Source: Wocania sp. (GTDB lineage: Bacteria; Bacteroidota; Bacteroidia; Flavobacteriales; Flavobacteriaceae). From it: a stretch of 64,000 bases of DNA. Position numbers and translations under genes: made by a program. A model generated the notes under the pieces. It had not been told where the DNA came from. It was given only the letters and a program-made list of their open reading frames with translations, and searched no databases. Positions 1 to 64,000 of the stretch are shown here, in pieces; within the stretch, counting starts at the first letter, position 1, and the number at the start of each line of letters is the position of its first letter. The stretch covers positions 32,724 through 96,723 of the forward strand of contig CBDDAJ010000036.1 of assembly GCA_965224845.1 (NCBI GenBank). Direction: 5' to 3'.

Positions 1-13
1 AGAACCCAAAATC

Positions 14-973
14 ATGATTAAAAAAATTTCATTTGTAATAATAACTTTAGTGTTAGTAGCATCCTGTGTCTCACCAAAAGTATATAAAGAATTAGAAGGG
101 AAATATGCTAATTTAAAGCAAGAGAACAGAAAGCTTTCGGATGAGAATGAAGCGCTGTTAAATGCTAAAACTGCAGCTGAAAATGAATTAAAGCAAATTC
201 AAATGGCTTATGATGAAGCTGTTGCCGAGCGTGATAAATTACAAGCCGACTATAATGCTGCAAAATCTAATTTAGCAAACTTAAAAGCCTCGTACGATGC
301 TTTAGAGAAAAATAGTTCGGCTTCAATAGCCGAAAATTCTAAGAAAAACAGAGAGCTCTTAGCACAATTAGAAGCCAAAGAGCAAGCTTTAGCAGCAGAA
401 AATGCACGATTAGCAAAGCTAAAAAAAGAGTTAGAAGACCGGTCAAATCGTGTAGCAGAATTAGAAAACGTTATTGCATCAAAGGATGCAGCAATGACAG
501 CGTTAAAAAATGCTATATCTAGAGCGCTAACAGACTTTGAAGGAAAGGGGTTAACTGTTGAACAACGTGACGGAAAAGTATACGTATCTATGGAAAATAA
601 GCTTTTATTTAGCTCAGGAAGCTGGGCTGTTGGAGCAGAAGGCCGAAGAGCCGTAAAACAGTTAGGTGGTGTATTAGGCGATAATCCTGATATTGCCGTT
701 TTAATTGAAGGGCATACCGATAATGCACCGTATAAAGGTAGTGGCAATTTAAGCGGTAACTGGGATTTGTCTACGAAGCGTGCTACGGCAATCGTTAACA
801 TTTTAAGAGAGAACAATAATATAAACCCAGAGAATTTAACAGCAGCTGGTCGTGGTGAGTTTGCACCAATTGCAACAAACGATACTGCCGAAGGCAAAGC
901 AAAAAACAGGCGTATAGAGGTGATTTTAACACCAAAGTTAGATGAGTTGTCTAAATTGTTAAACGATAATTAA
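14..973 (+). CDS. OmpA-family protein with N-terminal signal/coiled-coil region and C-terminal OmpA/MotB peptidoglycan-binding domain
   Basis: ORF track. Hydrophobic N-terminus ending in ASC. Long A/E/K/L/Q-rich coiled-coil-like stretch. C-terminal TDNAPYKGSGNLSGNWDLSTKRA...NRRIEVIL matches the OmpA_C motif pattern. Confidence 0.8.
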   Translation: MIKKISFVIITLVLVASCVSPKVYKELEGKYANLKQENRKLSDENEALLNAKTAAENELKQIQMAYDEAVAERDKLQADYNAAKSNLANLKASYDALEKNSSASIAENSKKNRELLAQLEAKEQALAAENARLAKLKKELEDRSNRVAELENVIASKDAAMTALKNAISRALTDFEGKGLTVEQRDGKVYVSMENKLLFSSGSWAVGAEGRRAVKQLGGVLGDNPDIAVLIEGHTDNAPYKGSGNLSGNWDLSTKRATAIVNILRENNNINPENLTAAGRGEFAPIATNDTAEGKAKNRRIEVILTPKLDELSKLLNDN

Positions 974-1173
974 GCATCGCTTATAGGAGTTTCAATTTAT
1001 TAAAACTGTACTGAAAAGTAAACAGTTCCCTTATTTGAAATGTTTTGGTCTATATCTTTTTACCTCATAGCGGGAGGCACCATGTGGCCCTCATGTTAAA
1101 AGTGTTCACCTTAATTAAAAAAAGATAAAATTTATCCTAAACGCAGTCGAGGAAATGCAATAGCAAACGCATT

Positions 1174-1216
1174 AAAAAAACCTTTCAAGATAAACATGGT
1201 CTTGAAAGGTTTTTTA
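1174..1216. terminator. Rho-independent-type hairpin (cctttcaaga...tcttgaaagg) flanked by A-run and T-run; bidirectional
   Basis: Perfect 10-bp inverted repeat followed by TTTTTT, read directly from the sequence. Confidence 0.6.
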
Positions 1217-1270
1217 TCTTTATCGACTAGTCTAAAAATCTAATTAATCTAACAGTCTAATAATCTATAT

Positions 1271-2308
1271 ATGAAATACACAACACTACCAAATACCGAT
1301 ATAAAAGTTAGTAAAATATGTTTAGGAACCATGACTTGGGGAAATCAAAACTCTCAAGACGAAGGATTTGCTCAAATGGATTATGCATTAGATCAGGGTG
1401 TAAATTTTTTTGATACTGCCGAAATGTATGCCGTTCCTGCAAGCCCGGAAACTTACGGAAGCACCGAAACAATAATAGGACATTGGTTTGCCAAAACAGG
1501 AAATCGTGATAAAGTAGTTTTAGCATCAAAAATAGCGGGTAATGGCGATTATACTGCGCACATTCGCACCAATGGCTTTGCCCCGGAGGCGCTTAAAGAC
1601 GCCGTAAATAATAGTTTAAGACGCTTACAGACCGATTATATAGATTTGTATCAATTACATTGGCCAGAACGCGAAACAAACTATTTTGGGATTAGAGATT
1701 ATAAGCATAACCCCAACGATGTTTGGAGCGATAATTTTAATGAACTACTACATACGCTAGATGGTATCATAAAAGAAGGAAAAATTAAACAGGTAGGTAT
1801 TTCAAACGAAAAAGCATGGGGAACCATGCGCTATCTAGAAGAAGCTAAAGACCATAATTTACCGAGAATGGCAACTATTCAAAATCCATACTCTTTATTG
1901 TGCAGAACTTTTGAAGGGGATTTAGCCGAAGTTTCCATACGTGAAAACGTGGGCTTATTAGCCTATTCGCCAATGGCGTTTGGTGTGCTGTCTGGAAAAT
2001 ATATTAAGAATACAGCAGCAGATAATGCACGTTTAAAATTATTCCCAAGATTTGGTCGTTATACCAATCCGCAAGCTACAGAAGCTACAAAAAAATATTT
2101 AAAAATTGCTGAAGATAATAATATGACTTTAGCTCAAATGAGTTTGGCTTTTGTAACCCAACAACCTTTTGTAACCAGTAATATTATTGGCGCTACCAAT
2201 TTAGAGCAGCTAAAAGAAAATATTGATAGTATTGCTGTTACTTTAAGTGATGCTGTATTAGATCAGATCAATGCTGTGCATGATACGATTCCTAATCCAG
2301 CACCTTGA
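1271..2308 (+). CDS. NADP-dependent aldo/keto reductase (Tas-like)
   Basis: 345 aa. N-terminal IKVSKICLGTMTWG and overall AKR family pattern. Confidence 0.85.
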   Translation: MKYTTLPNTDIKVSKICLGTMTWGNQNSQDEGFAQMDYALDQGVNFFDTAEMYAVPASPETYGSTETIIGHWFAKTGNRDKVVLASKIAGNGDYTAHIRTNGFAPEALKDAVNNSLRRLQTDYIDLYQLHWPERETNYFGIRDYKHNPNDVWSDNFNELLHTLDGIIKEGKIKQVGISNEKAWGTMRYLEEAKDHNLPRMATIQNPYSLLCRTFEGDLAEVSIRENVGLLAYSPMAFGVLSGKYIKNTAADNARLKLFPRFGRYTNPQATEATKKYLKIAEDNNMTLAQMSLAFVTQQPFVTSNIIGATNLEQLKENIDSIAVTLSDAVLDQINAVHDTIPNPAP

Positions 2309-2458
2309 TTAAGATGTTATGAACTTTATGGAGCAAATGTTTACGATAATAATTCTCTTTTGATGAGAGATATAAAAACAGGGAGTAATATTCGTCTATA
2401 ACAAAACGGCAGTTATGGTGATTTAAAAAGAGGAATTGAAACTAAAACCATATAAAAC

Positions 2459-2494
2459 AAAAACGCCTTACTAAACAAATAGTAAGGCGTTTTT
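2459..2494. terminator. Bidirectional hairpin terminator (aaaacgccttacta...tagtaaggcgtttt) between AKR and rng
   Basis: 12-bp inverted repeat flanked by A-run and T-run. Confidence 0.65.
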
Positions 2495-2497
2495 AAA

Positions 2498-4042
2498 TTA
2501 TTTAATTTGATTACCATCTTTATCGAAAAAATGATATTCTAAGTATGTGTAAGCATCTCTTGGTAAAACTTTAACCCATTTTTTGTGTTCAAAAAACCAT
2601 TTTGAACGCACTGATGGAAAACCTTTTGTTAAAAAGGCTGCTATAAAAGGATGTGTGTTTAAAGTCAACTTTTTATAGTCTTTTTTTAATAGTCTTTCAA
2701 GATCTTGTGTTATTTTATGCACCAATCCTATAGGTGCTTCAACCTCTTGTCCATTAACCCCGTTTGGATTTTCTTCACGGGTTTTAATGTTCATTTCGGG
2801 TCGTACACGTTGTCTTGTTATTTGTATCAGTCCAAATTTACTTGGAGGCAATATTTTATGTTTTGCTCTATCGTCCTTCATTTCATCACGAAGGTGATTG
2901 AATAATTTTTGCCTGTTCTCAGCATTGGTCATATCAATAAAATCTACTACTATAATACCACCCATATCACGTAATCGTAATTGACGTGCCATCTCAGTAG
3001 CAGCGATTAAATTTACTTCTAATGCTGTATCCTCTTGACTATTTGCTTTGTTAGATCTGTTACCGCTGTTTACATCTATAACATGTAGCGCTTCGGTATG
3101 TTCTATTACCAAATACGCTCCTTTTGCCATAGAAACGGTTTTACCAAAGGAGGTTTTAATTTGTCTTTCAATTCCAAATTTTTCAAAAATTGGAACTTTA
3201 GACTGATACAATTTAACTATTGATTCTTTTTTTGGTGCAATTTCTTGCACGTAATCTTTAATTTGATAATAAAGCTCTTCATCATCAACAGTAATTCCTG
3301 TAAAAGTGTCGTTAAATATGTCTCGTAAAATCGACGAGGCTTTATTCATTTCTCCTAATACCTTACTGGGGTGATGGGCTCTATGTAGCTTTTTACACAT
3401 TGCTGCCCAACGGCTAAGCAAATTTTGTAAATCTTTATCTAGTTCAGCTACTTTTTTGCCTTGGGCTACCGTACGAATAATGATACCAAAACCTTGCGGT
3501 GTGATACTTTTTACCAAACGTTTTAATCGGTCTTTTTCTGCCTTGTCTTCTATTTTTTGTGAAATAGAAATACGACTGGAAAAAGGAACTAAAACAATAT
3601 ACCTACCTGCTATAGAAAGCTCAGAGCTTATTCTAGGCCCTTTGGTTGATATTGGTTCTTTTACTATTTGTACTAATAGCGATTGATTAGATTTTAAGAC
3701 GTCGGCAATTTTGCCATCTTTCTCAATATCTTTTTCAAATGGAAAGTTTTTTAAAGAAAAATCTTTTAGTTTACCTGTGCTTACACGTTTTGTGAATTTT
3801 AAAAGAGACGGTAGCTTAGGACCTAAATCATGATAATGCAAAAAAGCATCTTTTTCGTAACCTACATTAACAAATGCAGCATTTAGTCCTGGAACAGCTT
3901 TTCGTATTTTGGCTATAAACACATCACCAACCGAAAAGTCGTTACTATCTTCATCTTTCTGTAATTCAATAAGTTTTCCATCTTTTAATAAGGCAAAATC
4001 AACGTCGTCGGAACTAGATCGGATGATCAATTCTTTATCCAT
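2498..4042 (-). CDS. rng: Ribonuclease G/E family (Rne/Rng) endoribonuclease
   Basis: 514 aa. S1-like N-terminal region and a conserved RNase E/G catalytic core pattern (e.g. GGIIVVDFIDM, QITRQRVRPE). Confidence 0.85.
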   Translation of the reverse strand: MDKELIIRSSSDDVDFALLKDGKLIELQKDEDSNDFSVGDVFIAKIRKAVPGLNAAFVNVGYEKDAFLHYHDLGPKLPSLLKFTKRVSTGKLKDFSLKNFPFEKDIEKDGKIADVLKSNQSLLVQIVKEPISTKGPRISSELSIAGRYIVLVPFSSRISISQKIEDKAEKDRLKRLVKSITPQGFGIIIRTVAQGKKVAELDKDLQNLLSRWAAMCKKLHRAHHPSKVLGEMNKASSILRDIFNDTFTGITVDDEELYYQIKDYVQEIAPKKESIVKLYQSKVPIFEKFGIERQIKTSFGKTVSMAKGAYLVIEHTEALHVIDVNSGNRSNKANSQEDTALEVNLIAATEMARQLRLRDMGGIIVVDFIDMTNAENRQKLFNHLRDEMKDDRAKHKILPPSKFGLIQITRQRVRPEMNIKTREENPNGVNGQEVEAPIGLVHKITQDLERLLKKDYKKLTLNTHPFIAAFLTKGFPSVRSKWFFEHKKWVKVLPRDAYTYLEYHFFDKDGNQIK

Positions 4043-4309
4043 TTAGTTAATTTTTATCCATACACTCTAGTTAGTAGTTAATAGTTAAAGTTGAAGTTGA
4101 AATTTTTCTAGAAATACAACCAGCAACTAATAGCAAGCAACCAGCAACCAAATTATACAGATGGATTATACATTATTTTTTATCACAGGATTTTTAAATC
4201 TGTGGAGTTCAAAATACACCAAAAGGTGCTAAAAAATTAATGAACTCATTTCAAAGAACTTGTTGTTTTTAAAACCGAAAAAAGTAGCTAATCTAACTAC
4301 TTTTTTGGT

Positions 4310-4402
4310 TTATTTTTTCTTTTTGTGACGGTTAGCGCGTCTACGTTTTTTACGTTTGTGCGTCGCTACCTTATGTCTTTTGCGTTTTTTACCACTTGGC
4401 AT
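4310..4402 (-). CDS. Tiny (30 aa) extremely basic peptide ORF (MPSGKKRKRHKVATHKRKKRRRANRHKKKK), below the ORF-track cutoff
   Basis: Hand-translated from the minus strand; ATG at 4402, TAA at 4310-4312. Sits between rng and hup. The composition resembles small ribosome-associated basic peptides. Function unverified. Confidence 0.3.
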   Translation of the reverse strand: MPSGKKRKRHKVATHKRKKRRRANRHKKKK

Positions 4403-4444
4403 AAATAGTGTCTTTTTAAATTAATAATTCGTTTAACGCTCTCT

Positions 4445-4735
4445 TTATTTAACGTCTACATTCGTTTTAACGCCTTCTACAAAAACTTTTGCAGGCTTAA
4501 ATGCAGGAATATTATGAGCAGGTATTTTAATCGTTGTATTTTTTGAAATATTTCTTCCTGTTTTTTCTGCTCTTGTTTTAATAATAAAGCTTCCAAAACC
4601 TCTTAAGTACACATTATCACCACTTTCTAATGATGTTTTTACTTCTTCCATAAATGTTTCAACAGTTGCTTGAACATCACCTTTTTCAATTCCTAATTTC
4701 TCAGAAATTTTTGCTACTAAATCAGCCTTCGTCAT
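4445..4735 (-). CDS. hup: HU-family DNA-binding protein
   Basis: 96 aa. MTKADLVAKISEK...GDNVYLRGFGSF...PAHNIPAFKPAK follows the HU/IHF fold pattern. Confidence 0.9.
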   Translation of the reverse strand: MTKADLVAKISEKLGIEKGDVQATVETFMEEVKTSLESGDNVYLRGFGSFIIKTRAEKTGRNISKNTTIKIPAHNIPAFKPAKVFVEGVKTNVDVK

Positions 4736-4874
4736 TTTTAATATTTTATTTTTAGTTACTATTATAGATTATAAAAGGGATGCAAATATAGGAATTTAAT
4801 ATTCAATATTTCAAACCTAATTCATTAAAATTTAAGATTATAAACGTTTATTTTTGTTTGCACTATTTAACTAA

Positions 4875-5918
4875 TTGATGATATTTACAAAAACAGTAAC
4901 CCACTGGTATTCAAATAATAAGAGAATATTGCCATGGAGACAAACTAAAGACCCTTATTATATATGGTTGTCTGAAATTATTTTACAACAAACTCAAGTG
5001 AAGCAAGGGTTACCTTATTACGAAGCCTTTGTTAGTAAATACCCAACAATTTTTGATTTAGCAAAAGCCAATGAAAGCGATGTGCTAAAATTATGGCAGG
5101 GACTGGGTTATTATTCCCGGGCTAGAAATTTGCATGCTACATCAAAACATATTGTTGAGGCGTTAAATGGAACGTTTCCTGCCAGTTACAAAGAATTATT
5201 AAAATTAAAAGGTGTTGGTGATTATACTGCCAGTGCTATGGCATCTATTTGCTTTAACGAAATAACCGCTGTAGTTGATGGTAATGTGTATCGTGTGCTA
5301 TCGAGATATTTTGAAATTGATACCCCTATTAATTCATCAAAAGGAGCAAAAGAATTTAAAGCTTTAGCTCAAAAATTAATTGACAAAAAAAATCCAGCTG
5401 AATTCAATCAGGCCATTATGGAATTTGGTGCTGTACAATGCCGACCTAAAAACCCAGATTGTAACGCTTGTCCATTACAAGATGGATGCCTCGCTTTTAA
5501 TAAAAACAGAGTTGATAAATTACCAGTTAAAATCAAATCTGCTAAAGCAAAAAAGAAACATTTTAATTTTTTAGTATTCATTTCAAAAGACCAGAAAACA
5601 ATTTTAGAAAAACGAAAAGGTAAAGGTATCTGGCAAAACCTATATCAATTCCCATTGGTAGAAACGAGTAAAGAACAAAGCTACGGCTCTTTTAAAAAAC
5701 ATATCCAATCACATCATTTATTAAATAAAGTTGTTTTTAACTTGTCCTTATATAATAAGGATGCCATTATTCATAAATTATCACATCAACATCTATACAC
5801 CAAATTTTGGATTGTTAATACAGATGAGTTATTGATTGAAGGGGTTTCGCTTGAAAAAATTCACGATTTTCCAGTACCTATTATTATTGGCAATTTTATT
5901 GATGCATTTAACTTCTAA
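4875..5918 (+). CDS. mutY: A/G-specific adenine DNA glycosylase MutY
   Basis: HhH-GPD region (LPGVGDYTASAM...), 4Fe-4S cysteine motif CRPKNPDCNACPLQDGC, C-terminal NUDIX-like domain. Confidence 0.85.
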   Translation: MMIFTKTVTHWYSNNKRILPWRQTKDPYYIWLSEIILQQTQVKQGLPYYEAFVSKYPTIFDLAKANESDVLKLWQGLGYYSRARNLHATSKHIVEALNGTFPASYKELLKLKGVGDYTASAMASICFNEITAVVDGNVYRVLSRYFEIDTPINSSKGAKEFKALAQKLIDKKNPAEFNQAIMEFGAVQCRPKNPDCNACPLQDGCLAFNKNRVDKLPVKIKSAKAKKKHFNFLVFISKDQKTILEKRKGKGIWQNLYQFPLVETSKEQSYGSFKKHIQSHHLLNKVVFNLSLYNKDAIIHKLSHQHLYTKFWIVNTDELLIEGVSLEKIHDFPVPIIIGNFIDAFNF

Positions 5919-6115
5919 GCCATTCTTAAACACGGAGCGTCTGGGTTGCTGATTGGGATTGTTTTTTCGAGGTTTCAGGAACCTGTTAAAAGGCAAGTAT
6001 TTATTTTAAAAAATTCTACATTTTTAATCGATACATACTAACAATCATATTTTTTTATTAATTTTAAGTTTATCAAAAGCAAAAGAGTAATTTTGCATTA
6101 ATAAAATAAAAAACT

Positions 6116-6553
6116 ATGTCTGGAACATTAAATAAAGTAATGCTTATTGGGCATTTAGGGGATGAAGTAAAAATGCATTACTTTGAAGGCGGTGGATGCA
6201 TTGGGCGGTTTCCGTTGGCTACAAACGAAACTTATACGAGCAAACAAACAAACGAACGTATCACAAATACCGAATGGCATAATATTGTAGTGCGTAATAA
6301 AGGCGCCGAAATTTGCGAAAAATATTTAAGTAAAGGAGATAAAGTTTATATTGAAGGCAGATTAAAAACCAGAAAGTGGCAAGACGATAAAGGCGCCGAT
6401 AGATATTCAACCGAAATTCATTGCACCGATTTCACGTTTTTATCAACTAAAAAAGAAAGTGAAAATAATAATGCTGCAGCTCAAGCGCCTGTAGCTAAAC
6501 CATCTGAAGAAACGAAACCTGTTGGCGAAGAAAATGACGACCTTCCGTTTTAA
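6116..6553 (+). CDS. ssb: Single-stranded DNA-binding protein
   Basis: OB-fold N-terminus (NKVMLIGHLGDEV). Acidic tail ends in DDLPF. Confidence 0.9.
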   Translation: MSGTLNKVMLIGHLGDEVKMHYFEGGGCIGRFPLATNETYTSKQTNERITNTEWHNIVVRNKGAEICEKYLSKGDKVYIEGRLKTRKWQDDKGADRYSTEIHCTDFTFLSTKKESENNNAAAQAPVAKPSEETKPVGEENDDLPF

Positions 6554-6612
6554 TACTAAGAAAACTTATCGATCTGCATATCGATGCCTATGTTTAACTA
6601 ATACTTTGGTAA

Positions 6613-7917
6613 TTGGACCCTGACCCCACGAGTTTTATATCATTACTTATAGCAATTGATTTTTCAGTTGTTAGTGGTTTTGCTTTGTTGTTTTTACTTT
6701 TAATTTGTTCTGCACTAATTTCTGGTGCCGAAGTAGCATTGTTTTCACTAACCAGAACTGATATTGAAGAAGGATTAGAAGCAAGATCTAAACGTATTCA
6801 AATTATTGCAAAGCTTTTAGAGCATCCCAAAAAATTACTTGCCACCATATTAGTATCTAACAATTTTATTAATATCGCTATTGTACTTTTGTTTGCTTAT
6901 TTAGGCAGCAATATGTTTGAATCGATTACCTCACCTATCTTGAAATTTACTATAGAGGTAATAATTGTAACCTTTCTTATTTTATTATTTGGAGAAATAT
7001 TACCCAAAATTTATGCGAGCAGAAATAAGTTAAAGTTTGCTTCTTTTATGGCCTATCCTTTACGCATTTTGGATGTATTACTTACACCTATTAGTATGCC
7101 AATGCGAGGTGTTACCATGGCTATTCATAAAAAACTAGGCAGGCAAAAATCTAATTTAAGTGTCGATCAATTATCGCAGGCTTTAGAACTTACAAGTGAA
7201 CATGATACAACCAAAGAAGAACAAAAAATATTGCAAGGTATTGTATCCTTTGGAAATACAGATACTAAACAAGTTATGCGACCACGCATAGATATTTTTG
7301 CACTTAATATAGAGCAAAAATATGCCGAAATCATGCCAGAAATCATAGCTAATGGCTATTCTAGAATTCCGGTTTTTAGAGACAATATTGATACTATTGA
7401 AGGCATCTTGTATGTAAAGGATTTATTGCCTTATATTGACAGAAAGCAATTTGATTGGCCTACATTATTACGGGAACCTTTTTTTGTGCCAGAAAACAAA
7501 AAACTGGACGACTTAATGACGGAGTTTCAAGACAAAAAAGTACACTTAGCTGTTGTTGTTGATGAATATGGCGGGACTTCCGGATTGATTTCTTTAGAAG
7601 ATATTATTGAAGAAATTGTTGGTGATATTAGTGATGAGTTTGACGACGAAGATTTGATGTACTCAAAACTGGATGATAATAACTACGTGTTTGAAGGTAA
7701 AACAGCATTAAAAGATTTTTATAAAGTTATTAAGGTTGAAGACGATACGGTTTTTGAGTCCCATAAAGGTGAAGCCGAAACCATTGCTGGATTTGTATTA
7801 GAAATATCAAAAAGCTTTCCTAAAATAAATAGTAAAATAAATTTTGAAAATTACGTTTTCACTATTGAAGCTTTAGATAAAAAACGTATTAAGCGCATTA
7901 AATTAACGAGAACTTAA
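6613..7917 (+). CDS. gldE: Gliding-motility protein GldE (CorC/HlyC-type CBS-domain membrane protein)
   Basis: DUF21 transmembrane N-terminus, CBS pair, CorC_HlyC C-terminus. Context mutY-ssb-gldE-gldD matches the Flavobacterium johnsoniae arrangement. Confidence 0.8.
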   Translation: MDPDPTSFISLLIAIDFSVVSGFALLFLLLICSALISGAEVALFSLTRTDIEEGLEARSKRIQIIAKLLEHPKKLLATILVSNNFINIAIVLLFAYLGSNMFESITSPILKFTIEVIIVTFLILLFGEILPKIYASRNKLKFASFMAYPLRILDVLLTPISMPMRGVTMAIHKKLGRQKSNLSVDQLSQALELTSEHDTTKEEQKILQGIVSFGNTDTKQVMRPRIDIFALNIEQKYAEIMPEIIANGYSRIPVFRDNIDTIEGILYVKDLLPYIDRKQFDWPTLLREPFFVPENKKLDDLMTEFQDKKVHLAVVVDEYGGTSGLISLEDIIEEIVGDISDEFDDEDLMYSKLDDNNYVFEGKTALKDFYKVIKVEDDTVFESHKGEAETIAGFVLEISKSFPKINSKINFENYVFTIEALDKKRIKRIKLTRT

Positions 7918-8504
7918 TGAACAAGAATTTTTATGTATTAATCCTAATATCGGTTTTCCTGTCTTGTGGAGAAAGTTATGTGCCAAAGCCAAAAGGGTAT
8001 TTGAGATTAGATTACCCTAAGGCTAATTACAAGCAAGTTGATGATTATTTAAACTTACCATTTTCTTTTGAAACCAACACACTGGCTTCAAAGATTGAAT
8101 CAAAACCTATTAATGCTACAACAAATAGTTATGGCATTAATTTAAAATACCCATCGCTAAAAGGGACTATTTTTTTAACTTATAAAGCAGTAGATGGTAG
8201 CAAAAAAAACTTAATTGATTTTATAAGAGATGCAGAAAAGCTAACTTTTGAACATACTATTAAAGCAGATGAAATTCCGGTTGACATATATGAAAACAAA
8301 GCGCGTAAAGTTTATGGCAAGTTTTCAGAGGTAAAAGGAAATGTAGCATCACCAGCACAATTTTATGTAACAGACAGCATCAACCATTTTATAACAGGAT
8401 CATTGTATTTTTACGCAAAACCCAATTACGACTCGATACTTCCTGCTGCAAATTATTTGCAAAAAGATATGAAACACATTATGGAAACAATGATGTGGAA
8501 ATAA
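7917..8504 (+). CDS. gldD: Gliding-motility lipoprotein GldD
   Basis: Start codon overlaps the gldE stop. Lipoprotein signal (ILISVFLSCGESY). Size and position match GldD. Confidence 0.7.
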   Translation: MNKNFYVLILISVFLSCGESYVPKPKGYLRLDYPKANYKQVDDYLNLPFSFETNTLASKIESKPINATTNSYGINLKYPSLKGTIFLTYKAVDGSKKNLIDFIRDAEKLTFEHTIKADEIPVDIYENKARKVYGKFSEVKGNVASPAQFYVTDSINHFITGSLYFYAKPNYDSILPAANYLQKDMKHIMETMMWK

Positions 8505-8533
8505 AAAAGCTTCTCAATTTTGAGAAGCTTTTA
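8505..8533. terminator. Bidirectional hairpin terminator (aaaagcttctcaa..ttgagaagctttt)
   Basis: 13-bp perfect inverted repeat with A/T-run flanks. Confidence 0.7.
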
Positions 8534-8554
8534 AAAGTAAATCATTTTTAAAAA

Positions 8555-9061
8555 TTAAGCCTTAGATTTTTCAGTGCAACAAGCCTTTTTACAATCGGCA
8601 GCACATGCCTTTTTCTCGGCATCAGTTTTATTAGCACAACACGCTTTAGTGCAATTGGCAGCACATGCTTTTTCTGCAGAAAACCCTTCAACCGTTTTCA
8701 TATCGCTAACTTTATAAATATCGGCAACTTTAGTTACGGTTTCTTCAAGAGAAATTGGTGTAACTTTAGCCTCATTATATTCAACCATAGCTAGTTTTCT
8801 GTCAAAATCTACTTTAGCAGATTTTACACCTTCCATTTTTGCTATTTTTTTCTCAATGGTTTTTGCGCATCCAATTTCGCAGGTCATACCATCAATAGTA
8901 AATTCTGCTTTTGCATATGTAGCATTAGGATCTAAAGTTTTTTCAGTAACAGCCTCATTTTCAACAGCAACAGTTTTAACTTCAGGCTTAGCTTCATTTT
9001 TACAATTTAAAGCAAAAAGTGTTATTAATGTAATCGCTATAATATTTTTAAATGTCTTCAT
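8555..9061 (-). CDS. Heavy-metal-associated (HMA) domain lipoprotein with Cys-rich C-terminal tandem repeat
   Basis: Signal/lipobox (LFALNC). HMA motif GMTCEIGCAKTIEK. C-terminal repeats ACAANCTKACCA / ACAADCKKACCT. Confidence 0.7.
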   Translation of the reverse strand: MKTFKNIIAITLITLFALNCKNEAKPEVKTVAVENEAVTEKTLDPNATYAKAEFTIDGMTCEIGCAKTIEKKIAKMEGVKSAKVDFDRKLAMVEYNEAKVTPISLEETVTKVADIYKVSDMKTVEGFSAEKACAANCTKACCANKTDAEKKACAADCKKACCTEKSKA

Positions 9062-9153
9062 TATTTTAAAGTATTATGTTCTCTACAAAACTACTAAATA
9101 ATGCTGTTTATTGCACAAAAAAGTAGACTTTTGTGATTCTTAAAACAGCATAG

Positions 9154-10032
9154 GTGAGCAATATCAATTTAAAATGGGCGTATCTATTTATACTTTCGTT
9201 AGTTTGGGGTAGCTCGTTTATATTAATTAAAAAAGCACTTTTAGGCTTAACCCCATATCAACTGGGGGCTTTAAGAGTTATTATAACAGGTTTGTTTTTA
9301 TTTGCTATAGGATATAAAACTATAAAAACGATAAAACCTAAAGACTGGAAATGGTTAATAATTTCTGGGTTTCTCGGTACTTTTATTCCAGCTTTTTTCT
9401 TTGCTATTGCAGAAACCGAAATAGATAGCGCAGTAGTTTCTATTTTAAATTCGTTAGTACCTTTAAATACTATTTTGTTAGGCTTCGCCATTTTTAAAAT
9501 AACTTCAACAAAACGACAAATACTAGGTGTAATTGTTGGCTTTATTGGAACCGCGATATTAATTTTAAAAGGGGCTCATTTAAACCCTAATCAAAATTAC
9601 TTATATGCCATTTTTGTTATGCTGTCTACCATCATGTATGCTATCAATGTTAATATAATAAAGAAGCATTTGCAACATGTAAAACCATTAACTATAGCAA
9701 CAGGTAATTTTGCAGCCATAGTTATTCCTGGTGTTATAGTGTTATTGTTTACAGATTTCTTTTCAAAAACAACATTTAATAATCCTAATTTTAAAATGGC
9801 AATGGTATACATTACTATTTTATCCCTTTTTGGTACAGCTATAGCAAAAATATTGTTTAATAAGTTAGTCCATCTTTCAACACCGGTTTTCGCTTCGTCT
9901 GTTACTTATATTATGCCAGTTGTAGCTTTAATGTGGGGGTTTATTGATGGTGAAAGCTTTAGTTTTCTACAAGGCTTGGCCAGCTTAATTATCTTATTTG
10001 GTGTCTATTTATCTCATAAACGAAACGGATAA
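9154..10032 (+). CDS. EamA/DMT-superfamily transporter
   Basis: 292 aa, about 10 TM segments. Two EamA-like halves. Confidence 0.7.
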   Translation: MSNINLKWAYLFILSLVWGSSFILIKKALLGLTPYQLGALRVIITGLFLFAIGYKTIKTIKPKDWKWLIISGFLGTFIPAFFFAIAETEIDSAVVSILNSLVPLNTILLGFAIFKITSTKRQILGVIVGFIGTAILILKGAHLNPNQNYLYAIFVMLSTIMYAINVNIIKKHLQHVKPLTIATGNFAAIVIPGVIVLLFTDFFSKTTFNNPNFKMAMVYITILSLFGTAIAKILFNKLVHLSTPVFASSVTYIMPVVALMWGFIDGESFSFLQGLASLIILFGVYLSHKRNG

Positions 10033-10280
10033 TTTTATATAACAATCTTAAAATGAGGGATTTATTTTAAAAAAACTTTATCAGAAATTATTTTAAATCA
10101 ATTTTTTTTACGAAATTTAAGAACCTAATAAGTAAGTTTTGCGTTGAAACTTAACATAAATCTATTCTAAACTTCCTAAATTATATATAGTACATGACAC
10201 AATTTTAATATGAGGGCATCATGTTTTACAGAAGCTCTCCGTTTTTTAATTAATATTTAGTAATTAAAAGATTTAAGCAG

Positions 10281-10733
10281 ATGAAAACAATAACACTTCC
10301 AATCCGGTTTGGCCTCGTTACCAGTACAGTACTTATCGCATATTTTTTAATTTTAGCATTATTTAATAAACATACTAATCCCGTTTTTAGTTTTTTTAAT
10401 GCTATCATTACCGTTTTTGGAATCTATGAAGCCATTAGAATAAAAAAACTTAAAGACGCCGAACTTTTTTCTTATGGAGAAGGTTTTAAAACTGGTATTG
10501 TAACAGGCTTTGTTGCAACCTTATTTTTTACTCTATTTTTCTTGTTTTATGCAACCGAAATTAATCCTACCTTTTTGCCAAAGTTTCTTGAAAAAATCAA
10601 TGGTCAATTTAATTTAGATATTGGTATGATTACTTTTATTGTAGCTGTAATGGGACTGGCTACATCTGTAATTTCTACCCTTACGGTTATGCAGTTATTT
10701 AAAAATAGCAGAAATATTCTTCAAAACAAATAA
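10281..10733 (+). CDS. Hypothetical small integral membrane protein (DUF4199-like)
   Basis: 150 aa with four hydrophobic helices. No catalytic motifs. Confidence 0.45.
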   Translation: MKTITLPIRFGLVTSTVLIAYFLILALFNKHTNPVFSFFNAIITVFGIYEAIRIKKLKDAELFSYGEGFKTGIVTGFVATLFFTLFFLFYATEINPTFLPKFLEKINGQFNLDIGMITFIVAVMGLATSVISTLTVMQLFKNSRNILQNK

Positions 10734-10806
10734 AACGTTTGCAGTTTAATTAATTAGCCGTATATTTGCACTCATTTTTTGAATAAATTAATTAATAAAA
10801 ATCGCT

Positions 10807-11346
10807 ATGTACGCAATTGTAGAGATAGCAGGGCATCAATTTAAAGTTGAAAAAGACCAAAAAGTTTTTGTTAACCGTTTACAAACTGAAGAAGGCAAGA
10901 AAGTTTCTTTCGATAACGTTCTTTTAATTGGAGATGGCGACAAAGTAACTGTAGGCGCCCCAGCTATAGACGGCGCTCAAGTAGGAGCAAAAGTCTTAAA
11001 GCACCTTAAAGGTGATAAAGTAATCGTTTTCAAAAAGAAAAGACGTAAAGGTTACCGTGTTAAAAATGGTCACCGTCAATCTTTAACAGAAATCGTAATA
11101 GAAAGCATTGCTGCTTCGGGAGCTAAAAAAGCAACCAAAGCTGAAAATGAGGGCGCTAAAAAAGCTGCTCCGAAAAAGGAAACTAAAAAAGCTGAAGCTA
11201 AAACTGAAAAAGCTACACCAAAAGCTGAAGCAACTCAAGATTTAAGCAAATTTACTGTTGCTGAATTAAAAGAGATGGCCAAAGCAAAAGGAATTGAAGG
11301 AATTTCTTCAATGAAAAAAGCTGATTTAATTGCTGCGTTAAGCTAA
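10807..11346 (+). CDS. rplU: 50S ribosomal protein L21 with about 75-aa K/A-rich C-terminal extension ending in a Rho-N/SAP-like helix-hairpin motif
   Basis: MYAIVEIAGHQFKVEKDQKVFVNRL is a canonical L21 N-terminus. The tail KKAAPKKETKKAEAK...KFTVAELKEMAKAKGIEGISSMKKADLIAAL is histone-H1/Rho_N-like. Confidence 0.85.
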   Translation: MYAIVEIAGHQFKVEKDQKVFVNRLQTEEGKKVSFDNVLLIGDGDKVTVGAPAIDGAQVGAKVLKHLKGDKVIVFKKKRRKGYRVKNGHRQSLTEIVIESIAASGAKKATKAENEGAKKAAPKKETKKAEAKTEKATPKAEATQDLSKFTVAELKEMAKAKGIEGISSMKKADLIAALS

Positions 11347-11373
11347 TTATTAACAATATAAAAACTTAAGACA

Positions 11374-11634
11374 ATGGCTCATAAAAAAGGAGTAGGTAGT
11401 TCTAAGAATGGTAGAGAATCAGAATCGAAACGCTTAGGGGTTAAGATTTTTGGTGGACAAGCTGCTATTGCTGGAAACATTATCATAAGACAACGTGGTA
11501 ATACACATCACCCAGGTGAAAATGTATACCAAGGAAAAGATCATACTTTACATGCACAGGTTGATGGCATTGTAAAGTTTACAAAGAAAAAAGACAACAA
11601 GTCTTACGTTTCTATTGAGCCTTTTGAGGCTTAA
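11374..11634 (+). CDS. rpmA: 50S ribosomal protein L27
   Basis: [24 protein letters not shown] is a canonical L27 N-terminus. Confidence 0.9.
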
Positions 11635-11688
11635 AAAACGCACTAGCCCTAAAAAACACTACAGTTTTTATTAGGATTAAAATTATTA

Positions 11689-11730
11689 GATCTCCGAACA
11701 AACCATGGTTTGTTCGGAGATTTTCTTTTT
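11689..11730 (+). terminator. Rho-independent terminator after rpmA (atctccgaacaaacc..ggtttgttcggagat + TTTCTTTTT)
   Basis: 14-bp perfect stem followed by a T-run. Confidence 0.8.
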
Positions 11731-12037
11731 ATTAGGTTTTTATTTTAATATTCACCTGTTTATATATGCCTTGGTGGTATAAATAGTTTATTTATCTTTA
11801 ATCTACAACTACCCTACATCTTCCCTCTTATAAGGTTCTTGTAAAATACTATCCTGATGCTTACGAGCCTACACCTTTCTTGCCACTTATCTCAAACAAC
11901 TTACAAGCAGCATTATATCTTAATATCTTACTTTAAACACATCTATTATCAAAGCCTGAGGTTTTACATAATTTTATCTTCATTACCCTTTTAATTTAGC
12001 GTAATGCTATTTCTGAACAAGACAAATAATTTAATAT

Positions 12038-12068
12038 AAAACGCCTTCAAACAGAAGGTGTTTTTTTA
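12038..12068. terminator. Strong hairpin plus T7 run (cgccttcaaacagaaggtg TTTTTTT) in the long rpmA-atpD spacer
   Basis: 7-bp stem / 5-nt loop followed by seven T. No annotated gene ends here. Confidence 0.55.
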
Positions 12069-12179
12069 TTCCAAAAAACCTGAAAAAACAACTTTATTTT
12101 TAAATTAAAAAATATATCTTTGCACGCGAAAACTTAAAGTGTTTTCTTAGAATTAAAACGCATAATATTAAATACATAA

Positions 12180-13691
<1,512 letters not shown>

Positions 13692-13695
13692 ACAA

Positions 13696-13768
13696 GTTCA
13701 GAGTTCAGAGTTTAGAGTTCAGAATTGAAACTCATAACTTCACAACTCATAACTCATAACTACTAAGA
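13696..13768. repeat. Two adjacent short tandem heptamer arrays (GTTCAGA-like x4, then CTCATAA-like x4) in the atpD-atpC spacer
   Basis: Read directly: agttcagagttcagagtttagagttcagaattgaaactcataacttcacaactcataactcataac. Confidence 0.7.
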
Positions 13769-13771
13769 GAT

Positions 13772-14050
13772 ATGTATTTAGAAATTGTGTCACCTGAAGC
13801 AACCCTATTTAGCGGAGAAGTAGTAAGTATTGCTGTTCCTGGAGTAAATGGTGAATTTGAGATGTTAAAAGATCACGCACCTATTGTATCACTTTTAAAA
13901 GAAGGGCATGTTAAAATTTACGGCGATATTTCTTTAGAAGAAGAGGTTCAGGATAAATTTACTAAAGGCAATGATAAAGGCACCTGGTTAGCAATTAGTT
14001 CTGGTACTTTAGAGATGAAAGAGAATAAAGTGATTGTATTAGCAGACTAA
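13772..14050 (+). CDS. atpC: F0F1 ATP synthase epsilon subunit (short form)
   Basis: 92 aa. N-terminal beta-sandwich pattern (LEIVSPEATLFSGEVVSIAVPGVNGEFEMLKDHAP). Immediately downstream of atpD. Confidence 0.85.
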   Translation: MYLEIVSPEATLFSGEVVSIAVPGVNGEFEMLKDHAPIVSLLKEGHVKIYGDISLEEEVQDKFTKGNDKGTWLAISSGTLEMKENKVIVLAD

Positions 14051-14067
14051 TTACAGAACATATATTA

Positions 14068-14106
14068 AACAACAATGCCTCAGAAATTCTGAGGCATTGT
14101 TGTTTA
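14068..14106. terminator. Bidirectional hairpin terminator (aaacaacaatgcctcagaa..ttctgaggcattgttgttt) shared by atpC and the convergent gene
   Basis: 17-bp perfect inverted repeat. Confidence 0.8.
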
Positions 14107-16284
14107 AAACTCTAACCTATAATTCATTTTAAAAGCTACTCCCCAATCGCTTCGGGCAATCGCATCATTATAGTTATCTGTTACTACCAAATAAACATAA
14201 GACAAAGGCTTGTATTCCCATTGTAATCGGCTATTTAAATTAAAGTTATCACTTTGCGTATTATACTGTATGTAGGTCGTCCAATTCAATCTGTTATTAA
14301 AAAATATTTCTCCAGTAAATCGGGCCAAATGGAAGGTTTCTTTGCCTAACACTCCTAAATCTAATGTATTAATATCATAAGCTGCTTCTAAATTAGCGAA
14401 TGGCATGAGTTGATAGTTTAAATACATCCCTCCGGTAATACGCCTTCCACTATAATAATTTCCCTTTTGAATATTGAATCGATATCTCAATTTTTGATTA
14501 TTGGCGGAGTTATACCCTACTTTTAAAAGCCCAAAATTATACTTGCCTGGTTGTAATGCATTTCCATTTCTTAATGGATCAAAACCATATTTAAGATCTA
14601 CATAATCATAATTAAACACAAAATAAACTGCTGATAAATTTTTAAAAAAAACAGCAGCATTATAAAAATGAGAAGATTGAGATAAGGTTCCTTTTTCATC
14701 AAAATAATTATTATTTTCATAATTGATAAAACGAATATTATTCAGCGATTTAGACTTATCGTAAAACTTCTCATACTCAACTCCAACTGAAGTTTGCGTA
14801 TACCCTTCTCTTACAACAATATCATTAATAGCATCGTAATTAAAAAGCCGCGGTGTAAAACCAACATCTGTAATATAGTTTTTACCTACATTTCTAACTG
14901 AGGCATTCCACCCTAAACCTCTTTTATTGAACCAGATTCCTGCATTATAAAAATTATTTTCTCCTGAAGCATTATCATTAAAACTAGTTCCAAAATTTAC
15001 TAAACCTATCCATTTGTTATTATTAGATTTATAATTTACATTCAACCCTGTAACACGATTATAATTATCTACAAATTCAAATGTATCTGTTTCTTGTCTA
15101 TTAATTAAAAAGCCTGTTGTAGAAAAATTTTCAGACAGCTGTTGCTCTATTACTAAAGCGCCAAAATTTTGAGAAGTGATGCCTTCTTCTTTATTAGTTT
15201 GTACATTTAAAACTCCCAATCGGGTTTTAGAAGACACATTACCAGATAGTTTTAATCCAAATTGAACATCGCTATTAGCCCCAATTCTTCTAGAATAAAA
15301 TGGGTTTATTCCATCAACACCCAAATTAGAAAACAAATCAGAATTCTCTAAGAAGAAATTTCTGCGCTCTGGAAAAAAAATTGAAAACCTGGTTAAGTTA
15401 GTCACTTGCTGATCTACATCAATTTGTGAAAAATCAGGATTTATAGTAGCATCTAACTTTAAGGAAGAGGTTACATTATATTGCGCATCTAAACTAGGCT
15501 TAATTGTAGTTTCGTCGGTGTCTTTAATAACATTATTTTGATAATTAACAGTTAAAGATGGGGTTACTGCAAATTTTGAACTAGATTTATTTGGCAGGTT
15601 TTCAACTGAAAACTTTTCGGTAAAACGCAAATCAAATAGTCTATAATTGCGTTTCACGTTTTTAAGAATTGTCCAAGAATTCTTTTTAATATCTCGCACA
15701 TAAAACTGGATTCCAAAAACAGCATTTTCAGCATTAAAGTTTAAAGCCTTTAACGGAATGGCGACTTCATAAACTTTAGTATTATCGTTTATATTGGTTT
15801 TTGCTTCCCAAACAGCATTCCAACTTGTTGCAAAATCATAACCTCCATTAATTTTCTCAACAATACCATCTATAAGGGCTCCAAAAGCATTAACAGAAAA
15901 GTAATAGGCGCTTTGTTCTTGGTTTTGCGTGTCTAAAATCATAACAAAACCATCGCTTAATCCTATTGGGATATCTCTTTTTAAAGAGCTTACTTGAGAT
16001 TTTTCTTGAGTATCAAAATAACTAAGGCCTATATATAAATGCTCTTTATTATGAAATAATTTAACTTCTGTTTGATTTTCTGCTAGGCCTTCATCGTTTG
16101 GCGCATAGTTATAAAAACCCGTATGCTTCGATACTTGTTGCCAAACGGATTCATTTAACTGGCCATCGATATCCATTTTAGCATTAATAAATTTAACAGC
16201 AGGTTTTTGAGCATAAACATTAAACCCTGCAAAGAGCAAAAAAACAAATATATACTTCATATTATTTATGAGATGCTTCGTCAA
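14104..16284 (-). CDS. Large secreted beta-rich outer-membrane-type protein (DUF5916/CBM9-like family)
   Basis: Signal peptide. 726 aa rich in N/Y/G/F with alternating beta-strand pattern. C-terminal aromatic residue (…YRLEF). Confidence 0.45.
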   Translation of the reverse strand: MTKHLINNMKYIFVFLLFAGFNVYAQKPAVKFINAKMDIDGQLNESVWQQVSKHTGFYNYAPNDEGLAENQTEVKLFHNKEHLYIGLSYFDTQEKSQVSSLKRDIPIGLSDGFVMILDTQNQEQSAYYFSVNAFGALIDGIVEKINGGYDFATSWNAVWEAKTNINDNTKVYEVAIPLKALNFNAENAVFGIQFYVRDIKKNSWTILKNVKRNYRLFDLRFTEKFSVENLPNKSSSKFAVTPSLTVNYQNNVIKDTDETTIKPSLDAQYNVTSSLKLDATINPDFSQIDVDQQVTNLTRFSIFFPERRNFFLENSDLFSNLGVDGINPFYSRRIGANSDVQFGLKLSGNVSSKTRLGVLNVQTNKEEGITSQNFGALVIEQQLSENFSTTGFLINRQETDTFEFVDNYNRVTGLNVNYKSNNNKWIGLVNFGTSFNDNASGENNFYNAGIWFNKRGLGWNASVRNVGKNYITDVGFTPRLFNYDAINDIVVREGYTQTSVGVEYEKFYDKSKSLNNIRFINYENNNYFDEKGTLSQSSHFYNAAVFFKNLSAVYFVFNYDYVDLKYGFDPLRNGNALQPGKYNFGLLKVGYNSANNQKLRYRFNIQKGNYYSGRRITGGMYLNYQLMPFANLEAAYDINTLDLGVLGKETFHLARFTGEIFFNNRLNWTTYIQYNTQSDNFNLNSRLQWEYKPLSYVYLVVTDNYNDAIARSDWGVAFKMNYRLEF

Positions 16285-16696
16285 TTCGAGTTGCTGTTTT
16301 ACTAATTATTCTCCAACCATTTTCAAATTTCTTTAATAAAAACAAATCGATATACACCATGCTTCTTTCTGGAATTGAAATTTCAATTTTAGCAGTTGCA
16401 ATATCCTTAACAACTTCAATAGCCAAAACTTTAGCATAACGACCATTAAAAGCCCCCGCTTTATTAGTCTTGAAAAATGCGACATAATCTTTAGGGGTAT
16501 AAAGCTTAAAACCATCTCTACCTGTTAAATATAAAGTAGCATTTTCAGTGAAAGCACTTTCTAACATTTCTAACTTGTTATAAGAACTCCCTTCCATGTA
16601 CTTCTGAAGAGTCCCTTCAATAGCTGCAAACGCTGATTGCGCATTAACTAATTGAAAGGCTAAAAACGTGACAAATAAGACAATATATTTTTTCAT
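16262..16696 (-). CDS. Secreted NTF2-like (SnoaL/DUF4440-type) small protein
   Basis: Signal peptide. About 120-aa cone-shaped alpha+beta pattern. Paralog of the next gene. Confidence 0.5.
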   Translation of the reverse strand: MKKYIVLFVTFLAFQLVNAQSAFAAIEGTLQKYMEGSSYNKLEMLESAFTENATLYLTGRDGFKLYTPKDYVAFFKTNKAGAFNGRYAKVLAIEVVKDIATAKIEISIPERSMVYIDLFLLKKFENGWRIISKTATRIDEASHK

Positions 16697-16702
16697 GTTG
16701 AA

Positions 16703-17116
16703 TTATTTTCTTTTAGTAAATATTTTATGAATAATAGTCCATTTACCTTCTGTTTTAAGCAGCAAAAAGTAATCAACATAAGATTTTTTACTCTTTGGGT
16801 GTGATACTTCAACCTTTGCTATTGCTGCATTATTTTCGTAATCTATTGAAATGATTTTACCCCTTTCTCCAGTTGATTCTCCCGCTTTGGTCTTCTTAAT
16901 ATATGCTTCGCCAGACCAAACTTTAATGCTGTCATTTTTAACAGAATAAAGGTTTAGGTCTTCATAAAAAGCTGCTTTTAATCTACTTGGTTGCCCCTTG
17001 GTAGAACCTTCGATATAATCGGTAAGTGTTAAGGCAATTAACTCCATATCCGTTTTTTGAGCAAAAACTGTTATAGAACTAACACCTAACAGTAAAGTGA
17101 AAATTAAGTTTTTCAT
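16703..17116 (-). CDS. Secreted NTF2-like small protein (tandem paralog)
   Basis: Signal peptide. Similar length and motif layout to 16262..16696. Confidence 0.5.
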   Translation of the reverse strand: MKNLIFTLLLGVSSITVFAQKTDMELIALTLTDYIEGSTKGQPSRLKAAFYEDLNLYSVKNDSIKVWSGEAYIKKTKAGESTGERGKIISIDYENNAAIAKVEVSHPKSKKSYVDYFLLLKTEGKWTIIHKIFTKRK

Positions 17117-17324
17117 ATTTAAATAGTTTTTGTTTAATCCAAAACTAAACCTAAAGGCAATAGGCTAAAAAATAATAGATCAATCCTGTGTTTTAGCAAA
17201 CGGAAAGTGCATTTTAGTCGTACTTCATTTGGTCTACCCAAAACCTCCATACAGCATCTTAAATGCCGGTTTTAGCAACTTTTACACAATACTAGACTGT
17301 ATAATTGTATTTTAGCAAGTCTAG

Positions 17325-18398
17325 ATGACTACCTTAAAAAGCAAATACCCTATTGTTAATGCTACATTTTTCAAACATGTATTGTTCTGGATATGTGTAT
17401 TTTTATATTTTATGTTCTCGTCAAATGTTATTAATTTTGAAGGAGGATATCTTCAATTATTTCATTCTACCTGTAAAATTATAATGCCTCAAATAATTAC
17501 TGCCTATGCCTGTTTGTTAGTATTGGTTCCTAAGTTTTTAAACACTAAAAAAATAGTATTGCTTTTGGTATGGTTGGTTATTTTATTAATTGCAATGTTT
17601 GCGCTTTATACTGCGTTCCATATGTATCTTTATGAACCAAAATACTACCAATTCTATAGTGACATTGAAAGAGAATATGCCGAACGCACCTTTTGGGAAA
17701 GATTTACAAACCTCTCTGTCTTTTTAAGTAAATCTATCAAGTTTTTAACACCAACTGCATTATTATTAATGGCTCGGTTTTATAAAAATCAGCAGACATT
17801 TCTGAAGCTTAACGAACAGAAAAAAATAGCAGAACTTACGGCTTTAAAACATCAATTAAATCCGCATTTTTTATTTAACACCTTAAATAACCTTTATGCA
17901 TTAGCATTAAAAAAGGCAGATGAAACGCCAGAAGTAATTGAAAAATTATCAGACATTTTAGATTACATGTTATACCGATGTAATGATACTTTTGTATCGC
18001 TTAAGAAAGAGATTGAGCTTATTGAAAACTATCTTTCATTAGAAAAAGTTAGATATGGAAAACGTGTTCAAATTTCTTTTGAAGAAAACATTGATCAAGA
18101 TGTAAAAATTGCTCCTTTGCTATTATTAACTTTTATTGAAAATGCTTTTAAACATGGCGTAAGCCAGGAGTTAAAAAAGGCATCTATAGCAATAAAGATT
18201 AATCTTGAAGGGCATCAAATTATTTTTAATATAAAAAACTCAATACCTGATACTAATGTAGAAAATAATAAGGCACATCGTATTGGTTTAAAAAACATAA
18301 AAAAACAGCTCGAGTTATTATATTCAGACAATTATTTTTTAGATATTGAGAATACTAAAAAGTCTTATACAGTAACTTTAAAATTGTTAGCTAAATAA
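17325..18398 (+). CDS. LytS/YehU-type sensor histidine kinase (His_kinase + HATPase_c), membrane-bound
   Basis: N-terminal TM helices. H-box QLNPHFLFNTLNNLYAL. C-terminal ATPase region. Confidence 0.8.
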   Translation: MTTLKSKYPIVNATFFKHVLFWICVFLYFMFSSNVINFEGGYLQLFHSTCKIIMPQIITAYACLLVLVPKFLNTKKIVLLLVWLVILLIAMFALYTAFHMYLYEPKYYQFYSDIEREYAERTFWERFTNLSVFLSKSIKFLTPTALLLMARFYKNQQTFLKLNEQKKIAELTALKHQLNPHFLFNTLNNLYALALKKADETPEVIEKLSDILDYMLYRCNDTFVSLKKEIELIENYLSLEKVRYGKRVQISFEENIDQDVKIAPLLLLTFIENAFKHGVSQELKKASIAIKINLEGHQIIFNIKNSIPDTNVENNKAHRIGLKNIKKQLELLYSDNYFLDIENTKKSYTVTLKLLAK

Positions 18399-19099
18399 TG
18401 GTTTATAAATGTTTAATTATTGATGACGAAGAATTAGCTAGAGAGTTAATAGAAACACATTTAAATCAACTCGATAATTTTGAGTTAGTGGCTTCTTGTG
18501 CAAGCGCCATTGAAGCCAGTAACATTTTGCAGCAACAACCTGTAGATTTACTTTTTTTAGATATTGAAATGCCTGTATTAAAAGGTACAGAATTTTTTAA
18601 AAACCTACTTCAAAAACCTAAAGTTATTTTTACTACAGCATATCGCGATTATGCTTTAGATGGTTTTGAGCTAAATGCTATCGATTATTTACTTAAACCT
18701 ATAACTTTTTCCAGGTTTTTTAAAGCTATTGAAAAGTTTAAAGAGCAAAGTGCTGTAGTTATAAAGGAAATGCCATCTACCCCCCTAACTCGAGAAGACG
18801 ACTTTATTTTTGTGTCTAAAAATCGTAAAAAAGTAAAAGTGATTTTTGACGAAATACGATATATAGAAAGCTTGAAAGACTATATCAAAATTCATTTAGC
18901 TAATGAATCTCATACTGTAAAATTTAGTATTTCTGCTTTTGAAAAAGAATTAGACGCACGCTTTATTCGAATTCATCGTTCTTATATTGTAAATAAAAAT
19001 AAGATTACTGCATACACAAAAAATGACATTGAAATTGGTAAAGCAGAAATTCCTATTGGTGATAACTATAAAGAAAATATTTCTGATAGTTTAAATTAA
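18398..19099 (+). CDS. LytTR-family response regulator
   Basis: Receiver domain (LIIDDE...DLLFLDIEMP). C-terminal LytTR DNA-binding domain. Start overlaps the kinase stop. Confidence 0.85.
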   Translation: MVYKCLIIDDEELARELIETHLNQLDNFELVASCASAIEASNILQQQPVDLLFLDIEMPVLKGTEFFKNLLQKPKVIFTTAYRDYALDGFELNAIDYLLKPITFSRFFKAIEKFKEQSAVVIKEMPSTPLTREDDFIFVSKNRKKVKVIFDEIRYIESLKDYIKIHLANESHTVKFSISAFEKELDARFIRIHRSYIVNKNKITAYTKNDIEIGKAEIPIGDNYKENISDSLN

Positions 19100-19100
19100 A

Positions 19101-19541
19101 TTATACCTTTTTAATTACATTCGTAACAATACCCCAAATAATAAAATCGTTTTCTTGTGTAATTTTTATAATAGGATAATTGGGGTTTTCAGGCTGCAGC
19201 CACACTTCGTTTTTATCTACTTTTAAACGTTTTACGGTAAATTCTCCATCTAAAAAACAGACTGCTATTTTATTGTTTGCAGGTTCTAAGCTTCTATCTA
19301 TAACTAACAAATCATTATCGTCAAGCCCTGCTCCAATCATAGATTGTCCACTTACCCGTGCAAAAAAAGTGGCTTCTTTATTTTTAACAAGCTCACGGTC
19401 CAGCGATAAGCGTTGTTCTTTAAAATCTTCGGCTGGCGAAGGAAATCCTGCTGAAATTCCGGTATCGAAAAAATGAGCTCCAGAGTTTGTAAAAACTTTA
19501 GGAGTAAAAAAAGTTAATGTGTTCGATTTGTGTAATAGCAT
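19101..19541 (-). CDS. umuD: UmuD-like S24 peptidase (translesion synthesis accessory subunit)
   Basis: 146 aa, no HTH domain. Ser-Lys dyad pattern GQSMIGAGL...VKRLK. Confidence 0.8.
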   Translation of the reverse strand: MLLHKSNTLTFFTPKVFTNSGAHFFDTGISAGFPSPAEDFKEQRLSLDRELVKNKEATFFARVSGQSMIGAGLDDNDLLVIDRSLEPANNKIAVCFLDGEFTVKRLKVDKNEVWLQPENPNYPIIKITQENDFIIWGIVTNVIKKV

Positions 19542-19561
19542 TTGTTTTTATGTTTTTTATT

Positions 19562-19700
19562 AGCCCTTGTGTTTGCGTTAGGGATTGAGACATTCTTCGA
19601 CGACGCTCAGCACAGGTTTATTGATGCTGCCGGCATGGGAGGAAGCCCTTCTCCTTCAGCTACACTCAGCACATACTCTTGTCGAAATATTTATATTCAC
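19562..19700. repeat. GC-rich mosaic intergenic element E1 (contains gcgttagggattga and cttcgacgacgctcagcaca motifs, internal direct repeat ctcagcaca)
   Basis: About 55% GC in an AT-rich genome. Motifs recur at 26487-26590 and 34395-34585. Confidence 0.6.
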
Positions 19701-19786
19701 GAATTCATTAATTTAAAATAAGAATCAATGAGTAAAACCCGACCATTTGTATGGAGCAGAACCGAAGTGTTGTGGTAACCCGAAAA

Positions 19787-21049
19787 TTAACATTTTACTT
19801 TAATAATATCATTAATATTTGTTGTGTATCGTGGCGACAATCGTTCTTGACGCATTTTCCAGGTGCGTTTTAAATCTTGATTGGCTATTTTAATTTTATA
19901 ATCTCCATATTTTGTATTTAACTCATCTATAGCATGCATTAAGTCTTTGTGTTTGGGATTTTCGTATTCAAACATATTTAGCTGAAAATTATCTGTTGGC
20001 ACCAACCCAGACACAATAACACCTGCGCGCTTATACTTAACCCCTTTTTTAAAAACGGAAGTTACAGCTTTTACCGCTTCATTACTAATTACTAACGAAG
20101 AATTCGTTGGAAATGGGATACTAACAATTTTACTTCCTCTATGCTGTTCTATATTTTTTTTATGCCTATCGCTACTTAATAAAACAATAATAACATGACA
20201 ACTGGAGCCTTGTTTACGTAATTTTTCGGCGCAACTTGTTGCAAAAGTAGAAATACGCTCTTTTATGTAGTTTATATCGTCGTAAGTATAATCAAAACTT
20301 CGTGTTGTGGCTATGGCGCGTTTGGTTTTTAGCTCGTCCAATTGCAAAGTGGGAATGCCTTCTAAATCCTTTTTTAATTTCCATTCGGTAATCGAGAAGT
20401 TTTTACGAATCCAATCCTCTGATAACTGTGTAAAATCATAAGCTGTTCTACACTTTTTAAGCTTTAGTCGTCTGGTTAAACCCCGGCCAATGCCCCAAAC
20501 ACTTTCAATTTTAATCCACTTTAAGGCTTTTATTCGCCGCTCTTCAGAATCTATTACATAGACGCCATTTGTTTTCTTCGGGAATTTACGGGCTACTTTA
20601 TTAGCTACTTTACTCAATGCCTTGGTTGGAGCTATACCAACGCAAGTTGGAATTCCTGTCCATTTTAAAACCTGCTTTCTGATGTTATTCCCATAATCGT
20701 GATAATTATAATCGTCTTCAAAATTTTTGAATTCTAAAAACGATTCGTCTATACTGTACAATTCCACATCGGGTGTAAACTGTTTTAAAATAGACATAAC
20801 ACGACTGCTCATATCGCCATACAAAGGGTAATTTGATGATAGCACAGATATTCCATTGGATTTACAAAAGGATTCCCATTTAAAAATAGGAGCTCCCATT
20901 GGTAAACCAATAGTTTTTGCTTCGTCACTTCGTGAGATTACACAACCGTCGTTATTTGAAAGAATAGCAACCGGTTTTCCTTTTAAATTAGGGTTAAAAA
21001 CACGTTCGCAAGAAGCATAGAAATTATTACAATCTACGAGTGCAAACAT
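19787..21049 (-). CDS. umuC: Y-family DNA polymerase V catalytic subunit UmuC
   Basis: MFALVDCNNFYASCERVFNP... is a canonical UmuC/DinB N-terminus. Confidence 0.85.
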   Translation of the reverse strand: MFALVDCNNFYASCERVFNPNLKGKPVAILSNNDGCVISRSDEAKTIGLPMGAPIFKWESFCKSNGISVLSSNYPLYGDMSSRVMSILKQFTPDVELYSIDESFLEFKNFEDDYNYHDYGNNIRKQVLKWTGIPTCVGIAPTKALSKVANKVARKFPKKTNGVYVIDSEERRIKALKWIKIESVWGIGRGLTRRLKLKKCRTAYDFTQLSEDWIRKNFSITEWKLKKDLEGIPTLQLDELKTKRAIATTRSFDYTYDDINYIKERISTFATSCAEKLRKQGSSCHVIIVLLSSDRHKKNIEQHRGSKIVSIPFPTNSSLVISNEAVKAVTSVFKKGVKYKRAGVIVSGLVPTDNFQLNMFEYENPKHKDLMHAIDELNTKYGDYKIKIANQDLKRTWKMRQERLSPRYTTNINDIIKVKC

Positions 21050-21075
21050 AATGGTAAAGATACAAGAAAATAGAA

Positions 21076-21645
21076 TTAAAGCCTTAAAATAATTACTTCC
21101 CAGGTCTGGTTATTTGCCCTGTAATTTTTTAAAAGTTCAAAACCTACAGCTTTATGTGCATTGGATGAGCGTGTGTTTTTAGTATCTACCTCGGTAATAA
21201 TAGCATCAAAATCATGTTTAAGCTCTTGAGCCATATAGTTATATAACCCTCTAAAAACACCTTGGCCTCTCATTTTTTTGTCAATACATATTTGCCCCAT
21301 TGCAATATAGTTAGAGACTTCTTTTTGTTGTTTGATTGCTTTTTCTATTTGAATAAACATAGGCACTAATAACGGAATATCGTTTTGAAACTTTTTAAGC
21401 ATTGATAAAGCATAGCCTACAACTTTACCTTTGTGCTTTACGATACAATGCGCACATGCATCATTCATTTTTTTTAGCATGCTAAAATCATGCTGCAAAG
21501 TTACAAAACCTTCTTTCTCTTTGATTTCATCAGAAACTAAATGCCGTAGGTTCTGCTCTTGAAGTTTTAAAATTTGATTTAACTCTTCAGTAGTTGATGC
21601 TCTGTGGTATGTCATGTTAGTCTCCAATATATTCCAGAATATCAC
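21076..21645 (-). CDS. GNAT-family N-acetyltransferase
   Basis: 189 aa. Acetyl-CoA binding pattern KKMRGQGVFRGL. Confidence 0.7.
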   Translation of the reverse strand: MIFWNILETNMTYHRASTTEELNQILKLQEQNLRHLVSDEIKEKEGFVTLQHDFSMLKKMNDACAHCIVKHKGKVVGYALSMLKKFQNDIPLLVPMFIQIEKAIKQQKEVSNYIAMGQICIDKKMRGQGVFRGLYNYMAQELKHDFDAIITEVDTKNTRSSNAHKAVGFELLKNYRANNQTWEVIILRL

Positions 21646-21823
21646 CAGGTTGGCAGTCGAGGGCTTTGCATATGGCTTCTAATGTAGAGAATCGAATAGC
21701 CTTTGCTTTCCCCGATTTTAATATCGATAAATTTGCTGTAGTTATACCAATAATTTCTGCCAAATCTTTACTTTTCATTTTACGTTTAGCAAGTACAACA
21801 TCTAAATTAACAATTATTGACAT
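21617..21823 (-). CDS. XRE-family helix-turn-helix transcriptional regulator (Cro/C1-type)
   Basis: 68 aa. KMKSKDLAEIIGITTANLSILKSGKAKAIRFSTLEAICKAL. Overlaps the GNAT start by 29 nt. Confidence 0.75.
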   Translation of the reverse strand: MSIIVNLDVVLAKRKMKSKDLAEIIGITTANLSILKSGKAKAIRFSTLEAICKALDCQPGDILEYIGD

Positions 21824-21826
21824 AGT

Positions 21827-22330
21827 TTATATGGTTAATTTGTCTTCTTCTTCCAATTGGCTTCCTTTTAAAAACACTTCGCTTAAAAACATAAAAAATA
21901 AGCCCATAATTAAAAATAAGACCACAGAAGCATCCATACCCAATTGAAAATTATTTTTTAAGGTTAGATTTAAAACTATTTTAGCAACAACCTCGCCCAG
22001 CCCGCAAATTAAAAAAAGGATGCCTATTGTTTTAAAATTACTAATTACCAATTTTGAAAAATAATGCCCTTCAGACAACTCATACACACTATGCCTAAGC
22101 AATTTAATGGCCTTAAAATAGAGCCCCCAAAGCAAGGCCACCAAAATTAAAATTATTGCCATATTTAAACTACTTAAATTATTTAAGTCTACCTCTTCCC
22201 CTAAAAACTTAATCACATATTTCTTTTTGAGTATCAGTAATGGTATCGTTAGTATTCCTATTATTAAAACTAATATTAATAAATAATAGTAGATATTAAT
22301 TAACCGCTTTAAAATATTAATTGCTTTCAT
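21827..22330 (-). CDS. DUF2975-like 4-TM membrane protein (commonly paired with a downstream XRE HTH gene)
   Basis: 167 aa, four hydrophobic helices. Immediately upstream of the XRE gene with a 3-nt spacing. Confidence 0.55.
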   Translation of the reverse strand: MKAINILKRLINIYYYLLILVLIIGILTIPLLILKKKYVIKFLGEEVDLNNLSSLNMAIILILVALLWGLYFKAIKLLRHSVYELSEGHYFSKLVISNFKTIGILFLICGLGEVVAKIVLNLTLKNNFQLGMDASVVLFLIMGLFFMFLSEVFLKGSQLEEEDKLTI

Positions 22331-22441
22331 ATAAAATTATTGTTTAACGATAACAAATATAGATTAAAATTATTGAAAAACAATAATTTTTTATTTAAAA
22401 AAGATAATATTTTAATCATGCTGTGTTTTTTGAAGAACTAA

Positions 22442-23014
22442 TTGCTCTTTGTATATTTGATTTACATGAACAAAAACATTATAGTTTCTGAAAGTAGAAG
22501 ACCCTATTGGCAAATACCTTTAGCCACTCTTTTTTTTACTGCCGGAATTGGCACTTTATTATACTCCATATATAGAATGCATTGGAATGATGCTAGTTTG
22601 AAGCTATTGGGGCATAATATAGAGTCTGTTATATACTTATTTGCTATTGGAATAGGTTTATGCTATCAAAAAAGTGTTTATATAGATATAGAAAAATCAA
22701 GATTCAGATCAACTTTTGAAATAGGTCCAATTAAGTTAGGCCAATGGAAAACTATATTTAACTATGAATATGTTTCCCTATTTCATCAACCACTAGATGA
22801 TGGCAATAAAATATTTGAAGTTAATTTATGGTATGATAGAAATAAACATTGGGAACTCTATGAAAAATACAATTTTGAAGATGCCTTTAAAATAGCTTTC
22901 GAATTATCAGAACTATTAAGTATTGATTTGCTGGATGCGACCGTACCAAACGATTTTAAATGGATTGATAAAACGGCTTCAAAAGAAACCGGCAAAATTG
23001 TATACTCCAATTAA
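22442..23014 (+). CDS. Hypothetical 2-TM membrane protein, paralog of 32751..33233, immediately upstream of bioF
   Basis: Shared motifs G.WK....EYVS.F, NL(W/F)Y.RN, DAF..A.....L.I..LDAT with the second copy. Confidence 0.5.
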   Translation: MLFVYLIYMNKNIIVSESRRPYWQIPLATLFFTAGIGTLLYSIYRMHWNDASLKLLGHNIESVIYLFAIGIGLCYQKSVYIDIEKSRFRSTFEIGPIKLGQWKTIFNYEYVSLFHQPLDDGNKIFEVNLWYDRNKHWELYEKYNFEDAFKIAFELSELLSIDLLDATVPNDFKWIDKTASKETGKIVYSN

Positions 23015-23031
23015 CTTGCTACATTTGTTTT

Positions 23032-24201
23032 ATGGATCAATTTCCCAAAAAGCTAAAAGAAAAACTTGATACTCGAAAAGCAGCTAATGCGTTACGGCAA
23101 CTTAATGATCAACAAAATTTAGTAGATTTTTCGTCAAACGATTATTTAGGGTTTTCAAAGTCTCAAATAATTTTTGATAATGCACATCAATTTTTAATTA
23201 ACCATAATATAAAACAAAATGGTGCAACGGGCTCGCGTTTGCTTTCGGGAAATCATGCACTTTATAACATCGTAGAGAATATTATATCTGAGTTTCATAA
23301 CAGCGAAGCAGCTATAGTATTTAATTCGGGGTACGATGCAAATGTTGGTTTTTTTAGCTGTATACCTCAGCGTAATGATATTATTTTTTACGACGAATAC
23401 ATACATGCTTCCATACGTGATGGAATTAAACTTTCAAATGCTAAGGCTTATAAGTTTAAACATAACCATTTAGAAGCTTTAGATGAAATGTTGAAACGCG
23501 TTCAACATAAGGGTAATATATATATTGTTACAGAATCTGTATTTTCAATGGATGGAGATATTCCAGATTTAGCTACTATGTGTAACATAAGTAAAAAACA
23601 CAAGGCCTATTTAGTTGTTGATGAAGCACATGCCATTGGTGTTTTTGGGGAGCGCGGCGTTGGTTTAGTTCAAAAACTAAACTTAGAAAAAGACCTTTTT
23701 GCACGCTTAGTTACTTACGGAAAAGCTATGGGTGCCCATGGTGCCGCCATTCTTGGCAGCCAAACGCTAAAGCAATACCTTATTAATTTTTCTCGTAGCT
23801 TTATTTATACTACGGCATTACCTCCACACAGTTTAGCAACAATTCAAGCGGTATATAACGAACTTGTTATTTCTAATCCAAACAAAACATCGCATCCTAA
23901 TATTTATAAGCTGCATCAAAACATTCAATGTTTTAAGACAGAAATTGTAAAGCAAAATCTTCAAAACCACTTTATTAAAAGTAATTCTGCTATACAATGT
24001 TGTATCCTTTCAGGAAACCAAAAAGTAAAACAGATTGCAAAAAAGCTTCAGGAGCATCATTTTAATATAAAGCCCATTTTATCGCCTACCGTTACAAAAG
24101 GAGAAGAACGTTTGCGTTTTTGTTTACATAGCTATAATTCAGAAAAAGAAATTGTAGAAGTTTTACAGCTGTTAACTACTTTTGTAACAAAGTTATACTA
24201 A
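23032..24201 (+). CDS. bioF: 8-amino-7-oxononanoate synthase
   Basis: Class-II aminotransferase-like PLP enzyme. Context with bioD and bioA. Confidence 0.8.
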   Translation: MDQFPKKLKEKLDTRKAANALRQLNDQQNLVDFSSNDYLGFSKSQIIFDNAHQFLINHNIKQNGATGSRLLSGNHALYNIVENIISEFHNSEAAIVFNSGYDANVGFFSCIPQRNDIIFYDEYIHASIRDGIKLSNAKAYKFKHNHLEALDEMLKRVQHKGNIYIVTESVFSMDGDIPDLATMCNISKKHKAYLVVDEAHAIGVFGERGVGLVQKLNLEKDLFARLVTYGKAMGAHGAAILGSQTLKQYLINFSRSFIYTTALPPHSLATIQAVYNELVISNPNKTSHPNIYKLHQNIQCFKTEIVKQNLQNHFIKSNSAIQCCILSGNQKVKQIAKKLQEHHFNIKPILSPTVTKGEERLRFCLHSYNSEKEIVEVLQLLTTFVTKLY

Positions 24202-24238
24202 ACGCGTTTGGGTATCTCATTAAATTTACAATTTTATC

Positions 24239-24616
24239 ATGATAGATCATTATACCATATTAGCAACGTTTCCTTACTCAACAGAAGCTCAGGTAACAAA
24301 AGCTAAACTAGAAGCAGAAGGCCTTCGCGTTATGTTATTGGATGAAAAAACTGTAGATTCCGATCCATTAATTAGTCAAGCTATTGGCGGTGTAAAACTA
24401 TTAGTTCATAATGATAATGTAAAAGAAGCTATAAAAATTTATAACCAGATAAGGTATTATGAAAAAGACAAGAATGGAAAAGAAGTGGTTTGTATAAATT
24501 GTGGTTCGACAAAAATATTGATTGCAGAACCGTCCAGAAAAAATATTTTTTATATGCTCTTCCCTTTTTTTGAAAAAACAAAATACCGCTGTAACGTTTG
24601 TAATACCACTTTTTAA
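24239..24616 (+). CDS. Small DUF2007-like (PII-fold) protein with C-terminal zinc-ribbon (CINCGS...CNVC)
   Basis: 125 aa. Embedded between bioF and bioD; stop overlaps the bioD start. Confidence 0.4.
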   Translation: MIDHYTILATFPYSTEAQVTKAKLEAEGLRVMLLDEKTVDSDPLISQAIGGVKLLVHNDNVKEAIKIYNQIRYYEKDKNGKEVVCINCGSTKILIAEPSRKNIFYMLFPFFEKTKYRCNVCNTTF

Positions 24617-25224
24617 TGAAAACATATTTTATAACAGGAATTTCAACCGAAGTTGGTAAAACAATAGCATCAGCTATAGTAACAGAAGCATTAGAGGCCG
24701 ACTATTGGAAACCCGTACAAGCTGGAGAGCTAGATAATTGTGATACGATAAAAGTAAAAAAGCTGATATCGAACTCTAAATCAAAGTTTCACCCAAACAC
24801 TTATGCTTTGCATACACCTATGAGTCCGCATGCAGCAGCCGAAATTGATAAGGTATCTATAGGTATTAAAAAAATTATACCTCCAAAAACAAGCAACCAT
24901 TTAGTTATAGAAGGCGCTGGCGGATTATTAGTGCCTTTAAACAATACAAACACTATTTTCGATTTAATTAAACCAGATTATAAGGTTATTGTTGTATCCA
25001 GACATTATTTAGGAAGTATTAACCATACCCTTTTAACAGTAAACGCATTAAAAGCGAAAGGCTTTAATGTCTCAATTATTTTTAGTGGAACCGAGCACAA
25101 ATCAACCGAAAGTATTATCAAAAAAATGACTCAAGTTCCCGTTATAGGGAGAATTGACGAAGAGCCTTATTTTGATAAAAATGTAATCAAAGAATATGCA
25201 GAATTGTTTAAAGAAAATTTATGA
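24616..25224 (+). CDS. bioD: Dethiobiotin synthetase
   Basis: P-loop ITGISTEVGKT. CobQ/CobB/MinD/ParA-type fold. About 200 aa. Confidence 0.85.
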   Translation: MKTYFITGISTEVGKTIASAIVTEALEADYWKPVQAGELDNCDTIKVKKLISNSKSKFHPNTYALHTPMSPHAAAEIDKVSIGIKKIIPPKTSNHLVIEGAGGLLVPLNNTNTIFDLIKPDYKVIVVSRHYLGSINHTLLTVNALKAKGFNVSIIFSGTEHKSTESIIKKMTQVPVIGRIDEEPYFDKNVIKEYAELFKENL

Positions 25225-26486
25225 CCCTACAAGAACGCGATAAAAAACACCTTTGGCATCCGTTAAAGCAACACCAAACCCAACCCAACAGTTTAGCCAT
25301 AACTAAAGCAAAAGGATGTATTCTAACCGATGAAAATGGCAACGAATATATTGATGCTATTGCCTCCTGGTACACCTGCATGTATGGACATTGCAATGCT
25401 TATATCACGAGTCGAGTTTATAAGCAAATGCAGCAATTGGATCAGGTTATGTTTAGTGATTTTACACACGAACCAGCAATAAGGTTATCGGAAGAACTCA
25501 TAAAAATACTTCCTGAAAATCAAAATAAAATTTATTTTAACGATAATGGCTCTACGGCTGTTGAAGCTGGCATTAAAATGGCGCTTCAGTATTACTATAA
25601 CAAAGGCGAAAAACGCTCAACTTTTATTGCCTTTGAAAACGGATTCCATGGCGATACCTTTGGTGCCATGAGTGTATCAGGATTATCAGTATACAATGGC
25701 CCTTTCGAAGATTTTTTAATAGATGTTAAACGTATACAAACCCCAAATGGGTTAAATACTGATGCTATTATAAATCAGCTAAAAGACTTTGCTTTAAACC
25801 ATGATATTGCCGGCTTTATATACGAACCTTTAATACAAGGTGCTGCCGGTATGAAAACCCATGATGCAAATGGGTTAAACAATATTTTAAAATTTTGTAA
25901 AGACAATAATATACTTACCATTGCTGATGAAGTTATGACTGGTTTTGGAAAAACAGGCCGTTATTTTGCTTCAGATTATCTTGATACTAAACCCGATATA
26001 ATCTGCCTGAGTAAAGCCTTAACTGCAGGATTGCTTCCTATGGCAATTACCTCTTGTTCCCAGGATATTTACAATGCATTTTTAAGTAACGATATAGCCA
26101 AAGGGTTTTTCCATTGCCACACTTATTCTGCAAACCCCGTAGCCTGTGCTGCCGCTATTGCTGGTATTGAGCTTTTAACATCTCAAGACATTCAAGATAG
26201 CATCAAAAATATAATGCGCGCCCATAGTACATTCCAAAAACGCATTCAAAATCATCCAAAAATAAAATCTACAAGACATTTAGGTGTTATTTTTGCGCTG
26301 GACCTCAATACAAAAATGGAACGTTATGGCGATTTGCGCGATAAACTTTTAAAATTCTTTATGGATAGAGGGGTTTTCCTAAGGCCACTTGGTAATACTA
26401 TTTATATACAGGTTCCTTATGTAATTTCAGATATTGAATTACAGAAAGTTTATCAAAGCCTTGAAGACGTATTAGAAATTATTTAG
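25221..26486 (+). CDS. bioA: Adenosylmethionine-8-amino-7-oxononanoate aminotransferase
   Basis: Class-III aminotransferase pattern (…ADEVMTGFGKTG…) with catalytic Lys. Start overlaps the bioD stop. Confidence 0.85.
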   Translation: MTLQERDKKHLWHPLKQHQTQPNSLAITKAKGCILTDENGNEYIDAIASWYTCMYGHCNAYITSRVYKQMQQLDQVMFSDFTHEPAIRLSEELIKILPENQNKIYFNDNGSTAVEAGIKMALQYYYNKGEKRSTFIAFENGFHGDTFGAMSVSGLSVYNGPFEDFLIDVKRIQTPNGLNTDAIINQLKDFALNHDIAGFIYEPLIQGAAGMKTHDANGLNNILKFCKDNNILTIADEVMTGFGKTGRYFASDYLDTKPDIICLSKALTAGLLPMAITSCSQDIYNAFLSNDIAKGFFHCHTYSANPVACAAAIAGIELLTSQDIQDSIKNIMRAHSTFQKRIQNHPKIKSTRHLGVIFALDLNTKMERYGDLRDKLLKFFMDRGVFLRPLGNTIYIQVPYVISDIELQKVYQSLEDVLEII

Positions 26487-26590
26487 GGCTTAGTACCCCT
26501 TTCGGCTTACTTCGACTTCGCTCAGCATTTGTGCTAAAGATTAGGGCTTATAATTTACCCTGAACGAAGTAGAAGCGCTATAGCTTTTTT
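26487..26590. repeat. GC-rich mosaic intergenic element E2 (cttcgacttcgctcagcat motif; long imperfect hairpin) directly after the bioA stop
   Basis: Shares 20/22 nt with E1 (cttcgac[g/t][a/t]cgctcagca). gcttacttcg / cgaagtagaagc arms form a stem. Confidence 0.55.
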
Positions 26591-26613
26591 AATTTTTTTG
26601 AAAATTAAAAAGG

Positions 26614-27837
26614 TTGCCTCTTCTATCCCTAACACATAAGTCTTACTTTTGTCAAAATAAAAAAATGTTGCAAAACCCTATTTCCATTACAGCACTTTCA
26701 TCCATTTCTCCATTGGGAAAATCCTTAAATGAAGCATGGAATAGCTATCAAAACAATCGACATCATATTTCAGAAAAAACATTTGAAAATGGCAAAGCTT
26801 TGGTAGCTCAAATTTCTGCAGAAGCAAAACAAGACATTAAAGCTTTAAGACTTTCTGACAATAAATACAAAACATTAGATCATACCGTTTTATATGCTAT
26901 TTACGCTTCTCGACAGGCAATAAAACATGCTAATTGGAAAGGGACTGATAATTTTGGAATAAATATTGGTTCTTCTCGTGGTGCTACTCAACTCTTTGAA
27001 AATTATCACAAAGATTTTCTAAAAAACAATAAAGCAAAAACTTTAAGTTCCCCAACCACGACATTAGGTAATATTTCCTCTTGGGTAGCACACGACTTGC
27101 AAACTCAGGGACCAGAAATAAGTCATTCAATAACCTGTTCAACAGCGCTACATGCTATGCTAAACGGGGTAGCCTGGATAAACTCTGGGATGTGCAGTAA
27201 GTTTTTAGTTGGTGGCAGCGAAGCTCCTTTAACATCATTTACTATAGCACAAATGCAGGCCTTAAAAATTTATGCTAATCAAAATAGCGCCTTTCCCTGT
27301 CGAGCATTAGATCTATCTAAAAAACAAAATAGTATGGTTTTAGGTGAAGGTGCATCAATGATTTGCTTAGAAGCAGGTAAAACAAGTAATGCCTTAGCCA
27401 CTATAAAAGGGGTTGGCTATGCTACAGAGGTTTTAGAACATAATATCTCCATTTCAGCAGATGCTAAATGCTTTCAAAAATCGATGCGAATGGCTCTAGG
27501 GAATCTAAATCCTGGCGACATAGATATTATAGTAATGCATGCCCCAGGAACCGTAAAAGGGGACCTTTCAGAACACAAAGCTATTGAAACCGTTTTTAAA
27601 AGCAATGTTCCTGCATTAACAAGCAACAAATGGAAAATAGGACACACCTTTGGAGCATCAGGAGCTTTAAATATTGAGCTGGCAGTTTTAATGTTACAAC
27701 ATCAGCAATTTATAGGGTTACCCTATATAAAAAATAAAAGCGCACCTAAAAAAATAAAAAACATCCTTGTAAATGCTGTTGGTTTTGGGGGCAATGCTGT
27801 AAGTATTTTGGTTTCAAAAAATTCTATCAATGAATAA
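26614..27837 (+). CDS. Beta-ketoacyl-ACP synthase I/II-like (Cys-His-His) enzyme inside the biotin cluster
   Basis: Active-site region ITCSTALHAM. His motifs VMHAPGT and KIGHTFGASG. 407 aa. Confidence 0.7.
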   Translation: MPLLSLTHKSYFCQNKKMLQNPISITALSSISPLGKSLNEAWNSYQNNRHHISEKTFENGKALVAQISAEAKQDIKALRLSDNKYKTLDHTVLYAIYASRQAIKHANWKGTDNFGINIGSSRGATQLFENYHKDFLKNNKAKTLSSPTTTLGNISSWVAHDLQTQGPEISHSITCSTALHAMLNGVAWINSGMCSKFLVGGSEAPLTSFTIAQMQALKIYANQNSAFPCRALDLSKKQNSMVLGEGASMICLEAGKTSNALATIKGVGYATEVLEHNISISADAKCFQKSMRMALGNLNPGDIDIIVMHAPGTVKGDLSEHKAIETVFKSNVPALTSNKWKIGHTFGASGALNIELAVLMLQHQQFIGLPYIKNKSAPKKIKNILVNAVGFGGNAVSILVSKNSINE

Positions 27838-28240
27838 AATTAACATAGTTACTCTCTTTTTTTCTATTCTGTTTTTGGGATTTTCATGTCAAAATCAAAA
27901 CAATAAGCAAGCTACTCCTTTGGCAAGCTTTAACGGGGTTTGGGAAGATGTTAATACTGATGACTTTAAGAATTGCTACGCTATATATTCTGAAGTTGGA
28001 GATAGTATACATATCGCCCACTATATCGAATTTAAAGGACAGCCTTTTTTTGAAACGGGCTCAGGAATAATTAAAGGCGATTCTATTATTTATCATGTAA
28101 ATGTTATAAAACCTATTCCGGCTTGGGGTCCAGACGGTGGTACACATTATTTAAAACTAAGTGAAGATAAAAATACACTAAAAGGAATTTTTATTACAGA
28201 TGGAGGTCATAAAGGCCCTTTGGTTTTTAAAAGAAAATAA
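27830..28240 (+). CDS. Hypothetical lipoprotein
   Basis: Lipobox LGFSC. 136 aa. No recognisable domain. Confidence 0.4.
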   Translation: MNKINIVTLFFSILFLGFSCQNQNNKQATPLASFNGVWEDVNTDDFKNCYAIYSEVGDSIHIAHYIEFKGQPFFETGSGIIKGDSIIYHVNVIKPIPAWGPDGGTHYLKLSEDKNTLKGIFITDGGHKGPLVFKRK

Positions 28241-28262
28241 AGGTTTTAATGTTAAAGTAATT

Positions 28263-29186
28263 TTAGCGTTCTAAGACGTTTTTTAAAATCGTTTCGCATA
28301 AATAATGTGTGTCCCAAATATCTTGAATGCGATTAGAATTAAAATCAGGCTCATTTAAAGCTTGTAACCAATCTTCAATTAAATCGACAAAGCCTCTTTT
28401 ATATAAGGTACTATCCCAATTATTAAAACCTATGGATTGTTTCGTTTCATTTTTAAAAAGAGCACCAGAAACCAATTCTTCAATTTGCCATTTATTACCC
28501 TTAGAATAGTATTCGATATGCTCTTCAGTAACACCACTAATCCTATTCATAGAACCACTTAACAGTGTTTTATTTTGTTGCCATTGTACATGAATACTTT
28601 CCAGCAAATCATTATTCGTTTTTGAAAAAACTTGAAGGTTTTTAATAACACCGTTTCCTAAAAAGCGAAGACTATCTATAACATGAATAAAATCATCAAA
28701 AATAAAAACCCGAGGTGTAGCAGGTAAATTTGTTCTATGCTTCTTCCAAAAAATATGAGTAGGATTTTGTTCCTTTTTTAGCGACGAAATCAAAGGAGCA
28801 AATCGCCTATTGAACCCTAAATATAAAAGTACCTTATGCTGTGTCGCTATATTTAGTAATGTTTCCGTTTCCTGTAAAGTATAGCAAAGAGGTTTATCAA
28901 CAAAAACAGGGATCCTAGCTTCCAGCAACTTTAAGGCCAATTGAAAATGACTTTCTGTAGAGCTATGTAACATAACGGCATCAGGCTTATTTGCAACTAA
29001 AGACTCTATATCTAAATAAGCTTCATCAATTCTGTACTGCGTAGCCAACTCTTTTAAAACCTTTTTATTCCTTGTACAAAGAATCGGTGTAACTAACGCA
29101 TGATTTGCAATTATTGGTAAATATGCTTTTTTAGCAATGTCGCCTAAACCAACAAGTGCTATCCTTTTTTTTTGTGAATTATCCAT
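28263..29186 (-). CDS. Gfo/Idh/MocA-family NAD(P)-dependent oxidoreductase
   Basis: Rossmann N-terminus IALVGLGDIAKKAYLP. Confidence 0.75.
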   Translation of the reverse strand: MDNSQKKRIALVGLGDIAKKAYLPIIANHALVTPILCTRNKKVLKELATQYRIDEAYLDIESLVANKPDAVMLHSSTESHFQLALKLLEARIPVFVDKPLCYTLQETETLLNIATQHKVLLYLGFNRRFAPLISSLKKEQNPTHIFWKKHRTNLPATPRVFIFDDFIHVIDSLRFLGNGVIKNLQVFSKTNNDLLESIHVQWQQNKTLLSGSMNRISGVTEEHIEYYSKGNKWQIEELVSGALFKNETKQSIGFNNWDSTLYKRGFVDLIEDWLQALNEPDFNSNRIQDIWDTHYLCETILKNVLER

Positions 29187-29239
29187 TGGTCTAATTTAAT
29201 CACTTTCTTATAAATGTAACTCCTATACTATGAAATTAA

Positions 29240-30370
29240 GTGTTATATTTATTGAAATCCATCACCATAATGAGGTTTCTTTTTTTAATAATCATTCTCT
29301 CCTTATTAAGTTGCAACCCTAATAGTGTTAATCCCATTGATAAGGTGCTCGCTTCGAGTAATACAAAAATTAAAACAGTAACAAATGCTATTGAAACCTA
29401 CGAGGTTCAAATTTTATTTACCGAAGTTAAAAGAACTAAAGACTCTGTTTATTTTAATGATTATAATTTTCAGGTCAATGACAGCAATTATTTTTATCCG
29501 GCTAGTACTGTAAAATTCCCTATTGCTCTATTAGCACTGGAGAAAATGAAAGCCAACAAATTAATTGATAGACATACCGTTTTTAATATTGAAGGCGATA
29601 GCACTAAAACCACATTTACTAACGAAATAAAAAACATATTTGCAGTAAGCGACAATGCTGCCTATAATAGGTTGTATGAGTATTTAGGAAAGGATTATAT
29701 TAATTCTAAACTTCAGGAAAAAGGTATAAATGCCAGGATATCTCATAGGTTATCTGTAGCCAATTCTGCAGAATTAAAAACAAAACCTCTTGTTTTTTAC
29801 CGTGAGAATCAAGTGATTTTTAAAACGGACTCAACAATAAGCCAACCCACAAAACCTTTAAACTTAAATAAAGTTAAAAAAGGCAAAGGTTATATGATTA
29901 AAGATAGCTTGGTTAGCACTGCTATGGATTTTTCATTAAAAAACTATATATCTATAACAGCGTTACATCAAATAATGAAACAATTTATGTTTCCTGAATT
30001 ATATGATTATAGTAAGCAATTTCATTTAACAAAAGACGACAGAGCTTTTTTAATAAATGCCATGAAAATGTTGCCTCATGAAGCAGGCTATATCACTGAT
30101 GAATATTATGAAAGTTATGTAAAGTTTTTAATTTTTGGCGATTCAAGAAAGCCCATTCCAAAGCATATAAACATATATAATAAAGTAGGGAATGCATATG
30201 GTTACTTAACAGATTGCGCATACATTGTAAATAAAAAAACGAAGAGAGAATATATAATAACCGCTACAATACACCTTAATAAAAATCAAATCTTTAACGA
30301 TAATGTTTACGAATATGAAACTGTTGGTTTTCCTTTTTTAGCTGAATTAGGCAGGCAGTTAATTGAGTAA
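29240..30370 (+). CDS. Secreted serine hydrolase of the class-A beta-lactamase-like family
   Basis: Signal/lipobox. S-x-x-K motif STVK. SDN-like motif (VSDN). Confidence 0.55.
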   Translation: MLYLLKSITIMRFLFLIIILSLLSCNPNSVNPIDKVLASSNTKIKTVTNAIETYEVQILFTEVKRTKDSVYFNDYNFQVNDSNYFYPASTVKFPIALLALEKMKANKLIDRHTVFNIEGDSTKTTFTNEIKNIFAVSDNAAYNRLYEYLGKDYINSKLQEKGINARISHRLSVANSAELKTKPLVFYRENQVIFKTDSTISQPTKPLNLNKVKKGKGYMIKDSLVSTAMDFSLKNYISITALHQIMKQFMFPELYDYSKQFHLTKDDRAFLINAMKMLPHEAGYITDEYYESYVKFLIFGDSRKPIPKHINIYNKVGNAYGYLTDCAYIVNKKTKREYIITATIHLNKNQIFNDNVYEYETVGFPFLAELGRQLIE

Positions 30371-30704
30371 ACACTTATAATAACCCCTGCAATACTTATC
30401 TAATTCAAACCCTCAGAATAAAAAAGTATTTCCTTAAAGCAAAAAATATTTTGTAACAAAAAATAAATTCCATCTACTTATTAAGTAGAGAACAGATCAT
30501 GCCTTTAGAGTATTCACTGCTTTATCTTTTTAATCTCTTGTTGTTTACAGAATTAAAGTCAATAAAAAAGCTTAATACATGTGGACTAAAGTTAATGGCT
30601 TTAGTAAAAAAACACTGTATATTTTACTTTTAAAATAATACTGTTAGAAGCTGTTTTCTTGTCAGAAAAGTTTATATTTATTCAACTAAAAAATCAATTT
30701 TATT

Positions 30705-31280
30705 ATGGTAGAATGGTATTCAAATTTAGAGCTCTTTCCTAAAATATATTGGAGCATTGCTTTACTGGGATCTTTAGTTTTTCTTATCACAATGGTTTTA
30801 TCATTTGTAGGAGGAGATACGGATGATATAGGTGATGTAGATAGTGATATTGAAGGAGATACTGGTATTGGTTTTCAATTTATAACCTTTAAAAACTTAG
30901 TAGGCTTTTTTACCTTATTTGGATGGAGTGGTATTGCCTGTATAGATGCCGGATTTTCAAAACCATTAACTATAATAATATCTATAGTTTGCGGATTGAT
31001 TATGATGGGGATTATGGGGGCTATGTTTTATTATATGAATAAGCTTAACCACAGTGGGACTTTAAATTTTAAAAATGCTGTAAATGCTGTAGGTGAAGTC
31101 TATTTAACTGTAGGAGCCAATAGGTCGTCAATAGGAAAAGCTCACGTAAGAATTCAAGGAGCTTTAAGAGAGCTTGAAGCCTTAACAGATGCTGATACCG
31201 ATTTAGAATCTGGCTCTGTAATACAAGTAAAAGAAGTAACAGAAAACGGAATATTAATTATTGAAAAACTAAACAAATAG
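30705..31280 (+). CDS. NfeD-like (YuaF/YqiJ-type) membrane protein, partner of flotillin
   Basis: N-terminal TM helices plus C-terminal OB-like domain. 3-nt gap to the flotillin gene. Confidence 0.55.
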   Translation: MVEWYSNLELFPKIYWSIALLGSLVFLITMVLSFVGGDTDDIGDVDSDIEGDTGIGFQFITFKNLVGFFTLFGWSGIACIDAGFSKPLTIIISIVCGLIMMGIMGAMFYYMNKLNHSGTLNFKNAVNAVGEVYLTVGANRSSIGKAHVRIQGALRELEALTDADTDLESGSVIQVKEVTENGILIIEKLNK

Positions 31281-31283
31281 CCC

Positions 31284-32717
31284 ATGCTACTATTAACAAC
31301 CCAAGATGCCTTTAATTTAGGCTTTCCTTTTGCAGTCATTTTTGCTGTATTATTTATTTTTATCTTTTTTATTGTACTTATTAAACGCTACAAACGCTGT
31401 CCTTCAGACAGAATATTAGTTGTTTATGGTAAAGTTGGTGGCGGACAGTCTGCAAAATGTATTCATGGTGGCGCAGCTTTCATTATGCCAGTAATTCAAG
31501 ATTATGAGTTTTTAGATTTAACACCAATTTCTATTGAGGTTAATCTTATAAATGCTCTTTCTAAACAAAACATACGTGTAAATGTGCCGTCTCGATTTAC
31601 AATTGGTATTTCTACCGAACCGGGAATTATGCAAAATGCTGCTGAAAGGCTATTAGGTTTAGGGCAAAATGAAATTCAAGAGTTAGCACAAGAAATTATT
31701 TTTGGTCAATTACGTTTGGTAGTAGCCTCTATGGATATAGAAGAAATTAATTCTGACAGAGACAAGTTTTTAACCAACATTTCTAAAAGTGTAGAATCTG
31801 AACTTAAAAAAGTAGGTTTAAAATTAATTAACGTAAACATCACAGATATAGTTGATGAATCTGGTTATATTGAGGCTTTAGGAAAAGAAGCTGCAGCGCA
31901 TGCCATTAATGCCGCAAGAAAGTCTGTTGCCGAAAAAAACAGAGATGGTTCTATTGGTGAAGCAAATGCTTTACAAGACGAACGCACACAGGTAGCAGCT
32001 GCAAATGCGCAAGCCGTAGATGGAGAAAATACAGCAAAAATAGCTGTTGCAAATTCGGATTCGTTACGTCGTCAGCGAGAAGCTGAAGCAGAACGTGTAG
32101 CAATAGCTTCAGAAAAAGTACAAACAGCTAAAGCCTTAGAAGAATCGTATGCTGCAGAAAAAGAAGCAGAACTTGCCAGAGCAGAAAGAGAGCGTTCTTC
32201 TCAGCAAGCAGATATTATTGTCCCTGCAGAAATTGATAAAAGAAAAGTAGAAATTGATGCTGAAGCTGAAGCTGAGAAAATTAGAAGACGTGCTAAAGGA
32301 GAGGCTGATGCCATTTTGTTTAAAGCTCAAGCTGAAGCTAAAGGCTTATATGAAGTCTTAACAAAGCAAGCTGCCGGTTTAGATCAAATTGTAAAAGCCG
32401 CTGGTAACAACTCAAAAGATGCTGTTCTATTACTAATTGCTGATAAACTACCCGAATTAGTAAAAACACAAGCTGAAGCTATTAAAAATATTAAAATTGA
32501 TAAAGTTACCGTTTGGGAAAATGGCAGTGGAAAAGATGGTAAATCTTCAACCTCAAACTTTATTTCTGGCATGTACAAGTCGGTTCCACCATTGCAAGAA
32601 ATGTTTAATATGGCTGGCATGCAATTGCCTGAATATTTAAAAGGGAAAGACATAGAAGCCGAAAAACAAGATTCCTCAGTAAAAAAGGATGACACTAATT
32701 CTGAAGGAAAAGAATAA
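31284..32717 (+). CDS. Flotillin-like SPFH/band-7 protein (FloT/YqiK family)
   Basis: N-terminal membrane anchor, SPFH domain, long E/A-rich (EA-repeat) coiled-coil. Confidence 0.85.
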   Translation: MLLLTTQDAFNLGFPFAVIFAVLFIFIFFIVLIKRYKRCPSDRILVVYGKVGGGQSAKCIHGGAAFIMPVIQDYEFLDLTPISIEVNLINALSKQNIRVNVPSRFTIGISTEPGIMQNAAERLLGLGQNEIQELAQEIIFGQLRLVVASMDIEEINSDRDKFLTNISKSVESELKKVGLKLINVNITDIVDESGYIEALGKEAAAHAINAARKSVAEKNRDGSIGEANALQDERTQVAAANAQAVDGENTAKIAVANSDSLRRQREAEAERVAIASEKVQTAKALEESYAAEKEAELARAERERSSQQADIIVPAEIDKRKVEIDAEAEAEKIRRRAKGEADAILFKAQAEAKGLYEVLTKQAAGLDQIVKAAGNNSKDAVLLLIADKLPELVKTQAEAIKNIKIDKVTVWENGSGKDGKSSTSNFISGMYKSVPPLQEMFNMAGMQLPEYLKGKDIEAEKQDSSVKKDDTNSEGKE

Positions 32718-32750
32718 AACACAAGTTCGGCTATATTATTTAAGTAAACT

Positions 32751-33233
32751 ATGAATAATACCACTTTACAGCATTTAAGAAAAGTTCCCACAATGAAATT
32801 AATTTTTGGAGTCGTGCTGTTCTGCTTAGGCATAATTGGAGCTGTAACCAACAATATTTTCAATTTAGTTTTATCTGGTATTGGTGTTTTTTTAATGCAG
32901 CGCGAAGGTTCTCAAATCGATTTGGCATCTAAACGCTATAGAGAAATACGATCCATAATGGGAATAATTATTGGGAAATGGAAGGATTTACCTGATGTTG
33001 AATATGTTTCTGTATTCAAAACAAAAGAAAATAAAAGAGTACAAGCCATGGGAGCATCTACTAAATTTACGAATCAAGTTTATAAATTAAATCTGTTTTA
33101 TAATAGAAATAGAAAGATTGAAGCTTATATTACCGATGATATTCAAGATGCTTTTGAAAACGCAAAATATATAGCACAGGTATTAAATATAAAGATTTTA
33201 GACGCTACTGAAAGAGAATCTAAATGGTTATAA
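32751..33233 (+). CDS. Hypothetical 2-TM membrane protein, paralog of 22442..23014, immediately upstream of bioB
   Basis: Same conserved motifs as the paralog upstream of bioF. Confidence 0.5.
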   Translation: MNNTTLQHLRKVPTMKLIFGVVLFCLGIIGAVTNNIFNLVLSGIGVFLMQREGSQIDLASKRYREIRSIMGIIIGKWKDLPDVEYVSVFKTKENKRVQAMGASTKFTNQVYKLNLFYNRNRKIEAYITDDIQDAFENAKYIAQVLNIKILDATERESKWL

Positions 33234-33239
33234 CTATTT

Positions 33240-34355
33240 TTGTCAAAAATATATCTCCAAATGAGCGAAACAAGACACAACTGGACCAAAGAAGAAATAT
33301 TAGATATATATAACAAACCTTTAATGGAGTTGCTTTATGAAGCAGCTACTATTCATAGAGAGCAGCATGACCCAAATGTTGTACAGGTAAGTACATTACT
33401 ATCTGTTAAAACTGGGGGCTGTTCAGAAGACTGTGGCTATTGTCCGCAAGCTGCGCGTTACCATACTAATATAGAAGGAAACGATCTTATGAGTGTTCAG
33501 CAGGTAAAAGCACAAGCTCTTAGAGCTAAAGAAGGTGGAAGCTCACGTGTATGTATGGGTGCTGCATGGCGTAATGTAAAGGATGGCGAAGAGTTTGATC
33601 AGGTTTTGGAAATGGTACGTACCATTAATAAGCTAGATATGGAAGTATGCTGTACTTTAGGAATGCTTACCGAAAACCAGGCAAAACGACTGGCAGAAGC
33701 AGGGCTATATGCTTACAATCATAATTTAGATTCGTCAGAAGAATACTATAAAGAAGTAATTTCTACGCGTGGATATCAAGATCGTTTAGATACTATAGAA
33801 AACGTACGTAAAACCAATGTTACGGTTTGTAGTGGTGGTATTATTGGAATGGGTGAAAATTTAGAAGATCGTGCTGGGATGTTAGTTGCCTTATCCACTT
33901 TAAATCCACAACCAGAATCAACCCCCATAAATGCTTTAGTAGCTGTTGAAGGCACGCCATTGGAAGATCAAAAACCTGTTTCTATTTGGGATATGATACG
34001 TATGGTAGCTACGACAAGAATCGTTATGCCAGAAACACAAGTACGCTTAAGTGCCGGTAGAACACAAATGACTCGCGAAGGACAAGCTTTATGTTTCTTT
34101 GCAGGGGCAAATTCTATTTTTGCTGGTGATAAACTTTTAACAACACCCAATCCTGATGTAAATGAAGACATGAAAATGTTTGAATTGTTAGGAATGAAAC
34201 CTCAAAAGCCGTTTACCAAAAAAGTGCAGCCACAAACAGTTGAAGCCAAAGACTCTCAATACGAAGCATTAGGGGAAAAACCAAGATGGACCCGCCCCGA
34301 GCATACTATTGAGCGTAATGAAGCTGCGAAAGAAAAAGGGAAATTGGTTAAGTAA
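33240..34355 (+). CDS. bioB: Biotin synthase (radical SAM) with about 50-aa C-terminal extension
   Basis: CSEDCGYCPQ radical-SAM cluster motif. Conserved BioB core. Confidence 0.9.
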   Translation: MSKIYLQMSETRHNWTKEEILDIYNKPLMELLYEAATIHREQHDPNVVQVSTLLSVKTGGCSEDCGYCPQAARYHTNIEGNDLMSVQQVKAQALRAKEGGSSRVCMGAAWRNVKDGEEFDQVLEMVRTINKLDMEVCCTLGMLTENQAKRLAEAGLYAYNHNLDSSEEYYKEVISTRGYQDRLDTIENVRKTNVTVCSGGIIGMGENLEDRAGMLVALSTLNPQPESTPINALVAVEGTPLEDQKPVSIWDMIRMVATTRIVMPETQVRLSAGRTQMTREGQALCFFAGANSIFAGDKLLTTPNPDVNEDMKMFELLGMKPQKPFTKKVQPQTVEAKDSQYEALGEKPRWTRPEHTIERNEAAKEKGKLVK

Positions 34356-34394
34356 ATCTTTAGCTGGGTTATTTTACAAATTATTTCTTTTTAC

Positions 34395-34585
34395 TGTTTA
34401 CTGATAACTGCCCACTGCAAACCAGCCCGCGTTAGGGATTGATGCGGCATCCTTTTTTAAAATAAATAAAATGCTCTTTATTTAGAGCTAAAATTTAAGA
34501 GATACCCACGTTTGTTTCTTCTTGCTATGACGCAAAAAAGATATAGCGGAAAGCCCGACCTGCAAGGTAACGCCCAAATACTATT
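34395..34585. repeat. GC-rich mosaic intergenic element E3 (contains gcgttagggattga, as in E1)
   Basis: Exact 14-nt match to E1. Locally elevated GC. Confidence 0.5.
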
Positions 34586-34635
34586 TTAAATTTAATAACG
34601 TTTTCTTAACTTTGACTTACTAAATATATTAAGTA

Positions 34636-35505
34636 TTGGCACTAAATCTACAAGCTGTTCCTCGGGTAAAAACCATAACAAAAGAGGCCTTTATAAAACA
34701 TTACTTTAAACCACAAAAACCTGTGGTTATAGAACGCTATATTGATGATTGGCCCGCTTATACAAAATGGAATTTAGACTACATGAAAGCCGTTGCAGGC
34801 TCTAAAATGGTACCGCTTTACGACAACAGGCATGTTGATTATAAGGATGGGTTTAATGAGCCACATGCTAAAATGAAAATGAGTGAGTATGTCGATTTAT
34901 TAAAACGAGAACCCACAAAATATAGAATTTTTCTTTGGAACATTTTAAAAGAAATACCTCAATTACAAAACGATTTTAGCTATCCAGATTTTGGACTGAA
35001 ACTCATGAAAGGATTACCTATGCTGTTTTTTGGAGGACGAGATTCTTACACTTTTATGCATTACGATATTGACTTGGCAAACATTTTTCATTTTCATTTT
35101 GAAGGTAAAAAGCAGATTACTTTGTTTGATCAAAAGCAAAATGATTATTTATACAAAATTCCGCATTCTTTAATTACCAGAGAAGATATAGATTTTAATA
35201 ATCCTGATTTTGAAAAATGGCCTATGTTACAAAAAGCGAAAGGCTATAAAACTGAGCTAAATCATGGCGAAATACTATATATGCCAGAAGGTTATTGGCA
35301 TTATATGCGTTATGTAACCCCTGGGTTTTCTATGAGTTTACGTGCTATTGCCAGAAACCCCAAAAACCTTAGTAAAGCTATTTATAACCTTTTAATTATG
35401 CGGAACTATGATAATATGATGCGTCGCATAAAAGGACAAAAATGGATAGACTGGAAAAACGAGCAAGCCATTATAAAAACCCATAAAAAAAACGGTATTA
35501 CCTAA
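34636..35505 (+). CDS. Cupin-like/JmjC-domain protein
   Basis: 289 aa. Cupin_8-like pattern with HxD...H candidate metal ligands. Confidence 0.5.
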   Translation: MALNLQAVPRVKTITKEAFIKHYFKPQKPVVIERYIDDWPAYTKWNLDYMKAVAGSKMVPLYDNRHVDYKDGFNEPHAKMKMSEYVDLLKREPTKYRIFLWNILKEIPQLQNDFSYPDFGLKLMKGLPMLFFGGRDSYTFMHYDIDLANIFHFHFEGKKQITLFDQKQNDYLYKIPHSLITREDIDFNNPDFEKWPMLQKAKGYKTELNHGEILYMPEGYWHYMRYVTPGFSMSLRAIARNPKNLSKAIYNLLIMRNYDNMMRRIKGQKWIDWKNEQAIIKTHKKNGIT

Positions 35506-35971
35506 TCAACTCGTTGGCTTTTTCGTACACCAAATACGATTCCCAACCCCGATATAACAGATAATCGATTAATTTTTTTCTTTTTTTAAACTTGTTGCTT
35601 TCTTTTATTGAATTGGCTTTTTTTTCGGCTAAATCATTGAAAACCTCGATGTATTCCCCATTTTCTATAGTTTTAAGTGCCTGATTTATATTAACTTTGC
35701 TAATGTCTTTTTTCTTTAATTCAAAAGTTAATCGATGGCGCCCCCAACGCTTAATTCTAAACTTACCGCTAACAAATGTTTTGGCAAAACGTGCTTCGTT
35801 AAGAAAGTTATGCTCTAACAGATGTACTATTATTACATCTATAGCTTCGGGTATCATATGCATACCCTCTAGTTTTTGCCTAACGTCTTGATGACATCGT
35901 TCTTGATACGCGCAATAATGCTCCATTTTTTTGGTAGCTTCTTGTAGGGTATGTGTTTTTTTTGTCTGCAT
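35498..35971 (-). CDS. recX: Regulatory protein RecX
   Basis: 157 aa. Triple helical-repeat pattern and size typical of RecX. Confidence 0.65.
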   Translation of the reverse strand: MQTKKTHTLQEATKKMEHYCAYQERCHQDVRQKLEGMHMIPEAIDVIIVHLLEHNFLNEARFAKTFVSGKFRIKRWGRHRLTFELKKKDISKVNINQALKTIENGEYIEVFNDLAEKKANSIKESNKFKKRKKLIDYLLYRGWESYLVYEKANELIR

Positions 35972-36081
35972 TGGTTGCCAAAAATAACAATAGAAAAATT
36001 AATTAAAAGAATAAAAAAATATAAAAACCAAATCAGCTATACTAAGCGTAGATTTAGTATAGGTTTTAAAACTTAACGGCT

Positions 36082-38493
36082 ATGAAAAAAATTACAAGTA
36101 TACTTTTATTGCTTATAACTATTAGTTTTAGCTATGGGCAAAGTACTTTATATGCTGGTGATATTGCTATTACCGGATTAAATTCTGATAATCCAGACCA
36201 ATTTTCTTTTGTACTATTAACAGATGTAACAAGCGGAACGACAATTAATTTCACAGATGAAGGTTGGCAAAGTTCAGGAAGTTTTAGAGGGACTTCTGAA
36301 GGTATAGTTACATGGACTTCTACATCAAGTTTGTCCTGTGGTACTGAAATAATTATTACAGACACAGGATCAAACACATATTCTGCCACTACTGGTACAG
36401 CGATAGAGTCTGGACTAGGTTTTTCGTTATCTGACGCTGGGGATCAATTATTAGCATATCAAGGTAGCTCAACATCTCCAATATTTTTGTTTGGAATTCA
36501 ATTTGGAAGCGGTGCCGGATGGTCTGATGCTACAGATAGTGGAACAAGCGCTGTACCTTCAGGCTTGACAGATGGAGTAAATGCAATTGATGCCGGAAAT
36601 AGAGATAATGTAATATATAATTGTTCTGTATTAAGTAATGCTGCTTTAATTTTAGCTGCAGTTTCTAATTCAAGTAATTGGTCTGGTACAAATGCAGGAA
36701 CCAGGCCAGCTCTAACAACATGTGGGTTTACATCGTGTGCATCAACATGTTCTTCTCCAGCAGTAACCTGGACAGCTGGAGCATGGTCTCCAATTACTGG
36801 ACCAAACATAAACACCCCTGTAATTATAGCTGATGACTACAATACAGGTACCGATGGCAATTTTAGTGCTTGTTCACTAACTATAAATACAGGTTTCAAT
36901 TTAACAGTAAACAATGGAGATTATGTAGAAGTAGAGAATGATGTTACAGTAGATGGCCAACTATATGTTACATCTCAAGGAAACTTTATTCAAAATAATG
37001 ACTTAGCAAACTTTACGGATAATTCTACAAATGGCGTTCAGGTAACAAAAACCAAAACCTTTTTTAGAAAATTTGCTTACACCTATTGGAGCTCTCCTGT
37101 TATTGGAGAAACTATTGAACAAACATTTGGTACTGTACAAAGTGATAGACGTTTTTCTTTTAATGCTACAAATTTTGTAGATGTATTGGCTGAAGTTGGA
37201 AATACTGGGGTTTTTAATCCTGGATCGGATGATATAGATGATGACGGTAATGACTGGGAAATTGCGAGTGGTGTAATGCAGCCTGGAGTAGGTTATGCTG
37301 CAATCGCCAGTCAATTAGGGCCTGCCTTTCCTCGCCTGGAAAATTTTGTGTTTAGAGGGGCATTTAACAACGGTGTTATTCAAGTTCCTATAATAAATAA
37401 TAGTGGGGGTTCATACAACGATTGGAATTTTATTGGAAACCCATACCCTTGTGCTATTGATGCTGACGATTTTTTAACAGCTAACAGCTCACTAATAGGG
37501 GTATTATATTTTTGGGATCAGGCCACCCCCGAGAGTGATACAGCTGGCGGAAGTCAGGGGCAAAATTTCTCAGTTGATGATTATGCCATGTATAATGGAA
37601 CAATGGGCACTGGAGCAAGAGGTGATACTGGTGCTCAACCCAATGGTTTTATAGCATCCGGACAAGGCTTTTTTGTGGAAGCTTTAACTGCCGGAAACAT
37701 TACCTTTAATAATGCAATGCGCTCTATAACGAATGATAATAGTCAACTTTTCAAGAATACTAATTCTAAAAGCAAAGTGTCTAACTTATATAACAAACTA
37801 TGGGTTAATCTAACTTCAGATAATGGTGTTTTTAATCAAATAGGAATAGGATACGTAAATGGAGCTACATCCCTTAATGACGGAGCTTTTTATGATGCAA
37901 AAAGAATTATGAGTTCTGGAAATGCTGCCATATTATATTCTACTATTGAAAACAATGATGACAAATTTGCTATTCAGGGTAAAGCTCCAAACGATTTAAA
38001 TGAAAACGAAATTATAGATTTAGGCTTTAAAACATCTATTGATGTTGCAACATCGTATACTTTATCAATTGCACGATTACAAGGTGATTTTTTAAACAAT
38101 AGCCCTGTTTATTTAAAGGATAATTTACTTAATAAAACACATAATTTATCCGATTCAGATTATATGTTTACATCAGAAGCGGGAGAATTTAACAATCGTT
38201 TTAAAATTGTTTTCACTGATAAAGTTTTATCTACTGATGACATTAACTTAAACGATAATAACCTTAGCATTGTTGAGTCTGGCGATGATCAAGTTAACTT
38301 TAAGATATCTAATAGTTTAAGCATTAAAACAGTAACTATTTATGATCTTTTAGGAAGGCAACTATATAACTTTAAAGGAACACATAGCAGTTCAGAAACC
38401 TATCAGTTATCTAACTTGAAAAACACCATTTATATAGCAAAGGTTGAATTGTCAAACGGTATTACTATCACTAAAAAAGCTATTAAAAAATAA
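36082..38493 (+). CDS. Large secreted protein with T9SS type-A C-terminal sorting domain
   Basis: Signal peptide. T/S/G/N-rich beta-rich body. C-terminal about 80 aa (...TVTIYDLLGRQLYNF...AKVELSNGITITKKAIKK) looks like a Por secretion tail. Confidence 0.6.
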   Translation: MKKITSILLLLITISFSYGQSTLYAGDIAITGLNSDNPDQFSFVLLTDVTSGTTINFTDEGWQSSGSFRGTSEGIVTWTSTSSLSCGTEIIITDTGSNTYSATTGTAIESGLGFSLSDAGDQLLAYQGSSTSPIFLFGIQFGSGAGWSDATDSGTSAVPSGLTDGVNAIDAGNRDNVIYNCSVLSNAALILAAVSNSSNWSGTNAGTRPALTTCGFTSCASTCSSPAVTWTAGAWSPITGPNINTPVIIADDYNTGTDGNFSACSLTINTGFNLTVNNGDYVEVENDVTVDGQLYVTSQGNFIQNNDLANFTDNSTNGVQVTKTKTFFRKFAYTYWSSPVIGETIEQTFGTVQSDRRFSFNATNFVDVLAEVGNTGVFNPGSDDIDDDGNDWEIASGVMQPGVGYAAIASQLGPAFPRLENFVFRGAFNNGVIQVPIINNSGGSYNDWNFIGNPYPCAIDADDFLTANSSLIGVLYFWDQATPESDTAGGSQGQNFSVDDYAMYNGTMGTGARGDTGAQPNGFIASGQGFFVEALTAGNITFNNAMRSITNDNSQLFKNTNSKSKVSNLYNKLWVNLTSDNGVFNQIGIGYVNGATSLNDGAFYDAKRIMSSGNAAILYSTIENNDDKFAIQGKAPNDLNENEIIDLGFKTSIDVATSYTLSIARLQGDFLNNSPVYLKDNLLNKTHNLSDSDYMFTSEAGEFNNRFKIVFTDKVLSTDDINLNDNNLSIVESGDDQVNFKISNSLSIKTVTIYDLLGRQLYNFKGTHSSSETYQLSNLKNTIYIAKVELSNGITITKKAIKK

Positions 38494-38494
38494 G

Positions 38495-40906
38495 TTATAA
38501 ACTATATTTTAAAGCTAAAATAAAGTTTCTCCCTGCCGCCGCTATACCTGAAGAATACGTTTTATAACGCTGGTCTGTAATGTTTTCTAAACTAGCAGTA
38601 AATGTTGTTGAATTATTTATTTGGTATTGTGTTCTAACGTTTAATGTGCTCCATGAAGGCGAATAGGGGTTGCCATTTTCATCTTTTGCATAAATATAAT
38701 CCTTACTGATTTCTGAAGGTGCTAATTGATTAAATGATAATTCACTATTATAATTAGCATATACATCAACTTTTAATTGCTTATAATTCCAAACTAAATG
38801 GGTATTCCCAAAATTAGGAGCGACATGTCGAATTGGAACTTCAATATTTTCCTTTTCTTCGGTTCCACCGGTAATACTATATTGGGAGGTTAATTTAAAG
38901 TTATCCGTGAGATTGAATAGTAAGCCAATCTCGAAGCCATAAATCCATGCTTTTGATGCATTTTGTATGGCTTGCACCTTACTTAATTCGCCATCATAAA
39001 TAATTTCTGTTTCTCCATTTAAATTATGGTCTCTTCTTACTAAAGCATTATCTAAATAGGTATAATAAGAACTCATATCTAATATAAAAGTGTCATCAAA
39101 ATTTAATTTTAGTCCTAACTCTCCTCCATAGGCGTATTCTGGTTTTAGGTTTTCGTTTGGTACAACCACCGACCCTGGTTCAGAATCAAACACTTTTCCT
39201 ATATCATCAATATTTGGTGCTCTAAAAGCTGACGATGCATTAAGTTTCCATTGTATAATCTTATTTGGAGTCCAACTAATTCCTGCTGTGCCCGTAAAAG
39301 CCCCTGCTTTATTTTCTGAAGACTCAAAAGGCAAATTCAAATACACATTATTTGCTTCAAAATTAGCTTTCGAGACAATATGATTGAAACGCAAGCCCGA
39401 TTGAAAAACAAACTTTGGGTTTGGTTTATATTTAATACTAGAATATAAGGCTGCAGATTGCCAACTTGAACCATTTGGGTATCTTGACAATGTTGGAAAA
39501 ACAATATGACTTGTAATATTTTCTTCTTTTCCGTGAGACATAACCTTGTTATAAACATACTCGAGTCCGTAAAAAAACTGTGTTTTAGTACTTAAGGTTT
39601 TTTCAAAATCTAAATTAAAAGAATAAGCATCTACAGCTTCTTCTCTTATGTTTCTTATGTTCGATTGAAAATCTCTATCTTTTCTACTTTCTTGAAAGTT
39701 TTGGTAGGCAACCGTGGCTTTAACTTTATTATATAAATTAGATCGACTACTTAATTTGGTTATTTGAAAATTAGACATAAACCACTGTTGCGGGCCATAA
39801 TTCCACTCAGCAGAGCGTAAAGCATCATTTTTATACCGTATCAATCTGTCGTATCTTGGTATATCTGAGGTTGTAGTAAAATGTAAGCCCAAATCAAAAC
39901 TTAAATTTTCGTAAGGCTGATAATGTACCTTTTGCATTACATTTATTTGATTATAGCCTGAATATTTTTGTTTTAATGGATTGCTGTTTTGTATGACCAG
40001 GTCTCCGTTACTTGTTGCTAATGCAAACTCAGACCTTAAATAATCGTTAGGACCATTGCTCCCCATTCTTAAATCGTTAAAATCTGTATAACTTGCATTT
40101 GTTAAAAATGCCCAGTTTTTGTAACCCAAATTAAAACTAAAATGCCCCGTTTTTTCCTCATTAGCCGTAGCATACCTGAGCACAGCATTAGATTTAAATA
40201 AGAGACTATCTGTTTTTGAAAGCTTTGGTTTTAAGGTATAAAAGCTCATAACGCCACCAACAGCATCACTACCGTAAATAACAGAGCCTGAGCCTAGCGT
40301 TACCTCCGTATTCATAATTGCAAAAGGGTCTATGGCTATAACATTGTGTAAATTTCCGCCTCTAAAAATAGCATTATTCATTCTTACACCATCTACAGAA
40401 ATTAACAATCTGTTGGTTGAAAACCCTCTAATCATGGGGCTTCCTCCTCCTAATTGACTCTTTTGAATATAAACTTGCCCTGTGGTTTCTAATAAATCTG
40501 CACTAGTTTGAGGGTTTGTAAATTCAATGTTTTTTGAGTTTAAACTAATAATTTTTTGAGGAATATCTTTTTTATTTTGCTCAAACTTTGAAGCTGAAAT
40601 AACGATCTCTTCTAAACCCTGTGTATTAGAATCTAAATAAACAATATTGAATGCATTGATATGGGATTTTGTTATTTTTTTTAAAAAATGAGATAAGTGC
40701 TGAAAATAAATAATTTCTGTGTCTAAAAACTTATCTATATTAGCGTCTCCATTACTATTCGTTATTGCACTTTTAGTTTTATCTACATTAAAAATAGCAA
40801 CGCCAGAAACAGGTTCTTTGGTAAGTTTATTAAGAACCTTTATTTGCTGTGCAACCAAAATATTAGATGCAAAAAGCAAGAAAAAAATAGTGTAATAAAG
40901 TTTCAT
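38495..40906 (-). CDS. TonB-dependent receptor
   Basis: Signal peptide, plug-domain motifs, C-terminal beta-barrel ending in an aromatic residue (…KYSL). Confidence 0.85.
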   Translation of the reverse strand: MKLYYTIFFLLFASNILVAQQIKVLNKLTKEPVSGVAIFNVDKTKSAITNSNGDANIDKFLDTEIIYFQHLSHFLKKITKSHINAFNIVYLDSNTQGLEEIVISASKFEQNKKDIPQKIISLNSKNIEFTNPQTSADLLETTGQVYIQKSQLGGGSPMIRGFSTNRLLISVDGVRMNNAIFRGGNLHNVIAIDPFAIMNTEVTLGSGSVIYGSDAVGGVMSFYTLKPKLSKTDSLLFKSNAVLRYATANEEKTGHFSFNLGYKNWAFLTNASYTDFNDLRMGSNGPNDYLRSEFALATSNGDLVIQNSNPLKQKYSGYNQINVMQKVHYQPYENLSFDLGLHFTTTSDIPRYDRLIRYKNDALRSAEWNYGPQQWFMSNFQITKLSSRSNLYNKVKATVAYQNFQESRKDRDFQSNIRNIREEAVDAYSFNLDFEKTLSTKTQFFYGLEYVYNKVMSHGKEENITSHIVFPTLSRYPNGSSWQSAALYSSIKYKPNPKFVFQSGLRFNHIVSKANFEANNVYLNLPFESSENKAGAFTGTAGISWTPNKIIQWKLNASSAFRAPNIDDIGKVFDSEPGSVVVPNENLKPEYAYGGELGLKLNFDDTFILDMSSYYTYLDNALVRRDHNLNGETEIIYDGELSKVQAIQNASKAWIYGFEIGLLFNLTDNFKLTSQYSITGGTEEKENIEVPIRHVAPNFGNTHLVWNYKQLKVDVYANYNSELSFNQLAPSEISKDYIYAKDENGNPYSPSWSTLNVRTQYQINNSTTFTASLENITDQRYKTYSSGIAAAGRNFILALKYSL

Positions 40907-40909
40907 CCT

Positions 40910-41629
40910 TTAATTAAAAACTTGATTAAAAACCTGAAGCGATTTTGGACTTTTAAAACTGCCCAAATGTAACTCAAAATAAAGCAAAATCATACTTAAA
41001 AATGATTGTCTTTGTTTTGCATTAATTTTCACTGTAGAAAGGGCATCAAATGTTGTGCCTAATAAGGTTTTTAAGAGTGTTAAATTTTCGCCATAAATAA
41101 CATGCTTTCCTTGCTTTTTTATTTCAAACTTACCGTCTAATAAATTAAAGTAATTATACGCTTTATTAATCTCTTCTGGATAAAACCCCAAGTATTTAGT
41201 TAGGTTTAATAAAAAAAGTAAATGAAAATTCGAATATTCTGTATGCACATCTAGCCACAGCAATGTGGTTTCTATGTAGCTAAAAAGGAAATTATTTTGT
41301 TCTTCTTCTTTTAAAATATTTGCTAAAACCTCGGCCAAAAACATAACAATGGCACTCTTTAAAATATTGGAATGCAAGCTGGTATATAAATGGTTTAATT
41401 TAACCTCTTTAATAACTTGCAGCGTGCGGTTTTCTTTATAATCAATTTCTAACTGCAGTTGCGATAGTAATTGAAAATATGCTTTTTTTGAATGTCCTTT
41501 TTTACTCTTTAAAACACCTCTTAATAAAAAGCTAACAACACCTAACTGCTCTGTATAACACTTTACAATTAAGTCGTTATCTCGATACTTTAATTTAGAT
41601 AAAACAATAGCATTTGTAGTGATTAACAT
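40910..41629 (-). CDS. recO: DNA repair protein RecO
   Basis: N-terminal OB-fold pattern (IVLSKLKYRDNDLIVKCYTEQLGVVSFLLRG). 239 aa. Confidence 0.75.
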   Translation of the reverse strand: MLITTNAIVLSKLKYRDNDLIVKCYTEQLGVVSFLLRGVLKSKKGHSKKAYFQLLSQLQLEIDYKENRTLQVIKEVKLNHLYTSLHSNILKSAIVMFLAEVLANILKEEEQNNFLFSYIETTLLWLDVHTEYSNFHLLFLLNLTKYLGFYPEEINKAYNYFNLLDGKFEIKKQGKHVIYGENLTLLKTLLGTTFDALSTVKINAKQRQSFLSMILLYFELHLGSFKSPKSLQVFNQVFN

Positions 41630-43968
41630 TATCTAACAACCATTAATTTTAGCACTTTGGTTTCAAAAGTATCTAAGTCGGATAGCATAACTAAATACAC
41701 CCCCGAGGCTACAACACGATTTGCAAGGTTTTTTCCATTCCAATAGGCTGTTCCTCCATCAATTTCCAGGTTATATCCTCTATATCGAAGATTATTTCTC
41801 GATTGTGCTTCAGCCACTAAATTGCCCTCGATGTCTGTTATTTTAATGTTTACATTTTCAGAAATGTCTTTAATTTTTACTTTTTCATCTACAATATTAA
41901 ATGAAGGTCTTACTGGATTAGGGTAAGCATACGCTTTTTCTAAATCGTCTAATGGACTTGAACCTCCAGAACGAAACGACACTAAGCCTTTATTTGTTGC
42001 TATGTAAACAATTCCATTAGCATCGTCTAAAGAAATATCATTTATTGTATTTGACGGTAGAGGCGAATTCTCTTTTGTAAAATGGAATATCGTTTTTTGC
42101 CCATCTGAAGAAAAATAAAATAAGCCAGAATCAGCCGTTCCAATCCATTTATTGTTTGATCCATCAACTTCAATATCTTTAATTAATTGCTCAAACAATA
42201 GTTCCTTAGCAATGCCTCCTTCTTCAATAATTATTTCTTCGGCACGAATATTTTCTTCGGTAAAAAAATTAGAGGTATTATAAATAACTCTTAACCCTCT
42301 ATCGGTTCCTACCCACAATTGGTTCCTTTTATCAATAGCAACTGCTGTTGCAATAGAAGATGGCATGTTTTCTTCTTCACTACTAATGCTTTTTAGCAAA
42401 GGGGTTCCGTTATTTTCTTTAAAGCCTATAAGACCATTCCAATAACCCGCTATCCATTTAGTGTCATCGTTCCCGATAACAATATTCCCGAATCCTAATT
42501 CAGTTCTAAATTGTGTAAAATCAAATGATTGCCATTGGTTATTACTTGGGTTATATGACTTTAAAGGTTTTTCAACTTGGCTTGTAAGTGTCCATAAAAC
42601 ACCATTTCTATCAAAGGCGGATGGCCCAATCCTTATGTCGACATAATTTGGGTTTCCAGGTAAAACTAAAGACTCTAAAGCGCTATTGGTTTCATTATAT
42701 AGCATACTTGGAACCTCATCATTTATTTCTAATAATCCACTAAAATAAGAACCTATAAACACCTGATTCGTATTAGAAGGGTTTATGGTAATGGCATTTA
42801 AACACTTGGCATCTAAAACAGTTTCGTAAGGCAGGTTAACCCAAGTATCTTCTTTAAAATGACTAATTCCTCTATTGTTTAATGGATATGGATTATAAAA
42901 AAATGTGTGCTCTCCAAAAGTAACCCATAAATCGTTTTGCCCGGTTTGAATTGAAAAAGGTATGTTTAATAAAGGGCCTTCAGGATGAATTTCTTCATAC
43001 ACCATTGGATTAGATATAAGTGTTTTTAAAACCCCAAAATCTTTAGTACCAATATATAGTGACTCTGAATCTGTAATTGCTGTTGCATAAGTGGTATCAA
43101 AACTACTACTTACATTTGCTTGAGACAATAAATTAAAATTACTATCATAAACAAATGTGCTGTTTTTTGTTGTAACTAATAGCCTATTATTTGTTGCTTT
43201 TACGTCAACAGGCACATCGGCAAATTGAAACAATTCTGTTAAAACATCATTTACTACCTGATAAATGCTTCTGTTTGTTCTAATAGCATACAATTGATCT
43301 GCTACAGACTGAACTGCTAAAAAATCACCATTAGATACGGTTTGCCAGTTTTGATAATCAATTAAATTTGGGCTGGATATTTGAGCCTTTTTTAGTCCGC
43401 TACCATCTAAACAAGCAGCATAAATATAATCTCCTAAAACAGTGGTTTGATTAACTCGAATTTGGCTTCCTAAATTCCCTATAAAATAAGTATCTCCAAA
43501 TTCTAATCGGTCTAAATTAAAGACAGATATTCCGTAGTTTGTAGAAATATAAACCCCATTATTGTAGGCAAAAAAATGATTTATTCTTTTATCATTTCCC
43601 GGTATTGTTGTTTTTTCTATAATATCAACTACAGTAAGTATGTCATCATCATTATCAAAAGCGATCTCTATTAATCCGTTTTCATACCCGATAAGCAACA
43701 GTTCGTAAGTTTCACTATAATAAATAGTTGATATCGTTTCTCCGGACAATCCATTAACAGTAGATAGTTTATTTAGCTCGTTAGTTTGTACATCTATGCT
43801 AAAAATAGCATTTTCGGCTGCTGCATAAATTTTATTATTTCCTTTAGTAACATCTTTTATATTATTATATGAAAAATGACCGTCCCAAAGTGCCGAAAAG
43901 TCTTGGGCGAATTGCAAAAAAGGCATGCAACACATTATAAATACAACCAGTCTTTTAAACATATACAT
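41629..43968 (-). CDS. Secreted beta-propeller (two-component-regulator-propeller-like repeats) protein with T9SS C-terminal domain
   Basis: Signal peptide. Repeated about 40-aa propeller blades. C-terminal sorting-domain-like tail. Confidence 0.55.
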   Translation of the reverse strand: MYMFKRLVVFIMCCMPFLQFAQDFSALWDGHFSYNNIKDVTKGNNKIYAAAENAIFSIDVQTNELNKLSTVNGLSGETISTIYYSETYELLLIGYENGLIEIAFDNDDDILTVVDIIEKTTIPGNDKRINHFFAYNNGVYISTNYGISVFNLDRLEFGDTYFIGNLGSQIRVNQTTVLGDYIYAACLDGSGLKKAQISSPNLIDYQNWQTVSNGDFLAVQSVADQLYAIRTNRSIYQVVNDVLTELFQFADVPVDVKATNNRLLVTTKNSTFVYDSNFNLLSQANVSSSFDTTYATAITDSESLYIGTKDFGVLKTLISNPMVYEEIHPEGPLLNIPFSIQTGQNDLWVTFGEHTFFYNPYPLNNRGISHFKEDTWVNLPYETVLDAKCLNAITINPSNTNQVFIGSYFSGLLEINDEVPSMLYNETNSALESLVLPGNPNYVDIRIGPSAFDRNGVLWTLTSQVEKPLKSYNPSNNQWQSFDFTQFRTELGFGNIVIGNDDTKWIAGYWNGLIGFKENNGTPLLKSISSEEENMPSSIATAVAIDKRNQLWVGTDRGLRVIYNTSNFFTEENIRAEEIIIEEGGIAKELLFEQLIKDIEVDGSNNKWIGTADSGLFYFSSDGQKTIFHFTKENSPLPSNTINDISLDDANGIVYIATNKGLVSFRSGGSSPLDDLEKAYAYPNPVRPSFNIVDEKVKIKDISENVNIKITDIEGNLVAEAQSRNNLRYRGYNLEIDGGTAYWNGKNLANRVVASGVYLVMLSDLDTFETKVLKLMVVR

Positions 43969-44081
43969 TTTTTCTAAAGGCTAAGATATTTATAACTAAC
44001 GAATTTTACTTTAAAATCATATAAATTAAAAAAAAAGCTTCCTAAAAATTAGGAAGCTTTTCAATATGAATCAAGGGTATA

Positions 44082-45425
44082 TTAAACAATGCCCTGTGCT
44101 AACATAGCATCGGCTACCTTAACAAATCCAGCAATATTTGCACCTTTTACGTAATCTATATAACCCGCTTCGTCCTTTCCGTATTCGATACAAGAATCGT
44201 GAATATTAGACATGATTTCTTTTAGCTTATTATCAACCTCTTCTCTTGTCCAATTAAACCTTAAAGAGTTTTGAGTCATTTCTAATCCTGAAGTTGCAAC
44301 TCCACCGGCATTTGAGGCTTTTCCTGGTGCAAATAATATTTTAGCATTATGAAAAGCAGCAATAGCTTCTTTTGTTGATGGCATATTAGCGCCTTCGCTA
44401 ACACAAATACAACCCTGAGCTAAAAGTGTATTGGCATCCTCCTCATTAAGTTCGTTTTGTGTTGCACATGGTAAAGCAATATCACATTTTACTCCCCAAG
44501 GTGTTTTCCCTTTAACAAACTCTGCATTTGGATACTTTTTAATGTATTCACTAATTCTAGCTCGTTTTACATTTTTAAGCGCCATTACATGAGCCAATTT
44601 TTCAGTATCAATACCCTCAGCATCATAGATATATCCTGATGAATCAGACATTGTTAATACTTTTGCTCCTAACTGTAATGATTTTTCAACAGCAAATTGA
44701 GCTACATTACCAGACCCAGAAACTACTACATTTTTATTTGTTAAGTTATCTCCTCGTGTACTTAACATTTTTTCAGCAAAATATACGGTACCATAACCTG
44801 TTGCTTCCGGACGTATTAAAGACCCCCCCCAGGACATTCCTTTTCCAGTTAAAACACCAGTAAATTCATTTCTTAGTTTTTTATACATTCCAAATAAAAA
44901 GCCTATTTCTCTTCCTCCAACGCCTATATCGCCAGCTGGAACATCAGTATTTGGACCAATATGTCTGAATAATTCGCTCATAAATGCATGACAAAAACGC
45001 ATAATTTCGTTATCAGACTTGCCCTTAGGATCGAAATCTGAACCACCTTTACCACCACCCATTGGTAATGTTGTTAGCGAGTTTTTAAACACTTGTTCAA
45101 AAGCTAAAAACTTTAAAATACTGGCATTTACTGTAGGGTGAAAACGTAAGCCCCCTTTGTAAGGGCCTATAGCAGAATTCATTTGAACCCTATAGCCTCT
45201 GTTTACTTGAATCTCTCCTTGGTCATCTACCCAAGACACCCTAAACGAAATTAACCGTTCTGGTTCTACCATTCTTAAAAGAATGTTTTTTCCATAATAA
45301 ATGTCGTGTTTAACAATGTAAGGGATTACTGTTTCAGCAACTTCCTCTACAGCTTGTAAAAATTCCGGTTCATGACCATTACGCTCTTTTACCAGATCTA
45401 AAAATGCTTCAATATTATTTTTCAT
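44082..45425 (-). CDS. gdhA: NADP-specific glutamate dehydrogenase
   Basis: Highly conserved Glu/Leu/Phe/Val dehydrogenase sequence (…KGGSDFDPKGKSDNEIMRF…). Confidence 0.95.
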   Translation of the reverse strand: MKNNIEAFLDLVKERNGHEPEFLQAVEEVAETVIPYIVKHDIYYGKNILLRMVEPERLISFRVSWVDDQGEIQVNRGYRVQMNSAIGPYKGGLRFHPTVNASILKFLAFEQVFKNSLTTLPMGGGKGGSDFDPKGKSDNEIMRFCHAFMSELFRHIGPNTDVPAGDIGVGGREIGFLFGMYKKLRNEFTGVLTGKGMSWGGSLIRPEATGYGTVYFAEKMLSTRGDNLTNKNVVVSGSGNVAQFAVEKSLQLGAKVLTMSDSSGYIYDAEGIDTEKLAHVMALKNVKRARISEYIKKYPNAEFVKGKTPWGVKCDIALPCATQNELNEEDANTLLAQGCICVSEGANMPSTKEAIAAFHNAKILFAPGKASNAGGVATSGLEMTQNSLRFNWTREEVDNKLKEIMSNIHDSCIEYGKDEAGYIDYVKGANIAGFVKVADAMLAQGIV

Positions 45426-45626
45426 TTATACGAATTGTATTACTTAATTATAAACAACATAATTTTAAAGCGCAAATATACGTTATCTTTAAAAATTACA
45501 TCGTTTTTTTTTGAAATTCATAATCAATAATTTTTTAGTGTTTTTTTCAAAATGTTCAAATATTTGTTTGTTAATCGAGTTTTTATATATTTGTTACCAT
45601 AATGCCTCAAAAAACAAAACCTTATT

Positions 45627-46454
45627 ATGCTTAACTTGAAACATTTAGCTTCAGCTTTTTGCTTGTTTGTCGTCTATCAAACAGCATATTCTCAATTAGG
45701 TTTTTCACACGAAATAGGCGTTATTGCTGGTCCCGTAGAATTTAGATCAGATTTTGGTAGCCGAAATGATGAAAAAACAAATTTTGGCAACTCTGGGTTT
45801 GGTATAGGTATTGTTCATTATATCAACTTTTCATACCGGGCCGATTGTAACTGCTATACAACAGATACTTATTTTAACGACCATTTTAAAGTAAGAAACG
45901 AAATCTCGTGGAACAAAACTACTTTAAATCATCATGGAGAGTGGGTAGCCCCTAATCGAACTACTCCAAATGCAGATAAATTAAGAGCACATTCGGGTGT
46001 TGCTCAAAATTTTGATATTGGAACTCAACTTGAATTTTTTCCTAAAAGTATTCGTGAATTCCAGTCTTTTAGTTATCGAATAGCACCTTTTGCCAGTTTA
46101 GGTGTACATTATACCTCTTTTTCTCCAAAAGCCAGCACAACTTATGGCGATACTACCGATCCTAATTATAGAGGCGTTTTTGATCAGGCTAATATTTATT
46201 CACATTGGTTTGACAATTTTGATCCTGCTGTAGATCCATACCCTGTAAATGTAAATGGGGGCAGTACATGGTCTCTAGTTGCAAGTGCAGGCTTTCGATA
46301 TAAGCTTGATAAATTATCCGATTTAATGCTCGACTTTAGGTGGCAATATTATTTTAGTGATTGGGTTGATGGTCTAAACCATAAATTAGATTATAACAAA
46401 TACAACGATTGGCTTTTATGGGTTAATGTGGGCTATATTTATTATTTAGACTAA
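45627..46454 (+). CDS. Hypothetical secreted/outer-membrane beta-barrel-like protein
   Basis: Signal peptide. Alternating aromatic pattern. Ends in an aromatic-rich strand. Confidence 0.4.
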   Translation: MLNLKHLASAFCLFVVYQTAYSQLGFSHEIGVIAGPVEFRSDFGSRNDEKTNFGNSGFGIGIVHYINFSYRADCNCYTTDTYFNDHFKVRNEISWNKTTLNHHGEWVAPNRTTPNADKLRAHSGVAQNFDIGTQLEFFPKSIREFQSFSYRIAPFASLGVHYTSFSPKASTTYGDTTDPNYRGVFDQANIYSHWFDNFDPAVDPYPVNVNGGSTWSLVASAGFRYKLDKLSDLMLDFRWQYYFSDWVDGLNHKLDYNKYNDWLLWVNVGYIYYLD

Positions 46455-46466
46455 ATAGGTGTTTTT

Positions 46467-47606
46467 TTAACCTAATGCCTGTTTTAAGTCGGCAATCAAA
46501 TCATCAATATCTTCAATGCCTACGCTTAATCTAATTAACGAGTCTACAACACCTGTTTTTTCTCTTTCTTCTTTTGGTATACTAGCATGCGTCATACTTG
46601 CCGGGTGCCCAGAAAGCGATTCTACACCTCCTAACGATTCTGCCAAAGTAAAAACTTTCAGTTTTTCAACAACCTTAATTGCCTCCTCATAATTATTTCC
46701 CTTTGAAGTGAATGAAATCATGCCCCCAAAACCTTTCATTTGAGATTTGGCAATATCATAGTTAGGATGGCTCTCAAACCCTGGCCAGTACACCTTTTCT
46801 ACCTTAGGATGGTTGGCCAAATATTCGGCTATGGCTTTACCATTCTCACAATGGCGTTGCATTCTTACATGTAATGTTTTTATCCCCCTCAAAACCAAAA
46901 AACTATCTTGAGGCCCACAAATAGCTCCGCTAGCATTTTGTATAAAATACAGTTTATCTGCCAATGCCTTATCGTTTACAACAAGGGCTCCCATAACAAC
47001 ATCGCTATGTCCTCCAAGGTATTTAGTTGCAGAGTGCATTACAATATCTGCTCCTAAATTAAGTGGTTGTTGTAAATAGGGTGTAGCAAATGTATTATCT
47101 ACAGCTAGTAAAACATCGTGCCTCTTCGCTATTGCAGATACTGCTTTAATATCAATAATAGTCATCATTGGATTGGTTGGTGTTTCAACCCAAATTAGTT
47201 TAGTATTGGTATTAATATACGATTCCATATTTAAAGTATTTTCCATACCTATAAAATGGAATTTGATACCAAAATCTTGAAAAATCTTAGTAAACAACCT
47301 AAAAGAACCACCATACAAATCATTGGTCGATATTACTTCGTCACCAGGTTTTAAAAGCTTTATTACCGCATCAATAGCAGCAAGACCAGACCCAAAAGCA
47401 AGTCCGTAGTTTCCGTTTTCAATACTAGCAAATGCATTTTCTAATGCATGCCTGGTAGGGTTATGTGTTCTGGAGTATTCATAGCCTTTATGTCTACCTG
47501 GAGTCGTTTGAGCGTATGTGGTTGTTTGATATATTGGAGGCATTACTGCACCGTAAGCCGCATCATGTTTTTGTCCTCCGTGAATAACTTTTGTGTTAAA
47601 TTTCAT
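46467..47606 (-). CDS. Cys/Met-metabolism PLP-dependent enzyme (cystathionine gamma-synthase/lyase family)
   Basis: Motifs YSRTHNPT, ETPTNP, HSATKYLGGH (PLP-lysine). Confidence 0.85.
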   Translation of the reverse strand: MKFNTKVIHGGQKHDAAYGAVMPPIYQTTTYAQTTPGRHKGYEYSRTHNPTRHALENAFASIENGNYGLAFGSGLAAIDAVIKLLKPGDEVISTNDLYGGSFRLFTKIFQDFGIKFHFIGMENTLNMESYINTNTKLIWVETPTNPMMTIIDIKAVSAIAKRHDVLLAVDNTFATPYLQQPLNLGADIVMHSATKYLGGHSDVVMGALVVNDKALADKLYFIQNASGAICGPQDSFLVLRGIKTLHVRMQRHCENGKAIAEYLANHPKVEKVYWPGFESHPNYDIAKSQMKGFGGMISFTSKGNNYEEAIKVVEKLKVFTLAESLGGVESLSGHPASMTHASIPKEEREKTGVVDSLIRLSVGIEDIDDLIADLKQALG

Positions 47607-47695
47607 TACTAATTAATCTTTACTACAAATTTAACTTTTAATTCATTCTATTCAAATGCAATAATTATCTTTATCAATAGTTTATACTACTAGCT

Positions 47696-48415
47696 ATGTT
47701 TAAAAACAAACCCCTTTTAATTATATGCCTTTTTTATATGCTTTTTAGCTGTAAAAAAGACATCTCAATTAGTTTCTCAGAAACAAATTTTACTTCAAAA
47801 AGCAATACTATCGTTGCCGTTAATATCCCCTTAGTTAACGAAAATAGCGCCCCAGCCAAATCTATAAATTTAGCTATTGAGAACTATGTGATCACTGCCT
47901 TACAAATTGGCGATTCTGATCAATCAATTACCACATCTGTTGAAGAAAGTATTGAGGGTTTTAATTTAGCCTATACAGATTTTATAAACGATTTTCCTGA
48001 AAGCGCTCAAGCATGGGAAGCTCAAATTGATGGCGAAGTTATTTTTAAAACACGAGATATTATAAGCGTTTCTTTAACGTCTTATATTAATACCGGTGGC
48101 GCTCATGGCAATTTAAATATCTCATTTTTAAATTTTGATGGCTCTACAGGGAAATTGATAGATAATAATGCATTGATTACAGATAGTACGGCTTTTAAAG
48201 GTATTGCTAAAATACATTTTGATGCTTCTGTAGAAGACAAAGAGCTTCTTTTTGATAACGAAACTTTTAATCTACCTGAAAATATAGGATATAGTGATGA
48301 TGGCATTATTTTGCTTTATAACCCCTACGAAATTGCTCCCTATGCTACGGGAATAATCGAATTCTCTATTCCTTTTGAAGAGGCAAAACCATTCTTAGCT
48401 TTTAATAGCTTTTAA
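47696..48415 (+). CDS. DUF3298/DUF4163-type (RsiV-like) lipoprotein
   Basis: Lipobox LFSC. Two-domain pattern. Confidence 0.5.
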   Translation: MFKNKPLLIICLFYMLFSCKKDISISFSETNFTSKSNTIVAVNIPLVNENSAPAKSINLAIENYVITALQIGDSDQSITTSVEESIEGFNLAYTDFINDFPESAQAWEAQIDGEVIFKTRDIISVSLTSYINTGGAHGNLNISFLNFDGSTGKLIDNNALITDSTAFKGIAKIHFDASVEDKELLFDNETFNLPENIGYSDDGIILLYNPYEIAPYATGIIEFSIPFEEAKPFLAFNSF

Positions 48416-48859
48416 TAATGCTAAAACATAACCATAATGAATGCCTTCATGGGCTAATATAAATTGTAAAGCATCATCAATATTAGTTAATGTATTACCC
48501 GTTGTAGAAACAGTATACGCATTATATGTTTTAAAAACACCTTTACTATAATCGGCCTCTGTTTTTGCTATTGTAGAAAACAATAACCCTTTTATTTCAT
48601 TAACATCTTCTTGAGTTACATCGCTTTCTGGTTTGGTATCTTTCCTGTACTTATTAATCATCTCATCTGAAAGTGTAGATGATAACCCCGACAGTTTATA
48701 GGCCAGTAATTGTTCTGAAACCACAACATGAGCAATATTCCAGATGATATTGTTATTAAAATCTTTTGGTATTTTGTTTAAATCTTCTAAAGACGTTTCT
48801 TCAATTATTTTACTAAAAATTACTCGGATATGATGTATAACCTGGAATGTAAAATCCAT
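48395..48859 (-). CDS. DinB/YfiT-like (DinB_2) four-helix-bundle protein
   Basis: 154 aa. Putative His metal ligands in a helical bundle. Confidence 0.55.
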   Translation of the reverse strand: MDFTFQVIHHIRVIFSKIIEETSLEDLNKIPKDFNNNIIWNIAHVVVSEQLLAYKLSGLSSTLSDEMINKYRKDTKPESDVTQEDVNEIKGLLFSTIAKTEADYSKGVFKTYNAYTVSTTGNTLTNIDDALQFILAHEGIHYGYVLALLKAIKS

Positions 48860-49062
48860 ATGATTTATTTTTTCGATAAATATAGTATTTATGATATAAT
48901 TGCCTTTATTTGTTGTTGAAATTTTTTAGATTACCTTCTTCAAGGAAATGACAAATTAAATAACTTATGAAAGCCCATAATGGGCATTAAATTAGGCAAT
49001 GGGCAATACCCACTGAAATAATTAAATAACTGAAAAACATATTGTTACAAAAATTCAAATAG

Positions 49063-49419
49063 ATGAAAAAAGTATATTATTTAAAGACCTGCAGTACCTG
49101 CATTAGAATTTTAAAGGATCTAAACCTGTCTTCTGAATTTATTTTACAGGATATTAAAACCGAAGATATTACGGTTAAACAACTGGAACAAATGGAAGCT
49201 TTAGCAGGCAGCTATGAAGCGCTTTTTAGTAAACGTGCTAAGCGCTACAAAGAAATGGATTTAAAAAACCAACAATTGCAAGAGCGCGATTACAAACACT
49301 ATATTTTAGAGCACTATACTTTTTTAAGCAGACCCGTAATTATTATTGACGATGCCATTTTTATTGGCAATTCTAAAAACAATATTGAAGCTGTTAAATT
49401 AGCGCTTTCAAAAAGTTGA
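49063..49419 (+). CDS. ArsC/Spx-family thioredoxin-fold protein (CxxC: CSTC)
   Basis: MKKVYYLKTCSTCIRILKDL is an ArsC-family N-terminus. 118 aa. Confidence 0.7.
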   Translation: MKKVYYLKTCSTCIRILKDLNLSSEFILQDIKTEDITVKQLEQMEALAGSYEALFSKRAKRYKEMDLKNQQLQERDYKHYILEHYTFLSRPVIIIDDAIFIGNSKNNIEAVKLALSKS

Positions 49420-49422
49420 ATT

Positions 49423-51264
49423 ATGAAAAACAATAATGTGCTAAATTATATTAAAGATGTATTAGAACACATGCCGTCTGACTGGCTGAACCTAACAACA
49501 CATCGACTGGATATTTATGATGAAACATTAGCCAAAACTCAATTCTTAGATCAGTTTGAACTCTTATTCAAAGCCAACAACTCTAAGACGTCGGCTCTAA
49601 GTAAATTACCCACCGCCTACGACTATATTCGATTAGGCCATCCTTTATCTTGTATACTAGAATGGGGAATTGCCAGCTTAAACAAGCTAAAACCAGAAAA
49701 TGTAATCAGCTTTTCTTCAAAGACCATACCCATTCTAGCCATTCTAAGAAAAAATTTACTTGACAACAAAAGCACACAAATTATCTATACAGGCGAATTA
49801 CCTGTTTTTTTTGATGCAGAGTTACTAAAAAACATTTATGGTTATGATTTTGATCTAAAGCGTATTGAAAAAACGGATGAGATTTCTCAGTTTAACGGCA
49901 GTACCATTTTTATATCGCAACAAAATAAGATCAGCAATATTAACCTCTATCCGAATATTGATTTTTTCATTAGTAATTACTCACAGCTTGGGAGTATTTT
50001 GTTAGTAAATGGCGAACAGAACAAAAGTTATATCTCAGAAATTCAACATGTTAGAAGAAGAGAAACCATTGCGATGACGCCAGATAATTGTTTGATGGCC
50101 TTAAAATCTCTAACCCAGCAGTCTCCTTTTGATATTGATAATAATGCAGAAACCGGCAAAACGATTGTTTTAGACTCAATTGCAGCCATTACCGGTACCA
50201 CTACAAAGCCACTAGTTGGTTCTAGTGGACTATCTATTCAATACGCGATTATGATGGGGCTCGTACACGATGCATTAGAAAATCATAAAGGTAAGGCTAT
50301 CAAATTTATTGTGCCTCCAAATTGTTATGGCGGAACTAATGACCAAGCAAGGCGAGTTGCTGCATGCATAGATAATGTTGAAGTGGTAGATTTACTAGTT
50401 GATGGTAATAATAATATGGTGAGTAGTATTGATACCATTTTAGATAAAATTGCTAACGAAGATGCTATCCCATACATCATTGCCGAAATACCAACAAACC
50501 CCAGAGTTGAGGTTCCTAATCTTGTAGAACTAAAAGCAGCTTTAGCTAAAGAACGTAAAACGGCTACTGGTAAAATTGCGATAGACCCTGTTTTTATTTT
50601 AGATCAAACATTTTGTCCTAATGTGCTCTTTTTAGGTGAAGGTGAGATCCTCTCTACGGTTAGAGCTATTTCATATGTTAGCGGATCAAAATTCCCTAGT
50701 GGCGGGAAATGTACGGCTGGCTACTGTGTAGGAAATAAAAAAACGGAAGCTTTAATAAAAAAAATAGAAAAGCATCTTATGCTTTGTGATAATAAGGCCA
50801 CTAACCTTCAAATTGAGATATTGGCAAAACAGCTACCGTCTATGAATCAAAGAATACATGATGCCTATAAAAATACTCGTGAATTTGTAAATTTTATCAA
50901 TGAAACCTTACCAGAAGCGAAAATAAATTTTGTATCGCCAGCATTGGCAAAACAAGGATTTACTCCCTCTGTATTTTCATTAGATCTGCCCACTAAAGGT
51001 AATACTACCGAAGAAAAAGAAACTTATAAAAGAGCGTTGAATCTTAAATTAATAAATTTAATGATTACCAAAATTCCTAATGAAAGCAAATACTGTGTAA
51101 GCTATGGGCAGTTACGTGGATGTTATTGGACCATACCGGCAACCTCTACCCAGGGGACCACTAAAGAAGATGATAAAGATTATATTGCGCGTGTAGCTCT
51201 TTCACCTAATCTGGATCTTGAGCTTCATAAAAAAATCTTTTTAGATTTTGTTGGAACAATTTGA
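49423..51264 (+). CDS. Divergent, insertion-expanded homolog of Cys/Met-metabolism PLP-dependent enzymes (613 aa); function unknown
   Basis: Aligns motif-by-motif with the MetB-like gene in this window: YDYIRLGHPL~YEYSRTHNPT, AEIPTNP~VETPTNP, YVSGSKFPSGG~HSATKYLGGH. 4-nt gap after the ArsC-family gene. Confidence 0.4.
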   Translation: MKNNNVLNYIKDVLEHMPSDWLNLTTHRLDIYDETLAKTQFLDQFELLFKANNSKTSALSKLPTAYDYIRLGHPLSCILEWGIASLNKLKPENVISFSSKTIPILAILRKNLLDNKSTQIIYTGELPVFFDAELLKNIYGYDFDLKRIEKTDEISQFNGSTIFISQQNKISNINLYPNIDFFISNYSQLGSILLVNGEQNKSYISEIQHVRRRETIAMTPDNCLMALKSLTQQSPFDIDNNAETGKTIVLDSIAAITGTTTKPLVGSSGLSIQYAIMMGLVHDALENHKGKAIKFIVPPNCYGGTNDQARRVAACIDNVEVVDLLVDGNNNMVSSIDTILDKIANEDAIPYIIAEIPTNPRVEVPNLVELKAALAKERKTATGKIAIDPVFILDQTFCPNVLFLGEGEILSTVRAISYVSGSKFPSGGKCTAGYCVGNKKTEALIKKIEKHLMLCDNKATNLQIEILAKQLPSMNQRIHDAYKNTREFVNFINETLPEAKINFVSPALAKQGFTPSVFSLDLPTKGNTTEEKETYKRALNLKLINLMITKIPNESKYCVSYGQLRGCYWTIPATSTQGTTKEDDKDYIARVALSPNLDLELHKKIFLDFVGTI

Positions 51265-51294
51265 AAATTAATCTGATATTATTTATAACCTTAA

Positions 51295-51386
51295 ATACAA
51301 AAGCTATGATTTATATGTCATAGCTTTTGTTTGTTTTGCTTACTCAATATGGCACCCGACACAGTCGAGCGCTAGCGGGGTTCAAT
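51295..51386. repeat. Junction module copy a: 13-bp-stem hairpin (acaaaagctatga..tcatagcttttgt) plus GC-rich box GGCACCCGACACAGTCGAGCGCTAGCGGGG; marks the island/core boundary
   Basis: Read directly. Same bipartite module recurs at 51645-51763/53174-53212, 53786-53909 and 56575-56695/58106-58148. Confidence 0.8.
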
Positions 51387-51398
51387 TTTTGATATCAA

Positions 51399-51644
51399 CT
51401 AATTTGGACGGTGACCGTTAAGACTATCTTTATTTACCATATTAATACTATCTAATTTTACTTTAATAGAGTCTACTATATTAATATTTTTCTTCTTCAA
51501 ATCAGACTTAATTTCCTGAACAGCTTCAATTGTTTTAACTGAAGCTTTTCCAAACCCAACACTTGCATTATAATAAAAAAATGCTGTTGCTATTAACAAT
51601 AAAACAAATAGCGATATTAATATAATTTTATTTTTTTTCATCAT
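51399..51644 (-). CDS. Small (81 aa) signal-peptide/TM protein; reading frame is open upstream into an rhs-derived YIYDATGVKLKKIVS segment
   Basis: ORF track. Hand translation of the upstream minus strand gives ...SYNISHIYDATGVKLKKIVS directly in frame before MMKKNK. Confidence 0.4.
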   Translation of the reverse strand: MMKKNKIILISLFVLLLIATAFFYYNASVGFGKASVKTIEAVQEIKSDLKKKNINIVDSIKVKLDSINMVNKDSLNGHRPN

Positions 51645-51763
51645 GCTTACTATTTTTTTAAGCTTAACACCAGTGGCATCGTAAATATGAGAAATATTAT
51701 AACTATATGAAATACAAAAGCTACTCTAGTTTTTAGAATAGCTTTTGTTTATTTTGCTTACTC
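51645..51763. repeat. Junction module copy b, hairpin half plus rhs-derived segment (interrupted by IS at 51764)
   Basis: gcttactatttttttaagcttaacaccagtggcatcgtaaat...acaaaagctactctagtttttagaatagcttttgtttattttgcttaCTC. Confidence 0.75.
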
Positions 51764-51802
51764 TGTCTTGTCCTGAAATAGGTTTACACAAAAGTGTAAC
51801 AA

Positions 51803-52180
51803 ATGGAAAGATATACTAAGACATCTTCATCAAAATTTCAAAATAGATATAGTGAAGAGTTCAAACAATTTTTATGTAATGAATTTCTAACGGGAACTGC
51901 AACTAGAAAATCAATCGAAAAGAAGTATAATATAGGTAATAACCAATTGACTGTTTGGTTAAAGAAATTAGGATATGACTATTCAAAACCCAGTATTGTA
52001 CCTTTGCCCTCAATGGCAAATCAACCGGACAAATTATCAAATAAAGAAAAAAACTCTTTATCTCAATTAGAGAAGGAACTTGTAGAAGCTCGATTATTAG
52101 CTGAAACTTATAGGAAAATGATTGAAATTGCAGAGAATGAATTTAAAATAAAGATTGTAAAAAAGTCCAATACCAAGTAA
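51803..52180 (+). CDS. IS3-family transposase OrfA (HTH)
   Basis: 125 aa. HTH plus leucine-zipper-like C-terminus. Slippery AAAAAAG near the 3-prime end. Confidence 0.9.
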   Translation: MERYTKTSSSKFQNRYSEEFKQFLCNEFLTGTATRKSIEKKYNIGNNQLTVWLKKLGYDYSKPSIVPLPSMANQPDKLSNKEKNSLSQLEKELVEARLLAETYRKMIEIAENEFKIKIVKKSNTK

Positions 52181-52188
52181 TCCAAGAG

Positions 52189-53100
52189 ATGAAAAACCTA
52201 TATCCAAAGGTAAGCTTAGGCAGGTTCTGCCGATTACTTGGTGTTACCCGTCAAGCATATTATCAACATTTTTGGTATCGTGAACAATTATCTTTTGAAG
52301 AAGATTTAATTGTGTCCGAAGTACATAAGATTAGAAAAAATCATCGCCATATGGGAGGCAGAAAACTATATGAACTATTACAACCATTTTTATTAGCACA
52401 TCAAATAAAAATGGGAAGAGATCGGCTATTCGATATTTTATCAGCTAATTATCTTTTGGTTAGACGTAAAAAGAAACAAACAATAACTACAAATTCTTTC
52501 CATAGGTTTAAGAAATATTCAAACCTGATTAAGAAGTTTATTCCTGATAAACCAAATCAATTATGGGTAAGTGATATCACATATTGGAAAATCGAAACTG
52601 GTTTTGTTTATATTAGTTTTATAACAGATGCTTATTCTAGAAAAATTGTCGGTTATCATTTAGCTGATAGTTTAATGACCTCAGAGACAATCAAAGCATT
52701 ACAGATGGCAATATTCAATCTACCAGAAGGCTTAATAGATAAGTCTAAATTGATACATCATTCAGATAGAGGAACTCAGTATTGTAGTAACGAATATGTA
52801 AAATTGTTGCAAACCAATAACATTGAAATTAGTATGGCTGAAAACGGTGACCCGCTAGAAAATGCAATTGCAGAACGGGTTAATGGAATTATTAAGGAAG
52901 AATATCTCAACGATTATCAATTAGAGAATATAAAAACAGCTAAAGAATTACTTGATACTGTTGTTAATCTATATAATAATGAAAGACCACATATGAGCAT
53001 AGGTAATCTTACTCCTAATCAAGTACATCAAAACAATATAAAAATCGAAAAACTATGGAAAAATTATTATCTAAAAAGCCCTATTATTGTAAACCGATAA
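52189..53100 (+). CDS. IS3-family transposase OrfB (DDE/rve integrase core; expressed as OrfAB by -1 frameshift)
   Basis: Candidate DDE residues in WVSDITY, HSDRGTQY and the ...ENAIAERVNG region. Confidence 0.9.
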   Translation: MKNLYPKVSLGRFCRLLGVTRQAYYQHFWYREQLSFEEDLIVSEVHKIRKNHRHMGGRKLYELLQPFLLAHQIKMGRDRLFDILSANYLLVRRKKKQTITTNSFHRFKKYSNLIKKFIPDKPNQLWVSDITYWKIETGFVYISFITDAYSRKIVGYHLADSLMTSETIKALQMAIFNLPEGLIDKSKLIHHSDRGTQYCSNEYVKLLQTNNIEISMAENGDPLENAIAERVNGIIKEEYLNDYQLENIKTAKELLDTVVNLYNNERPHMSIGNLTPNQVHQNNIKIEKLWKNYYLKSPIIVNR

Positions 53101-53173
53101 TAGGACTAAGAATGAATTGTAAACCTATTTTAGGATTAATGTAAAACATGTAAACTTTTTTTAGGACGAGACA

Positions 53174-53212
53174 CTCATAACGGCACCCGTCACAGACGAG
53201 CGCTAGCGGGGG
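53174..53212. repeat. Junction module copy b, box half (variant GGCACCCGTCACAGACGAGCGCTAGCGGGGG)
   Basis: Directly abuts the IS right end after the CTC duplication. Confidence 0.75.
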
Positions 53213-53249
53213 ATGACCAGTTATCCACTAATTTAATCCGTTACCACCC

Positions 53250-53762
53250 CTAATAGTTAATTAATTTAGAGGTCATATAACTTACTAAAGCTTTATCTAA
53301 GGGGTTTGGTTTTACAATTAAAGACAAACATGTTTCTCCATACTTCGAACCATTTGAATCTCTCATTACAAAATAAAACATATTTCCTTTAGCTTCTTCA
53401 TAACCTTCTTTAAAGTAGTCTGATTCAAAACCTATAAAATCACTATGGTAATTGCTTTTGTCAAAAGATTTTAAGAGAATCTTGTTTGGTTTTTTTATTT
53501 TGTTAGAAGAAACAATATTGATTTCATCTCCTTTTAATTCAACAATTATTTCATTTACATCACTCTCCTTTTTAGATATCAACAAATAAAATGTATTAGA
53601 TATTGAAAATAGCAAGTAAGGTGTATCTGTATCCTTAATCACCTTTTTAGATATTAAACTTGCCTTATTCCTACTTTCAAGTTCGTATTTATTTAATTTT
53701 TGTGCAGAACAAGAATTGCAAACAACTAAAAAAGCCAGAATAAGAATTTTTGAATACTTCAT
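53250..53762 (-). CDS. Secreted 170-aa protein (candidate orphan immunity protein)
   Basis: Signal peptide with Cys (LAFLVVCNSCSA). Sits between two junction modules in the Rhs island. Confidence 0.4.
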   Translation of the reverse strand: MKYSKILILAFLVVCNSCSAQKLNKYELESRNKASLISKKVIKDTDTPYLLFSISNTFYLLISKKESDVNEIIVELKGDEINIVSSNKIKKPNKILLKSFDKSNYHSDFIGFESDYFKEGYEEAKGNMFYFVMRDSNGSKYGETCLSLIVKPNPLDKALVSYMTSKLINY

Positions 53763-53785
53763 AATTTTAATTTCTAATTAATGGC

Positions 53786-53909
53786 GCATCGTAAATGTAA
53801 GAAATATTATAACTATATGAAATACAAAAGCTACTCTAGTTTTTAGAATAGCTTTTGTTTATTTTGCCTACTCATAACGGCACCCGACACAGTCGAGCGC
53901 TAGCAGGTG
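53786..53909. repeat. Junction module copy c, uninterrupted (rhs-derived segment + hairpin + ttattttgcctaCTCataac + box GGCACCCGACACAGTCGAGCGCTAGCAGG)
   Basis: Shows the unoccupied IS target: ...ctactc|ataacggcaccc.... Confidence 0.8.
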
Positions 53910-54158
53910 AAACATAAGATTATTAAACAATAAGTGTTTAAAACTCTTTCTATAAACTCAATAAATAATCATTGAAGTTTCTTAATTTAGTGTGGAATTA
54001 ATACAATGGAATAATGGCAAAACAAAAAAACTCAAATAGTAATTCAAATAGCAATTCTGGAAATAAAAATTCTAGTACTGGTTCTTCTACCTATAACTCC
54101 AATATCACTCGTACAGGGGCAGAATCAACTAAAGGTTCTGGTAGCGGTAATAGACCAT

Positions 54159-54659
54159 CTAAAACAGATAAAAATTAAACACTGTTAGTAAAACTAAACC
54201 TAAAAACATTAGTGATATAGAGACATAATTTAGTCTCTTCGTCCAAGTGTTTAAGTCTTGTATTTTATTATCTATGTTTTTGTGTTGACAGTCGTCTATT
54301 TTTTCTCCTTCCATTTTTTCTAACTCCTCTAAAATATATTTCTCTTCATTATTATTTGCACTATATCCAGTCATTTGAGAGATAAAATTTGATGCAATAG
54401 CTATTAAAAATGAAAGACCAGAGAATAGTAATAAATTAGGTTGGTCGATAGAAATATCTCCTGTTTTAAATTCTCTTAAGGTTTCAAAAATAATATATAA
54501 TCCAGCTCCACATATTGAAATAATTAACAAGTCCATTCTTCTTGTAGAATAGTTAGTTCTATCTCTTGTGTTTGTTAGATATTCTTTCCACTTATTATAC
54601 TTAAGTTCTTTCTTCCCTTTCATAGTATCTAAGATAGTAATTAAATTACTAAAATTCAT
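54159..54659 (-). CDS. Hypothetical 166-aa protein with two predicted TM segments (island cargo; possible immunity-type protein)
   Basis: ORF track; hydrophobic segments. No enzymatic motifs. Confidence 0.4.
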   Translation of the reverse strand: MNFSNLITILDTMKGKKELKYNKWKEYLTNTRDRTNYSTRRMDLLIISICGAGLYIIFETLREFKTGDISIDQPNLLLFSGLSFLIAIASNFISQMTGYSANNNEEKYILEELEKMEGEKIDDCQHKNIDNKIQDLNTWTKRLNYVSISLMFLGLVLLTVFNFYLF

Positions 54660-54754
54660 ACATAATACTCACTCTAACTTTTCAACACTTGAAAAACTAT
54701 TTTACTATTTCGAATAAAAAAATATAAAATCAACAATCAAATTCATCGACTATA

Positions 54755-54903
54755 CAAAAACAAAAAACGAGCGCACATATTGTACACTCGTTTCTTTTCT
54801 TAGTTTAAATATTATACAGTTTATTATTTACTTACTTTATTTCATTACCATATCATTTTATGGTGTGTGTGGATATGGAATGGATTATTTATGCGTTTGG
54901 GTT
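54755..54903. repeat. Conserved about 150-bp 3-prime cassette tail A (about 90% identical to 58256-58415), containing a bidirectional terminator aacgagcgcacatattgtacactcgtt
   Basis: Read directly; aligned by eye to copy B. Confidence 0.75.
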
Positions 54904-54905
54904 CT

Positions 54906-55241
54906 CTATTTACATTTCTCTATTCCTAAAATCTTATATAAATTTCTTTTCGAAATAAATACTTCTTTGTTTTTAACAAACAAATCTTCATCAATATAGA
55001 AAACAAGAGTGTCTTCTTCTTTGATAGCCTTTATGCTATAAGTAGTATTATATTTTAAATAAACATCATTGAGTTTAGAGTTTTTAATCGCTCTCTCAAA
55101 TTGATTAATTGTCTTTTCATCATCAATTCTTTTTTGAAAAGTATCACACCCATAAATTTCAAGTGCTATAAATTCATTTTTAATATAATTATTACAATTA
55201 GAAAATAGAAATACAATTAGTAATGTTAAATATAGTCTCAT
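54906..55241 (-). CDS. Putative immunity lipoprotein (111 aa) for the orphan Rhs toxin tip
   Basis: Lipobox LFSNC. Immediately (1 nt) downstream of the orphan rhs-CT ORF. Confidence 0.5.
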   Translation of the reverse strand: MRLYLTLLIVFLFSNCNNYIKNEFIALEIYGCDTFQKRIDDEKTINQFERAIKNSKLNDVYLKYNTTYSIKAIKEEDTLVFYIDEDLFVKNKEVFISKRNLYKILGIEKCK

Positions 55242-56369
55242 TTAATCCATTTTTATTTTATCAAACCACGTCAAGCTTTTTGTTTTTTCATCGTGTACTT
55301 TTTGTGCGCTCTTATTAACTTTTTCGCCAGGGTCTACTATTACAGTTGAGCCTTTAATTCTTCCCAAATCTCTAAAGAGTTTTGTTTGCGTTCTAACAGT
55401 TTTTTTTCTGTCTTTATAATCAATAACAGATTCTTTACCAAAGCTATCAAGTTTTTTAGGAAAAGCTCTCATGCAAAAATCTGAACAATTGTTATCAATA
55501 AAATTATAAAATTCTGTTCCTTCTTTTTGTTCTAGTAACTTTTTAGCTTTTTCATCATATTTACCAGATGTTTTTATTTGAATAGCTCCGTCAAATGATG
55601 AAATACCCTTTATAGAATTATTCTTTATATCTTCCAATGTTACTCCCTCTTGAATGCCTACATCTCCTTTTACTGTTTTGTTAAAAGATTTTAATGAAAT
55701 TCTATTATCACGTCCACCTGCTGGTGAAAAATCGTATAGAGTATATGTTCCATCTTCAATATAATTACCATCTTTATCCTCTAAATAGTTTCCTTCATCA
55801 TCTTTTTTGTAATTTGAAACCGCTAAAGCCGCATGTCCAACATCTTCTCTTCCTTCTCCTGGCAACCAAATAATCAAAATAACATCATTACCATCTGGGT
55901 CAATGACATTAATTGGATTGTTAATGGCATAATTGTATGGAGATTTATCAAAATGATTTTCAGATAATAAATCTAAATTCATCCACCTGCCCAAAGCAGC
56001 ATCATAATTCCTAGCAGTTACATCATACCAGCCTAATCCTAACTCATCCTGATACTCCTTACCACCAAACTTATACTTAAGCGCTGGACTCGTAGAATTA
56101 ACCACCGTATTATACCCTTTATGTTTAAGTCCAAAGGGATAGTAGTTGTTTTCTTCCAGGATTTCAGAAGTTGTTATAACACCATTATTGTTATTATCCT
56201 TATAACTCAACCTTATATTCCCTAAATGGTCTTTATATTGATATACATAGCTATAACTGCTCCCATTAACATCTACATAGCCTTCCGGGTGGGAATACTG
56301 TATATTCCTTAAAATACCACTATTAAAACGCCCCTTTTCACCCCATACTTTAAAATAAAAAGAAGCCAT
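55242..56369 (-). CDS. Orphan Rhs C-terminal cassette: end of RHS core plus distinct about 200-aa toxin domain
   Basis: Region HPEGYVDVNGSSYSYVYQYKDHLGNIRLSYKDNNNNGVITTSEILEENNYYPFGLKHKGYN is near-identical to the main RHS protein, followed by ARNYDAALGRW...NNPINVIDPDGN and a unique C-terminus. Confidence 0.75.
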   Translation of the reverse strand: MASFYFKVWGEKGRFNSGILRNIQYSHPEGYVDVNGSSYSYVYQYKDHLGNIRLSYKDNNNNGVITTSEILEENNYYPFGLKHKGYNTVVNSTSPALKYKFGGKEYQDELGLGWYDVTARNYDAALGRWMNLDLLSENHFDKSPYNYAINNPINVIDPDGNDVILIIWLPGEGREDVGHAALAVSNYKKDDEGNYLEDKDGNYIEDGTYTLYDFSPAGGRDNRISLKSFNKTVKGDVGIQEGVTLEDIKNNSIKGISSFDGAIQIKTSGKYDEKAKKLLEQKEGTEFYNFIDNNCSDFCMRAFPKKLDSFGKESVIDYKDRKKTVRTQTKLFRDLGRIKGSTVIVDPGEKVNKSAQKVHDEKTKSLTWFDKIKMD

Positions 56370-56692
56370 AGCTACAGCTATGCTTTAGTTTTCTTTTTCG
56401 CCTGAGGCAAAAATCATTCGTTTTTATTACATGCCATTTTAAGCAATATCCAGTATACAGAATTTCAATGAACCGTTTTACTCACACCATTCTATTTGAT
56501 AAATAAGTGTTCGTGAACCTCATTTTATTTCGGTTTCGTATACATAATTGCCTACATAATCAGTTGTTGCTCCCGTGCTTACTATTTTTTTAAGCTTAAC
56601 ACCAGTGGCATCGTAAATGTAAGAAATATTATAACTTTATAAAACACAAAAGCTACTCTAGTTTTTAGAATAGCTTTTGTTTATTTTGCTTA
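56370..56692 (-). pseudogene. Degenerate 5-prime remnant of the orphan rhs cassette (YIYDATGVKLKKIVSTGATTDYVGNYVYE then stop and insertions)
   Basis: Hand translation. Nucleotide similarity to main rhs at 59690-59830 is interrupted by stop and inserted segments. Confidence 0.6.
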
Positions 56693-56695
56693 CTC
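56575..56695. repeat. Junction module copy d, hairpin half (interrupted by IS copy 2 at 56696)
   Basis: Identical hairpin and ttattttgcttaCTC as copy b. Confidence 0.75.
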
Positions 56696-56734
56696 TGTCT
56701 TGTCCTGAAATAGGTTTACACAAAAGTGTAACAA

Positions 56735-57112
56735 ATGGAAAGATATACTAAGACATCTTCATCAAAATTTCAAAATAGATATAGTGAAGAGTTCAAACAA
56801 TTTTTATGTAATGAATTTCTAACGGGAACTGCAACTAGAAAATCAATCGAAAAGAAGTATAATATAGGTAATAACCAATTGACTGTTTGGTTAAAGAAAT
56901 TAGGATATGACTATTCAAAACCCAGTATTGTACCTTTGCCCTCAATGGCAAATCAACCGGACAAATTATCAAATAAAGAAAAAAACTCTTTATCTCAATT
57001 AGAGAAGGAACTTGTAGAAGCTCGATTATTAGCTGAAACTTATAGGAAAATGATTGAAATTGCAGAGAATGAATTTAAAATAAAGATTGTAAAAAAGTCC
57101 AATACCAAGTAA
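56735..57112 (+). CDS. IS3-family transposase OrfA (copy 2)
   Basis: Protein identical to 51803..52180. Confidence 0.9.
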   Translation: MERYTKTSSSKFQNRYSEEFKQFLCNEFLTGTATRKSIEKKYNIGNNQLTVWLKKLGYDYSKPSIVPLPSMANQPDKLSNKEKNSLSQLEKELVEARLLAETYRKMIEIAENEFKIKIVKKSNTK

Positions 57113-57120
57113 TCCAAGAG

Positions 57121-58032
57121 ATGAAAAACCTATATCCAAAGGTAAGCTTAGGCAGGTTCTGCCGATTACTTGGTGTTACCCGTCAAGCATATTATCAACA
57201 TTTTTGGTATCGTGAACAATTATCTTTTGAAGAAGATTTAATTGTGTCCGAAGTACATAAGATTAGAAAAAATCATCGCCATATGGGAGGCAGAAAACTA
57301 TATGAACTATTACAACCATTTTTATTAGCACATCAAATAAAAATGGGAAGAGATCGGCTATTCGATATTTTATCAGCTAATTATCTTTTGGTTAGACGTA
57401 AAAAGAAACAAACAATAACTACAAATTCTTTCCATAGGTTTAAGAAATATTCAAACCTGATTAAGAAGTTTATTCCTGATAAACCAAATCAATTATGGGT
57501 AAGTGATATCACATATTGGAAAATCGAAACTGGTTTTGTTTATATTAGTTTTATAACAGATGCTTATTCTAGAAAAATTGTCGGTTATCATTTAGCTGAT
57601 AGTTTAATGACCTCAGAGACAATCAAAGCATTACAGATGGCAATATTCAATCTACCAGAAGGCTTAATAGATAAGTCTAAATTGATACATCATTCAGATA
57701 GAGGAACTCAGTATTGTAGTAACGAATATGTAAAATTGTTGCAAACCAATAACATTGAAATTAGTATGGCTGAAAACGGTGACCCGCTAGAAAATGCAAT
57801 TGCAGAACGGGTTAATGGAATTATTAAGGAAGAATATCTCAACGATTATCAATTAGAGAATATAAAAACAGCTAAAGAATTACTTGATACTGTTGTTAAT
57901 CTATATAATAATGAAAGACCACATATGAGCATAGGTAATCTTACTCCTAATCAAGTACATCAAAACAATATAAAAATCGAAAAACTATGGAAAAATTATT
58001 ATCTAAAAAGCCCTATTATTGTAAACCGATAA
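57121..58032 (+). CDS. IS3-family transposase OrfB (copy 2)
   Basis: Protein identical to 52189..53100. Confidence 0.9.
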   Translation: MKNLYPKVSLGRFCRLLGVTRQAYYQHFWYREQLSFEEDLIVSEVHKIRKNHRHMGGRKLYELLQPFLLAHQIKMGRDRLFDILSANYLLVRRKKKQTITTNSFHRFKKYSNLIKKFIPDKPNQLWVSDITYWKIETGFVYISFITDAYSRKIVGYHLADSLMTSETIKALQMAIFNLPEGLIDKSKLIHHSDRGTQYCSNEYVKLLQTNNIEISMAENGDPLENAIAERVNGIIKEEYLNDYQLENIKTAKELLDTVVNLYNNERPHMSIGNLTPNQVHQNNIKIEKLWKNYYLKSPIIVNR

Positions 58033-58105
58033 TAGGACTAAGAATGAATTGTAAACCTATTTTAGGATTAATGTAAAACATGTAAACTTTTTTTAGGACG
58101 AGACA

Positions 58106-58148
58106 CTCATAACGGCACCCGTCACAGACGAGCGCTAGCAGGTTATTC
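58106..58148. repeat. Junction module copy d, box half (variant GGCACCCGTCACAGACGAGCGCTAGCAGG)
   Basis: Abuts the IS copy 2 right end. Confidence 0.75.
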
Positions 58149-58255
58149 AAAACAATGTCTTAGTTGATTTAGACATGAACAACTTAAACATTCCTTTCAT
58201 TAATCATGAAGGTTGATACATCTTTACACGTTTGGTAGTTAGCTTAAATCACTCC

Positions 58256-58415
58256 ACAAAACAAAAAACGAGCGCACATTAAGTACACTCGTTTTCTTTT
58301 CTTAGTTTAATATATTATACAGTTATTTACTTATCTTACTTTATTTCATTTACCATATCTAGTGATGTGTGTGGATATGGAATGGATTATTTATGCGTTT
58401 GGGTTAATAAATAAA
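58256..58415. repeat. Conserved 3-prime cassette tail B (pairs with 54755-54903) with bidirectional terminator
   Basis: Aligned by eye; about 90% identity over about 150 bp. Confidence 0.75.
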
Positions 58416-58434
58416 TTATGGTATAAATGAACTT

Positions 58435-58752
58435 CTATTTTGTATGACCAAACCTTATAACTTTACAGTCTGATTTTTGAATCTCAATAAATGGAACACC
58501 ACCAACATCGTAATTTAAAGTCCCTTCTACTAACCATACTTTGTCATCTTCTATTGACCTAGCCTTTAAAGGTAAGCTTTCATCGATTCTTTCTCCATAA
58601 ACTGAATAAAGAAGGGTACTTGCAACTTTAAGAGCGACTTGTTCATCATCAACAATACCTTTTTTTTCATTATTAGAGTTTCCTGCTTGAAATGATAAAC
58701 ACAGAATTGTCAAAATAAATACAACACTTAAAATCTTTAGATTAAATTTCAT
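58435..58752 (-). CDS. Putative immunity lipoprotein (105 aa) for the main Rhs toxin
   Basis: Lipobox (LTILCLSFQAG). 11 nt downstream of the RHS stop. Confidence 0.5.
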   Translation of the reverse strand: MKFNLKILSVVFILTILCLSFQAGNSNNEKKGIVDDEQVALKVASTLLYSVYGERIDESLPLKARSIEDDKVWLVEGTLNYDVGGVPFIEIQKSDCKVIRFGHTK

Positions 58753-58763
58753 TATTACAATTT

Positions 58764-61700
58764 TTATAATTTCTCTTCTTCTATCCCTTTTGGTTCTAGG
58801 TTATTAACTGGTTCTACTTTTTCTCTACTCCCATCAGGATTAATATTATTTACCCTTACAGGCGAATTGGGGTCACTAGGAACATTTGTTGAAACTATGG
58901 TTACTTTTCCAGTTATAGGGTCTATTTTTTGAACAGTTCCACTTGGTGTAACAACATAAGTCGGCAATCCAATTTCCTTAGTTCTTTCTACATCGTTATA
59001 AGATGGCTCATTATCAGCATCCGTCTCTCCCTCAATAGTTTCCTTTTCATCATTTCCGTGAGTATGAATATCTCCTGAAGGCTCACTACCTTTCGGAATT
59101 GAGCTTTCATCTGGGATAAAAGCACCAGCCTCACTACCTATTAACGGTTCAACATAGGAATATGTTGTTTCGCCATTTTTTGTAGTAGAATAGAAAATAG
59201 AAGCATACTCTCTTTTACTTGTTATTGAAACTCCATTATATTGTTTTCCAAAATTTACTGCTGCATCATCAACAGATTTATGAACAGAATGTGGCTCTAA
59301 ACCTTCAAGTTCTCTAGCATCTATGACTCTATTTCCACTAAATACATATGGTCCCCAATCCATATATTCTTCTGTTAATGGGTCTATTGTCATAAATCTA
59401 CCAATTGCTGGGTCGTGATTTCTCCATTTAAATTGTATCCAGTTTAACCCTAACTCATTTTGTTCTTCTTGCTCTTGGAATCCATACGGATGGTCTGTAC
59501 CATTTATAACATTGTTATACCCTTTATGTTTCAGTCCAAATGGATAGTAGTTGTTTTCTTCCAGGATTTCAGAAGTTGTTATAACACCATTATTGTTATT
59601 ATCCTTATAACTCAACCTTATATTCCCTAAATGGTCTTTGTATTGATATACATAGCTATAACTGCTCCCATTAACATCTACATAACCTTCCGGGTGATTA
59701 AAGAATTTCAAAGAACCGCCTTCGTATACATAATTGCCTGCATAATCAGTGGTAGTTGATGTACTACTATTGTTATACACAAGCTTTCTCAGTTTTATGC
59801 CTGTGGCATCATAAATATACTTAATTTTTTTGTTATTATTGTTATCAAATTTTACTTCATCAGGAAGATTTAAATGGTTATAGCTAACCCCATTAACTGA
59901 GGCAGTACCAATGCCCTTATTCAAGTCTTTAACCATATTGCCGTTAGCATCATAAGTGTATTCTGTGGTTGTATTAGAGCCATCTTTAAAGCCATAAGTA
60001 TCATTTCCATTATCTAATACTTTTTTAAGCCTATTACTATTGGTTTCATAGGTATAAACCAGATTGTCCATCACCCCAAAACTTGTAGCTCCACTATTGG
60101 TATGTCCTCTTCTCTGTAAATCAGTGATGTTTCCATTCTTATCATAGGCAACCGAGGTTAGGTTATAATTACTGGTATTCCCCGTAGCTCCTGTAATTCT
60201 ATTTAAAGCATCGTAAGTATATTTATACCACTTTAAGCCCTGGTCTGTGTTTTTGGTCTTCCACTCGGTCTCAGAGATATTGCCGTTATACAAAGGGGTA
60301 CCGCTATGACTAACTGTATTGTAATTTATTTTAAAACTAAATAAATCTGTTCCTAAGCTTGATGGATCATTTATTTGTTTAAGCCAGCCGCGAACATTAT
60401 AAGCGTAATTTACAGTTTGTAAGCGATTAGCATGAGATGATTTACCACCTACCCCTTTACTTTCTAACTGGCCTAAATTGTTGTAAACATTATCAACAAT
60501 GGTTTCCTGTTCTAAACTGTTTAGGGTTTGTTTTTGTCTTAACAGCCTGCCTTCATGGTCGTAAACAAAAACATCTCGTGTTGTAATGCTGGTTTGCCCG
60601 GTTTTAGAATGTGTGGTTTTTGTTTTATCAACTTTACCCACAAAATCCAGTTTGCTCTCTACAATGTCTGTTGTTTGTAAATAATCATTAATAGTTTTTA
60701 TATAAATAGGGCGTCCTTTTACATCATATCCTGTTATGGTGGTAATCCACTTTGCAGGGTTAGAGTTATCTAATACTCGTACTTTACTTCCTGTAGCCAG
60801 ACCTTTGGTTAATTTTTGAGTAGCACTCGCATTATTGTAATTAATAACCGCCTGCCCCTCGATACTGGAAGGCAGATTTGTAAATCCATTAAAGGAATAA
60901 TTATCATAATAGTTAATAGTATATACTTTTGATATGTTCGTTTTTGGATACACCAGATTATCATTACTGTAATATATATTAGCGCCTCCTAAACTAACAG
61001 ATGTACTGCTTTTAGTTACATATTGCAATGCCGTGGTATTTGCAGCATTTTGTAAAAAGGTTCTGCTAGAGTTAGTCGTTACAAGTCCGGTATAGGCTAC
61101 CCTTCCAAAAGCATCATATTTAGTGAATAGCCACGCATTGGTTGACGGGACACGTTGGTTAGCATCTTGTGTCATTATAGGCTGATCTAGCTTATTATAT
61201 ACTATATATTCACAGCCTTTACCCGGTATTTTCTTTTCTACCAGACGGTTTCTTTTATCGTAGGTATACTGATAGCACAAGGCATTAAGTTCTGAGGTGG
61301 TTGGTTTATCTGTTGTCGCTTCTGATTTTGGGGGCAATACAAAACTTAAGTTCCCATAATCATCATATACATAATAGGTGTCGTGCGCTACATTGGTTTG
61401 TGTTACACCATTTACTTTTGAGGTACCATAGCTGCGTTTTAAAATAACGCGCCCTTGCTTGTCTTTAAATTCTTCGGTGGTATTTGCTGTTCCGCTAGTC
61501 CAATTCTCATCTTTAGTAATGGTTTTATAAAGGGTACCAGCCTTATAATATCCGCCATCTACTGCTGTGTTTAAGATCAAAGCAGGCGTGTAGGTAGTCA
61601 CTCCATTTGTTGTGGCAGCACTTAAGTTTACTTCATAACGTCTTATCGTGTTTGCTGTGTTGGTTTGGTAATCAAACTTAATTTCTTTTCCGCCACCCAG

Positions 61701-62354
61701 TTTCCAATCTTTTCCCGGAGCGGCTTGTTTTAATACCCTGTTAAGTGGTGAGGCTTCAAACGCTTTTTGAGCATAGGCATTAATATTGTTTAGGACCACT
61801 GACGGAAAATCTGTAGCATAATTGGATAAATAATACTGTTTGGTTGCTGTAGCTTTATTTCCACGATAGGCGCCAATATTTCCCGTGGCTTCCATATAGG
61901 GAAGCCAGTCCTTATCGGGTCTTCCGTAAGTATCATAATCGATATGGGTAATAATATCTTTTTTGCCCGGTGCAGATTTAATCCCTATATTTTGCATGGG
62001 CCTGCCCAGGCCATCAAAATAAGTAATTTGCTCTATAACATCGCCTTCTTTAGCAGTAGCAGAATTAAAGCTCGTCATAGGTTTTTGATAGCGTCGTGTA
62101 AATACATAATTTTCATTACTAAACGTCATAGAGGTATAGGGGTCTGTTGCTGTTGTTGGTTCTATAATTTGAGCGGTAAAGGTACTACCGCTTTTTATCC
62201 ATGTATTGGGTTTTAATGTAATACTATGGGTCGCTATTAAGGTTTCTGTTCCGGTTACCGTATAGGCATTTTCTTTAACTATAGTTGTTGGTGTTTGTGC
62301 AATAACTATTTGAGCTAACAGCAAAAAGGCTATGGTATATATATATTGTTTCAT
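58764..62354 (-). CDS. RHS/YD-repeat protein (1196 aa) with Sec signal peptide, RHS repeat-associated core and polymorphic C-terminal toxin domain
   Basis: Signal peptide MKQYIYTIAFLLLAQIVIAQT. Many YD repeats (YxYDxxGR/N). Core end WRNHDPAIGRFMTIDP. Unique C-terminal about 190 aa. Confidence 0.85.
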   Translation of the reverse strand: MKQYIYTIAFLLLAQIVIAQTPTTIVKENAYTVTGTETLIATHSITLKPNTWIKSGSTFTAQIIEPTTATDPYTSMTFSNENYVFTRRYQKPMTSFNSATAKEGDVIEQITYFDGLGRPMQNIGIKSAPGKKDIITHIDYDTYGRPDKDWLPYMEATGNIGAYRGNKATATKQYYLSNYATDFPSVVLNNINAYAQKAFEASPLNRVLKQAAPGKDWKLGGGKEIKFDYQTNTANTIRRYEVNLSAATTNGVTTYTPALILNTAVDGGYYKAGTLYKTITKDENWTSGTANTTEEFKDKQGRVILKRSYGTSKVNGVTQTNVAHDTYYVYDDYGNLSFVLPPKSEATTDKPTTSELNALCYQYTYDKRNRLVEKKIPGKGCEYIVYNKLDQPIMTQDANQRVPSTNAWLFTKYDAFGRVAYTGLVTTNSSRTFLQNAANTTALQYVTKSSTSVSLGGANIYYSNDNLVYPKTNISKVYTINYYDNYSFNGFTNLPSSIEGQAVINYNNASATQKLTKGLATGSKVRVLDNSNPAKWITTITGYDVKGRPIYIKTINDYLQTTDIVESKLDFVGKVDKTKTTHSKTGQTSITTRDVFVYDHEGRLLRQKQTLNSLEQETIVDNVYNNLGQLESKGVGGKSSHANRLQTVNYAYNVRGWLKQINDPSSLGTDLFSFKINYNTVSHSGTPLYNGNISETEWKTKNTDQGLKWYKYTYDALNRITGATGNTSNYNLTSVAYDKNGNITDLQRRGHTNSGATSFGVMDNLVYTYETNSNRLKKVLDNGNDTYGFKDGSNTTTEYTYDANGNMVKDLNKGIGTASVNGVSYNHLNLPDEVKFDNNNNKKIKYIYDATGIKLRKLVYNNSSTSTTTDYAGNYVYEGGSLKFFNHPEGYVDVNGSSYSYVYQYKDHLGNIRLSYKDNNNNGVITTSEILEENNYYPFGLKHKGYNNVINGTDHPYGFQEQEEQNELGLNWIQFKWRNHDPAIGRFMTIDPLTEEYMDWGPYVFSGNRVIDARELEGLEPHSVHKSVDDAAVNFGKQYNGVSITSKREYASIFYSTTKNGETTYSYVEPLIGSEAGAFIPDESSIPKGSEPSGDIHTHGNDEKETIEGETDADNEPSYNDVERTKEIGLPTYVVTPSGTVQKIDPITGKVTIVSTNVPSDPNSPVRVNNINPDGSREKVEPVNNLEPKGIEEEKL

Positions 62355-62360
62355 GGCGTA

Positions 62361-64000
62361 TTAGTTTTTATAGTTATACTTGTTCTCACTTATCAAATTA
62401 CCATTGGCATCTTTTACAAATTCAAGGCGATTAAAGGCATCATACTCATAATCCATCCTATAGCCTTTAGGGTCGGTTATACTGGTTACACCAACTAAAG
62501 GGTCGTAGGTATAGCTGGTTACCATGGCGTTGGGGAAGCCTACTCTTAATAATTGAAGTTTGGCTCGTAAAGTATTTTCTGTGGCTTCTGTGGTTTCATT
62601 AACTGTAGCAGCTACTGCATTATTTATTAAAACTTGCTGTGTGCTTGTAATGGTATTGGGTTTACCCGAAGTAAAAGTGGCATTCTCAATCTTGGCTATA
62701 GGGTATTGTTTGCTATAACCCCAAACATAAACTATACTCGTACCATCTGCTTTAGAAACTTCTATGGGGTTGCTTTTATCATCATAGCTATGATAGGTTA
62801 TTCGAGATTCTAAAGCCGTGGACCTTTTTGAGGTTTGAATATGTTCCGGTAGTATAATATTTGTATCGGCCGGAAGTCCTAAATCTAAATCCCAATCTTT
62901 ATAATTGGTGCGTTGGGTAGATAATAACTCCTCGGGGTTTGTTCCTTTTTTTTGATAGGTTTCCGTTTTTATTAATGTGGCTATTCGATTTTGTGATATT
63001 AAGGCCGTATTAATACTATTAGTTATATTATAAGGGTAAAAGAATTTACTTTTAATTTCTTTATTTGTTGAAGTCGTATTAGTGCTTGAAGTGATTTGAT
63101 TATATGGGGTATCATAGGCATAGGTTGTTTCTGTAGTAGAGGGGGTACCATTAAAGTATAATGTTTTGGTTTGTTTTATCAGCCTGCTACTTTTAGAGGA
63201 ATTGAGGTATTTTGTGTCTTTATAATCATTAGGGTCGCCTTCTATTAGAGAGGCATTAGCTCCGTTAACATTCCACCTCCAGGAATTTCTGCCTACTGCT
63301 AATCCGTAGGCCTTTATTGGTAATTGATGAAAAATATTACCGTAGGTCCAAATATCCTGATAAGTGCTTGTATGCAATTCTTGAAGCTCATACCCTGTAC
63401 CGGTAGATTTAAAAATTTCTTTTTTCCACAACCTGCCATCTTCCCATGTACTATAAGGGTCTTGCACAAAAGGAAATGAATGAGCATCTGTACTATTCCT
63501 GTAATAGTGTATGCTTGCATTATTATAGTAACCGGAAAAGCTAAAATAGTCCACTTGTTTTCCTGATAAGCCGGCATCTTTTATTGTTTCAACCCTATTA
63601 TAAAGCACAGGTGATCCCTGATAGCCAGTAAATGAATCTGCACTACTTGCCGTAGTAATTGTTTTGTTTCCAGTGTTAAGGTGGGTCGTTGGGCTTCCAC
63701 TAACTGAATACTGTTTTGGCAAATGATCTTTATCGGTTAGTTTACCACTACTAATACCACTAGCATCATTGTATTTATAGTTGCTTGTGTAGCTATTCCC
63801 TTTTCCATCGTAATCAATAGTTGACGCTACCCGAATACCTCCTACAGGTGTATTTAGTACCGTTTTATCTTCGTATTCAATCTCAATATCACAATATACA
63901 TGGCTTCCTGTATTTGCAGAAATTGATCCTGCAATAGTAATTTGCCCGTTATTTGTAAACCTAAATTGTTCTTGAGACACTTTATTTTCATTATTATAAT
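62361..64000 (-). CDS. YD-repeat-containing protein, 5-prime partial (reading frame runs off the window edge); upstream partner of the RHS protein
   Basis: No stop between the listed GTG at 63980 and position 64000. C-terminal YD repeats YTYDPLVGVTSITDPKGYRMDYEYDAFNRLEF. In frame with the RHS gene, separated by TAA-TAC-GCC. Confidence 0.7.
   Translation of the reverse strand, partial: YNNENKVSQEQFRFTNNGQITIAGSISANTGSHVYCDIEIEYEDKTVLNTPVGGIRVASTIDYDGKGNSYTSNYKYNDASGISSGKLTDKDHLPKQYSVSGSPTTHLNTGNKTITTASSADSFTGYQGSPVLYNRVETIKDAGLSGKQVDYFSFSGYYNNASIHYYRNSTDAHSFPFVQDPYSTWEDGRLWKKEIFKSTGTGYELQELHTSTYQDIWTYGNIFHQLPIKAYGLAVGRNSWRWNVNGANASLIEGDPNDYKDTKYLNSSKSSRLIKQTKTLYFNGTPSTTETTYAYDTPYNQITSSTNTTSTNKEIKSKFFYPYNITNSINTALISQNRIATLIKTETYQKKGTNPEELLSTQRTNYKDWDLDLGLPADTNIILPEHIQTSKRSTALESRITYHSYDDKSNPIEVSKADGTSIVYVWGYSKQYPIAKIENATFTSGKPNTITSTQQVLINNAVAATVNETTEATENTLRAKLQLLRVGFPNAMVTSYTYDPLVGVTSITDPKGYRMDYEYDAFNRLEFVKDANGNLISENKYNYKN

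What the first reader, a model, noticed from the sequence alone, without database searches (positions are those of the whole stretch)
51350..58148. Compensatory substitutions in the GC-rich box preserve a small stem (CGAC-aca-GTCG versus CGTC-aca-GACG)
The two uninterrupted box copies (a and c) read CCCGACACAGTCGAG. The two IS-adjacent copies read CCCGTCACAGACGAG. Positions 3 and 9 of the 11-mer changed together (A..T to T..A), keeping a 4-bp stem with an ACA loop, while the rest of the box is identical. Covariation of this kind implies selection on a DNA cruciform or RNA structure rather than on primary sequence alone.
Basis: seen in the sequence. Interest (0 to 1): 0.7.

Follow-up and report, generated by a model that had tools for sequence, protein, structure and literature searches.

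The report
REP hairpin repeat of Flavobacteriaceae RAYT
The GC-rich box is a copy of a small hairpin-forming repeat (a REP element) that many marine Flavobacteriaceae carry next to a domesticated single-strand DNA transposase, and the paired A..T to T..A change is real base-pair covariation in that hairpin; the kind of element is known, but this family sits unusually often inside toxin/immunity gene arrays.

Summary
Four box copies lie at 51355, 53186, 53883 and 58118 on the + strand. Two read CGAC-ACA-GTCG and two read CGTC-ACA-GACG.

The four copies alone amount to one double change. A genome-wide scan found the same box in about 50 loci from more than 12 Flavobacteriaceae genera.

It is strand-specific. 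It folds well only on the complementary strand, which in the window is the minus strand and the sense strand of the Rhs cassettes.

A REP-associated tyrosine transposase (RAYT) gene is flanked by inverted box copies in most loci that hold one. The box is therefore best read as that enzyme's cognate REP element, recognised as a single-stranded hairpin. The window itself holds no RAYT gene.

The two "IS-adjacent" copies reflect an IS3-family element that inserts next to the REP.

The most novel point is the location. The copies lie between Rhs/polymorphic-toxin and immunity cassettes, often with the RAYT at the end of the array. Verdict: new member of a known kind.

The parts
51351..51379 (-). 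REP box copy a (A-T variant). It reads GGCACCCGACACAGTCGAGCGCTAGCGGG on + and the hairpin is read on the minus strand. It marks the distal end of the Rhs cassette array, just after the + strand gene 49423-51264.
   Evidence: (D4)
51297..51350 (.). Terminator-like hairpin AAAAGCTATGATTTATATGTCATAGCTTTT plus the spacer GTTTGTTTTGCTTACTCAATAT that precedes copy a. This is part of the conserved composite module.
51644..51763 (.). Left part of unit b: an Rhs YD-repeat fragment (minus strand), the terminator-like hairpin and GTTTATTTTGCTTACTC, cut by the IS insertion.
   Evidence: (D1, D3)
51764..53173 (+). IS3-family insertion sequence, copy 1. It is 1410 bp, with orfA 51803-52180 and orfB 52189-53100, TG..CA ends and target duplication CTC.
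53182..53210 (-). REP box copy b (T-A variant), 8 nt from the IS right end.
53786..53878 (.). Unit c: YD fragment, terminator-like hairpin and spacer, not interrupted.
   Evidence: (D3)
53879..53907 (-). REP box copy c (A-T variant).
56576..56695 (.). Left part of unit d: YD fragment, terminator-like hairpin and spacer, cut by the IS insertion.
56696..58105 (+). IS3-family insertion sequence, copy 2, 100% identical to copy 1 and with the same CTC duplication.
58114..58142 (-). REP box copy d (T-A variant), 8 nt from the IS right end.
58764..62354 (-). Main Rhs/YD-repeat toxin gene (1196 aa). The boxes lie in the orphan toxin/immunity array downstream of it.
55242..56369 (-). Orphan Rhs C-terminal toxin cassette, followed by the small ORF 54906-55241.
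   Evidence: (D2)

Best explanation
The box is a repetitive extragenic palindrome (REP) of a family shared by many Flavobacteriaceae. Its unit is about 29 nt: GGCAC, a 5-nt arm, a 3-nt loop (usually ACA), a 5-nt arm, then GCGCTAGC and a G-run.

On the complementary strand it folds into a 9-bp hairpin with two conserved G.T wobbles, preceded by CCCCGCT(A). It is the cognate repeat of a single-copy RAYT (TnpA-REP, an HUH/Y1 enzyme) whose gene is bracketed by two inverted copies.

Inferred steps:
- The enzyme binds the hairpin when the DNA is single-stranded. Shape and the outer conserved bases matter; the inner stem sequence does not.
- Copies that keep the stem are the ones that persist or are propagated. 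A change in one arm is therefore seen only with its complement, whether the second change arose by selection or by template switching within the hairpin.

The A-T and T-A forms in the window are two isoenergetic alleles of one base pair (pair 9-15).

The window copies are dispersed REPs without a local RAYT. Each lies in the sense strand after a toxin/immunity cassette of an Rhs array, as part of a composite module of REP hairpin, GAGTAAG spacer and terminator-like hairpin. There it may also act as a 3' RNA hairpin.

The IS3-family element inserts 8 nt from the hairpin foot because it targets the REP. That explains why two copies are IS-adjacent.
For: Shown:
- The box recurs in 51 Flavobacteriaceae loci, about 73 exact-pattern copies in all.
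- Covariation across 54 distinct copies: pair 9-15 is UA 43, CG 6, AU 3; pair 10-14 is CG 23, UA 21, AU 4; pair 7-17 is CG 33, AU 14; pair 6-18 shows four pair types. All whole-structure measures beat the shuffles and the slid controls.
- Strand asymmetry: 34 of 54 copies are fully paired on the complementary strand against 0 of 54 on the strand as written; mean MFE is -10.8 against -7.2 kcal/mol.
- Both window variants fold to the same 9-bp hairpin: -5.8 kcal/mol as DNA and -13.5 as RNA. A single-mutant intermediate drops to -3.2.
- A Y1_Tnp protein is present: Pfam PF01797, and NCBIfam REP_Tyr_transpos scores of 81.9 and 88.5 against a cut-off of 80. Its HUH (SHVH), WQ and YIHNNP motifs are visible.
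- tblastn finds this protein in about 27 box-anchored loci.
- In 8 loci chosen through the RAYT protein alone, a box lies within about 300 nt upstream in all 8. An inverted copy lies within about 100 nt downstream in 6.
- Stems differ by genus while the outer bases stay constant.
- Inverted doublets about 123 bp apart, REPIN-like, are amplified in one MAG.
- IS right ends lie 0-9 nt from boxes in four other genomes.

Literature: Quentin et al. 2018 (PMC6006769) describe TnpA-REP subclass 2.6, mostly in Bacteroidetes, with WQ and YIH[QN]NP motifs and about 179 aa, 'flanked by atypical secondary structures' with copies elsewhere in the genome.
Against: - No biochemical evidence exists that this RAYT binds or cuts the box.
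- The window has no RAYT gene.
- Copy number looks low. Only 1-3 exact-pattern loci occur in two complete Aquimarina genomes, whereas classic REPs number in the hundreds.
- The canonical 5' GTAG tetranucleotide is absent.
- The RAYT HUH motif is SHVH, not the NH[LIV]H given for subclass 2.6.
- The hairpin lies in the sense strand after genes (81 against 37), so an RNA-level role is not excluded.
- Distinct sequences are not independent events.
Confidence: 0.8

Rival explanations
1. The box is primarily an RNA element. It would form a stable 9-bp G-C-rich hairpin in the 3' untranslated region of each toxin/immunity cassette transcript, in front of the intrinsic-terminator-like hairpin, and protect or process the mRNA. 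The RAYT link would then be secondary or only syntenic.
For: - The hairpin is far more stable on the cassette sense strand, especially as RNA: -13.5 against -7.5 kcal/mol.
- Two conserved positions are G.U wobbles on that strand.
- The upstream gene is co-directional with the hairpin strand in 81 cases against 37.
- The box is always followed by a hairpin with a T-run.
Against: - Rfam finds nothing at the box.
- The copy downstream of each RAYT is in the opposite orientation to the transcript.
- The near-invariant outer bases GGCAC/GCGCTAGC and the G-run suggest protein recognition rather than mere stability.
- Head-to-tail abutting units with a precise junction look like DNA events.
- REPs of E. 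coli are known to do both jobs, so this reading is not exclusive of the best explanation.
Confidence: 0.3
2. The box is the recombination site of an integron-like system for capturing or shuffling cassettes. Toxin/immunity cassettes bounded by directly oriented hairpins would be excised and inserted as single strands by the RAYT acting in trans, as in IS200/IS605 peel-and-paste transposition.
For: - Boxes in direct orientation separate cassettes in Rhs or polymorphic-toxin arrays in many genera.
- The RAYT often sits at the distal end of the array (L051, L054, L001, L013, L059, L056, L061).
- ORFs just upstream of boxes include Imm30, Imm33-like, Imm49 and Imm-NTF2-2.
- Abutting head-to-tail units share the junction GCTAGCRGG|GGCAC.
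- 6 of 8 RAYT-anchored loci hold a polymorphic toxin within 10 kb.
Against: - No cassette was shown in two different contexts with REP-precise boundaries.
- The RAYT position shows conserved synteny with T2SSF/pilin-like genes (L010, L061, L062). The association with toxin arrays could therefore be inherited position plus local spread.
- In the window the shared unit also includes an Rhs YD fragment, which fits ordinary homologous recombination between Rhs cores.
- L058 shows no toxin or immunity family by Pfam, and L060 is flanked upstream by metabolic genes.
Confidence: 0.2
3. The double change is a mutational by-product with no selective meaning. A single substitution in one arm would have been copied to the other arm by intrastrand template switching (quasipalindrome correction), or the T-A form would have been imported by gene conversion together with the IS.
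For: - Copies b and d are identical over the IS plus 50 nt to the left and 34 nt to the right, so they may be one event.
- Template-switch correction of quasipalindromes is an established mutational mechanism (my own knowledge).
Against: This can explain how one pair flipped. It cannot explain why 23 extra pair types are kept across genera while the outer bases stay fixed, or why pairing is strand-specific.
Confidence: 0.15

Closest known systems
REP/BIME elements and their RAYT (TnpA-REP) in Enterobacteria and Pseudomonas: the 'REPtron' (Nunvar 2010, PMC2817692; Ton-Hoang 2012, PMC3333891; structure 4ER8)
   Same: Both are short G+C-rich imperfect palindromes with conserved unpaired bases at the foot. 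Both show structure kept by compensatory change, a single-copy Y1/HUH gene bracketed by inverted copies, and extragenic locations after genes.
   Different: There is no GTAG foot; the foot reads CCCCGCT(A) on the hairpin strand. The stem is shorter (9 bp, 3-nt loop). Copy number appears low. Copies are concentrated in toxin/immunity arrays rather than spread genome-wide. The protein matches 4ER8 only weakly (E = 0.004).
TnpA-REP subclass 2.6 / Bertels RAYT group 5 of Bacteroidetes (Quentin 2018, PMC6006769)
   Same: The phylum, the protein length (185-189 aa against 179) and the WQ and YIH[QN]NP motifs agree. [quoted passage not shown]
   Different: The paper gives no sequence, covariation or genomic context in the text I read. 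The HUH motif here is SHVH rather than NH[LIV]H. Subclass assignment was not tested by phylogeny, and subclass 2.4 is also possible.
REPINs of Pseudomonas fluorescens (Bertels and Rainey 2011, PMC3116915)
   Same: One MAG (L016, L039, L041, L050, L053) carries many inverted doublets of the box about 123 bp apart. This is the REPIN arrangement.
   Different: In the window and in most loci the copies are singletons in direct orientation, or head-to-tail pairs. Those arrangements are rare for classic REPs.
REP-targeting insertion sequences IS1397, ISKpn1 and ISPsy8 of the IS3 family (Tobes and Pareja 2006, PMC1525189)
   Same: An IS3-family element is found repeatedly at a fixed place relative to a REP, in several genomes.
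   Different: Here the insertion lies 0-9 nt outside the hairpin, on its 5' side as written on the + strand.
Integron attC sites and rAID-1 arrays of Bacteroidales (Ross 2019, bioRxiv 10.1101/471110)
   Same: Both are repeats between co-oriented cassettes, many of them immunity genes. The attC structure is likewise conserved while its sequence varies, and it is read on one strand.
   Different: The linked enzyme here is a Y1/HUH protein, not a tyrosine recombinase of the integrase or XerD type. No attC-like R/L boxes are present. Recombination at the box has not been shown.

Membership tests
REP element with cognate RAYT (REPtron) | Short repeated extragenic imperfect palindrome able to form a hairpin | tested here: met
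   The unit is 26 nt with 9-10 pairs. 80.7% of cells pair and covariation beats all 500 shuffles and all slid controls. The hairpin folds at -5.8 kcal/mol as DNA.
REP element with cognate RAYT (REPtron) | A RAYT gene (Y1 transposase with HUH and Y motifs) in the same genomes | tested here: met
   Pfam Y1_Tnp. NCBIfam REP_Tyr_transpos scores above the curated cut-off. tblastn hits in about 27 loci. 5022 homologues, many named RayT by their sources.
REP element with cognate RAYT (REPtron) | RAYT gene flanked by the repeat in inverted orientation | tested here: met
   Of 8 RAYT-anchored loci, 8 have a copy upstream and 6 have the inverted downstream copy. The same holds in L001, L005, L051 and L054.
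REP element with cognate RAYT (REPtron) | Conserved 5' GTAG (or GT[AG]G) tetranucleotide at the hairpin foot | tested here: not met
   The foot on the hairpin strand reads CCCCGCT(A). No GTAG is present.
REP element with cognate RAYT (REPtron) | High copy number dispersed through the genome (usually more than 100) | tested here: inconclusive
   Only 1-3 exact-pattern loci were found in complete Aquimarina genomes. Each locus holds several divergent copies. Whole genomes could not be scanned with a loose model.
REP element with cognate RAYT (REPtron) | RAYT binds and cleaves the single-stranded REP | not testable with these tools
   This needs biochemistry.
REP element with cognate RAYT (REPtron) | RAYT present near the copies in this window | tested here: not met
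   tblastn finds no RAYT in the 64-kb window. This is expected for dispersed copies and is not a requirement of the family.
TnpA-REP subclass 2.6 (Bacteroidetes) | Motifs NH[LIV]H, WQ and YIH[QN]NP; length about 179 aa; atypical flanking hairpins | tested here: inconclusive
   WQ, YIHNNP and the length of 185-189 aa fit. The HUH motif is SHVH. No phylogenetic placement was done.
Integron attC / rAID-type cassette site | Adjacent tyrosine recombinase of the integrase or XerD family | tested here: not met
   No such gene lies next to the arrays examined. The linked enzyme is Y1_Tnp. One Phage_integrase pair in L059 lies 8 kb away and has no boxes around it.
Rfam structured RNA families | Match to a curated covariance model | tested here: not met
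   No hit overlaps the box at E up to 10.

The most novel reading that the evidence does not exclude
The Flavobacteriaceae RAYT and its REP hairpins form an HUH-enzyme counterpart of an integron. Toxin/immunity cassettes bounded by directly oriented hairpins would be excised, captured or reshuffled as single-stranded DNA by the RAYT. This would give a mechanism for building Rhs and polymorphic-toxin orphan arrays, and a host-level function for a 'domesticated' RAYT.
Probability: 0.2. Interest if true: 0.8.

Novelty: new member of a known kind. Interest (0 to 1): 0.45.

Why it matters
What RAYTs and REPs do for their hosts is still an open question, and almost all work on them is in Proteobacteria. 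This family differs in useful ways:
- It is conserved across many Flavobacteriaceae genera.
- Its copy number is low.
- Its hairpin is strand-specific.
- Its copies are concentrated in polymorphic toxin and immunity cassette arrays, often with the RAYT at the array end.

That gives a concrete, testable link between a RAYT/REP system and the turnover of interbacterial-warfare cassettes. It also supplies a well-defined substrate (a 29-nt unit with natural compensatory variants) for binding and cleavage assays. Finally, it adds a REP-targeting IS3-family element outside the Proteobacteria.

Tried and rejected
- Exact-protein look-ups of the window's IS transposase and of the neighbouring 613-aa gene found nothing. 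The organism could not be named. Nucleotide similarity points to relatives of Flaviramulus and Postechiella.
- An Rfam scan at E up to 10 gave no family at the box. The weak RefA9 hits fall on the terminator-like hairpin and score below the gathering threshold.
- I considered a tRNA or rRNA fragment or an att site. ARAGORN was not run. The Rfam scan reported no tRNA or rRNA family at the box, and no sequence resemblance beyond a few bases was seen by eye.
- I considered an inversion of the central 9-mer as the source of the double change. It is rejected because the reverse complement of GACACAGTC is GACTGTGTC, not GTCACAGAC.
- I considered that the box belongs to the IS. It is rejected because uninterrupted copies a and c carry the intact target TACTC|ATAAC, and the IS has its own TG..CA ends and a 3-bp duplication.
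- I considered a segmental duplication of the IS plus its flanks. It is unlikely, with 0 mismatches in 1410 bp of IS against 6 in 157 bp of flank. Conversion of the IS with short flanks is not excluded.
- The polymorphic-toxin review (PMC3482391) holds no mention of IS200, RAYT or palindromes. A search for Flavobacteriaceae with REP and transposase found no paper.
- Four of the 55 scan loci (L017, L028, L038, L055; non-Flavobacteriaceae, no stem) were treated as chance matches. Two anchor-selected 26-mers were dropped as artefacts of the palindromic anchor.


Full report
**Observation**

CCCGACACAGTCGAG lies at 51355 and 53883, and CCCGTCACAGACGAG at 53186 and 58118, all on the + strand. There are 4 matches within 3 mismatches against 0.13 expected.

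The shared unit is longer than the box. It comprises a terminator-like hairpin, the spacer GTTTATTTTGCTTACTCATAAC, and GGCACCCG[A/T]CACAG[T/A]CGAGCGCTAGC[G/A]GG.

The two T-A copies each lie 8 nt to the right of an IS3-family element (Pfam rve, NCBIfam transpos_IS3). The corrected IS coordinates are 51764-53173 and 56696-58105. Each copy is 1410 bp with TG..CA ends and a CTC target duplication.

The two IS copies are 100% identical, while their flanks differ at 6 of 157 positions. The IS copies are therefore younger than the units they sit in. However, 50 nt to the left and 34 nt to the right of the IS are identical, so co-conversion of the box with the IS cannot be excluded. Within the window the covariation is at most one event, with a chance probability of about 0.01 by my estimate.

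**Context in the window**

The region is the tail of an Rhs locus on the minus strand. It holds:
- the main Rhs gene, 58764-62354 (Rhs_assc_core and YD repeat);
- a small ORF after it;
- an orphan Rhs C-terminal cassette, 55242-56369 (65% identical to the main gene's core end);
- further small ORFs.

Read on the minus strand, each unit runs box, GAGTAAG spacer, hairpin with a T-run, then a fragment of the Rhs YD core (YIYDATG...). No other copy of the box exists in the 64 kb.

**The family**

I scanned one genome per species for GGCACC-N4-ACA-N4-AGCGCTAGC. The four stem positions on each side were left free. The scan gave 55 loci. Of these, 51 come from Flavobacteriaceae: Aquimarina, Dokdonia, Maribacter, Flaviramulus, Tamlana, Postechiella, Snuella, Saonia, Croceitalea, Hyunsoonleella, Flavivirga, Croceivirga and MAGs. 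The other 4 look like chance matches.

The T-A form GTCACAGAC is the commonest, and the A-T form GACACAGTC is second.

I then selected copies in these loci by their outer bases only: positions 1-5 within 1 mismatch of GGCAC, and positions 19-26 within 1 mismatch of GCGCTAGC. This gave 147 copies and 54 distinct 26-mers after two artefacts were removed.

The structure tested pairs positions 1-10 with positions 23-14. Results:

| Measure | Observed | Shuffled | Shuffles reaching observed |
|---|---|---|---|
| Cells forming a standard pair | 80.7% | 67.5% | 0 of 500 |
| Cells changed on both sides | 70 | 17 | 0 of 500 |
| Further pair types | 23 | 15.8 | 0 of 500 |
| Covariation score | 0.386 | 0.150 | 0 of 500 |

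Sliding the partner columns by 1-3 positions gives only 27-42% pairing.

Individual pairs:
- Pair 10-14: CG 23, UA 21, AU 4.
- Pair 7-17: CG 33, AU 14.
- Pair 6-18: UA 20, GC 5, AU 4, CG 2, and C.A in 22.

The outer pairs also covary, although they were constrained by the selection. G2-C22 becomes C-G in GCCAC...GCGGTAGC, and C3-G21 becomes T-A in GGTAC...GCACTAGC.

**Strand**

They are G.T wobbles on the complementary strand.

For the nine pairs 2-22 to 10-14, all nine are Watson-Crick or G.T in 34 of 54 distinct copies on the complementary strand. This holds for 0 of 54 on the written strand. Mean MFE is -10.8 against -7.2 kcal/mol.

Both window variants fold on the minus strand into the same 9-bp hairpin:
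- as DNA, -5.8 kcal/mol;
- as RNA, -13.5 kcal/mol, z about -2.1;
- a hypothetical one-sided mutant, -3.2 kcal/mol.

A strand-specific hairpin argues for recognition of single-stranded nucleic acid. It argues against a duplex palindromic binding site or a symmetric cruciform.

**The partner enzyme**

ORF lists of L010 and L051 showed a 186-189 aa protein with the motifs SHVH, WQ and YIHNNP. It matches Pfam Y1_Tnp. It also passes NCBI's curated model for REP-associated tyrosine transposase, scoring 81.9 and 88.5 against a cut-off of 80. Its match to the solved E. coli TnpA-REP structure 4ER8 is weak.

tblastn finds the protein in about 27 of the box-anchored loci, usually 60-300 nt from a box. 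A homologue search gave 5022 relatives, 70-97% identical among the top 120. Almost all occur once per contig, and many are named RayT by their sources.

As an independent sample I fetched eight loci through the protein alone: Cellulophaga lytica, Psychroserpens, Aggregatimonas, Oceanihabitans, Maribacter halichondriae, Pelagihabitans and two others. All eight have a box within about 300 nt upstream of the gene. Six have an inverted copy within about 100 nt downstream.

The inner stems differ by genus while GGCAC, GCGCTAGC and the G-run stay. Examples are GAGCG-TGA-CGCTC, AAGCA-AGA-TGCTT, CTCGTT-ACA-AACGAG and CCCGTC-ACA-GACGAG.

A gene bracketed by inverted copies of a structure-conserved palindrome is the defining arrangement of a REP/RAYT unit (PMC2817692, PMC3333891). 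Quentin et al. (PMC6006769) describe a mostly Bacteroidetes subclass, 2.6. It has WQ and YIH[QN]NP motifs, is about 179 aa long, and is 'flanked by atypical secondary structures' with copies elsewhere. This family most likely belongs there, or to subclass 2.4. I did not place it by phylogeny, and its HUH motif differs.

Further REP-like traits:
- Inverted doublets about 123 bp apart are amplified in one MAG.
- Head-to-tail abutting units share the precise junction GCTAGCRGG|GGCAC.

**The IS**

Right ends of the same IS family lie 0-9 nt from a box in Aquimarina (L049, L014, L037) and Flaviramulus (L040), although the intervening bases differ. The IS therefore targets the REP. REP targeting is known for the IS3-family elements IS1397, ISKpn1 and ISPsy8 (PMC1525189).

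That both IS-adjacent boxes in the window are the T-A form could be preference, conversion or chance. The chance of picking those 2 of the 4 copies is 1 in 6. I draw no conclusion from it.

**Where the copies sit**

This is the unusual part.

- Rhs core homologues lie within 8 kb of the box in about 22 of the 51 loci.
- All three exact-pattern loci of the complete Aquimarina sp. W85 genome (L001, L023, L042) are next to Rhs fragments.
- In L051, L054, L001, L013, L056, L059 and L061 the order is toxin gene, immunity gene, then boxes between further cassettes, with the RAYT at the end.
- Six of the eight RAYT-anchored loci hold a polymorphic toxin within 10 kb. The toxins are HopBF1_kinase with Imm49, Col-Pyo DNase with its immunity gene, DUF6443/RHS, and a HINT-containing giant protein.
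- Of 57 ORFs ending just upstream of a box, most have no Pfam family. The hits include Imm30, Imm33-like, Imm49 and Imm-NTF2-2.
- The upstream gene is co-directional with the hairpin strand in 81 cases against 37.

The RAYT also shows conserved synteny with T2SSF/pilin-like genes (L010, L061, L062). Inherited position plus local spread could therefore explain part of the association.

I found no paper linking RAYTs to polymorphic-toxin arrays. The nearest analogue is the XerD-associated rAID-1 array of Bacteroidales, which has integron-like intergenic repeats.

**Mechanism**

Shown:
- a strand-specific, covarying hairpin with invariant outer bases;
- a RAYT gene bracketed by inverted copies.

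Inferred:
- The RAYT binds the hairpin in single-stranded DNA, reading shape and foot bases as E. coli TnpA-REP does.
- Copies that keep the stem persist or are copied, so the inner stem drifts only through paired changes.
- The second change may arise by selection or by template switching within the hairpin.
- An RNA role as a 3' hairpin is compatible with this and was not tested.
- Cassette mobilisation by the RAYT is the most novel reading. I give it about 0.2.

**Verdict**

The corrections are a longer stem, the opposite strand, and a RAYT rather than the IS transposase as the likely partner. The element is a new, well-defined member of the REP/RAYT kind in Flavobacteriaceae, and its genomic niche deserves follow-up.

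Noticed in passing
window 51764-53173 and 56696-58105; also L049 about 4820-4920, L014 738-779, L040 57-113, L037 3-59 and 7453-7508, L010 6090-6192, L029 3242-3935: An IS3-family element inserts at a fixed short distance (0-9 nt) from the REP hairpin in several genera. Solo copies of its last ~57 nt also occur without the rest of the IS.
   Followed up: partly
window 56292-56534: About 220 nt separate the orphan Rhs ORF (55242-56369) from its upstream in-frame YD fragment. They are absent at the matching point of the main gene (59696-59721). The insertion is unexplained and has no Rfam hit.
   Followed up: no
window 54757-54903 and 58258-58405: A conserved ~150-nt block follows two unrelated small (immunity-like) genes. 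It is 80-98% identical between the two copies and contains a terminator-like hairpin. Only weak, sub-threshold Rfam hits (L20_leader) fall on it.
   Followed up: no
L010 6585-6642; L044 15-70; L025 4518-4569; L042 about 6025-6073; L015 about 5433-5486: REP units abut head to tail with the precise junction GCTAGCRGG|GGCAC, sometimes between different stem variants. This suggests a discrete 29-nt mobile unit.
   Followed up: partly
L016, L039, L041, L050, L053 (one MAG, MFD03551.bin.3.149): Inverted doublets of the box about 123 bp apart (REPIN-like) are amplified many times between small cassettes that include Rhs C-terminal fragments.
   Followed up: partly
L061 13844-15448; L062 16102-17241; L010 1345-3655: The RAYT gene lies a few genes away from T2SSF, GspE or pilin-like genes in three genera. 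This indicates a conserved chromosomal position.
   Followed up: no
L005 6872-6946; L019 about 1462-1523; window 51297-51350, 53800-53878: The terminator-like hairpin between the box and the next gene keeps its flanks (AAAATACAAAAGC...GCTTTTGT) while its stem sequence changes between genera. It is a second covarying hairpin in the composite module.
   Followed up: no
L062 9666-9782: The A-T form of the box (AGCACCCGACACAGTCGAGCGCTAGC, two copies) lies in the same locus as other stem variants. Mixed variants in one genome are therefore not peculiar to the window.
   Followed up: no

What the first reader, a model, noticed from the sequence alone, without database searches (positions are those of the whole stretch)
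51645..53212. IS3-family element inserted at the identical position of two separate module copies with the same CTC duplication
Two identical 1410-bp IS copies (51764-53173 and 56696-58105) interrupt the junction module between ...ttgcttaCTC and ataacggcaccc.... The uninterrupted copy c shows the empty site. Flank similarity on both sides stops where the module stops. This is reminiscent of IS1397/ISKpn1 (also IS3 family), which insert specifically into palindromic units of BIMEs. The alternative is a duplication of [module+IS], and the fact that both IS-adjacent boxes share the GTCACAGAC variant supports that alternative.
Basis: partly seen in the sequence, partly recalled or inferred. Interest (0 to 1): 0.7.

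Follow-up and report, generated by a model that had tools for sequence, protein, structure and literature searches.

The report
REP-hairpin-seeking IS3 insertion sequence
Two identical copies of a jumping gene sit at exactly the same spot in two copies of a short repeated intergenic module. Relatives in other Flavobacteriaceae show why: this element lands 9 bases beside a small palindromic repeat (a REP hairpin), a behaviour known in Proteobacteria but, in the papers I could search, not reported for this phylum.

Summary
Two 1410-bp IS3-family elements (51764-53173 and 56696-58105) are 100% identical. Each is flanked by a CTC duplication, and each splits the same about 155-bp module. Two empty module copies in the window show the uninterrupted site.

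The same or closely related boxes flank REP-associated tyrosine transposase (RAYT) genes in Tamlana and in metagenome contigs.

Among relatives of this IS (77-82% nt identity; Aquimarina, Tamlana, Flavobacterium, metagenomes), 11 of 27 unique right-end flanks pass a strict hairpin test, and all 11 hairpins start 8-10 nt from the IS end. About 15 pass on looser reading. None of 17 left-end flanks passes. In random 45-mers the rate is 0.055% (binomial P about 2e-29). TSDs and left flanks differ between sites, and one Aquimarina lineage has four near-identical copies beside four different REPs.

The best reading is therefore two independent, REP-directed, orientation-specific insertions. A short-tract homologous-recombination copy of the IS plus its proximal flanks between modules is not excluded (about 0.2). 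A larger segmental duplication is excluded.

This works like IS1397, ISKpn1 and ISPsy8, but the IS inserts beside the hairpin rather than in it, and in Bacteroidota. Interest is moderate.

The parts
51764..53173 (+). IS copy A, 1410 bp, IS3 family. IRL is TGTCTTGTCCTGAAATAGGTTTACA; IRR (reverse complement) is TGTCTCGTCCTAAAAAAAGTTTACA.
51803..52180 (+). orfA of copy A (125 aa, HTH). The A_AAA_AAG slippery heptamer lies at 52159-52165, in phase for a -1 frameshift.
52189..53100 (+). orfB of copy A (303 aa, DDE/rve). It is in the -1 frame relative to orfA, and that frame is open from 52147.
   Evidence: rve, E = 1.7e-22. NCBIfam IS3 transposase, 246.8 bits against a cutoff of 160..
56696..58105 (+). 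IS copy B, identical to copy A (orfA 56735-57112, orfB 57121-58032).
51761..51763 (.). CTC target-site duplication of copy A, left copy. The right copy is 53174-53176.
56693..56695 (.). CTC target-site duplication of copy B, left copy. The right copy is 58106-58108.
53183..53203 (-). REP-like hairpin A, GCACCCGTC-ACA-GACGAGCGC. It starts 9 nt from the IRR tip (3-nt TSD plus the 6-nt spacer ATAACG). The tail TAGCGGGGG runs to 53212. On the minus strand the two mismatches become G-U/G-T wobble pairs.
58115..58135 (-). REP-like hairpin B, identical to A and at the same 9-nt offset from IS copy B.
53880..53900 (-). REP-like hairpin of empty module c. It carries the compensatory variant GAC...GTC. 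The unoccupied CTC target is at 53871-53873.
51352..51372 (-). REP-like hairpin of the fourth, more diverged empty module. The unoccupied CTC is at 51343-51345.
51644..51760 (-). Left part of module A. On the minus strand it holds the terminator hairpin (51716-51746), a spacer, and a fragment of the Rhs core coding sequence (YDATGVKLKKIVS). The homologous left part of module B is 56576-56692, and that of module c is 53786-53870.
   Evidence: and reading of the sequence.

Best explanation
The element is an intact IS3-family insertion sequence. It has orfA and orfB joined by a -1 frameshift, a DDE transposase, TG...CA inverted repeats and a 3-bp duplication. Its clade chooses targets by a small GC-rich hairpin of the REP type: 9-bp stem, 3-nt loop, conserved xCAC head, GCGx foot and nAGCGGG tail.

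Integration places the IRR end 9 nt from the base of the hairpin: the 3 duplicated bases, then a 6-nt spacer, then the hairpin. The hairpin itself stays intact.

In this window the REP is the right-hand part of a repeated junction module. On the minus strand the module reads REP, 6 nt, CTC, terminator hairpin, Rhs core fragment, and it separates cassettes of an Rhs toxin/immunity array. All module copies carry CTC at the ruler-defined position. Two independent transpositions of the same active IS therefore give the same junction and the same CTC duplication.

Shown here: the anatomy of the IS; the fixed offset and the IRR-side bias across many independent sites; and the link between the box family and RAYT genes.

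Inferred: that the transposase (OrfAB, or OrfA) recognises the hairpin or its foot directly and measures the distance; and that copies A and B arose by transposition rather than by recombination.
For: IS anatomy.

Fixed offset: among IS relatives of about 77-82% nt identity there are 27 unique IRR flanks. Eleven pass a strict hairpin test, and all 11 are at offset 8-10. The control rate is 11 of 20000 random 45-mers, giving a binomial P of 1.8e-29. In full-length copies, 9 of 19 right flanks pass against 0 of 17 left flanks (Fisher P = 0.0012). Looser cases (L138, L121, L125, L129, L071) bring the total to about 15 of 25.

Independence of sites: the TSDs differ (CTC, CCT, TGC, ATCT, TTA) and the left flanks are unrelated.

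Aquimarina Aq78 lineage: four copies differ by 0-1 nt in 1411, each is beside a different REP, and one of those REPs has the same 29-nt hairpin-plus-tail as the window's copy A.

Held-out test: the locus L149-152 was fetched after the rule was stated, and it has a REP at offset 9 and a TTA TSD.

The box is a REP: inverted copies flank a gene that scores 83.8 bits on NCBIfam NF047646, REP-associated tyrosine transposase (cutoff 80), in Tamlana. The window's exact box lies near RAYT homologues in 4 of 7 metagenome contigs, about 60 nt away in L142 and L144, about 330 nt in L143 and about 1.8 kb in L145. RAYT homologues also lie beside IS relatives in 8 loci.

The box is not part of the IS: the TSDs lie between the IS and the box, empty boxes exist, and the box type varies between copies of one IS.
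Against: About 40% of related IS copies have no recognisable REP at the IRR side. The preference is therefore not absolute, or some metagenome contigs are chimeric across the repeat.

The source genome's other IS copies could not be retrieved.

Copies A and B also share every base of the proximal flanks (50 bp on the left, 35 bp on the right). Recombination would give the same pattern.

The two empty modules in the window are not occupied although they carry CTC and a REP.

No experiment shows that the transposase does the targeting.
Confidence: 0.75

Rival explanations
1. One insertion, then homologous recombination. The IS entered one module once. A gene-conversion or double-crossover event, using the module homology on either side, then copied IS plus proximal flanks into the second module.
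For: The identical tract is IS plus 50 bp on the left and 35 bp on the right, with mismatches just beyond it on both sides. Both occupied modules share the T at 51758/56690 (C at 53868 in module c) and the T..A box variant, which the two empty modules lack. Rhs arrays recombine often (established knowledge). The module left flanks are mosaic between A, B and c.
Against: It needs crossovers within about 50 bp and about 35 bp of homology, close to the minimum for RecA-dependent exchange. The proximal flank consists of a terminator hairpin and the REP, which are also nearly invariant in empty copy c (3 differences in 85 nt), so A/B identity there is weak evidence. The T..A variant is the only form found elsewhere. 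Transposition to REPs at exactly this offset is documented in relatives with non-homologous flanks, so recombination is not needed to explain the pattern.
Confidence: 0.2
2. The two copies lie inside one larger segmental (tandem) duplication of a block of the array.
For: Other repeats with 3.4-3.5 kb spacing exist in the array: 56092-56291 against 59497-59696, and 54757-54903 against 58258-58405.
Against: Similarity around the IS copies ends at the module borders, and sequence beyond them is unrelated. The neighbouring ORFs differ: an 81-aa and a 170-aa ORF flank copy A, while the orphan Rhs C-terminal fragment and an NTF2-fold immunity gene flank copy B. The flanks carry 6 differences in 156 nt against 0 in 1410 nt of IS (Fisher P = 9e-7). 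The spacing of A to B (4932 bp) does not match the other repeats.
Confidence: 0.02
3. There is no mechanistic targeting. Insertions are random, and only those in harmless intergenic spots near terminators and REPs survive.
For: Several more distant relatives lie just after ordinary terminator hairpins (L051, L052, L063, L048). REPs sit in 3' intergenic regions, where insertions are tolerated.
Against: Selection cannot produce a fixed 8-10 nt offset, or a strict IRR-side bias of 9 of 19 against 0 of 17.
Confidence: 0.03

Closest known systems
IS1397 (E. coli), ISKpn1 (K. pneumoniae) and ISPsy8 (P. syringae): IS3-family elements that insert specifically into REP/palindromic units (Tobes & Pareja 2006, PMC1525189, and the references in it to Clement 1999 and Wilde 2001, 2003)
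   Same: These are IS3-family elements with an orfA/orfB frameshift architecture and a 3-bp duplication. Their insertion point is fixed relative to a REP hairpin, and several identical copies sit in different REPs of one genome.
   Different: Those elements break the REP at the loop or symmetry axis of the hairpin. This one leaves the hairpin intact and lands 9 nt outside its base, with IRR always on the REP side. The host phylum differs (Bacteroidota, not Proteobacteria). The REP class differs: an xCAC head and a GCG-nAGC-GGG tail, with no GTAG tag. Specificity appears partial, about 55-60% of sites. Relatedness of the transposases was not tested.
REP-targeting IS110-family elements (IS621, ISPa11, ISPpu9, ISPpu10; PMC1525189, PMC12288879)
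   Same: They home to REPs at one position and in one orientation.
   Different: They use a different transposase family (DEDD), make no or different duplications, and insert inside the REP.
IS911 targeting of IR-like sequences (own knowledge: Loot et al. 2002, EMBO J)
   Same: An IS3-family member that inserts next to a recognised DNA sequence at a set distance and orientation. Some boxes contain GACGAG or GTCTCG, which resemble the IR tip.
   Different: The resemblance to the IR is absent from several occupied boxes (L121, L130, L131). The hairpin is the only constant feature.
REP/RAYT (REPtron) systems of Bacteroidetes: TnpA-REP subclass 2.6 or 2.4 of Quentin et al. 2018 (PMC6006769)
   Same: The box flanks a RAYT gene in inverted orientation in Tamlana. 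That RAYT carries the YIHNNP and WQ motifs listed for these subclasses. Copies of the hairpin occur elsewhere in the genomes.
   Different: No RAYT gene lies in the window, and all 4 boxes of the window lie in one Rhs array. Genome-wide copy number could not be measured.

Membership tests
IS3 family | DDE (rve) transposase in orfB that matches the family profile | tested here: met
   rve, E = 1.7e-22. NF033516 IS3 family transposase, 246.8 bits against a cutoff of 160.
IS3 family | Two ORFs in frames 0 and -1 with an A_AAA_AAG slippery site in the overlap | tested here: met
   the heptamer is at 52159-52165, in phase with orfA, and the orfB frame is open from 52147.
IS3 family | Length of 1.2-1.55 kb, imperfect terminal IRs ending 5'-TG...CA-3', and a 3-4 bp target duplication | tested here: met
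   1410 bp, IRs matching at 20 of 25 positions, and a CTC duplication at both copies.
REP-targeting IS (type 1 association of Tobes & Pareja 2006) | Every copy inserted at the same position relative to a REP | tested here: inconclusive
   2 of 2 copies in the window and 4 of 4 in the Aquimarina Aq78 lineage are at offset 9-10. Across the clade only about 11-15 of 25-27 sites qualify. Other copies in the source genome could not be retrieved.
REP-targeting IS (IS1397 / ISKpn1 / ISPsy8) | Insertion within the REP hairpin (loop or symmetry axis), leaving two REP fragments | tested here: not met
   The hairpin is intact and lies 9 nt outside the IRR in all positive cases.
REP-targeting IS (IS1397 / ISKpn1) | Target specificity determined by the transposase, shown experimentally | not testable with these tools
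   This needs a transposition assay.
REP-targeting IS (IS1397 / ISKpn1) | Close phylogenetic relationship of the transposases | not tested
The plasmid search returned only generic IS3 names at under 50% identity.
REP element / REPtron | Short GC-rich imperfect palindrome with conserved unpaired ends and covarying stem | tested here: met
   Across 31 variants 87.8% of cells are paired, 6 of 9 pairs change on both sides, and CAC/GCG and an A.C mismatch are invariant. The rows were selected for pairing, so the covariation is partly circular.
REP element / REPtron | Inverted copies flanking a RAYT (Y1 transposase) gene | tested here: met
   In L135 (Tamlana) the boxes lie at 2826-2856 (reverse), 4995-5022 (forward) and 5207-5236 (reverse) around gene 2946-3503, which hits NF047646 at 83.8 bits against a cutoff of 80. 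The window's exact box lies about 60 nt from RAYT homologues in L142 and L144. This was not testable in the source genome itself: no RAYT lies in the window.
REP element / REPtron | High copy number dispersed through the genome | not testable with these tools
   There are only 4 copies in 64 kb, all in one array. Extra copies not next to an IS occur in related loci.
REP element (GTAG- or CGTC-tagged superfamilies, Di Nocera 2013) | Unpaired GTAG or CGTC tag at one end | tested here: not met
   The conserved ends are xCAC and GCGx-nAGC-GGG.
Segmental duplication | Homology extending beyond the module on both sides, with uniform divergence | tested here: not met

The most novel reading that the evidence does not exclude
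A whole subgroup of IS3-family elements in Bacteroidota has a structure-reading target mechanism. It recognises the foot of RAYT-type REP hairpins, possibly as extruded or single-stranded hairpins or as a RAYT- or host-protein-bound complex. It integrates with a 9-nt molecular ruler and a fixed polarity. That would be a mode distinct from the loop insertion of IS1397, ISKpn1 and ISPsy8. Because REPs punctuate Rhs toxin/immunity cassette arrays in these bacteria, the IS would repeatedly seed identical 1.4-kb homologies at cassette junctions and so drive cassette reshuffling.
Probability: 0.3. Interest if true: 0.6.

Novelty: new variant of a known kind. Interest (0 to 1): 0.45.

Why it matters
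REP-directed transposition has been documented experimentally or by genome analysis almost only in Proteobacteria, and there the IS3-family elements break the hairpin. This case gives a clean, statistically strong example in Flavobacteriaceae with a different geometry: a fixed 9-nt offset, an intact hairpin and a strict IRR polarity.

It also links a poorly described Bacteroidota REP/RAYT family to an IS that can serve as a marker for it. The targeting rule is directly testable with a plasmid-borne REP.

In practical terms it explains why identical IS copies recur at identical junctions in Rhs toxin/immunity arrays. Such recurrences should not be read as duplications without further evidence.

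Tried and rejected
1. Retrieving the source genome's other IS copies failed. Exact-protein look-ups of OrfB, OrfA, the neighbouring immunity protein, P0001 and P0122 found nothing on record.

2. The single genome-contig scan used an IR consensus that proved too general. It still supplied useful relatives.

3. Rfam on 51000-59000 gave only sub-threshold hits (RefA9, L20 leader), which I regard as chance.

4. A hairpin scan that required perfect contiguous stems was uninformative, because REP stems carry a conserved mismatch. A comparison of MFE between the right and left flanks was also uninformative, with only 2 left flanks at that threshold.

5. A tblastn search against plasmids, meant to obtain a named IS relative, returned only "IS3 family transposase" at under 50% identity.

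6. IR mimicry by the box (GACGAG or GTCTCG resembling the IR tip) was considered as the targeting signal. I rejected it as the general rule because several occupied boxes lack the resemblance.

7. The idea that the box belongs to the IS was rejected. The TSDs lie between them, empty boxes exist, and the box type differs between identical IS copies.

Full report
**1. The observation**

The sequence and a pairwise alignment confirm two elements of 1410 bp, at 51764-53173 and 56696-58105, identical at every base. Each is bounded by the trinucleotide CTC (51761-63 and 53174-76; 56693-95 and 58106-08). The IR consensus occurs only at these four ends in the window.

To the left, 120 bp are homologous (51644-51763 against 56576-56695), with five mismatches, all at least 50 bp from the IS. 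To the right, 35 bp are identical. A G/A difference follows, and beyond it the sequences are unrelated.

The same module occurs uninterrupted at 53786-53910 (...ttgcctaCTCataacgGCACCC...). A more diverged form lies at about 51290-51380. The "box" GGCACCCGWCACAGWCGAGCGCTAGC occurs four times against zero expected by chance.

**2. Anatomy of the IS**

- orfA (125 aa, weak HTH_Tnp_1 match) and orfB (303 aa) are in frames 0 and -1.
- orfB matches rve at 1.7e-22 and NCBIfam IS3 transposase at 246.8 bits against a cutoff of 160.
- An A_AAA_AAG heptamer at 52159-52165 is in phase for a -1 frameshift, and the orfB frame is open from 52147.
- The ends are TGTCTTGTCCTGAAATAGGTTTACA and TGTCTCGTCCTAAAAAAAGTTTACA (TG...CA).

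All defining features of the IS3 family are met.

**3. What the module is**

On the minus strand the neighbourhood is an Rhs array:
- a DUF6443-RHS-DUF4329 protein (58764-62354);
- an NTF2-fold immunity gene (58435-58752);
- an orphan Rhs C-terminal fragment (55242-56369);
- several small ORFs.

Read on that strand, each module is: box hairpin, 6 nt, CTC, a strong terminator hairpin, a spacer, and a 45-nt fragment of Rhs core coding sequence (YDATGVKLKKIVS).

The box folds as a 9-bp stem with a 3-nt loop. Its two mismatches on the plus strand become G-U (or G-T) wobble pairs on the minus strand. The A..T to T..A difference between boxes is compensatory.

**4. The box is a REP-type element**

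In Tamlana (L135) a 185-aa gene scores above the curated cutoff for NCBIfam REP-associated tyrosine transposase (83.8 against 80). It also matches Pfam Y1_Tnp. It is flanked by inverted copies of GGCACTCGTTnCAAACGAGCGCTAGC. That sequence has the head and tail of the window's box, with compensatory changes in the stem.

A metagenome scan for the window's box, with both variable positions left free, found 7 contigs. All carry the T..A form. Four have a RAYT homologue on the same contig, about 60 nt away in L142 and L144, about 330 nt in L143 and about 1.8 kb in L145. None has the IS. L141 shows an empty terminator-cttACTC-tagacg-GCACCC site like the window's.

Across the fetched loci a family emerges: xCAC-N6-N3-N6'-GCGx-nAGC-GGG, with CAC, GCG and an A.C mismatch at stem position 3 invariant, and a freely covarying inner stem. 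The rows were chosen for pairing, so the covariation count is partly circular.

Quentin et al. 2018 (PMC6006769) describe Bacteroidetes RAYT subclasses whose genes are flanked by atypical hairpins that are also found elsewhere in the genome. The Tamlana protein carries their YIHNNP and WQ motifs.

**5. Does the IS target the box?**

The source genome could not be retrieved, so I used relatives. These came from a homologue search, exact-protein look-ups and the IR scan. Together they gave IS copies of 77-82% nt identity in Aquimarina, Tamlana, Hyunsoonleella, Flavobacterium and marine metagenomes.

Their right (IRR) flanks repeatedly read: 3 nt, then 6 nt, then a REP hairpin. Examples:
- Aquimarina L136: cct ttacca GCACCCGTCACAGACGAGCGCtagcggggg. 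This is the window's own box, with TSD CCT and an unrelated left flank.
- L137, L138 and L139: CCACTAGCGAGACGCTAGCGGgagcgggg.
- Tamlana L135: TSD TGC, beside the RAYT gene's REP.
- AD1 L121, L001, L081, L127, L130 and L131.

With a strict hairpin definition, 11 of 27 unique IRR flanks of the clade have a hairpin, and all 11 start 8-10 nt from the IS end. Among 20000 random 45-mers from the same loci, 11 do. The binomial P is 1.8e-29. In full-length copies, 9 of 19 right flanks qualify against 0 of 17 left flanks (Fisher P = 0.0012). Looser cases raise the proportion to about 60%.

A locus fetched after the rule was formulated (L149-152) fits it: TSD TTA, a REP at offset 9, and the IS inside an inverted REP doublet.

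In the Aquimarina Aq78 lineage, four copies differ by 0-1 nt of 1411. They sit beside four different REPs, and most of their flanks are non-homologous. Three of the four lie downstream of DUF6443/RHS toxin and immunity genes, as in the window. RAYT homologues lie on the same locus as the IS in 8 of about 140 loci, most of them within a few hundred bases of it. That is far more than expected for a gene that is usually single-copy in a genome.

The box is not part of the IS. The duplications lie between the IS and the box, empty boxes exist, and identical IS copies adjoin different box types.

**6. Are copies A and B two insertions or one?**

A larger segmental duplication is excluded. Homology stops at the module borders, the neighbouring genes differ, and the flanks carry 6 differences in 156 nt against 0 in 1410 (P = 9e-7).

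Two readings remain. The first is two independent REP-directed insertions. The ruler fixes the site, and all modules have CTC there, so the same TSD results. The second is one insertion copied by a short recombination tract of IS plus 50 bp and 35 bp.

The shared T..A box variant does not favour the second reading, because it is the only form found elsewhere. The proximal flank is made of constrained hairpins that are also nearly invariant in empty copy c. Recombination would need crossovers in about 50 and about 35 bp of homology. Transposition to REPs is documented in relatives. I put independent insertion at about 0.75 and recombination at about 0.2.

**7. Mechanism**

Shown: the fixed 9-nt offset, the IRR polarity and the intact hairpin.

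Inferred: OrfAB or OrfA recognises the hairpin foot (the conserved xCAC/GCGx) or an extruded structure, and positions strand transfer one helical turn away. IR mimicry by the box fits some targets but not others. Survival bias alone cannot give a fixed offset and polarity.

**8. Comparison with known systems**

REP targeting by IS elements is established. IS1397, ISKpn1 and ISPsy8 in the IS3 family do it, and members of IS110, IS4, IS256 and IS5 do too (Tobes & Pareja 2006, PMC1525189). Those IS3 members break the REP at the hairpin axis.

Here the IS lies beside an intact hairpin, in another phylum, and with a REP class that lacks the GTAG or CGTC tags of Di Nocera et al. 2013 (PMC3733652). 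A full-text search found no report of REP-targeting IS3 elements in Flavobacteriaceae. The library is incomplete, so this is not proof of novelty.

**9. Verdict**

It is a new variant of a known kind, of moderate interest.

Noticed in passing
window 51352-51372, 53183-53203, 53880-53900, 58115-58135: All four REP-like boxes of the 64-kb window lie in the Rhs orphan toxin/immunity array. On the minus strand each sits downstream of a small ORF and just upstream of a terminator hairpin. REPs therefore punctuate the cassettes. The window contains no RAYT gene.
   Followed up: partly
window 51644-51686, 56576-56620 (minus strand): The left end of the module encodes an Rhs core fragment (YDATGVKLKKIVS...). 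In copy B it continues into a degenerate orphan Rhs C-terminal ORF (55242-56369). In copy A it runs straight into an 81-aa ORF (51399-51644).
   Followed up: partly
window 54757-54903 and 58258-58405: A second repeat (80-98% identical) lies immediately downstream of both immunity genes (54906-55241 and 58435-58752). It contains a hairpin, ACGAGCG...CACTCGT. It gives only sub-threshold Rfam L20-leader hits, and its function is unknown.
   Followed up: no
window 56092-56291 and 59497-59696: A 200-nt stretch at 94% identity links the orphan Rhs fragment and the main Rhs gene core. This is the homology expected for C-terminal displacement by recombination.
   Followed up: no
L137 and L139 (Aquimarina sp. 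Aq78 lineage), 3374-3574: The left flanks of two IS copies are diverged copies (about 200 nt) of one repeated intergenic module with different terminator stems. This is the same picture as A and B in the window. L137 and L138 lack a target duplication, which suggests recombination between IS copies.
   Followed up: partly
L149-L152 (Logan SRR138701xx), around 2000-3560 of L149: An IS relative (77% identity) is inserted inside a doublet of inverted REPs. One REP lies about 30 nt to the left of IRL and the other 9 nt to the right of IRR. The empty site would be REPIN-like.
   Followed up: partly
L129 3500-3571 and L131 150-223: The sequence abutting IRL (atgtaaactttctaaatcgtcttgtt) resembles a degenerate IRR of the same IS. 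This may be insertion next to an old IS end.
   Followed up: no
L027 4721-4839 and L073 1131-1239: Two IRL-type matches lie 83-93 nt apart in the same orientation, in distant relatives. This is a duplicated left end of unknown meaning.
   Followed up: no
L106, L096, L020, L066, L060: RAYT homologues lie on the same loci as much more distant IS relatives that share the IR consensus (Saprospiraceae, Cytophagaceae, Chitinophagaceae), in most cases within a few hundred bases of the IS and about 0.9 kb away in L020. The REP association may therefore be older than the Flavobacteriaceae clade.
   Followed up: partly
L087 (Aquimarina litoralis) 5960-7530: This IS relative (78% identity) sits inside a larger palindromic element (gctagctttggggtacccc ... 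ggggtaccccaaagctaag), not a REP of the family described here.
   Followed up: no

What the first reader, a model, noticed from the sequence alone, without database searches (positions are those of the whole stretch)
54755..58415. Both immunity genes are followed by the same about 150-bp conserved tail ending in a bidirectional terminator
54755-54903 and 58256-58415 are about 90% identical. They include the hairpin aacgagcgcacat..gtacactcgtt flanked by T-runs on both strands and a conserved gtgtgtgtggatatggaatggattatttatgcgtttgggtt segment, even though the immunity genes themselves are unrelated. A conserved non-coding 3-prime tail shared by otherwise unrelated toxin/immunity cassettes suggests it is the downstream homology arm used for cassette exchange. 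The YIYDATG region would be the upstream arm.
Basis: seen in the sequence. Interest (0 to 1): 0.5.

Follow-up and report, generated by a model that had tools for sequence, protein, structure and literature searches.

The report
Conserved RNA-like tail ending Rhs toxin cassettes
Each of two unrelated toxin/immunity cassettes in a flavobacterial Rhs toxin locus ends in the same ~147-base non-coding tail, which folds into hairpins plus a transcription terminator on the toxin-gene strand and marks the fixed downstream edge of the swappable cassette; this refines a known kind of toxin-gene array and is not a new system.

Summary
Tails 54757-54903 and 58258-58405 are 89% identical, with sharp edges. 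They start 2 and 29 nt after the stops of two unrelated immunity genes. They lie on the minus strand, like the rhs genes.

The same tail occurs once each in Jejuia spongiicola and an uncultured Flaviramulus, again right after the last gene of an Rhs cluster with different toxins. It is absent from 75 other Rhs-linked loci and from metagenome contigs. It co-occurs with a high-identity upstream arm (YIYDATG...KHKGYN).

Jejuia and Flaviramulus are 88% colinear upstream. Their arm is 92-98% identical, the cassette is unrelated, the tail is 87% identical, and nothing matches beyond it. So arm and tail bound a replaceable cassette.

Conservation inside the tail is patchy. A 32-nt 5' block is 97% identical between lineages and the terminator 71-91%, but the AT-rich middle is only 42-48%. 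The fold is significant only on the rhs-sense strand. I read the tail as a functional 3' RNA end that also serves as homology.

The terminator is not really bidirectional. Recombination through the tail is inferred, not shown. Other flavobacterial arrays carry their own repeated tails.

The parts
58258..58405 (-). Tail copy 2, the non-coding 3' end of the main rhs-immunity unit. It starts 29 nt after the stop of the Imm-NTF2-2 gene.
   Evidence: covariance model 150.5 bits
54757..54903 (-). Tail copy 1, the non-coding 3' end of the orphan CT/immunity module. It starts 2 nt after the stop of ORF 54906-55241.
   Evidence: covariance model 169.1 bits
54872..54903 (-). Conserved 5' block of tail 1 (AACCCAAACGCAUAAAUAAUCCAUUCCAUAUC). 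Its first ~21 nt are predicted single-stranded. The same block in tail 2 is 58374-58405.
   Evidence: 97% identical between lineages; unpaired in all four folds
54848..54878 (-). Hairpin 1 of tail 1: CCAUAUC / GAUAUGG stem with a CA-rich loop of 14-18 nt. In tail 2 it is 58353-58380.
   Evidence: Stem sequence kept in all four copies while loop length varies
54762..54796 (-). Intrinsic-terminator hairpin plus U-run of tail 1. In tail 2 it is 58263-58297.
   Evidence: one G-C to A-U compensatory change in L002; sense -20.5 vs antisense -8.7 kcal/mol
59514..59819 (-). Upstream arm in the main rhs gene: codons 846-947, YIYDATG to KHKGYN.
   Evidence: 59515-59696 is 97.8% identical to orphan 56110-56291. 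It is 91% identical to L002 and 87-92% to L014, against 66-68% for the gene body. Third-codon-position identity is raised.
56097..56636 (-). Upstream arm of the orphan module. It starts at NISYIYDATG (about 56636) and is interrupted by a ~240-nt insertion at 56293-56534.
58764..62354 (-). Main Rhs protein, 1196 aa: DUF6443 N-terminal domain, YD/RHS repeats, DUF4329 C-terminal toxin.
58435..58752 (-). Immunity gene 1 (Imm-NTF2-2 family, lipoprotein-like).
   Evidence: E=1.1e-15
55242..56369 (-). Orphan rhs fragment with a different C-terminal toxin. No Pfam match. Its ATG lies inside the insertion.
54906..55241 (-). Putative immunity gene 2 (111 aa, lipoprotein-like, no family match). Its role is inferred from position only.
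56696..58105 (+). IS3-family insertion sequence between tail 2 and the orphan arm. It has 25-nt terminal inverted repeats and a 3-bp CTC target duplication, and sits inside a REP-like element. The second copy is 51764-53173.
53786..53907 (-). Empty-site copy of the junction [REP-like element + hairpin + first 28 nt of the arm (NISYIYDA)]. The same junction occurs at 56576-56695/58106-58142 and at 51644-51763/53174-53210.
   Evidence: 95-97% identical

Best explanation
The tail is the conserved, structured 3' untranslated end of the Rhs toxin-immunity transcription unit in one lineage of Flavobacteriaceae Rhs loci. Read on the rhs strand it has four parts: a sequence-invariant single-stranded block, a small hairpin with a CA-rich loop, an AT-rich spacer or hairpin, and a strong intrinsic terminator.

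It is the fixed downstream boundary of the variable CT/immunity cassette. The YIYDATG...KHKGYN stretch of the rhs core is the fixed upstream boundary.

The window has two tails because the array is built of repeated modules [arm - CT - immunity - tail]. The orphan module kept its own tail.

Shown here: the anatomy, the strand-specific fold, conservation across three genera, co-occurrence with the arm, and unrelated cassettes between the two boundaries.

Inferred: as direct repeats of about 150 nt (tails, 89%) and about 180 nt (arms, 98%), the two boundaries let RecA-type recombination replace, delete or duplicate whole modules among close relatives. An arm-arm crossover (offset 3405 nt, in frame) would fuse the main Rhs body to the orphan toxin. 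The patchy conservation implies that the block, hairpin and terminator are kept for an RNA-level role, such as termination, 3'-end stability or regulation. Their use as homology would be a consequence of that, not the cause.
For: - Two copies with sharp edges lie right after unrelated immunity genes.
- The same element was found in L014 (Jejuia spongiicola, 15009-15150) and L002 (uncultured Flaviramulus, 14990-15133). It starts 16 and 10 nt after the last ORF of the Rhs cluster, in the same orientation, with other toxins and immunity genes.
- The covariance model gives only these four hits at 139-169 bits; the next best is 29 bits, in 1.39 Mb.
- The rhs-sense RNA folds with z = -5.3, -3.8, -6.3 and -7.4 (0 of 200 shuffles each) into the same layout. 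Antisense z is -1.0 to -1.6.
- Terminator energy is -19 to -22 kcal/mol on the sense strand and -8 to -13 on the antisense strand. Compensatory changes are seen.
- Between-lineage identity by segment: block 97%, hairpin-1 3' arm 100%, middle 42-48%, terminator 71-91%.
- The arm is 87-96% identical in DNA to L002 and L014 only, and 84% or less in the other loci. Those are the two loci that carry the tail.
- Third-position identity in the arm is 0.73 (L002) and 0.66 (L014), against 0.55 and 0.52 in the body (p=0.002 and 0.016). It peaks at 0.81-0.84.
- L014 vs L002: 88% colinear over 12 kb, arm 92-98%, cassette unrelated, tail 86.8%, no homology downstream.
- The junction REP-like + hairpin + arm start is repeated three times at 95-97%, which shows that modules were copied as units.
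- Other arrays (L050, L062, L035, L010) have their own repeated non-coding tails with terminators directly after each module.
Against: - No recombination breakpoint inside a tail was demonstrated.
- There are only four copies, from two independent lineages, so the covariation support is thin.
- There are no transcription data.
- The tail is absent from the closest Rhs relatives by protein identity: 63% (L071, L075), Jejuia pallidilutea (L072/L073) and Flaviramulus sp. BrNp1-15 (L074). It is therefore not needed for cassette turnover in general.
- Part of the raised DNA identity of the arm comes from strong amino-acid conservation.
- The rest of the source genome could not be searched, so copies unrelated to Rhs cannot be excluded.
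Confidence: 0.6

Rival explanations
1. The tail is a self-standing regulatory RNA element: either a small RNA processed from the 3' UTR or a cis-acting stability/regulatory element. Its conserved single-stranded block would pair with a target or bind a protein. Its place at the cassette edge would be incidental to recombination.
For: The fold is strand-specific and significant, and the 5' block is unpaired and invariant across genera while the spacer is saturated. This layout (seed, hairpins, terminator) is typical of 3'-UTR-derived small RNAs; that comparison rests on my own knowledge. In L002 and L014 the block can pair at -22 kcal/mol with codons ~48-60 of the rhs ORF, and 0 of 60 shuffled seeds reach that value.
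Against: No conserved promoter is possible upstream, because the sequence there differs in every copy. No equivalent target site exists in the window. No Rfam family matches. There are no expression data. This rival does not explain why the element duplicates with each module, but it is compatible with the best explanation.
Confidence: 0.25
2. The two tails are neutral leftovers of a local segmental duplication. They have no function beyond a terminator that was copied along.
For: The array clearly underwent segmental duplication. A 1567-bp unit (IS3 plus flanks) is repeated at 99.6%, and a junction is repeated three times.
Against: The genes between the repeats are unrelated. The tail is kept in two other genera at the same place. 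Its conservation is patchy, with blocks at 97-100% next to a saturated spacer, which neutral decay does not give.
Confidence: 0.07
3. The tail is a site for a site-specific recombinase, in the manner of an integron attC site, which inserts or excises cassettes.
For: It sits at the 3' end of each cassette. It contains an imperfect hairpin with a bulged base and a loop of variable length. A truncated tyrosine-recombinase ORF lies about 450 nt beyond the tail in L014.
Against: No integrase is in or near the array in the window; the only recombinases there are the IS3 transposases. No paired RYYYAAC/GTTRRRY boxes are seen in the sequence. Each orphan module also carries a piece of the rhs core, which fits homologous exchange and not precise site-specific exchange. 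The hairpin asymmetry favours the transcribed strand.
Confidence: 0.04
4. The tail is a small mobile repeat (MITE or REP-type) that happens to have landed twice in this array.
For: The same array is rich in a genuine REP-like repeat and in IS copies.
Against: It has no terminal inverted repeats and no target duplication. It always has the same orientation and sits 2-29 nt after the last cassette ORF. No further copy exists in the other 60 kb of the window or in 1.39 Mb of related loci. None was found in metagenome contigs.
Confidence: 0.04

Closest known systems
Rhs orphan arrays formed by 'C-terminal displacement' (Poole et al. 2011, PMC3150448; Koskiniemi et al. 2014, PMC3967940; Steele et al. 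2017, PMC5727410)
   Same: A full-length rhs gene with its immunity gene is followed by a truncated rhs fragment. The fragment keeps the end of the conserved core, a different toxin end and its own immunity gene. The core-end repeat (182 nt, 98%, in frame) would allow the orphan toxin to be recruited by recombination.
   Different: The passages of PMC5727410 that I read describe only the conserved core as the recombination substrate. The other two papers were seen only as search listings. Here each module also ends in a conserved, structured non-coding tail shared across genera. In addition, the module-to-module junction is itself repeated. The Rhs here is the Bacteroidota type, with a DUF6443 N-terminal domain.
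Vibrio cholerae T6SS effector-immunity displacement arrays (Kirchberger et al. 2017, PMC5361080)
   Same: New effector/immunity modules are added at a conserved upstream anchor and old immunity genes are kept downstream. [quoted passage not shown]
   Different: That model uses homology on one side plus illegitimate joining. It found no specific integration sites and did not characterise the downstream region. Here the downstream region is a defined ~147-nt element with a strand-specific RNA fold and sharp edges, present after every complete module.
Intrinsic (Rho-independent) terminators and structured 3' UTRs that give rise to small RNAs
   Same: A GC-containing stem is followed by a U-run on the coding strand and preceded by further hairpins and an unpaired conserved stretch.
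   Different: No evidence of processing, of a target or of a binding protein. No Rfam family matches.
Integron gene cassettes with attC sites
   Same: A variable ORF is followed by a repeated, hairpin-forming element at the 3' end of each unit of an array.
   Different: There is no integrase and no attC box pattern. The units carry a coding homology arm at their 5' end. The resemblance is in layout only.

Membership tests
Rhs polymorphic-toxin locus with orphan CT/immunity module | Large protein with YD/RHS repeats and a variable C-terminal toxin after the conserved core end | tested here: met
   DUF6443 E=2e-43 and DUF4329 toxin E=9e-16. RHS_repeat scores 20.7 bits, just under its cut-off of 22, but the upstream partner ORF scores 33.6 bits. 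4542 homologues, many named RHS repeat-associated.
Rhs polymorphic-toxin locus with orphan CT/immunity module | Immunity gene directly downstream of the toxin end | tested here: met
   Imm-NTF2-2 E=1.1e-15, 12 nt after the rhs stop
Rhs polymorphic-toxin locus with orphan CT/immunity module | Downstream fragment that shares the core end with the main gene but lacks the N-terminal part and carries a different toxin end | tested here: met
   182 nt at 97.8%. The toxin ends are unrelated beyond the core motif.
Rhs polymorphic-toxin locus with orphan CT/immunity module | The orphan's own immunity gene protects against the orphan toxin | not testable with these tools
   The 111-aa ORF 54906-55241 abuts the orphan stop and has no family match. 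Its role is inferred from position.
Intrinsic terminator | Stable stem-loop followed by a U-run on the transcribed strand | tested here: met
   -18.7 to -21.9 kcal/mol on the rhs-sense strand in all four copies, followed by UUUUUU
   The antisense stem has two C.A mismatches, -7.8 to -13.0 kcal/mol. The scan did not call it on the plus strand. Termination itself was not measured.
Homology arm for RecA-mediated cassette exchange | Conserved sequence on both sides of unrelated cassettes in several genomes | tested here: met
   Four different cassettes lie between arm and tail in three genomes
Homology arm for RecA-mediated cassette exchange | Recombination breakpoints mapped inside the arm | not testable with these tools
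   This needs many genomes of one species. The source genome and its close relatives were not retrievable.
Known RNA family (Rfam 15) | Match to a curated covariance model | tested here: not met
   Only a chance-level hit: L20_leader, 22.4 bits against a gathering score of 58.7, E=0.89
Integron attC site | Paired R''/R' boxes (RYYYAAC ... GTTRRRY) and a linked integron integrase | tested here: not met
   No such paired boxes in the aligned copies (by inspection). No integrase among the window ORFs of the array.
MITE / REP-type mobile repeat | Terminal inverted repeats or dispersed multi-copy distribution | tested here: not met
   No terminal inverted repeats. Only Rhs-linked copies in the window plus 1.39 Mb of loci. 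Whole genomes were not searchable.

The most novel reading that the evidence does not exclude
The tail is a previously undescribed structured RNA family dedicated to Rhs toxin-immunity operons of Flavobacteriaceae. It would be a 3'-UTR element or a 3'-UTR-derived small RNA. Its invariant single-stranded block would act in a sequence-specific way, for example by pairing with the 5' part of the rhs message as the -22 kcal/mol match in Jejuia/Flaviramulus hints, to control toxin or immunity expression. More generally, lineage-specific tails of this kind would be a standard third component of flavobacterial Rhs modules.
Probability: 0.2. Interest if true: 0.6.

Novelty: new variant of a known kind. 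Interest (0 to 1): 0.4.

Why it matters
Arrays of Rhs and other polymorphic toxins are usually explained with a single conserved anchor, the core end, plus illegitimate joining. This locus shows modules bounded on both sides: by a coding arm and by a conserved, structured non-coding tail.

The tail is kept across genera while everything between and beyond it changes. Several other flavobacterial arrays have tails of their own.

This supports a 'copy a module, then replace its cargo between two arms' route to toxin diversity. It also nominates a small RNA element that may control expression of the toxin/immunity pair. Both ideas can be tested with population genomes and with 3'-end RNA mapping.

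The gain is a refinement of a known system, not a new one.

Tried and rejected
- **Exact-pattern scans for the tail.** The 23-mer in GTDB representative genomes gave 0 hits. The 29-mer in JGI metagenome contigs gave 0 hits. The 21-mer gave 3 hits that match only over the pattern, i.e. by chance.
- **Retrieving the source contig or close strains by exact protein look-up.** This failed for both immunity proteins, for the main Rhs (P0001) and for P0002. The rest of the source genome therefore could not be scanned.
- **Searching relatives for the tail.** Relatives with higher Rhs protein identity (L071, L075), Jejuia pallidilutea (L072/L073), Flaviramulus sp. BrNp1-15 (L074), and loci with the same toxin/immunity families (L079, L080) all lack the tail.
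- **Coding potential.** The sense frames differ between copies by frameshifts. The antisense 'MEWIIYAFG' start is followed by unconserved extensions of 4 to ~80 codons. Rejected as a gene.
- **attC-like site and MITE readings.** Rejected; see the rival explanations.
- **A cis target for the conserved block.** Nothing within 7 mismatches of 26 nt in the window, L002 or L014. Duplex scanning gave a notable site only in L002/L014.
- **Homologues of the window's cassette genes.** Homologues of imm1, imm2, ORF166, ORF170, ORF81 and the main toxin were sought among the first 75 loci and none was found.


Full report
**1. The observation**

- A gap-free repeat search found 54757-54812/58258-58313 and 54861-54903/58363-58405.
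- BLASTN joins them into one 151-column alignment, 54757-54903 vs 58258-58405, at 89.4% identity and E=1.4e-48.
- Similarity begins and ends abruptly on both sides. It ends at 58405, not 58415.

**2. Context**

All relevant genes are on the minus strand. Read 5' to 3' on that strand, the region contains:
- an RHS-repeat ORF (63980-62361);
- the main Rhs protein (62354-58764; DUF6443, YD repeats, DUF4329 toxin);
- an Imm-NTF2-2 immunity gene (58752-58435);
- tail 2 (58405-58258), then 113 nt;
- a REP-like element split by an IS3-family insertion sequence (58105-56696; 25-nt inverted repeats; 3-bp CTC duplication);
- a hairpin;
- an orphan rhs fragment that begins exactly at NISYIYDATG (about 56636) and carries a ~240-nt insertion (56534-56293);
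- the orphan toxin end (to 55242);
- a 111-aa lipoprotein-like ORF (55241-54906);
- tail 1 (54903-54757).

The two immunity proteins are unrelated. The toxin ends share only the last core motif. The tails start 29 and 2 nt after the immunity stop codons.

**3. Copies elsewhere**

The source genome is not in the GTDB representative set, and its contig could not be retrieved. I fetched 70 loci around Rhs relatives and later 10 more: 7 by exact protein look-up and the 3 metagenome pattern hits.

BLASTN, a profile HMM and a covariance model find the tail in exactly two of them:
- L014, Jejuia spongiicola, 15009-15150;
- L002, an uncultured Flaviramulus, 14990-15133.

The covariance-model scores are 139-169 bits for the four copies and 29 bits or less for everything else in 1.39 Mb. 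In both loci the tail has the Rhs orientation. It starts 16 and 10 nt after the last small ORF of the Rhs cluster, and the toxins and immunity genes there differ again. JGI metagenome contigs hold no copy.

**4. Co-occurrence with the upstream arm**

- The coding stretch YIYDATG...KHKGYN (main rhs 59819-59514) is 97.8% identical between the main gene and the orphan over 182 nt.
- It is 91% identical to L002 and 87-96% to L014.
- It is 84% or less, mostly 70-78%, in all other loci.
- The body of the gene is only 66-68% identical to L002 and L014.
- At codons with the same amino acid, third-position identity is 0.73 and 0.66 in the arm against 0.55 and 0.52 in the body (p=0.002 and 0.016). It peaks at 0.81-0.84.

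So the two loci that carry the tail are the two with a high-identity arm.

**5. A natural cassette swap**

L014 and L002 are colinear at 88% over 12 kb of upstream sequence and Rhs body. The comparison continues as follows:
- arm: 92-98% identical;
- toxin end and immunity genes: no similarity;
- tail: 86.8% identical;
- downstream of the tail: no similarity.

The tail is therefore an isolated island of homology at the 3' edge of the variable cassette.

**6. The nature of the tail**

On the rhs-sense strand all four copies fold into the same layout:
- about 21 unpaired nt (AACCCAAACGCAUAAAUAAUC);
- hairpin 1, CCAUAUC/GAUAUGG, with a CA-rich loop of 14-18 nt;
- a weak AT-rich hairpin;
- a long terminator stem followed by U6-8.

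The z-scores are -5.3, -3.8, -6.3 and -7.4, and no shuffle of 200 folds as well. The opposite strand gives z = -1.0 to -1.6.

The terminator stem contains two G.U pairs that become C.A mismatches on the plus strand. The energies are -18.7 to -21.9 kcal/mol on the sense strand against -7.8 to -13.0 on the antisense strand. The promoter/terminator scan calls it only on the minus strand. One G-C to A-U compensatory change is seen in L002, and three covarying pairs in the AT-rich hairpin.

Between the window lineage and the L014/L002 lineage:
- the 5' block is 97% identical;
- the 3' arm of hairpin 1 is 100% identical;
- the terminator is 71-91% identical;
- the AT-rich middle is 42-48% identical, i.e. 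saturated.

This pattern means long divergence with selection on specific parts. It is not recent transfer of the whole element and not neutral decay of a duplication. No Rfam family matches. No frame is conserved as coding.

**7. How the array was built**

The junction [REP-like element + hairpin + first codons of the arm] occurs three times at 95-97% identity:
- 56695-56576, which leads into the orphan;
- 53907-53786, where only 28 nt of arm remain, followed by a 170-aa lipoprotein ORF;
- 51763-51644, with about 60 nt of arm followed by an 81-aa ORF.

Two of these carry the same IS3 copy at the same site, within a 1567-bp repeat of 99.6% identity. An identical arm truncation point joined to the same sequence three times is not expected from independent illegitimate insertions. 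It indicates that modules were copied as units and then diverged by cargo replacement or deletion.

In that scheme both boundaries are needed for the replacement step. That is the strongest indirect argument that the tail serves as the downstream homology. The main-orphan arm offset is 3405 nt, divisible by three, so an arm-arm crossover would give an in-frame fusion to the orphan toxin.

**8. Generality**

Other flavobacterial arrays with several modules have their own repeated non-coding segments directly after each module's last ORF. Each contains a terminator:
- L050: 14023-14346 and 16674-16859, 94% identical;
- L062: 14862-15254 and 17183-17596, 78%;
- L035: 7433-7572 and 10468-10605, 78%;
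- L010: 13975-14167 and 3134-3321, 86%.

In L050 and L062 the tail abuts the next arm. The layout [arm - CT - immunity - tail] thus looks common, with lineage-specific tail sequences. Loci with the same toxin and immunity families as the main cassette (L079, L080) lack this tail. So the tail goes with the locus lineage and not with the cargo.

**9. Comparison with what is known**

Rhs orphan arrays and C-terminal displacement are well described (search listing: PMC3150448, PMC3967940). The passages of PMC5727410 that I read speak only of recombination between conserved core regions. The Vibrio cholerae displacement model uses one-sided homology plus illegitimate joining, and mentions in passing a short conserved region downstream of effectors (PMC5361080). 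I found no description of a defined, structured 3' tail as a module boundary, but my reading was limited to these papers.

**10. Verdict**

The boundary role and the cassette turnover between two conserved flanks are shown. Recombination through the tail is inferred.
- The tail looks primarily like a functional RNA 3' end, and its terminator is essentially one-directional.
- Novelty: a new variant of a known kind.
- Interest: 0.4.

Noticed in passing
window 56696-58105 and 51764-53173: Two copies of an IS3-family insertion sequence (orfA/orfB, 25-nt inverted repeats, TG..CA ends, 3-bp CTC duplication) sit at the same position inside a REP-like element. Together with 120 nt of left flank and 37 nt of right flank they form a 1567-bp direct repeat of 99.6% identity, 4932 nt apart. 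The site was therefore duplicated after insertion, and this repeat could delete or amplify the segment between the copies.
   Followed up: partly
window 51290-51388, 53174-53210, 53814-53907, 58106-58142; L002 14259-19801 (10 copies); L057 (6 copies); L001, L006, L018, L039, L046, L069: A REP-like repeat (core GGCACCCG.CACAG.CGAGCGCTAGC) is shared across several Flavobacteriaceae genera. In the window it occurs only inside the Rhs array, with 0 copies in the other ~50 kb. In L002 it punctuates the small ORFs downstream of Rhs and flanks an IS200-like/REP-associated Y1 transposase ORF (L002 15653-16225).
   Followed up: partly
window 53786-53813 and 51644-51704: Two further starts of the rhs arm (NISYIYDA...) are cut off after 28 and ~60 nt. 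Each is followed by a small ORF with a signal or membrane segment (170 aa, 53762-53250; 81 aa, 51644-51399). These are probably remnants of older modules that kept only an orphan immunity gene. Neither has a tail. A 166-aa membrane ORF (54659-54159) follows tail 1.
   Followed up: partly
window 56293-56534: A ~240-nt insertion lies inside the orphan's arm, relative to the main gene, L002 and L014. It contains a 16-nt palindrome (CATAGCTGTAGCTATG). The orphan ORF's ATG (56369) lies within it, so the insertion may supply a start codon, and perhaps a promoter, to the orphan toxin.
   Followed up: no
L050 14023-14346/16674-16859; L062 14862-15254/17183-17596; L035 7433-7572/10468-10605; L010 13975-14167/3134-3321: Other Rhs arrays have their own repeated non-coding tails with terminators after each module. 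The tails of L050 and L035 (different genera) both begin with a similar motif: GGTAGTGTTTCAAAGTTAGTGAT and GGTAATGTTTCAGAATTAGTGAT.
   Followed up: partly
L002 about 9891-9930; L014 about 9966-10005: The invariant block of the tail can pair with codons ~48-60 of the rhs ORF (DDGISYAFNNWV) at -22 kcal/mol. None of 60 shuffled seeds reaches this value. There is no counterpart in the window. Because L002 and L014 are close relatives, this is only one independent observation.
   Followed up: partly
L014 12586-13015: The Jejuia spongiicola Rhs gene carries a ~430-nt in-frame insertion (about 143 aa) in the middle of the otherwise conserved arm, between ...LSYK and EILEENNYYPFG. This is an extra domain within the last part of the Rhs core.
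   Followed up: no
L014 15232-16036 and beyond: Directly downstream of the Jejuia tail lie an XRE-type regulator, a truncated tyrosine recombinase, an AAA-ATPase-like ORF and an HNH-like ORF. This looks like an inserted island, so the distal edge of the tail may be an insertion hot spot.
   Followed up: no

Follow-up and report, generated by a model that had tools for sequence, protein, structure and literature searches.

Most probably (we put the probability at roughly 0.8), the 64,000-nt stretch of Wocania sp. DNA analysed here (the window) contains an orphan rhs-CT/immunity cassette, namely the 3' end left over from a full-length DUF6443-RHS gene, either a former or a foreign one, and now parked behind the resident RHS operon. 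The cassette lies 3.4 kb downstream of the resident full-length RHS gene and in the same orientation. The resident gene (58764-62354, minus strand) encodes 1196 aa composed of a signal peptide, DUF6443, RHS repeats, the core and a DUF4329 tip, and its immunity gene is located at 58435-58752 (minus strand; Imm-NTF2-2, 58 bits). The first-pass annotation had recognised a classic Rhs orphan-cassette architecture, and this is what we find: a full-length gene upstream, a shared core, and a tip of its own with an adjacent lipoprotein-like ORF. Since the architecture is a textbook one, the finding mainly confirms known dynamics.

Architecture of the orphan cassette

The orphan rhs-CT ORF (55242-56369, minus strand; 375 aa) represents the 3' end of an RHS gene, as had been proposed: TIGR03696 matches residues 76-160 with 54.8 bits (cut-off 32.5), and a full-length DUF6443-RHS gene precedes the fragment on the same strand. 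Residues 1-25 are junk-derived sequence for which no homolog was found, residues 26-160 are a remnant of the RHS core ending in PINVIDPDG, and residues 161-375 constitute the toxin tip of 215 aa. The PxxxxDPxG(L) boundary appears as P-INVI-DPDG-N at residues 152-161, where the tip-family consensus is NNPIxxIDPDGxD. From HPEGY to the stop, 350 codons are open. Only residues 26-160 are RHS-derived and the shell is gone; a signal peptide, DUF6443, PAAR or other loading domain was not found in the ORF.

Two conserved arms bracket the variable tip-immunity module in both the orphan and the resident copy. The left arm (56110-56291, minus strand; 182 nt) shares 97.8% identity with 59515-59696 of the main rhs gene, and at the protein level all 61 residues 27-87 of the orphan are identical to residues 887-947 of the main gene. 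The first-pass annotation was right about this identity but placed it at the very end of the core, in its final ~60 aa; the block belongs to the first half of the core region, which runs ~73 aa further to DPDG160, and these ~73 aa are ~37% identical to the main gene. The two left-arm copies form a direct repeat, 3405 bp apart, and are therefore a substrate for homologous recombination. The right arm (54757-54903, minus strand) resembles the sequence that follows the main immunity gene (58258-58405; 89% identity), and an intrinsic-terminator-like hairpin (54796-54762) lies within the arm. A literature search for DUF6443 combined with RHS found nothing.

Upstream of the orphan ORF, a degenerate rhs 5' stub (56370-56607, minus strand) reads (N)ISYIYDATGVKLKKIVSTGATTDYVGNYVYE and is followed by stops and ~200 nt of non-homologous sequence, which has no counterpart in the main rhs gene save a possible GSLKF remnant. 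The stub had been described as homologous to the main rhs gene and broken by a stop and inserts. The rhs origin, the stops and the unrelated sequence hold, but the stub is closer to another RHS allele, P0004 (79% match). Moreover, the orphan and the C-terminus of P0004 are colinear, with 51% identity over 354 aa, and the diverged core end of the orphan is likewise nearer to this allele than to the resident gene. The likeness of stub and core end to P0004 indicates that a different, P0004-like rhs gene supplied the tail now seen as the orphan cassette, and does not bear out displacement from the resident gene itself.

Distribution and predicted activity of the toxin tip

The tip, analysed as a segment of 219 aa (DPDGND...KIKMD; 55245-55901, minus strand), belongs to a domain family of ~130 sequence clusters without a covering Pfam or NCBIfam model. 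An exhaustive HMMER search gave 132 homologous clusters at E<=1e-3 (43 at E<=1e-10), hence the tip is not a chance ORF. The profile search against domain libraries suggested by the first-pass annotation returned no Pfam model at gathering score, word-indexed protein searches recovered nothing but the query itself, whether this was the tip or the immunity protein, and an exact-sequence look-up of P0001 and P0140 gave no contig.

Some of the homologs are the C-termini of proteins of 1159-3779 aa. For instance, P0004, P0034, P0061 and P0092 combine DUF6443 with an orphan-type tip (three of the four have RHS repeats too), and orphan-type tips are found in ORFs of 1079-2142 aa at the loci L015, L045, L046, L060, L067 and L081. 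Many database homologs are short (200-500 aa); these start within the RHS core, and either belong to arrays that follow full-length genes or come from truncated contigs.

Five residues, Gly178, His179, Tyr187, Asn294 and Cys295, are invariant in the family. His179 lies in the motif VGHAALAV (codon 55833-55835) and Cys295, 116 aa further on, in NNCSDFC (codon 55485-55487); the former is kept in 127 of 127 sequences and the latter in 124 of 125, and both are invariant in A1 and A2. The conserved His of DVGHAALAV and the NNCSDFC motif, in this order, had already been pointed out in the first-pass annotation, which staked its proposal on conserved catalytic residues and on homologs at the C-termini of full-length Rhs proteins. 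Both are found, as His and Asn-Cys are invariant across the homologs and orphan-type tips end full-length proteins with DUF6443 and RHS repeats.

The AF2 model of the tip has a pLDDT of 90.8 (a single-sequence AlphaFold model with pLDDT 33 was discarded), and its best Foldseek match is TseH of Vibrio cholerae (PDB 6v98; probability 0.99, 13% identity). The model thus resembles solved permuted papain-like members of the NlpC/P60 superfamily, with a beta-rich insert between the His and the Cys. The earlier suggestion of a permuted papain-like, LRAT/NlpC-P60 type of fold agrees with TseH as the top fold match and with the invariant His179 preceding Cys295. Predicted fold and conservation together mark the tip as a putative cysteine hydrolase of the permuted papain-like type, in which His179 and Cys295 would form the dyad. 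By the model, TseH is its closest solved relative, the likeness being at the fold level only.

Sequence searches are consistent with such a distant relationship. PDB searches with the tip and with the tip profile gave chance matches only (ethylene-forming enzyme, ribosomal protein L5), and a Pfam match to Ribosomal_L5_C was rejected as noise. Pfam TseH (PF25218) stays below threshold, matching 4 of 36 family members (best E 0.017) and not the window tip. For Peptidase_C97/PPPDE (PF05903) the window tip scores 13.0-13.6 bits against a gathering score of 29.2, with weak matches in 13 of 36 members (best E 0.0031), while LRAT (PF04970) is found below threshold in a single one of the 36 (E 0.17).

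Enzymes with the permuted papain-like fold include ones that attack peptides or lipids as well as acyltransferases. TseH has a conserved GHA(G/A) motif, its catalytic mutant H64A serves as an inactive control, and it is toxic in the periplasm only, where it is neutralised by TsiH (PMC4453574; bioRxiv 2021.05.27.445954) and causes cell rounding and lysis (PMC4453574). Since exported lipoproteins are encoded beside the tips of this family, and since TseH needs to be in the periplasm to be toxic, we infer that the tip would act in the envelope of the target cell. Peptidoglycan is most likely the substrate of this putative hydrolase, with a lipid or acyl group as the alternative. A lipid- or acyl-directed activity (phospholipase/acyltransferase or lipoprotein deacylase), as in LRAT/PLAAT, MARTX RID and CLN5, is to our minds about a one-in-four prospect; the rounding and lysis caused from the periplasm by the best structural match speak against it, as does the solitary LRAT match.

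A candidate immunity protein and the state of the cassette

A candidate cognate immunity protein of 111 aa is encoded at 54906-55241 (minus strand), its start codon abutting the TAA stop of the toxin. The first-pass annotation had noticed a lipobox protein just downstream of the tip. The ORF does start on the base after TAA, and its N-terminus, MRLYLTLLIVFLFSNC, is signal-peptide-like with Cys16 after a hydrophobic stretch, but the putative lipobox FSNC is non-canonical at positions -3 to -1 (FSN). A Cys at a similar position is present in 69 of 71 downstream ORFs elsewhere. Moreover, 75 of 80 metagenomic tip loci possess a co-oriented ORF of 85-172 aa that starts within a few bases of the tip stop. 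After trimming of signal peptides these downstream ORFs form families of 46 and 27, both lipoprotein; a single family (71 of 79) was rejected, as it was inflated by the signal peptides. To the main immunity family of the tips the window protein is weakly related (hhalign probability 60-83%, hmmsearch 6-11 bits). In Mariniflexile (L001), the last ~35-58 tip codons are followed by an intact homolog of the 111-aa protein (67% identical) with the same TAA-ATG junction. This conserved linkage suggests that the 111-aa predicted lipoprotein neutralises the tip.

The Mariniflexile locus is also exactly the end state expected if the cassette were a decaying relic, in which the toxin is a pseudogene and selection acts on the immunity gene alone, as an orphan defence against neighbours, leaving no usable reserve. 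We regard this as possible but improbable, at odds of some three to one against. The 5' stub is already broken by stops, the array farther on holds small lipoprotein or membrane ORFs behind short stubs, and at three well-conserved positions the tip does not follow the family consensus, having TQT for TPN at 327-329 and K for E at 254; its closest relatives vary at these positions as well. Against decay stand the 350 open codons with every invariant residue kept, the confidently predicted fold of the tip, and the 97.8% identity of the 182-nt block to the main gene, which suggests a recent exchange.

Junction modules, insertion elements and the building of the array

The orphan is bracketed by junction modules, as the first-pass annotation had it, and the window holds four copies where chance alone would yield 0. 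An IS interrupts the copy that lies upstream of the orphan: the 3' half of this copy (56608-56695, minus strand) contains hairpin 2 (terminator-like, 56680-56646) and runs into the rhs stub, and its 5' half (58105-58144, minus strand) consists of CCyGCTAGCGC and then a conserved 9-bp hairpin. An uninterrupted module at 53786-53912 (minus strand) comprises hairpin 1, hairpin 2 and the stub NISYIYDA, and is followed by an ORF for a 170-aa lipoprotein (53250-53762). The third module (51644-53213, minus strand) is split by a second IS copy (51764-53172), and its stub IYDATGVKLKKIVS is joined to a membrane ORF of 81 aa (51399-51644). The fourth module, at 51283-51384, is degenerate. Three module/NISYIYDA junctions are identical. 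Further along the array there are small lipoprotein or membrane ORFs only, behind rhs stubs of 4 to 14 codons. Other loci likewise have arrays of core stubs, spaced by 1.2-1.6 kb, behind full-length genes.

The IS next to the orphan (56696-58104, plus strand; 1409 bp) belongs to the IS3 family. It carries orfA (56735-57112) and orfB (57121-58032), inverted repeats TGTCTyGTCCT with TG...CA ends (TGTCTTGTCCT / AGGACGAGACA) and a 3-bp target-site duplication, CTC (56693-56695 and 58105-58107); its Pfam matches are rve (80 bits) and, below the threshold of 24.1, HTH_Tnp_1 (20.3 bits). The copies at 56696-58104 and 51764-53172 are 100% identical; the junction module was struck twice by the same IS. 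A segmental duplication of two IS-flanked module copies was rejected, since the IS copies are identical while their 158-nt flanks differ at 6 positions.

The conserved hairpin has a 9-bp stem with a fixed G.U pair, a free inner sequence and a conserved CCCCGCTRGCGC flank. It occurs at cassette ends in the window (four copies) and in further RHS arrays of Bacteroidota type (Mariniflexile, L002, L037, L038, L061 and L066), and is absent elsewhere in the window (~60 kb). The stem pairs at 100%, and compensatory changes affect 6 of its 9 pairs, with covariation across 16 distinct copies. Rfam gave sub-threshold terminator-like matches only on the junction module (RefA9, L20 leader). Terminator-like hairpins are found after both immunity genes and within the junction module.

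These features raise the question of whether the cassettes moved by site-specific recombination at the module hairpin, integron-like or rAID-like, instead of by homologous displacement within the rhs core. We consider this unlikely, with perhaps one chance in five. A repeated structured intergenic element between cassettes is present, in the form of the four modules, and rAID arrays of Bacteroidales have integron-reminiscent intergenic repeats together with a tyrosine recombinase (bioRxiv 10.1101/471110). In addition, the G+C content of the cassettes is 27-29% versus 33-37% in the flanks, and at L003 a tyrosine recombinase gene lies directly upstream of a short tip ORF. However, no hairpin was found at L003, and no recombinase gene was detected among the neighbours in the Pfam-scanned part of the window (36-64 kb). 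The identical module/NISYIYDA junctions and the two-sided arms are equally explained by a double homologous crossover of imported array segments, and the hairpin might act as a terminator or stabilise transcripts. More speculative still, and improbable, is the idea that the hairpin is an attC-like site, read as folded ssDNA or RNA, that RHS arrays of Flavobacteriia are shuffled in integron fashion with the core stub travelling with the cassette, and that the IS3-family element evolved to target the hairpin.

Expression and proposed role

Two terminator-like hairpins and the IS3-family element separate the orphan from the resident gene. The Bacteroidetes -7 motif TAnnTTTG does not occur on the minus strand of 56370-56700, and sigma-70-like promoter sites are at chance level (42 vs 33.8 +/- 6.2). 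Because of the upstream hairpins and IS and the lack of a promoter motif, the orphan is probably not transcribed. Judging from its domain content, it also could not be exported alone.

It is very unlikely that the 375-aa ORF is translated from ATG 56369 as a free-standing small effector exported otherwise, like the type VI-loaded TseH: many family members are indeed short, TseH itself is a stand-alone effector (PMC4453574) and the ~200 nt of foreign sequence just 5' of the ATG could hold a promoter, but the short homologs start in the RHS core within arrays or on truncated contigs, the ORF carries no loading domain, its first 25 residues have no homolog, the promoter motifs are lacking and no type VI genes occur among the neighbours scanned.

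The orphan ORF has kept the shell end, the PxxxxDPxG boundary and an undamaged tip, and has lost the signal peptide, DUF6443 and the shell. The cassette may serve as a reserve for the resident RHS gene. RecA-type recombination between the 182-nt repeats would remove the DUF4329 tip together with its immunity gene and the IS, joining the resident shell in frame to the orphan tip. Separately, the 111-aa immunity gene may protect against neighbours that fire an orphan-type toxin.

Comparison with known systems and significance

Jackson in 2009, Poole in 2011 and Koskiniemi in 2014 are said to have described orphan rhs-CT/immunity modules in enterobacteria, with a displacement model and activation by recombination. 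The arrangement in the orphan modules of Salmonella, E. coli and Dickeya is the same as here: a full-length rhs gene with an immunity gene is followed by a co-oriented core-bearing fragment with a different tip and its own immunity gene, and a direct repeat of the core could join the shell to the orphan tip. The N-terminus differs, being linked to PAAR/VgrG in the enterobacterial modules, whereas a Sec signal peptide and DUF6443 are found here, in a Bacteroidota/Flavobacteriia-type genome. Moreover, the repeat block here ends 73 residues before the core end, the stub and the core end come from another allele, and between the cassettes lie a conserved hairpin module and an IS.

The rAID arrays of Bacteroidales (Ross et al. 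2019; bioRxiv 10.1101/471110; PMC12247911) resemble the window in having short, co-oriented genes for orphan immunity proteins or toxin fragments, a low G+C content and intergenic motifs that recur, but here no tyrosine recombinase is seen among the scanned neighbours and the array lies directly behind a full-length RHS gene. The tip also differs from its relatives at the fold level. TseH is a free-standing T6SS cargo with TsiH as its partner, whereas orphan-type tips are fused to RHS shells, and compared with PPPDE/DeSI (Peptidase_C97), YiiX-like (DUF1105) and LRAT/PLAAT proteins the orphan tip is larger (~215 aa), has the beta-rich insert and is a polymorphic-toxin tip.

The orphan-cassette dynamics of RHS toxins therefore reach the Sec-exported DUF6443-RHS proteins of Bacteroidota. 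Given its clear His/Asn-Cys active site and TseH-like fold, and with no fewer than two or three lipoprotein families encoded alongside, the tip family is a candidate for a new database family and offers a ready-made candidate effector/immunity system for experiments. The inter-cassette hairpin, conserved across distant contigs with compensatory changes, makes it possible to test whether arrays of this kind arise by homologous displacement or by site-specific capture of cassettes.

An orphan cassette behind a resident RHS gene

The orphan ORF (375 aa; 55242-56369, minus strand) and the 111-aa ORF adjoining it (54906-55241, minus strand) are present as the first-pass annotation described them, about 2 kb downstream of the resident RHS and immunity genes and on the same strand. 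They form a classic orphan rhs-CT/immunity cassette in a genome of flavobacterial type; PorZ and other T9SS-type genes are among the neighbours. We put at roughly 80% the probability of an orphan cassette that encodes a permuted papain-like cysteine hydrolase toxin and its immunity gene. The resident gene at the right end of the window (58764-62354, minus strand) encodes 1196 aa with a Sec-type signal peptide, DUF6443 (148 bits), RHS/YD repeats, a TIGR03696 core and a DUF4329 tip, and has an Imm-NTF2-2 gene on its 3' side (58435-58752, minus strand). No PAAR, VgrG or T9SS C-terminal domain was detected in the resident protein, and we found no literature on DUF6443. A second gene with RHS repeats at its end (62361-63980, minus strand; at least 539 aa) lies upstream. 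The G+C content is 27-29% in the cassettes versus 33-37% in the flanking housekeeping genes.

The orphan ORF matches TIGR03696 over residues 76-160 (54.8 bits, cut-off 32.5), and its core ends in PINVIDPDG, i.e. the PxxxxDPxG boundary. Its residues 27-87 recur unchanged as residues 887-947 of the main protein, and the DNA block 56110-56291 is 97.8% identical to 59515-59696 over 182 nt. The identity claimed earlier for the end of the core therefore holds for this block, but the block is not the core end, since 73 further core residues follow at about 37% identity. The degenerate 5' end was correctly recognised: 5' of the ATG, the region 56370-56607 can still be read in the ORF frame as a homologous stub, (N)ISYIYDATGVKLKKIVSTGATTDYVGNYVYE, before stops set in, along with about 200 nt that the main gene lacks. 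The orphan ORF has none of the parts required for export, namely the signal peptide, DUF6443 and the shell.

The toxin tip and its family

A word-indexed protein search with the tip (residues 161-375) returned only the tip protein itself. When 1.84 billion cluster representatives were scanned exhaustively with HMMER, homologs turned up in 132 clusters at E<=1e-3, of which 43 reached E<=1e-10. The match nearly always stops no more than about 20 residues short of the C-terminus. Eleven homologs are 1159-3779 aa long; among the seven of these that were scanned, DUF6443 was found in four (three also with RHS repeats) and RHS repeats alone in two others, so that the tip does occur at the C-termini of full-length RHS proteins. 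For instance, P0004 (1335 aa), a cluster representative of this kind, aligns colinearly at its C-terminus with the orphan, at 51% identity over 354 aa that span the core end and the tip. Gly178-His179, Tyr187 and Asn294-Cys295 are invariant or nearly so throughout the family, and the catalytic candidates proposed earlier are conserved (His in 127/127 sequences, Cys in 124/125). Taken together, the sequences indicate that the tip is a real, widespread and uncatalogued toxin domain.

No Pfam or NCBIfam model matches the tip at threshold. Sub-threshold Pfam matches among 36 family members are to PPPDE (13), Lnb_N (6), TseH (4) and LRAT (1), all of which are circularly permuted papain-like enzymes of the NlpC/P60 superfamily with His before Cys, and a Foldseek search with the predicted tip fold ranked TseH first (probability 0.99). 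Together these weak matches and the Foldseek result support the permuted papain-like reading suggested at first pass, with TseH rather than LRAT as the nearest solved relative. [quoted passage not shown] Peptidoglycan is a tentative candidate for the substrate of the tip, at slightly less than even odds.

The downstream gene as immunity candidate

The 111-aa ORF begins with an ATG on the base after the orphan TAA stop. At 75 of the 80 metagenomic tip loci, the start of a co-oriented 85-172-aa ORF lies no more than a few bases from the tip stop, and nearly all of these ORFs have an N-terminal hydrophobic stretch with a Cys at its end. With signal peptides trimmed, the downstream ORFs of these loci (L004-L083) gave two mutually unrelated lipoprotein families of 46 (about 122 aa) and 27 members (about 144 aa), neither covered by a Pfam model; the tip family thus has partners of at least two kinds. 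As the proteins are exported, a target in the cell envelope is implied. The match of the window protein to the larger family is marginal (hhalign probability 60-83%, 6-11 bits).

One clear homolog of the 111-aa protein was found in Mariniflexile sp. HMF6888 (L001, NZ_JBIQVZ010000005.1, 10001-10501; 111 aa, 67% identical). Upstream of it, only the final ~35-58 codons of a decayed tip remain (…NPGKEVNKSAQKVHDEKTKSLVWYDKIKMN*), the junction has the same TAA-ATG layout, and no RHS gene lies near it. More than one genus therefore preserves the linkage of this tip with this particular small exported protein. This locus represents the end state of cassette decay, and since its tip is decayed and its immunity gene intact, the immunity gene outlives the toxin.

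Origin, probable silence and possible reactivation

The 5' stub of the orphan is closer to P0004 (NISYIYDATGTKLKKVVSTGATTEYAANFVYES; 79%) than to the resident gene (IKYIYDATGIKLRKLVYNNSSTSTTTDYAGNYVYE; 69% with a gap), and so is the diverged core end; hence the cassette represents the tail of an rhs allele like P0004. It is just the 182-nt block that has been homogenised with the resident gene or has a recent ancestor in common with it. Tip homologs elsewhere are mostly short ORFs, set in arrays whose core stubs recur every 1.2-1.6 kb behind a full-length gene (for instance in the fetched loci L045, L051/L053, L066 and L078), and this orphan-array architecture is typical of the toxin family.

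Between the main gene and the orphan, two terminator-like hairpins lie on the orphan strand, one after the main immunity gene (58297-58263) and one within a junction module (56680-56646), together with a 1409-bp IS3-family element. The TAnnTTTG motif is absent from the minus strand of 56370-56700, and sigma-70-like sites upstream of the orphan are at chance level. From this layout we infer that the orphan is a silent reserve cassette. The 182-nt block forms a direct repeat with its partner 3405 bp away, and a crossover there would remove the DUF4329 tip, its immunity gene and the IS and would join the resident shell to the orphan tip, in frame because both copies translate identically. Such recombination is the mechanism reported by Koskiniemi et al. 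in 2014 for the orphan Rhs toxins of Salmonella, to which the event proposed here may be likened. In the main and orphan copies alike, a variable part (core end, tip and immunity gene) sits between two conserved arms, the left being the 182-nt block and the right a terminator-bearing segment of 147-151 nt (54757-54903 versus 58258-58405, 89% identical). This two-arm layout is as would be expected if modules were exchanged by double crossover.

Junction modules, insertion sequences and small ORFs

The window has four copies (0 expected) of a junction module some 125 nt long, all on the minus strand and confined to the RHS array: 58144..56608 (split by an IS), 53912-53786 (uninterrupted), 53213..51676 (likewise split, by another copy of the IS) and 51384-51283 (degenerate). 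On the rhs-sense strand it consists of CCyGCTAGCGC with a 9-bp hairpin (TGT loop), an A-rich linker and a terminator-like hairpin that continues straight into the stub NISYIYDA. The two IS3-family copies (56696-58104 and 51764-53172, plus strand) are 100% identical over 1409 bp, each with a CTC target duplication, and occupy exactly the same position in two diverged modules, whose 158 nt of flanking sequence differ at 6 sites. We read them as two recent, independent insertions, which suggests that the IS has target specificity for the module. Since the copies are direct repeats, they could also delete the intervening 3.5 kb, orphan cassette included.

Three further ORFs on the minus strand are probably orphan immunity remnants: a 170-aa lipoprotein (53250-53762) behind the second module and a 4-codon rhs stub, an 81-aa membrane protein (51399-51644) behind the third module and a 14-codon stub, and a 166-aa membrane protein (54159-54659). 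None has a Pfam family or a homolog among the fetched loci. A short plus-strand ORF rich in Ser-Asn repeats (54014-54178; MAKQKNSNSNSNSNSGNK...) overlaps the 166-aa ORF at its end and is probably an artefact of low complexity.

A conserved hairpin at cassette ends

The first hairpin element of the module (CCCCGCTRGCGC) folds into a stem of 9 bp with a loop of 3 nt, and one G.U pair is almost invariable. It lies on the minus strand at 58105-58144, 53870-53909, 53173-53212 and 51342-51381, and nowhere else in the 64-kb window. Copies are also found in Mariniflexile immediately after the orphan immunity gene (L001:10502-10541) and between cassettes in L066 (5581-5620, 8738-8777 and 10452-10491). 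A covariance model of these copies located six sites in L002 and one just 3' of the immunity gene in each of three other loci (L037:3984-4023, L038:1497-1536 and L061:1525-1564). In 16 distinct copies 144/144 cells are paired (100%) and 6/9 pairs show compensatory changes, against 32-50% pairing in slid controls; this alignment is model-fitted and its count therefore leans toward structure. A hand alignment of five copies gives the same picture. In several contigs that are unrelated to one another, RHS toxin/immunity cassettes carry this hairpin as a mark of their 3' end.

Owing to the fixed G.U pair, the structure is one of the sense strand specifically, and the element could be a transcript end or an RNA stability element. 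It could also be an attC-like recombination site, by analogy with what is suspected in rAID arrays, the recombinase-associated defence arrays of Bacteroidales, where 'repetitive intergenic sequences reminiscent of integrons' lie beside a tyrosine recombinase (bioRxiv 10.1101/471110; PMC12247911). No recombinase was found among the window neighbours scanned. In L003 (contig_9779 of ERZ25039527, 7142-12194), a short tip ORF (P0134) and a run of co-oriented small ORFs have a Phage_integrase tyrosine recombinase immediately 5' of them, with two weak Y1-transposase-like genes nearby. This context of the tip family is rAID-like but, unlike the window array, L003 contains no hairpin element.

The architecture of the cassette is already known; what is of interest is a TseH-like family of toxins, so far unclassified, together with its lipoprotein partners, as well as the conserved hairpin between cassettes.
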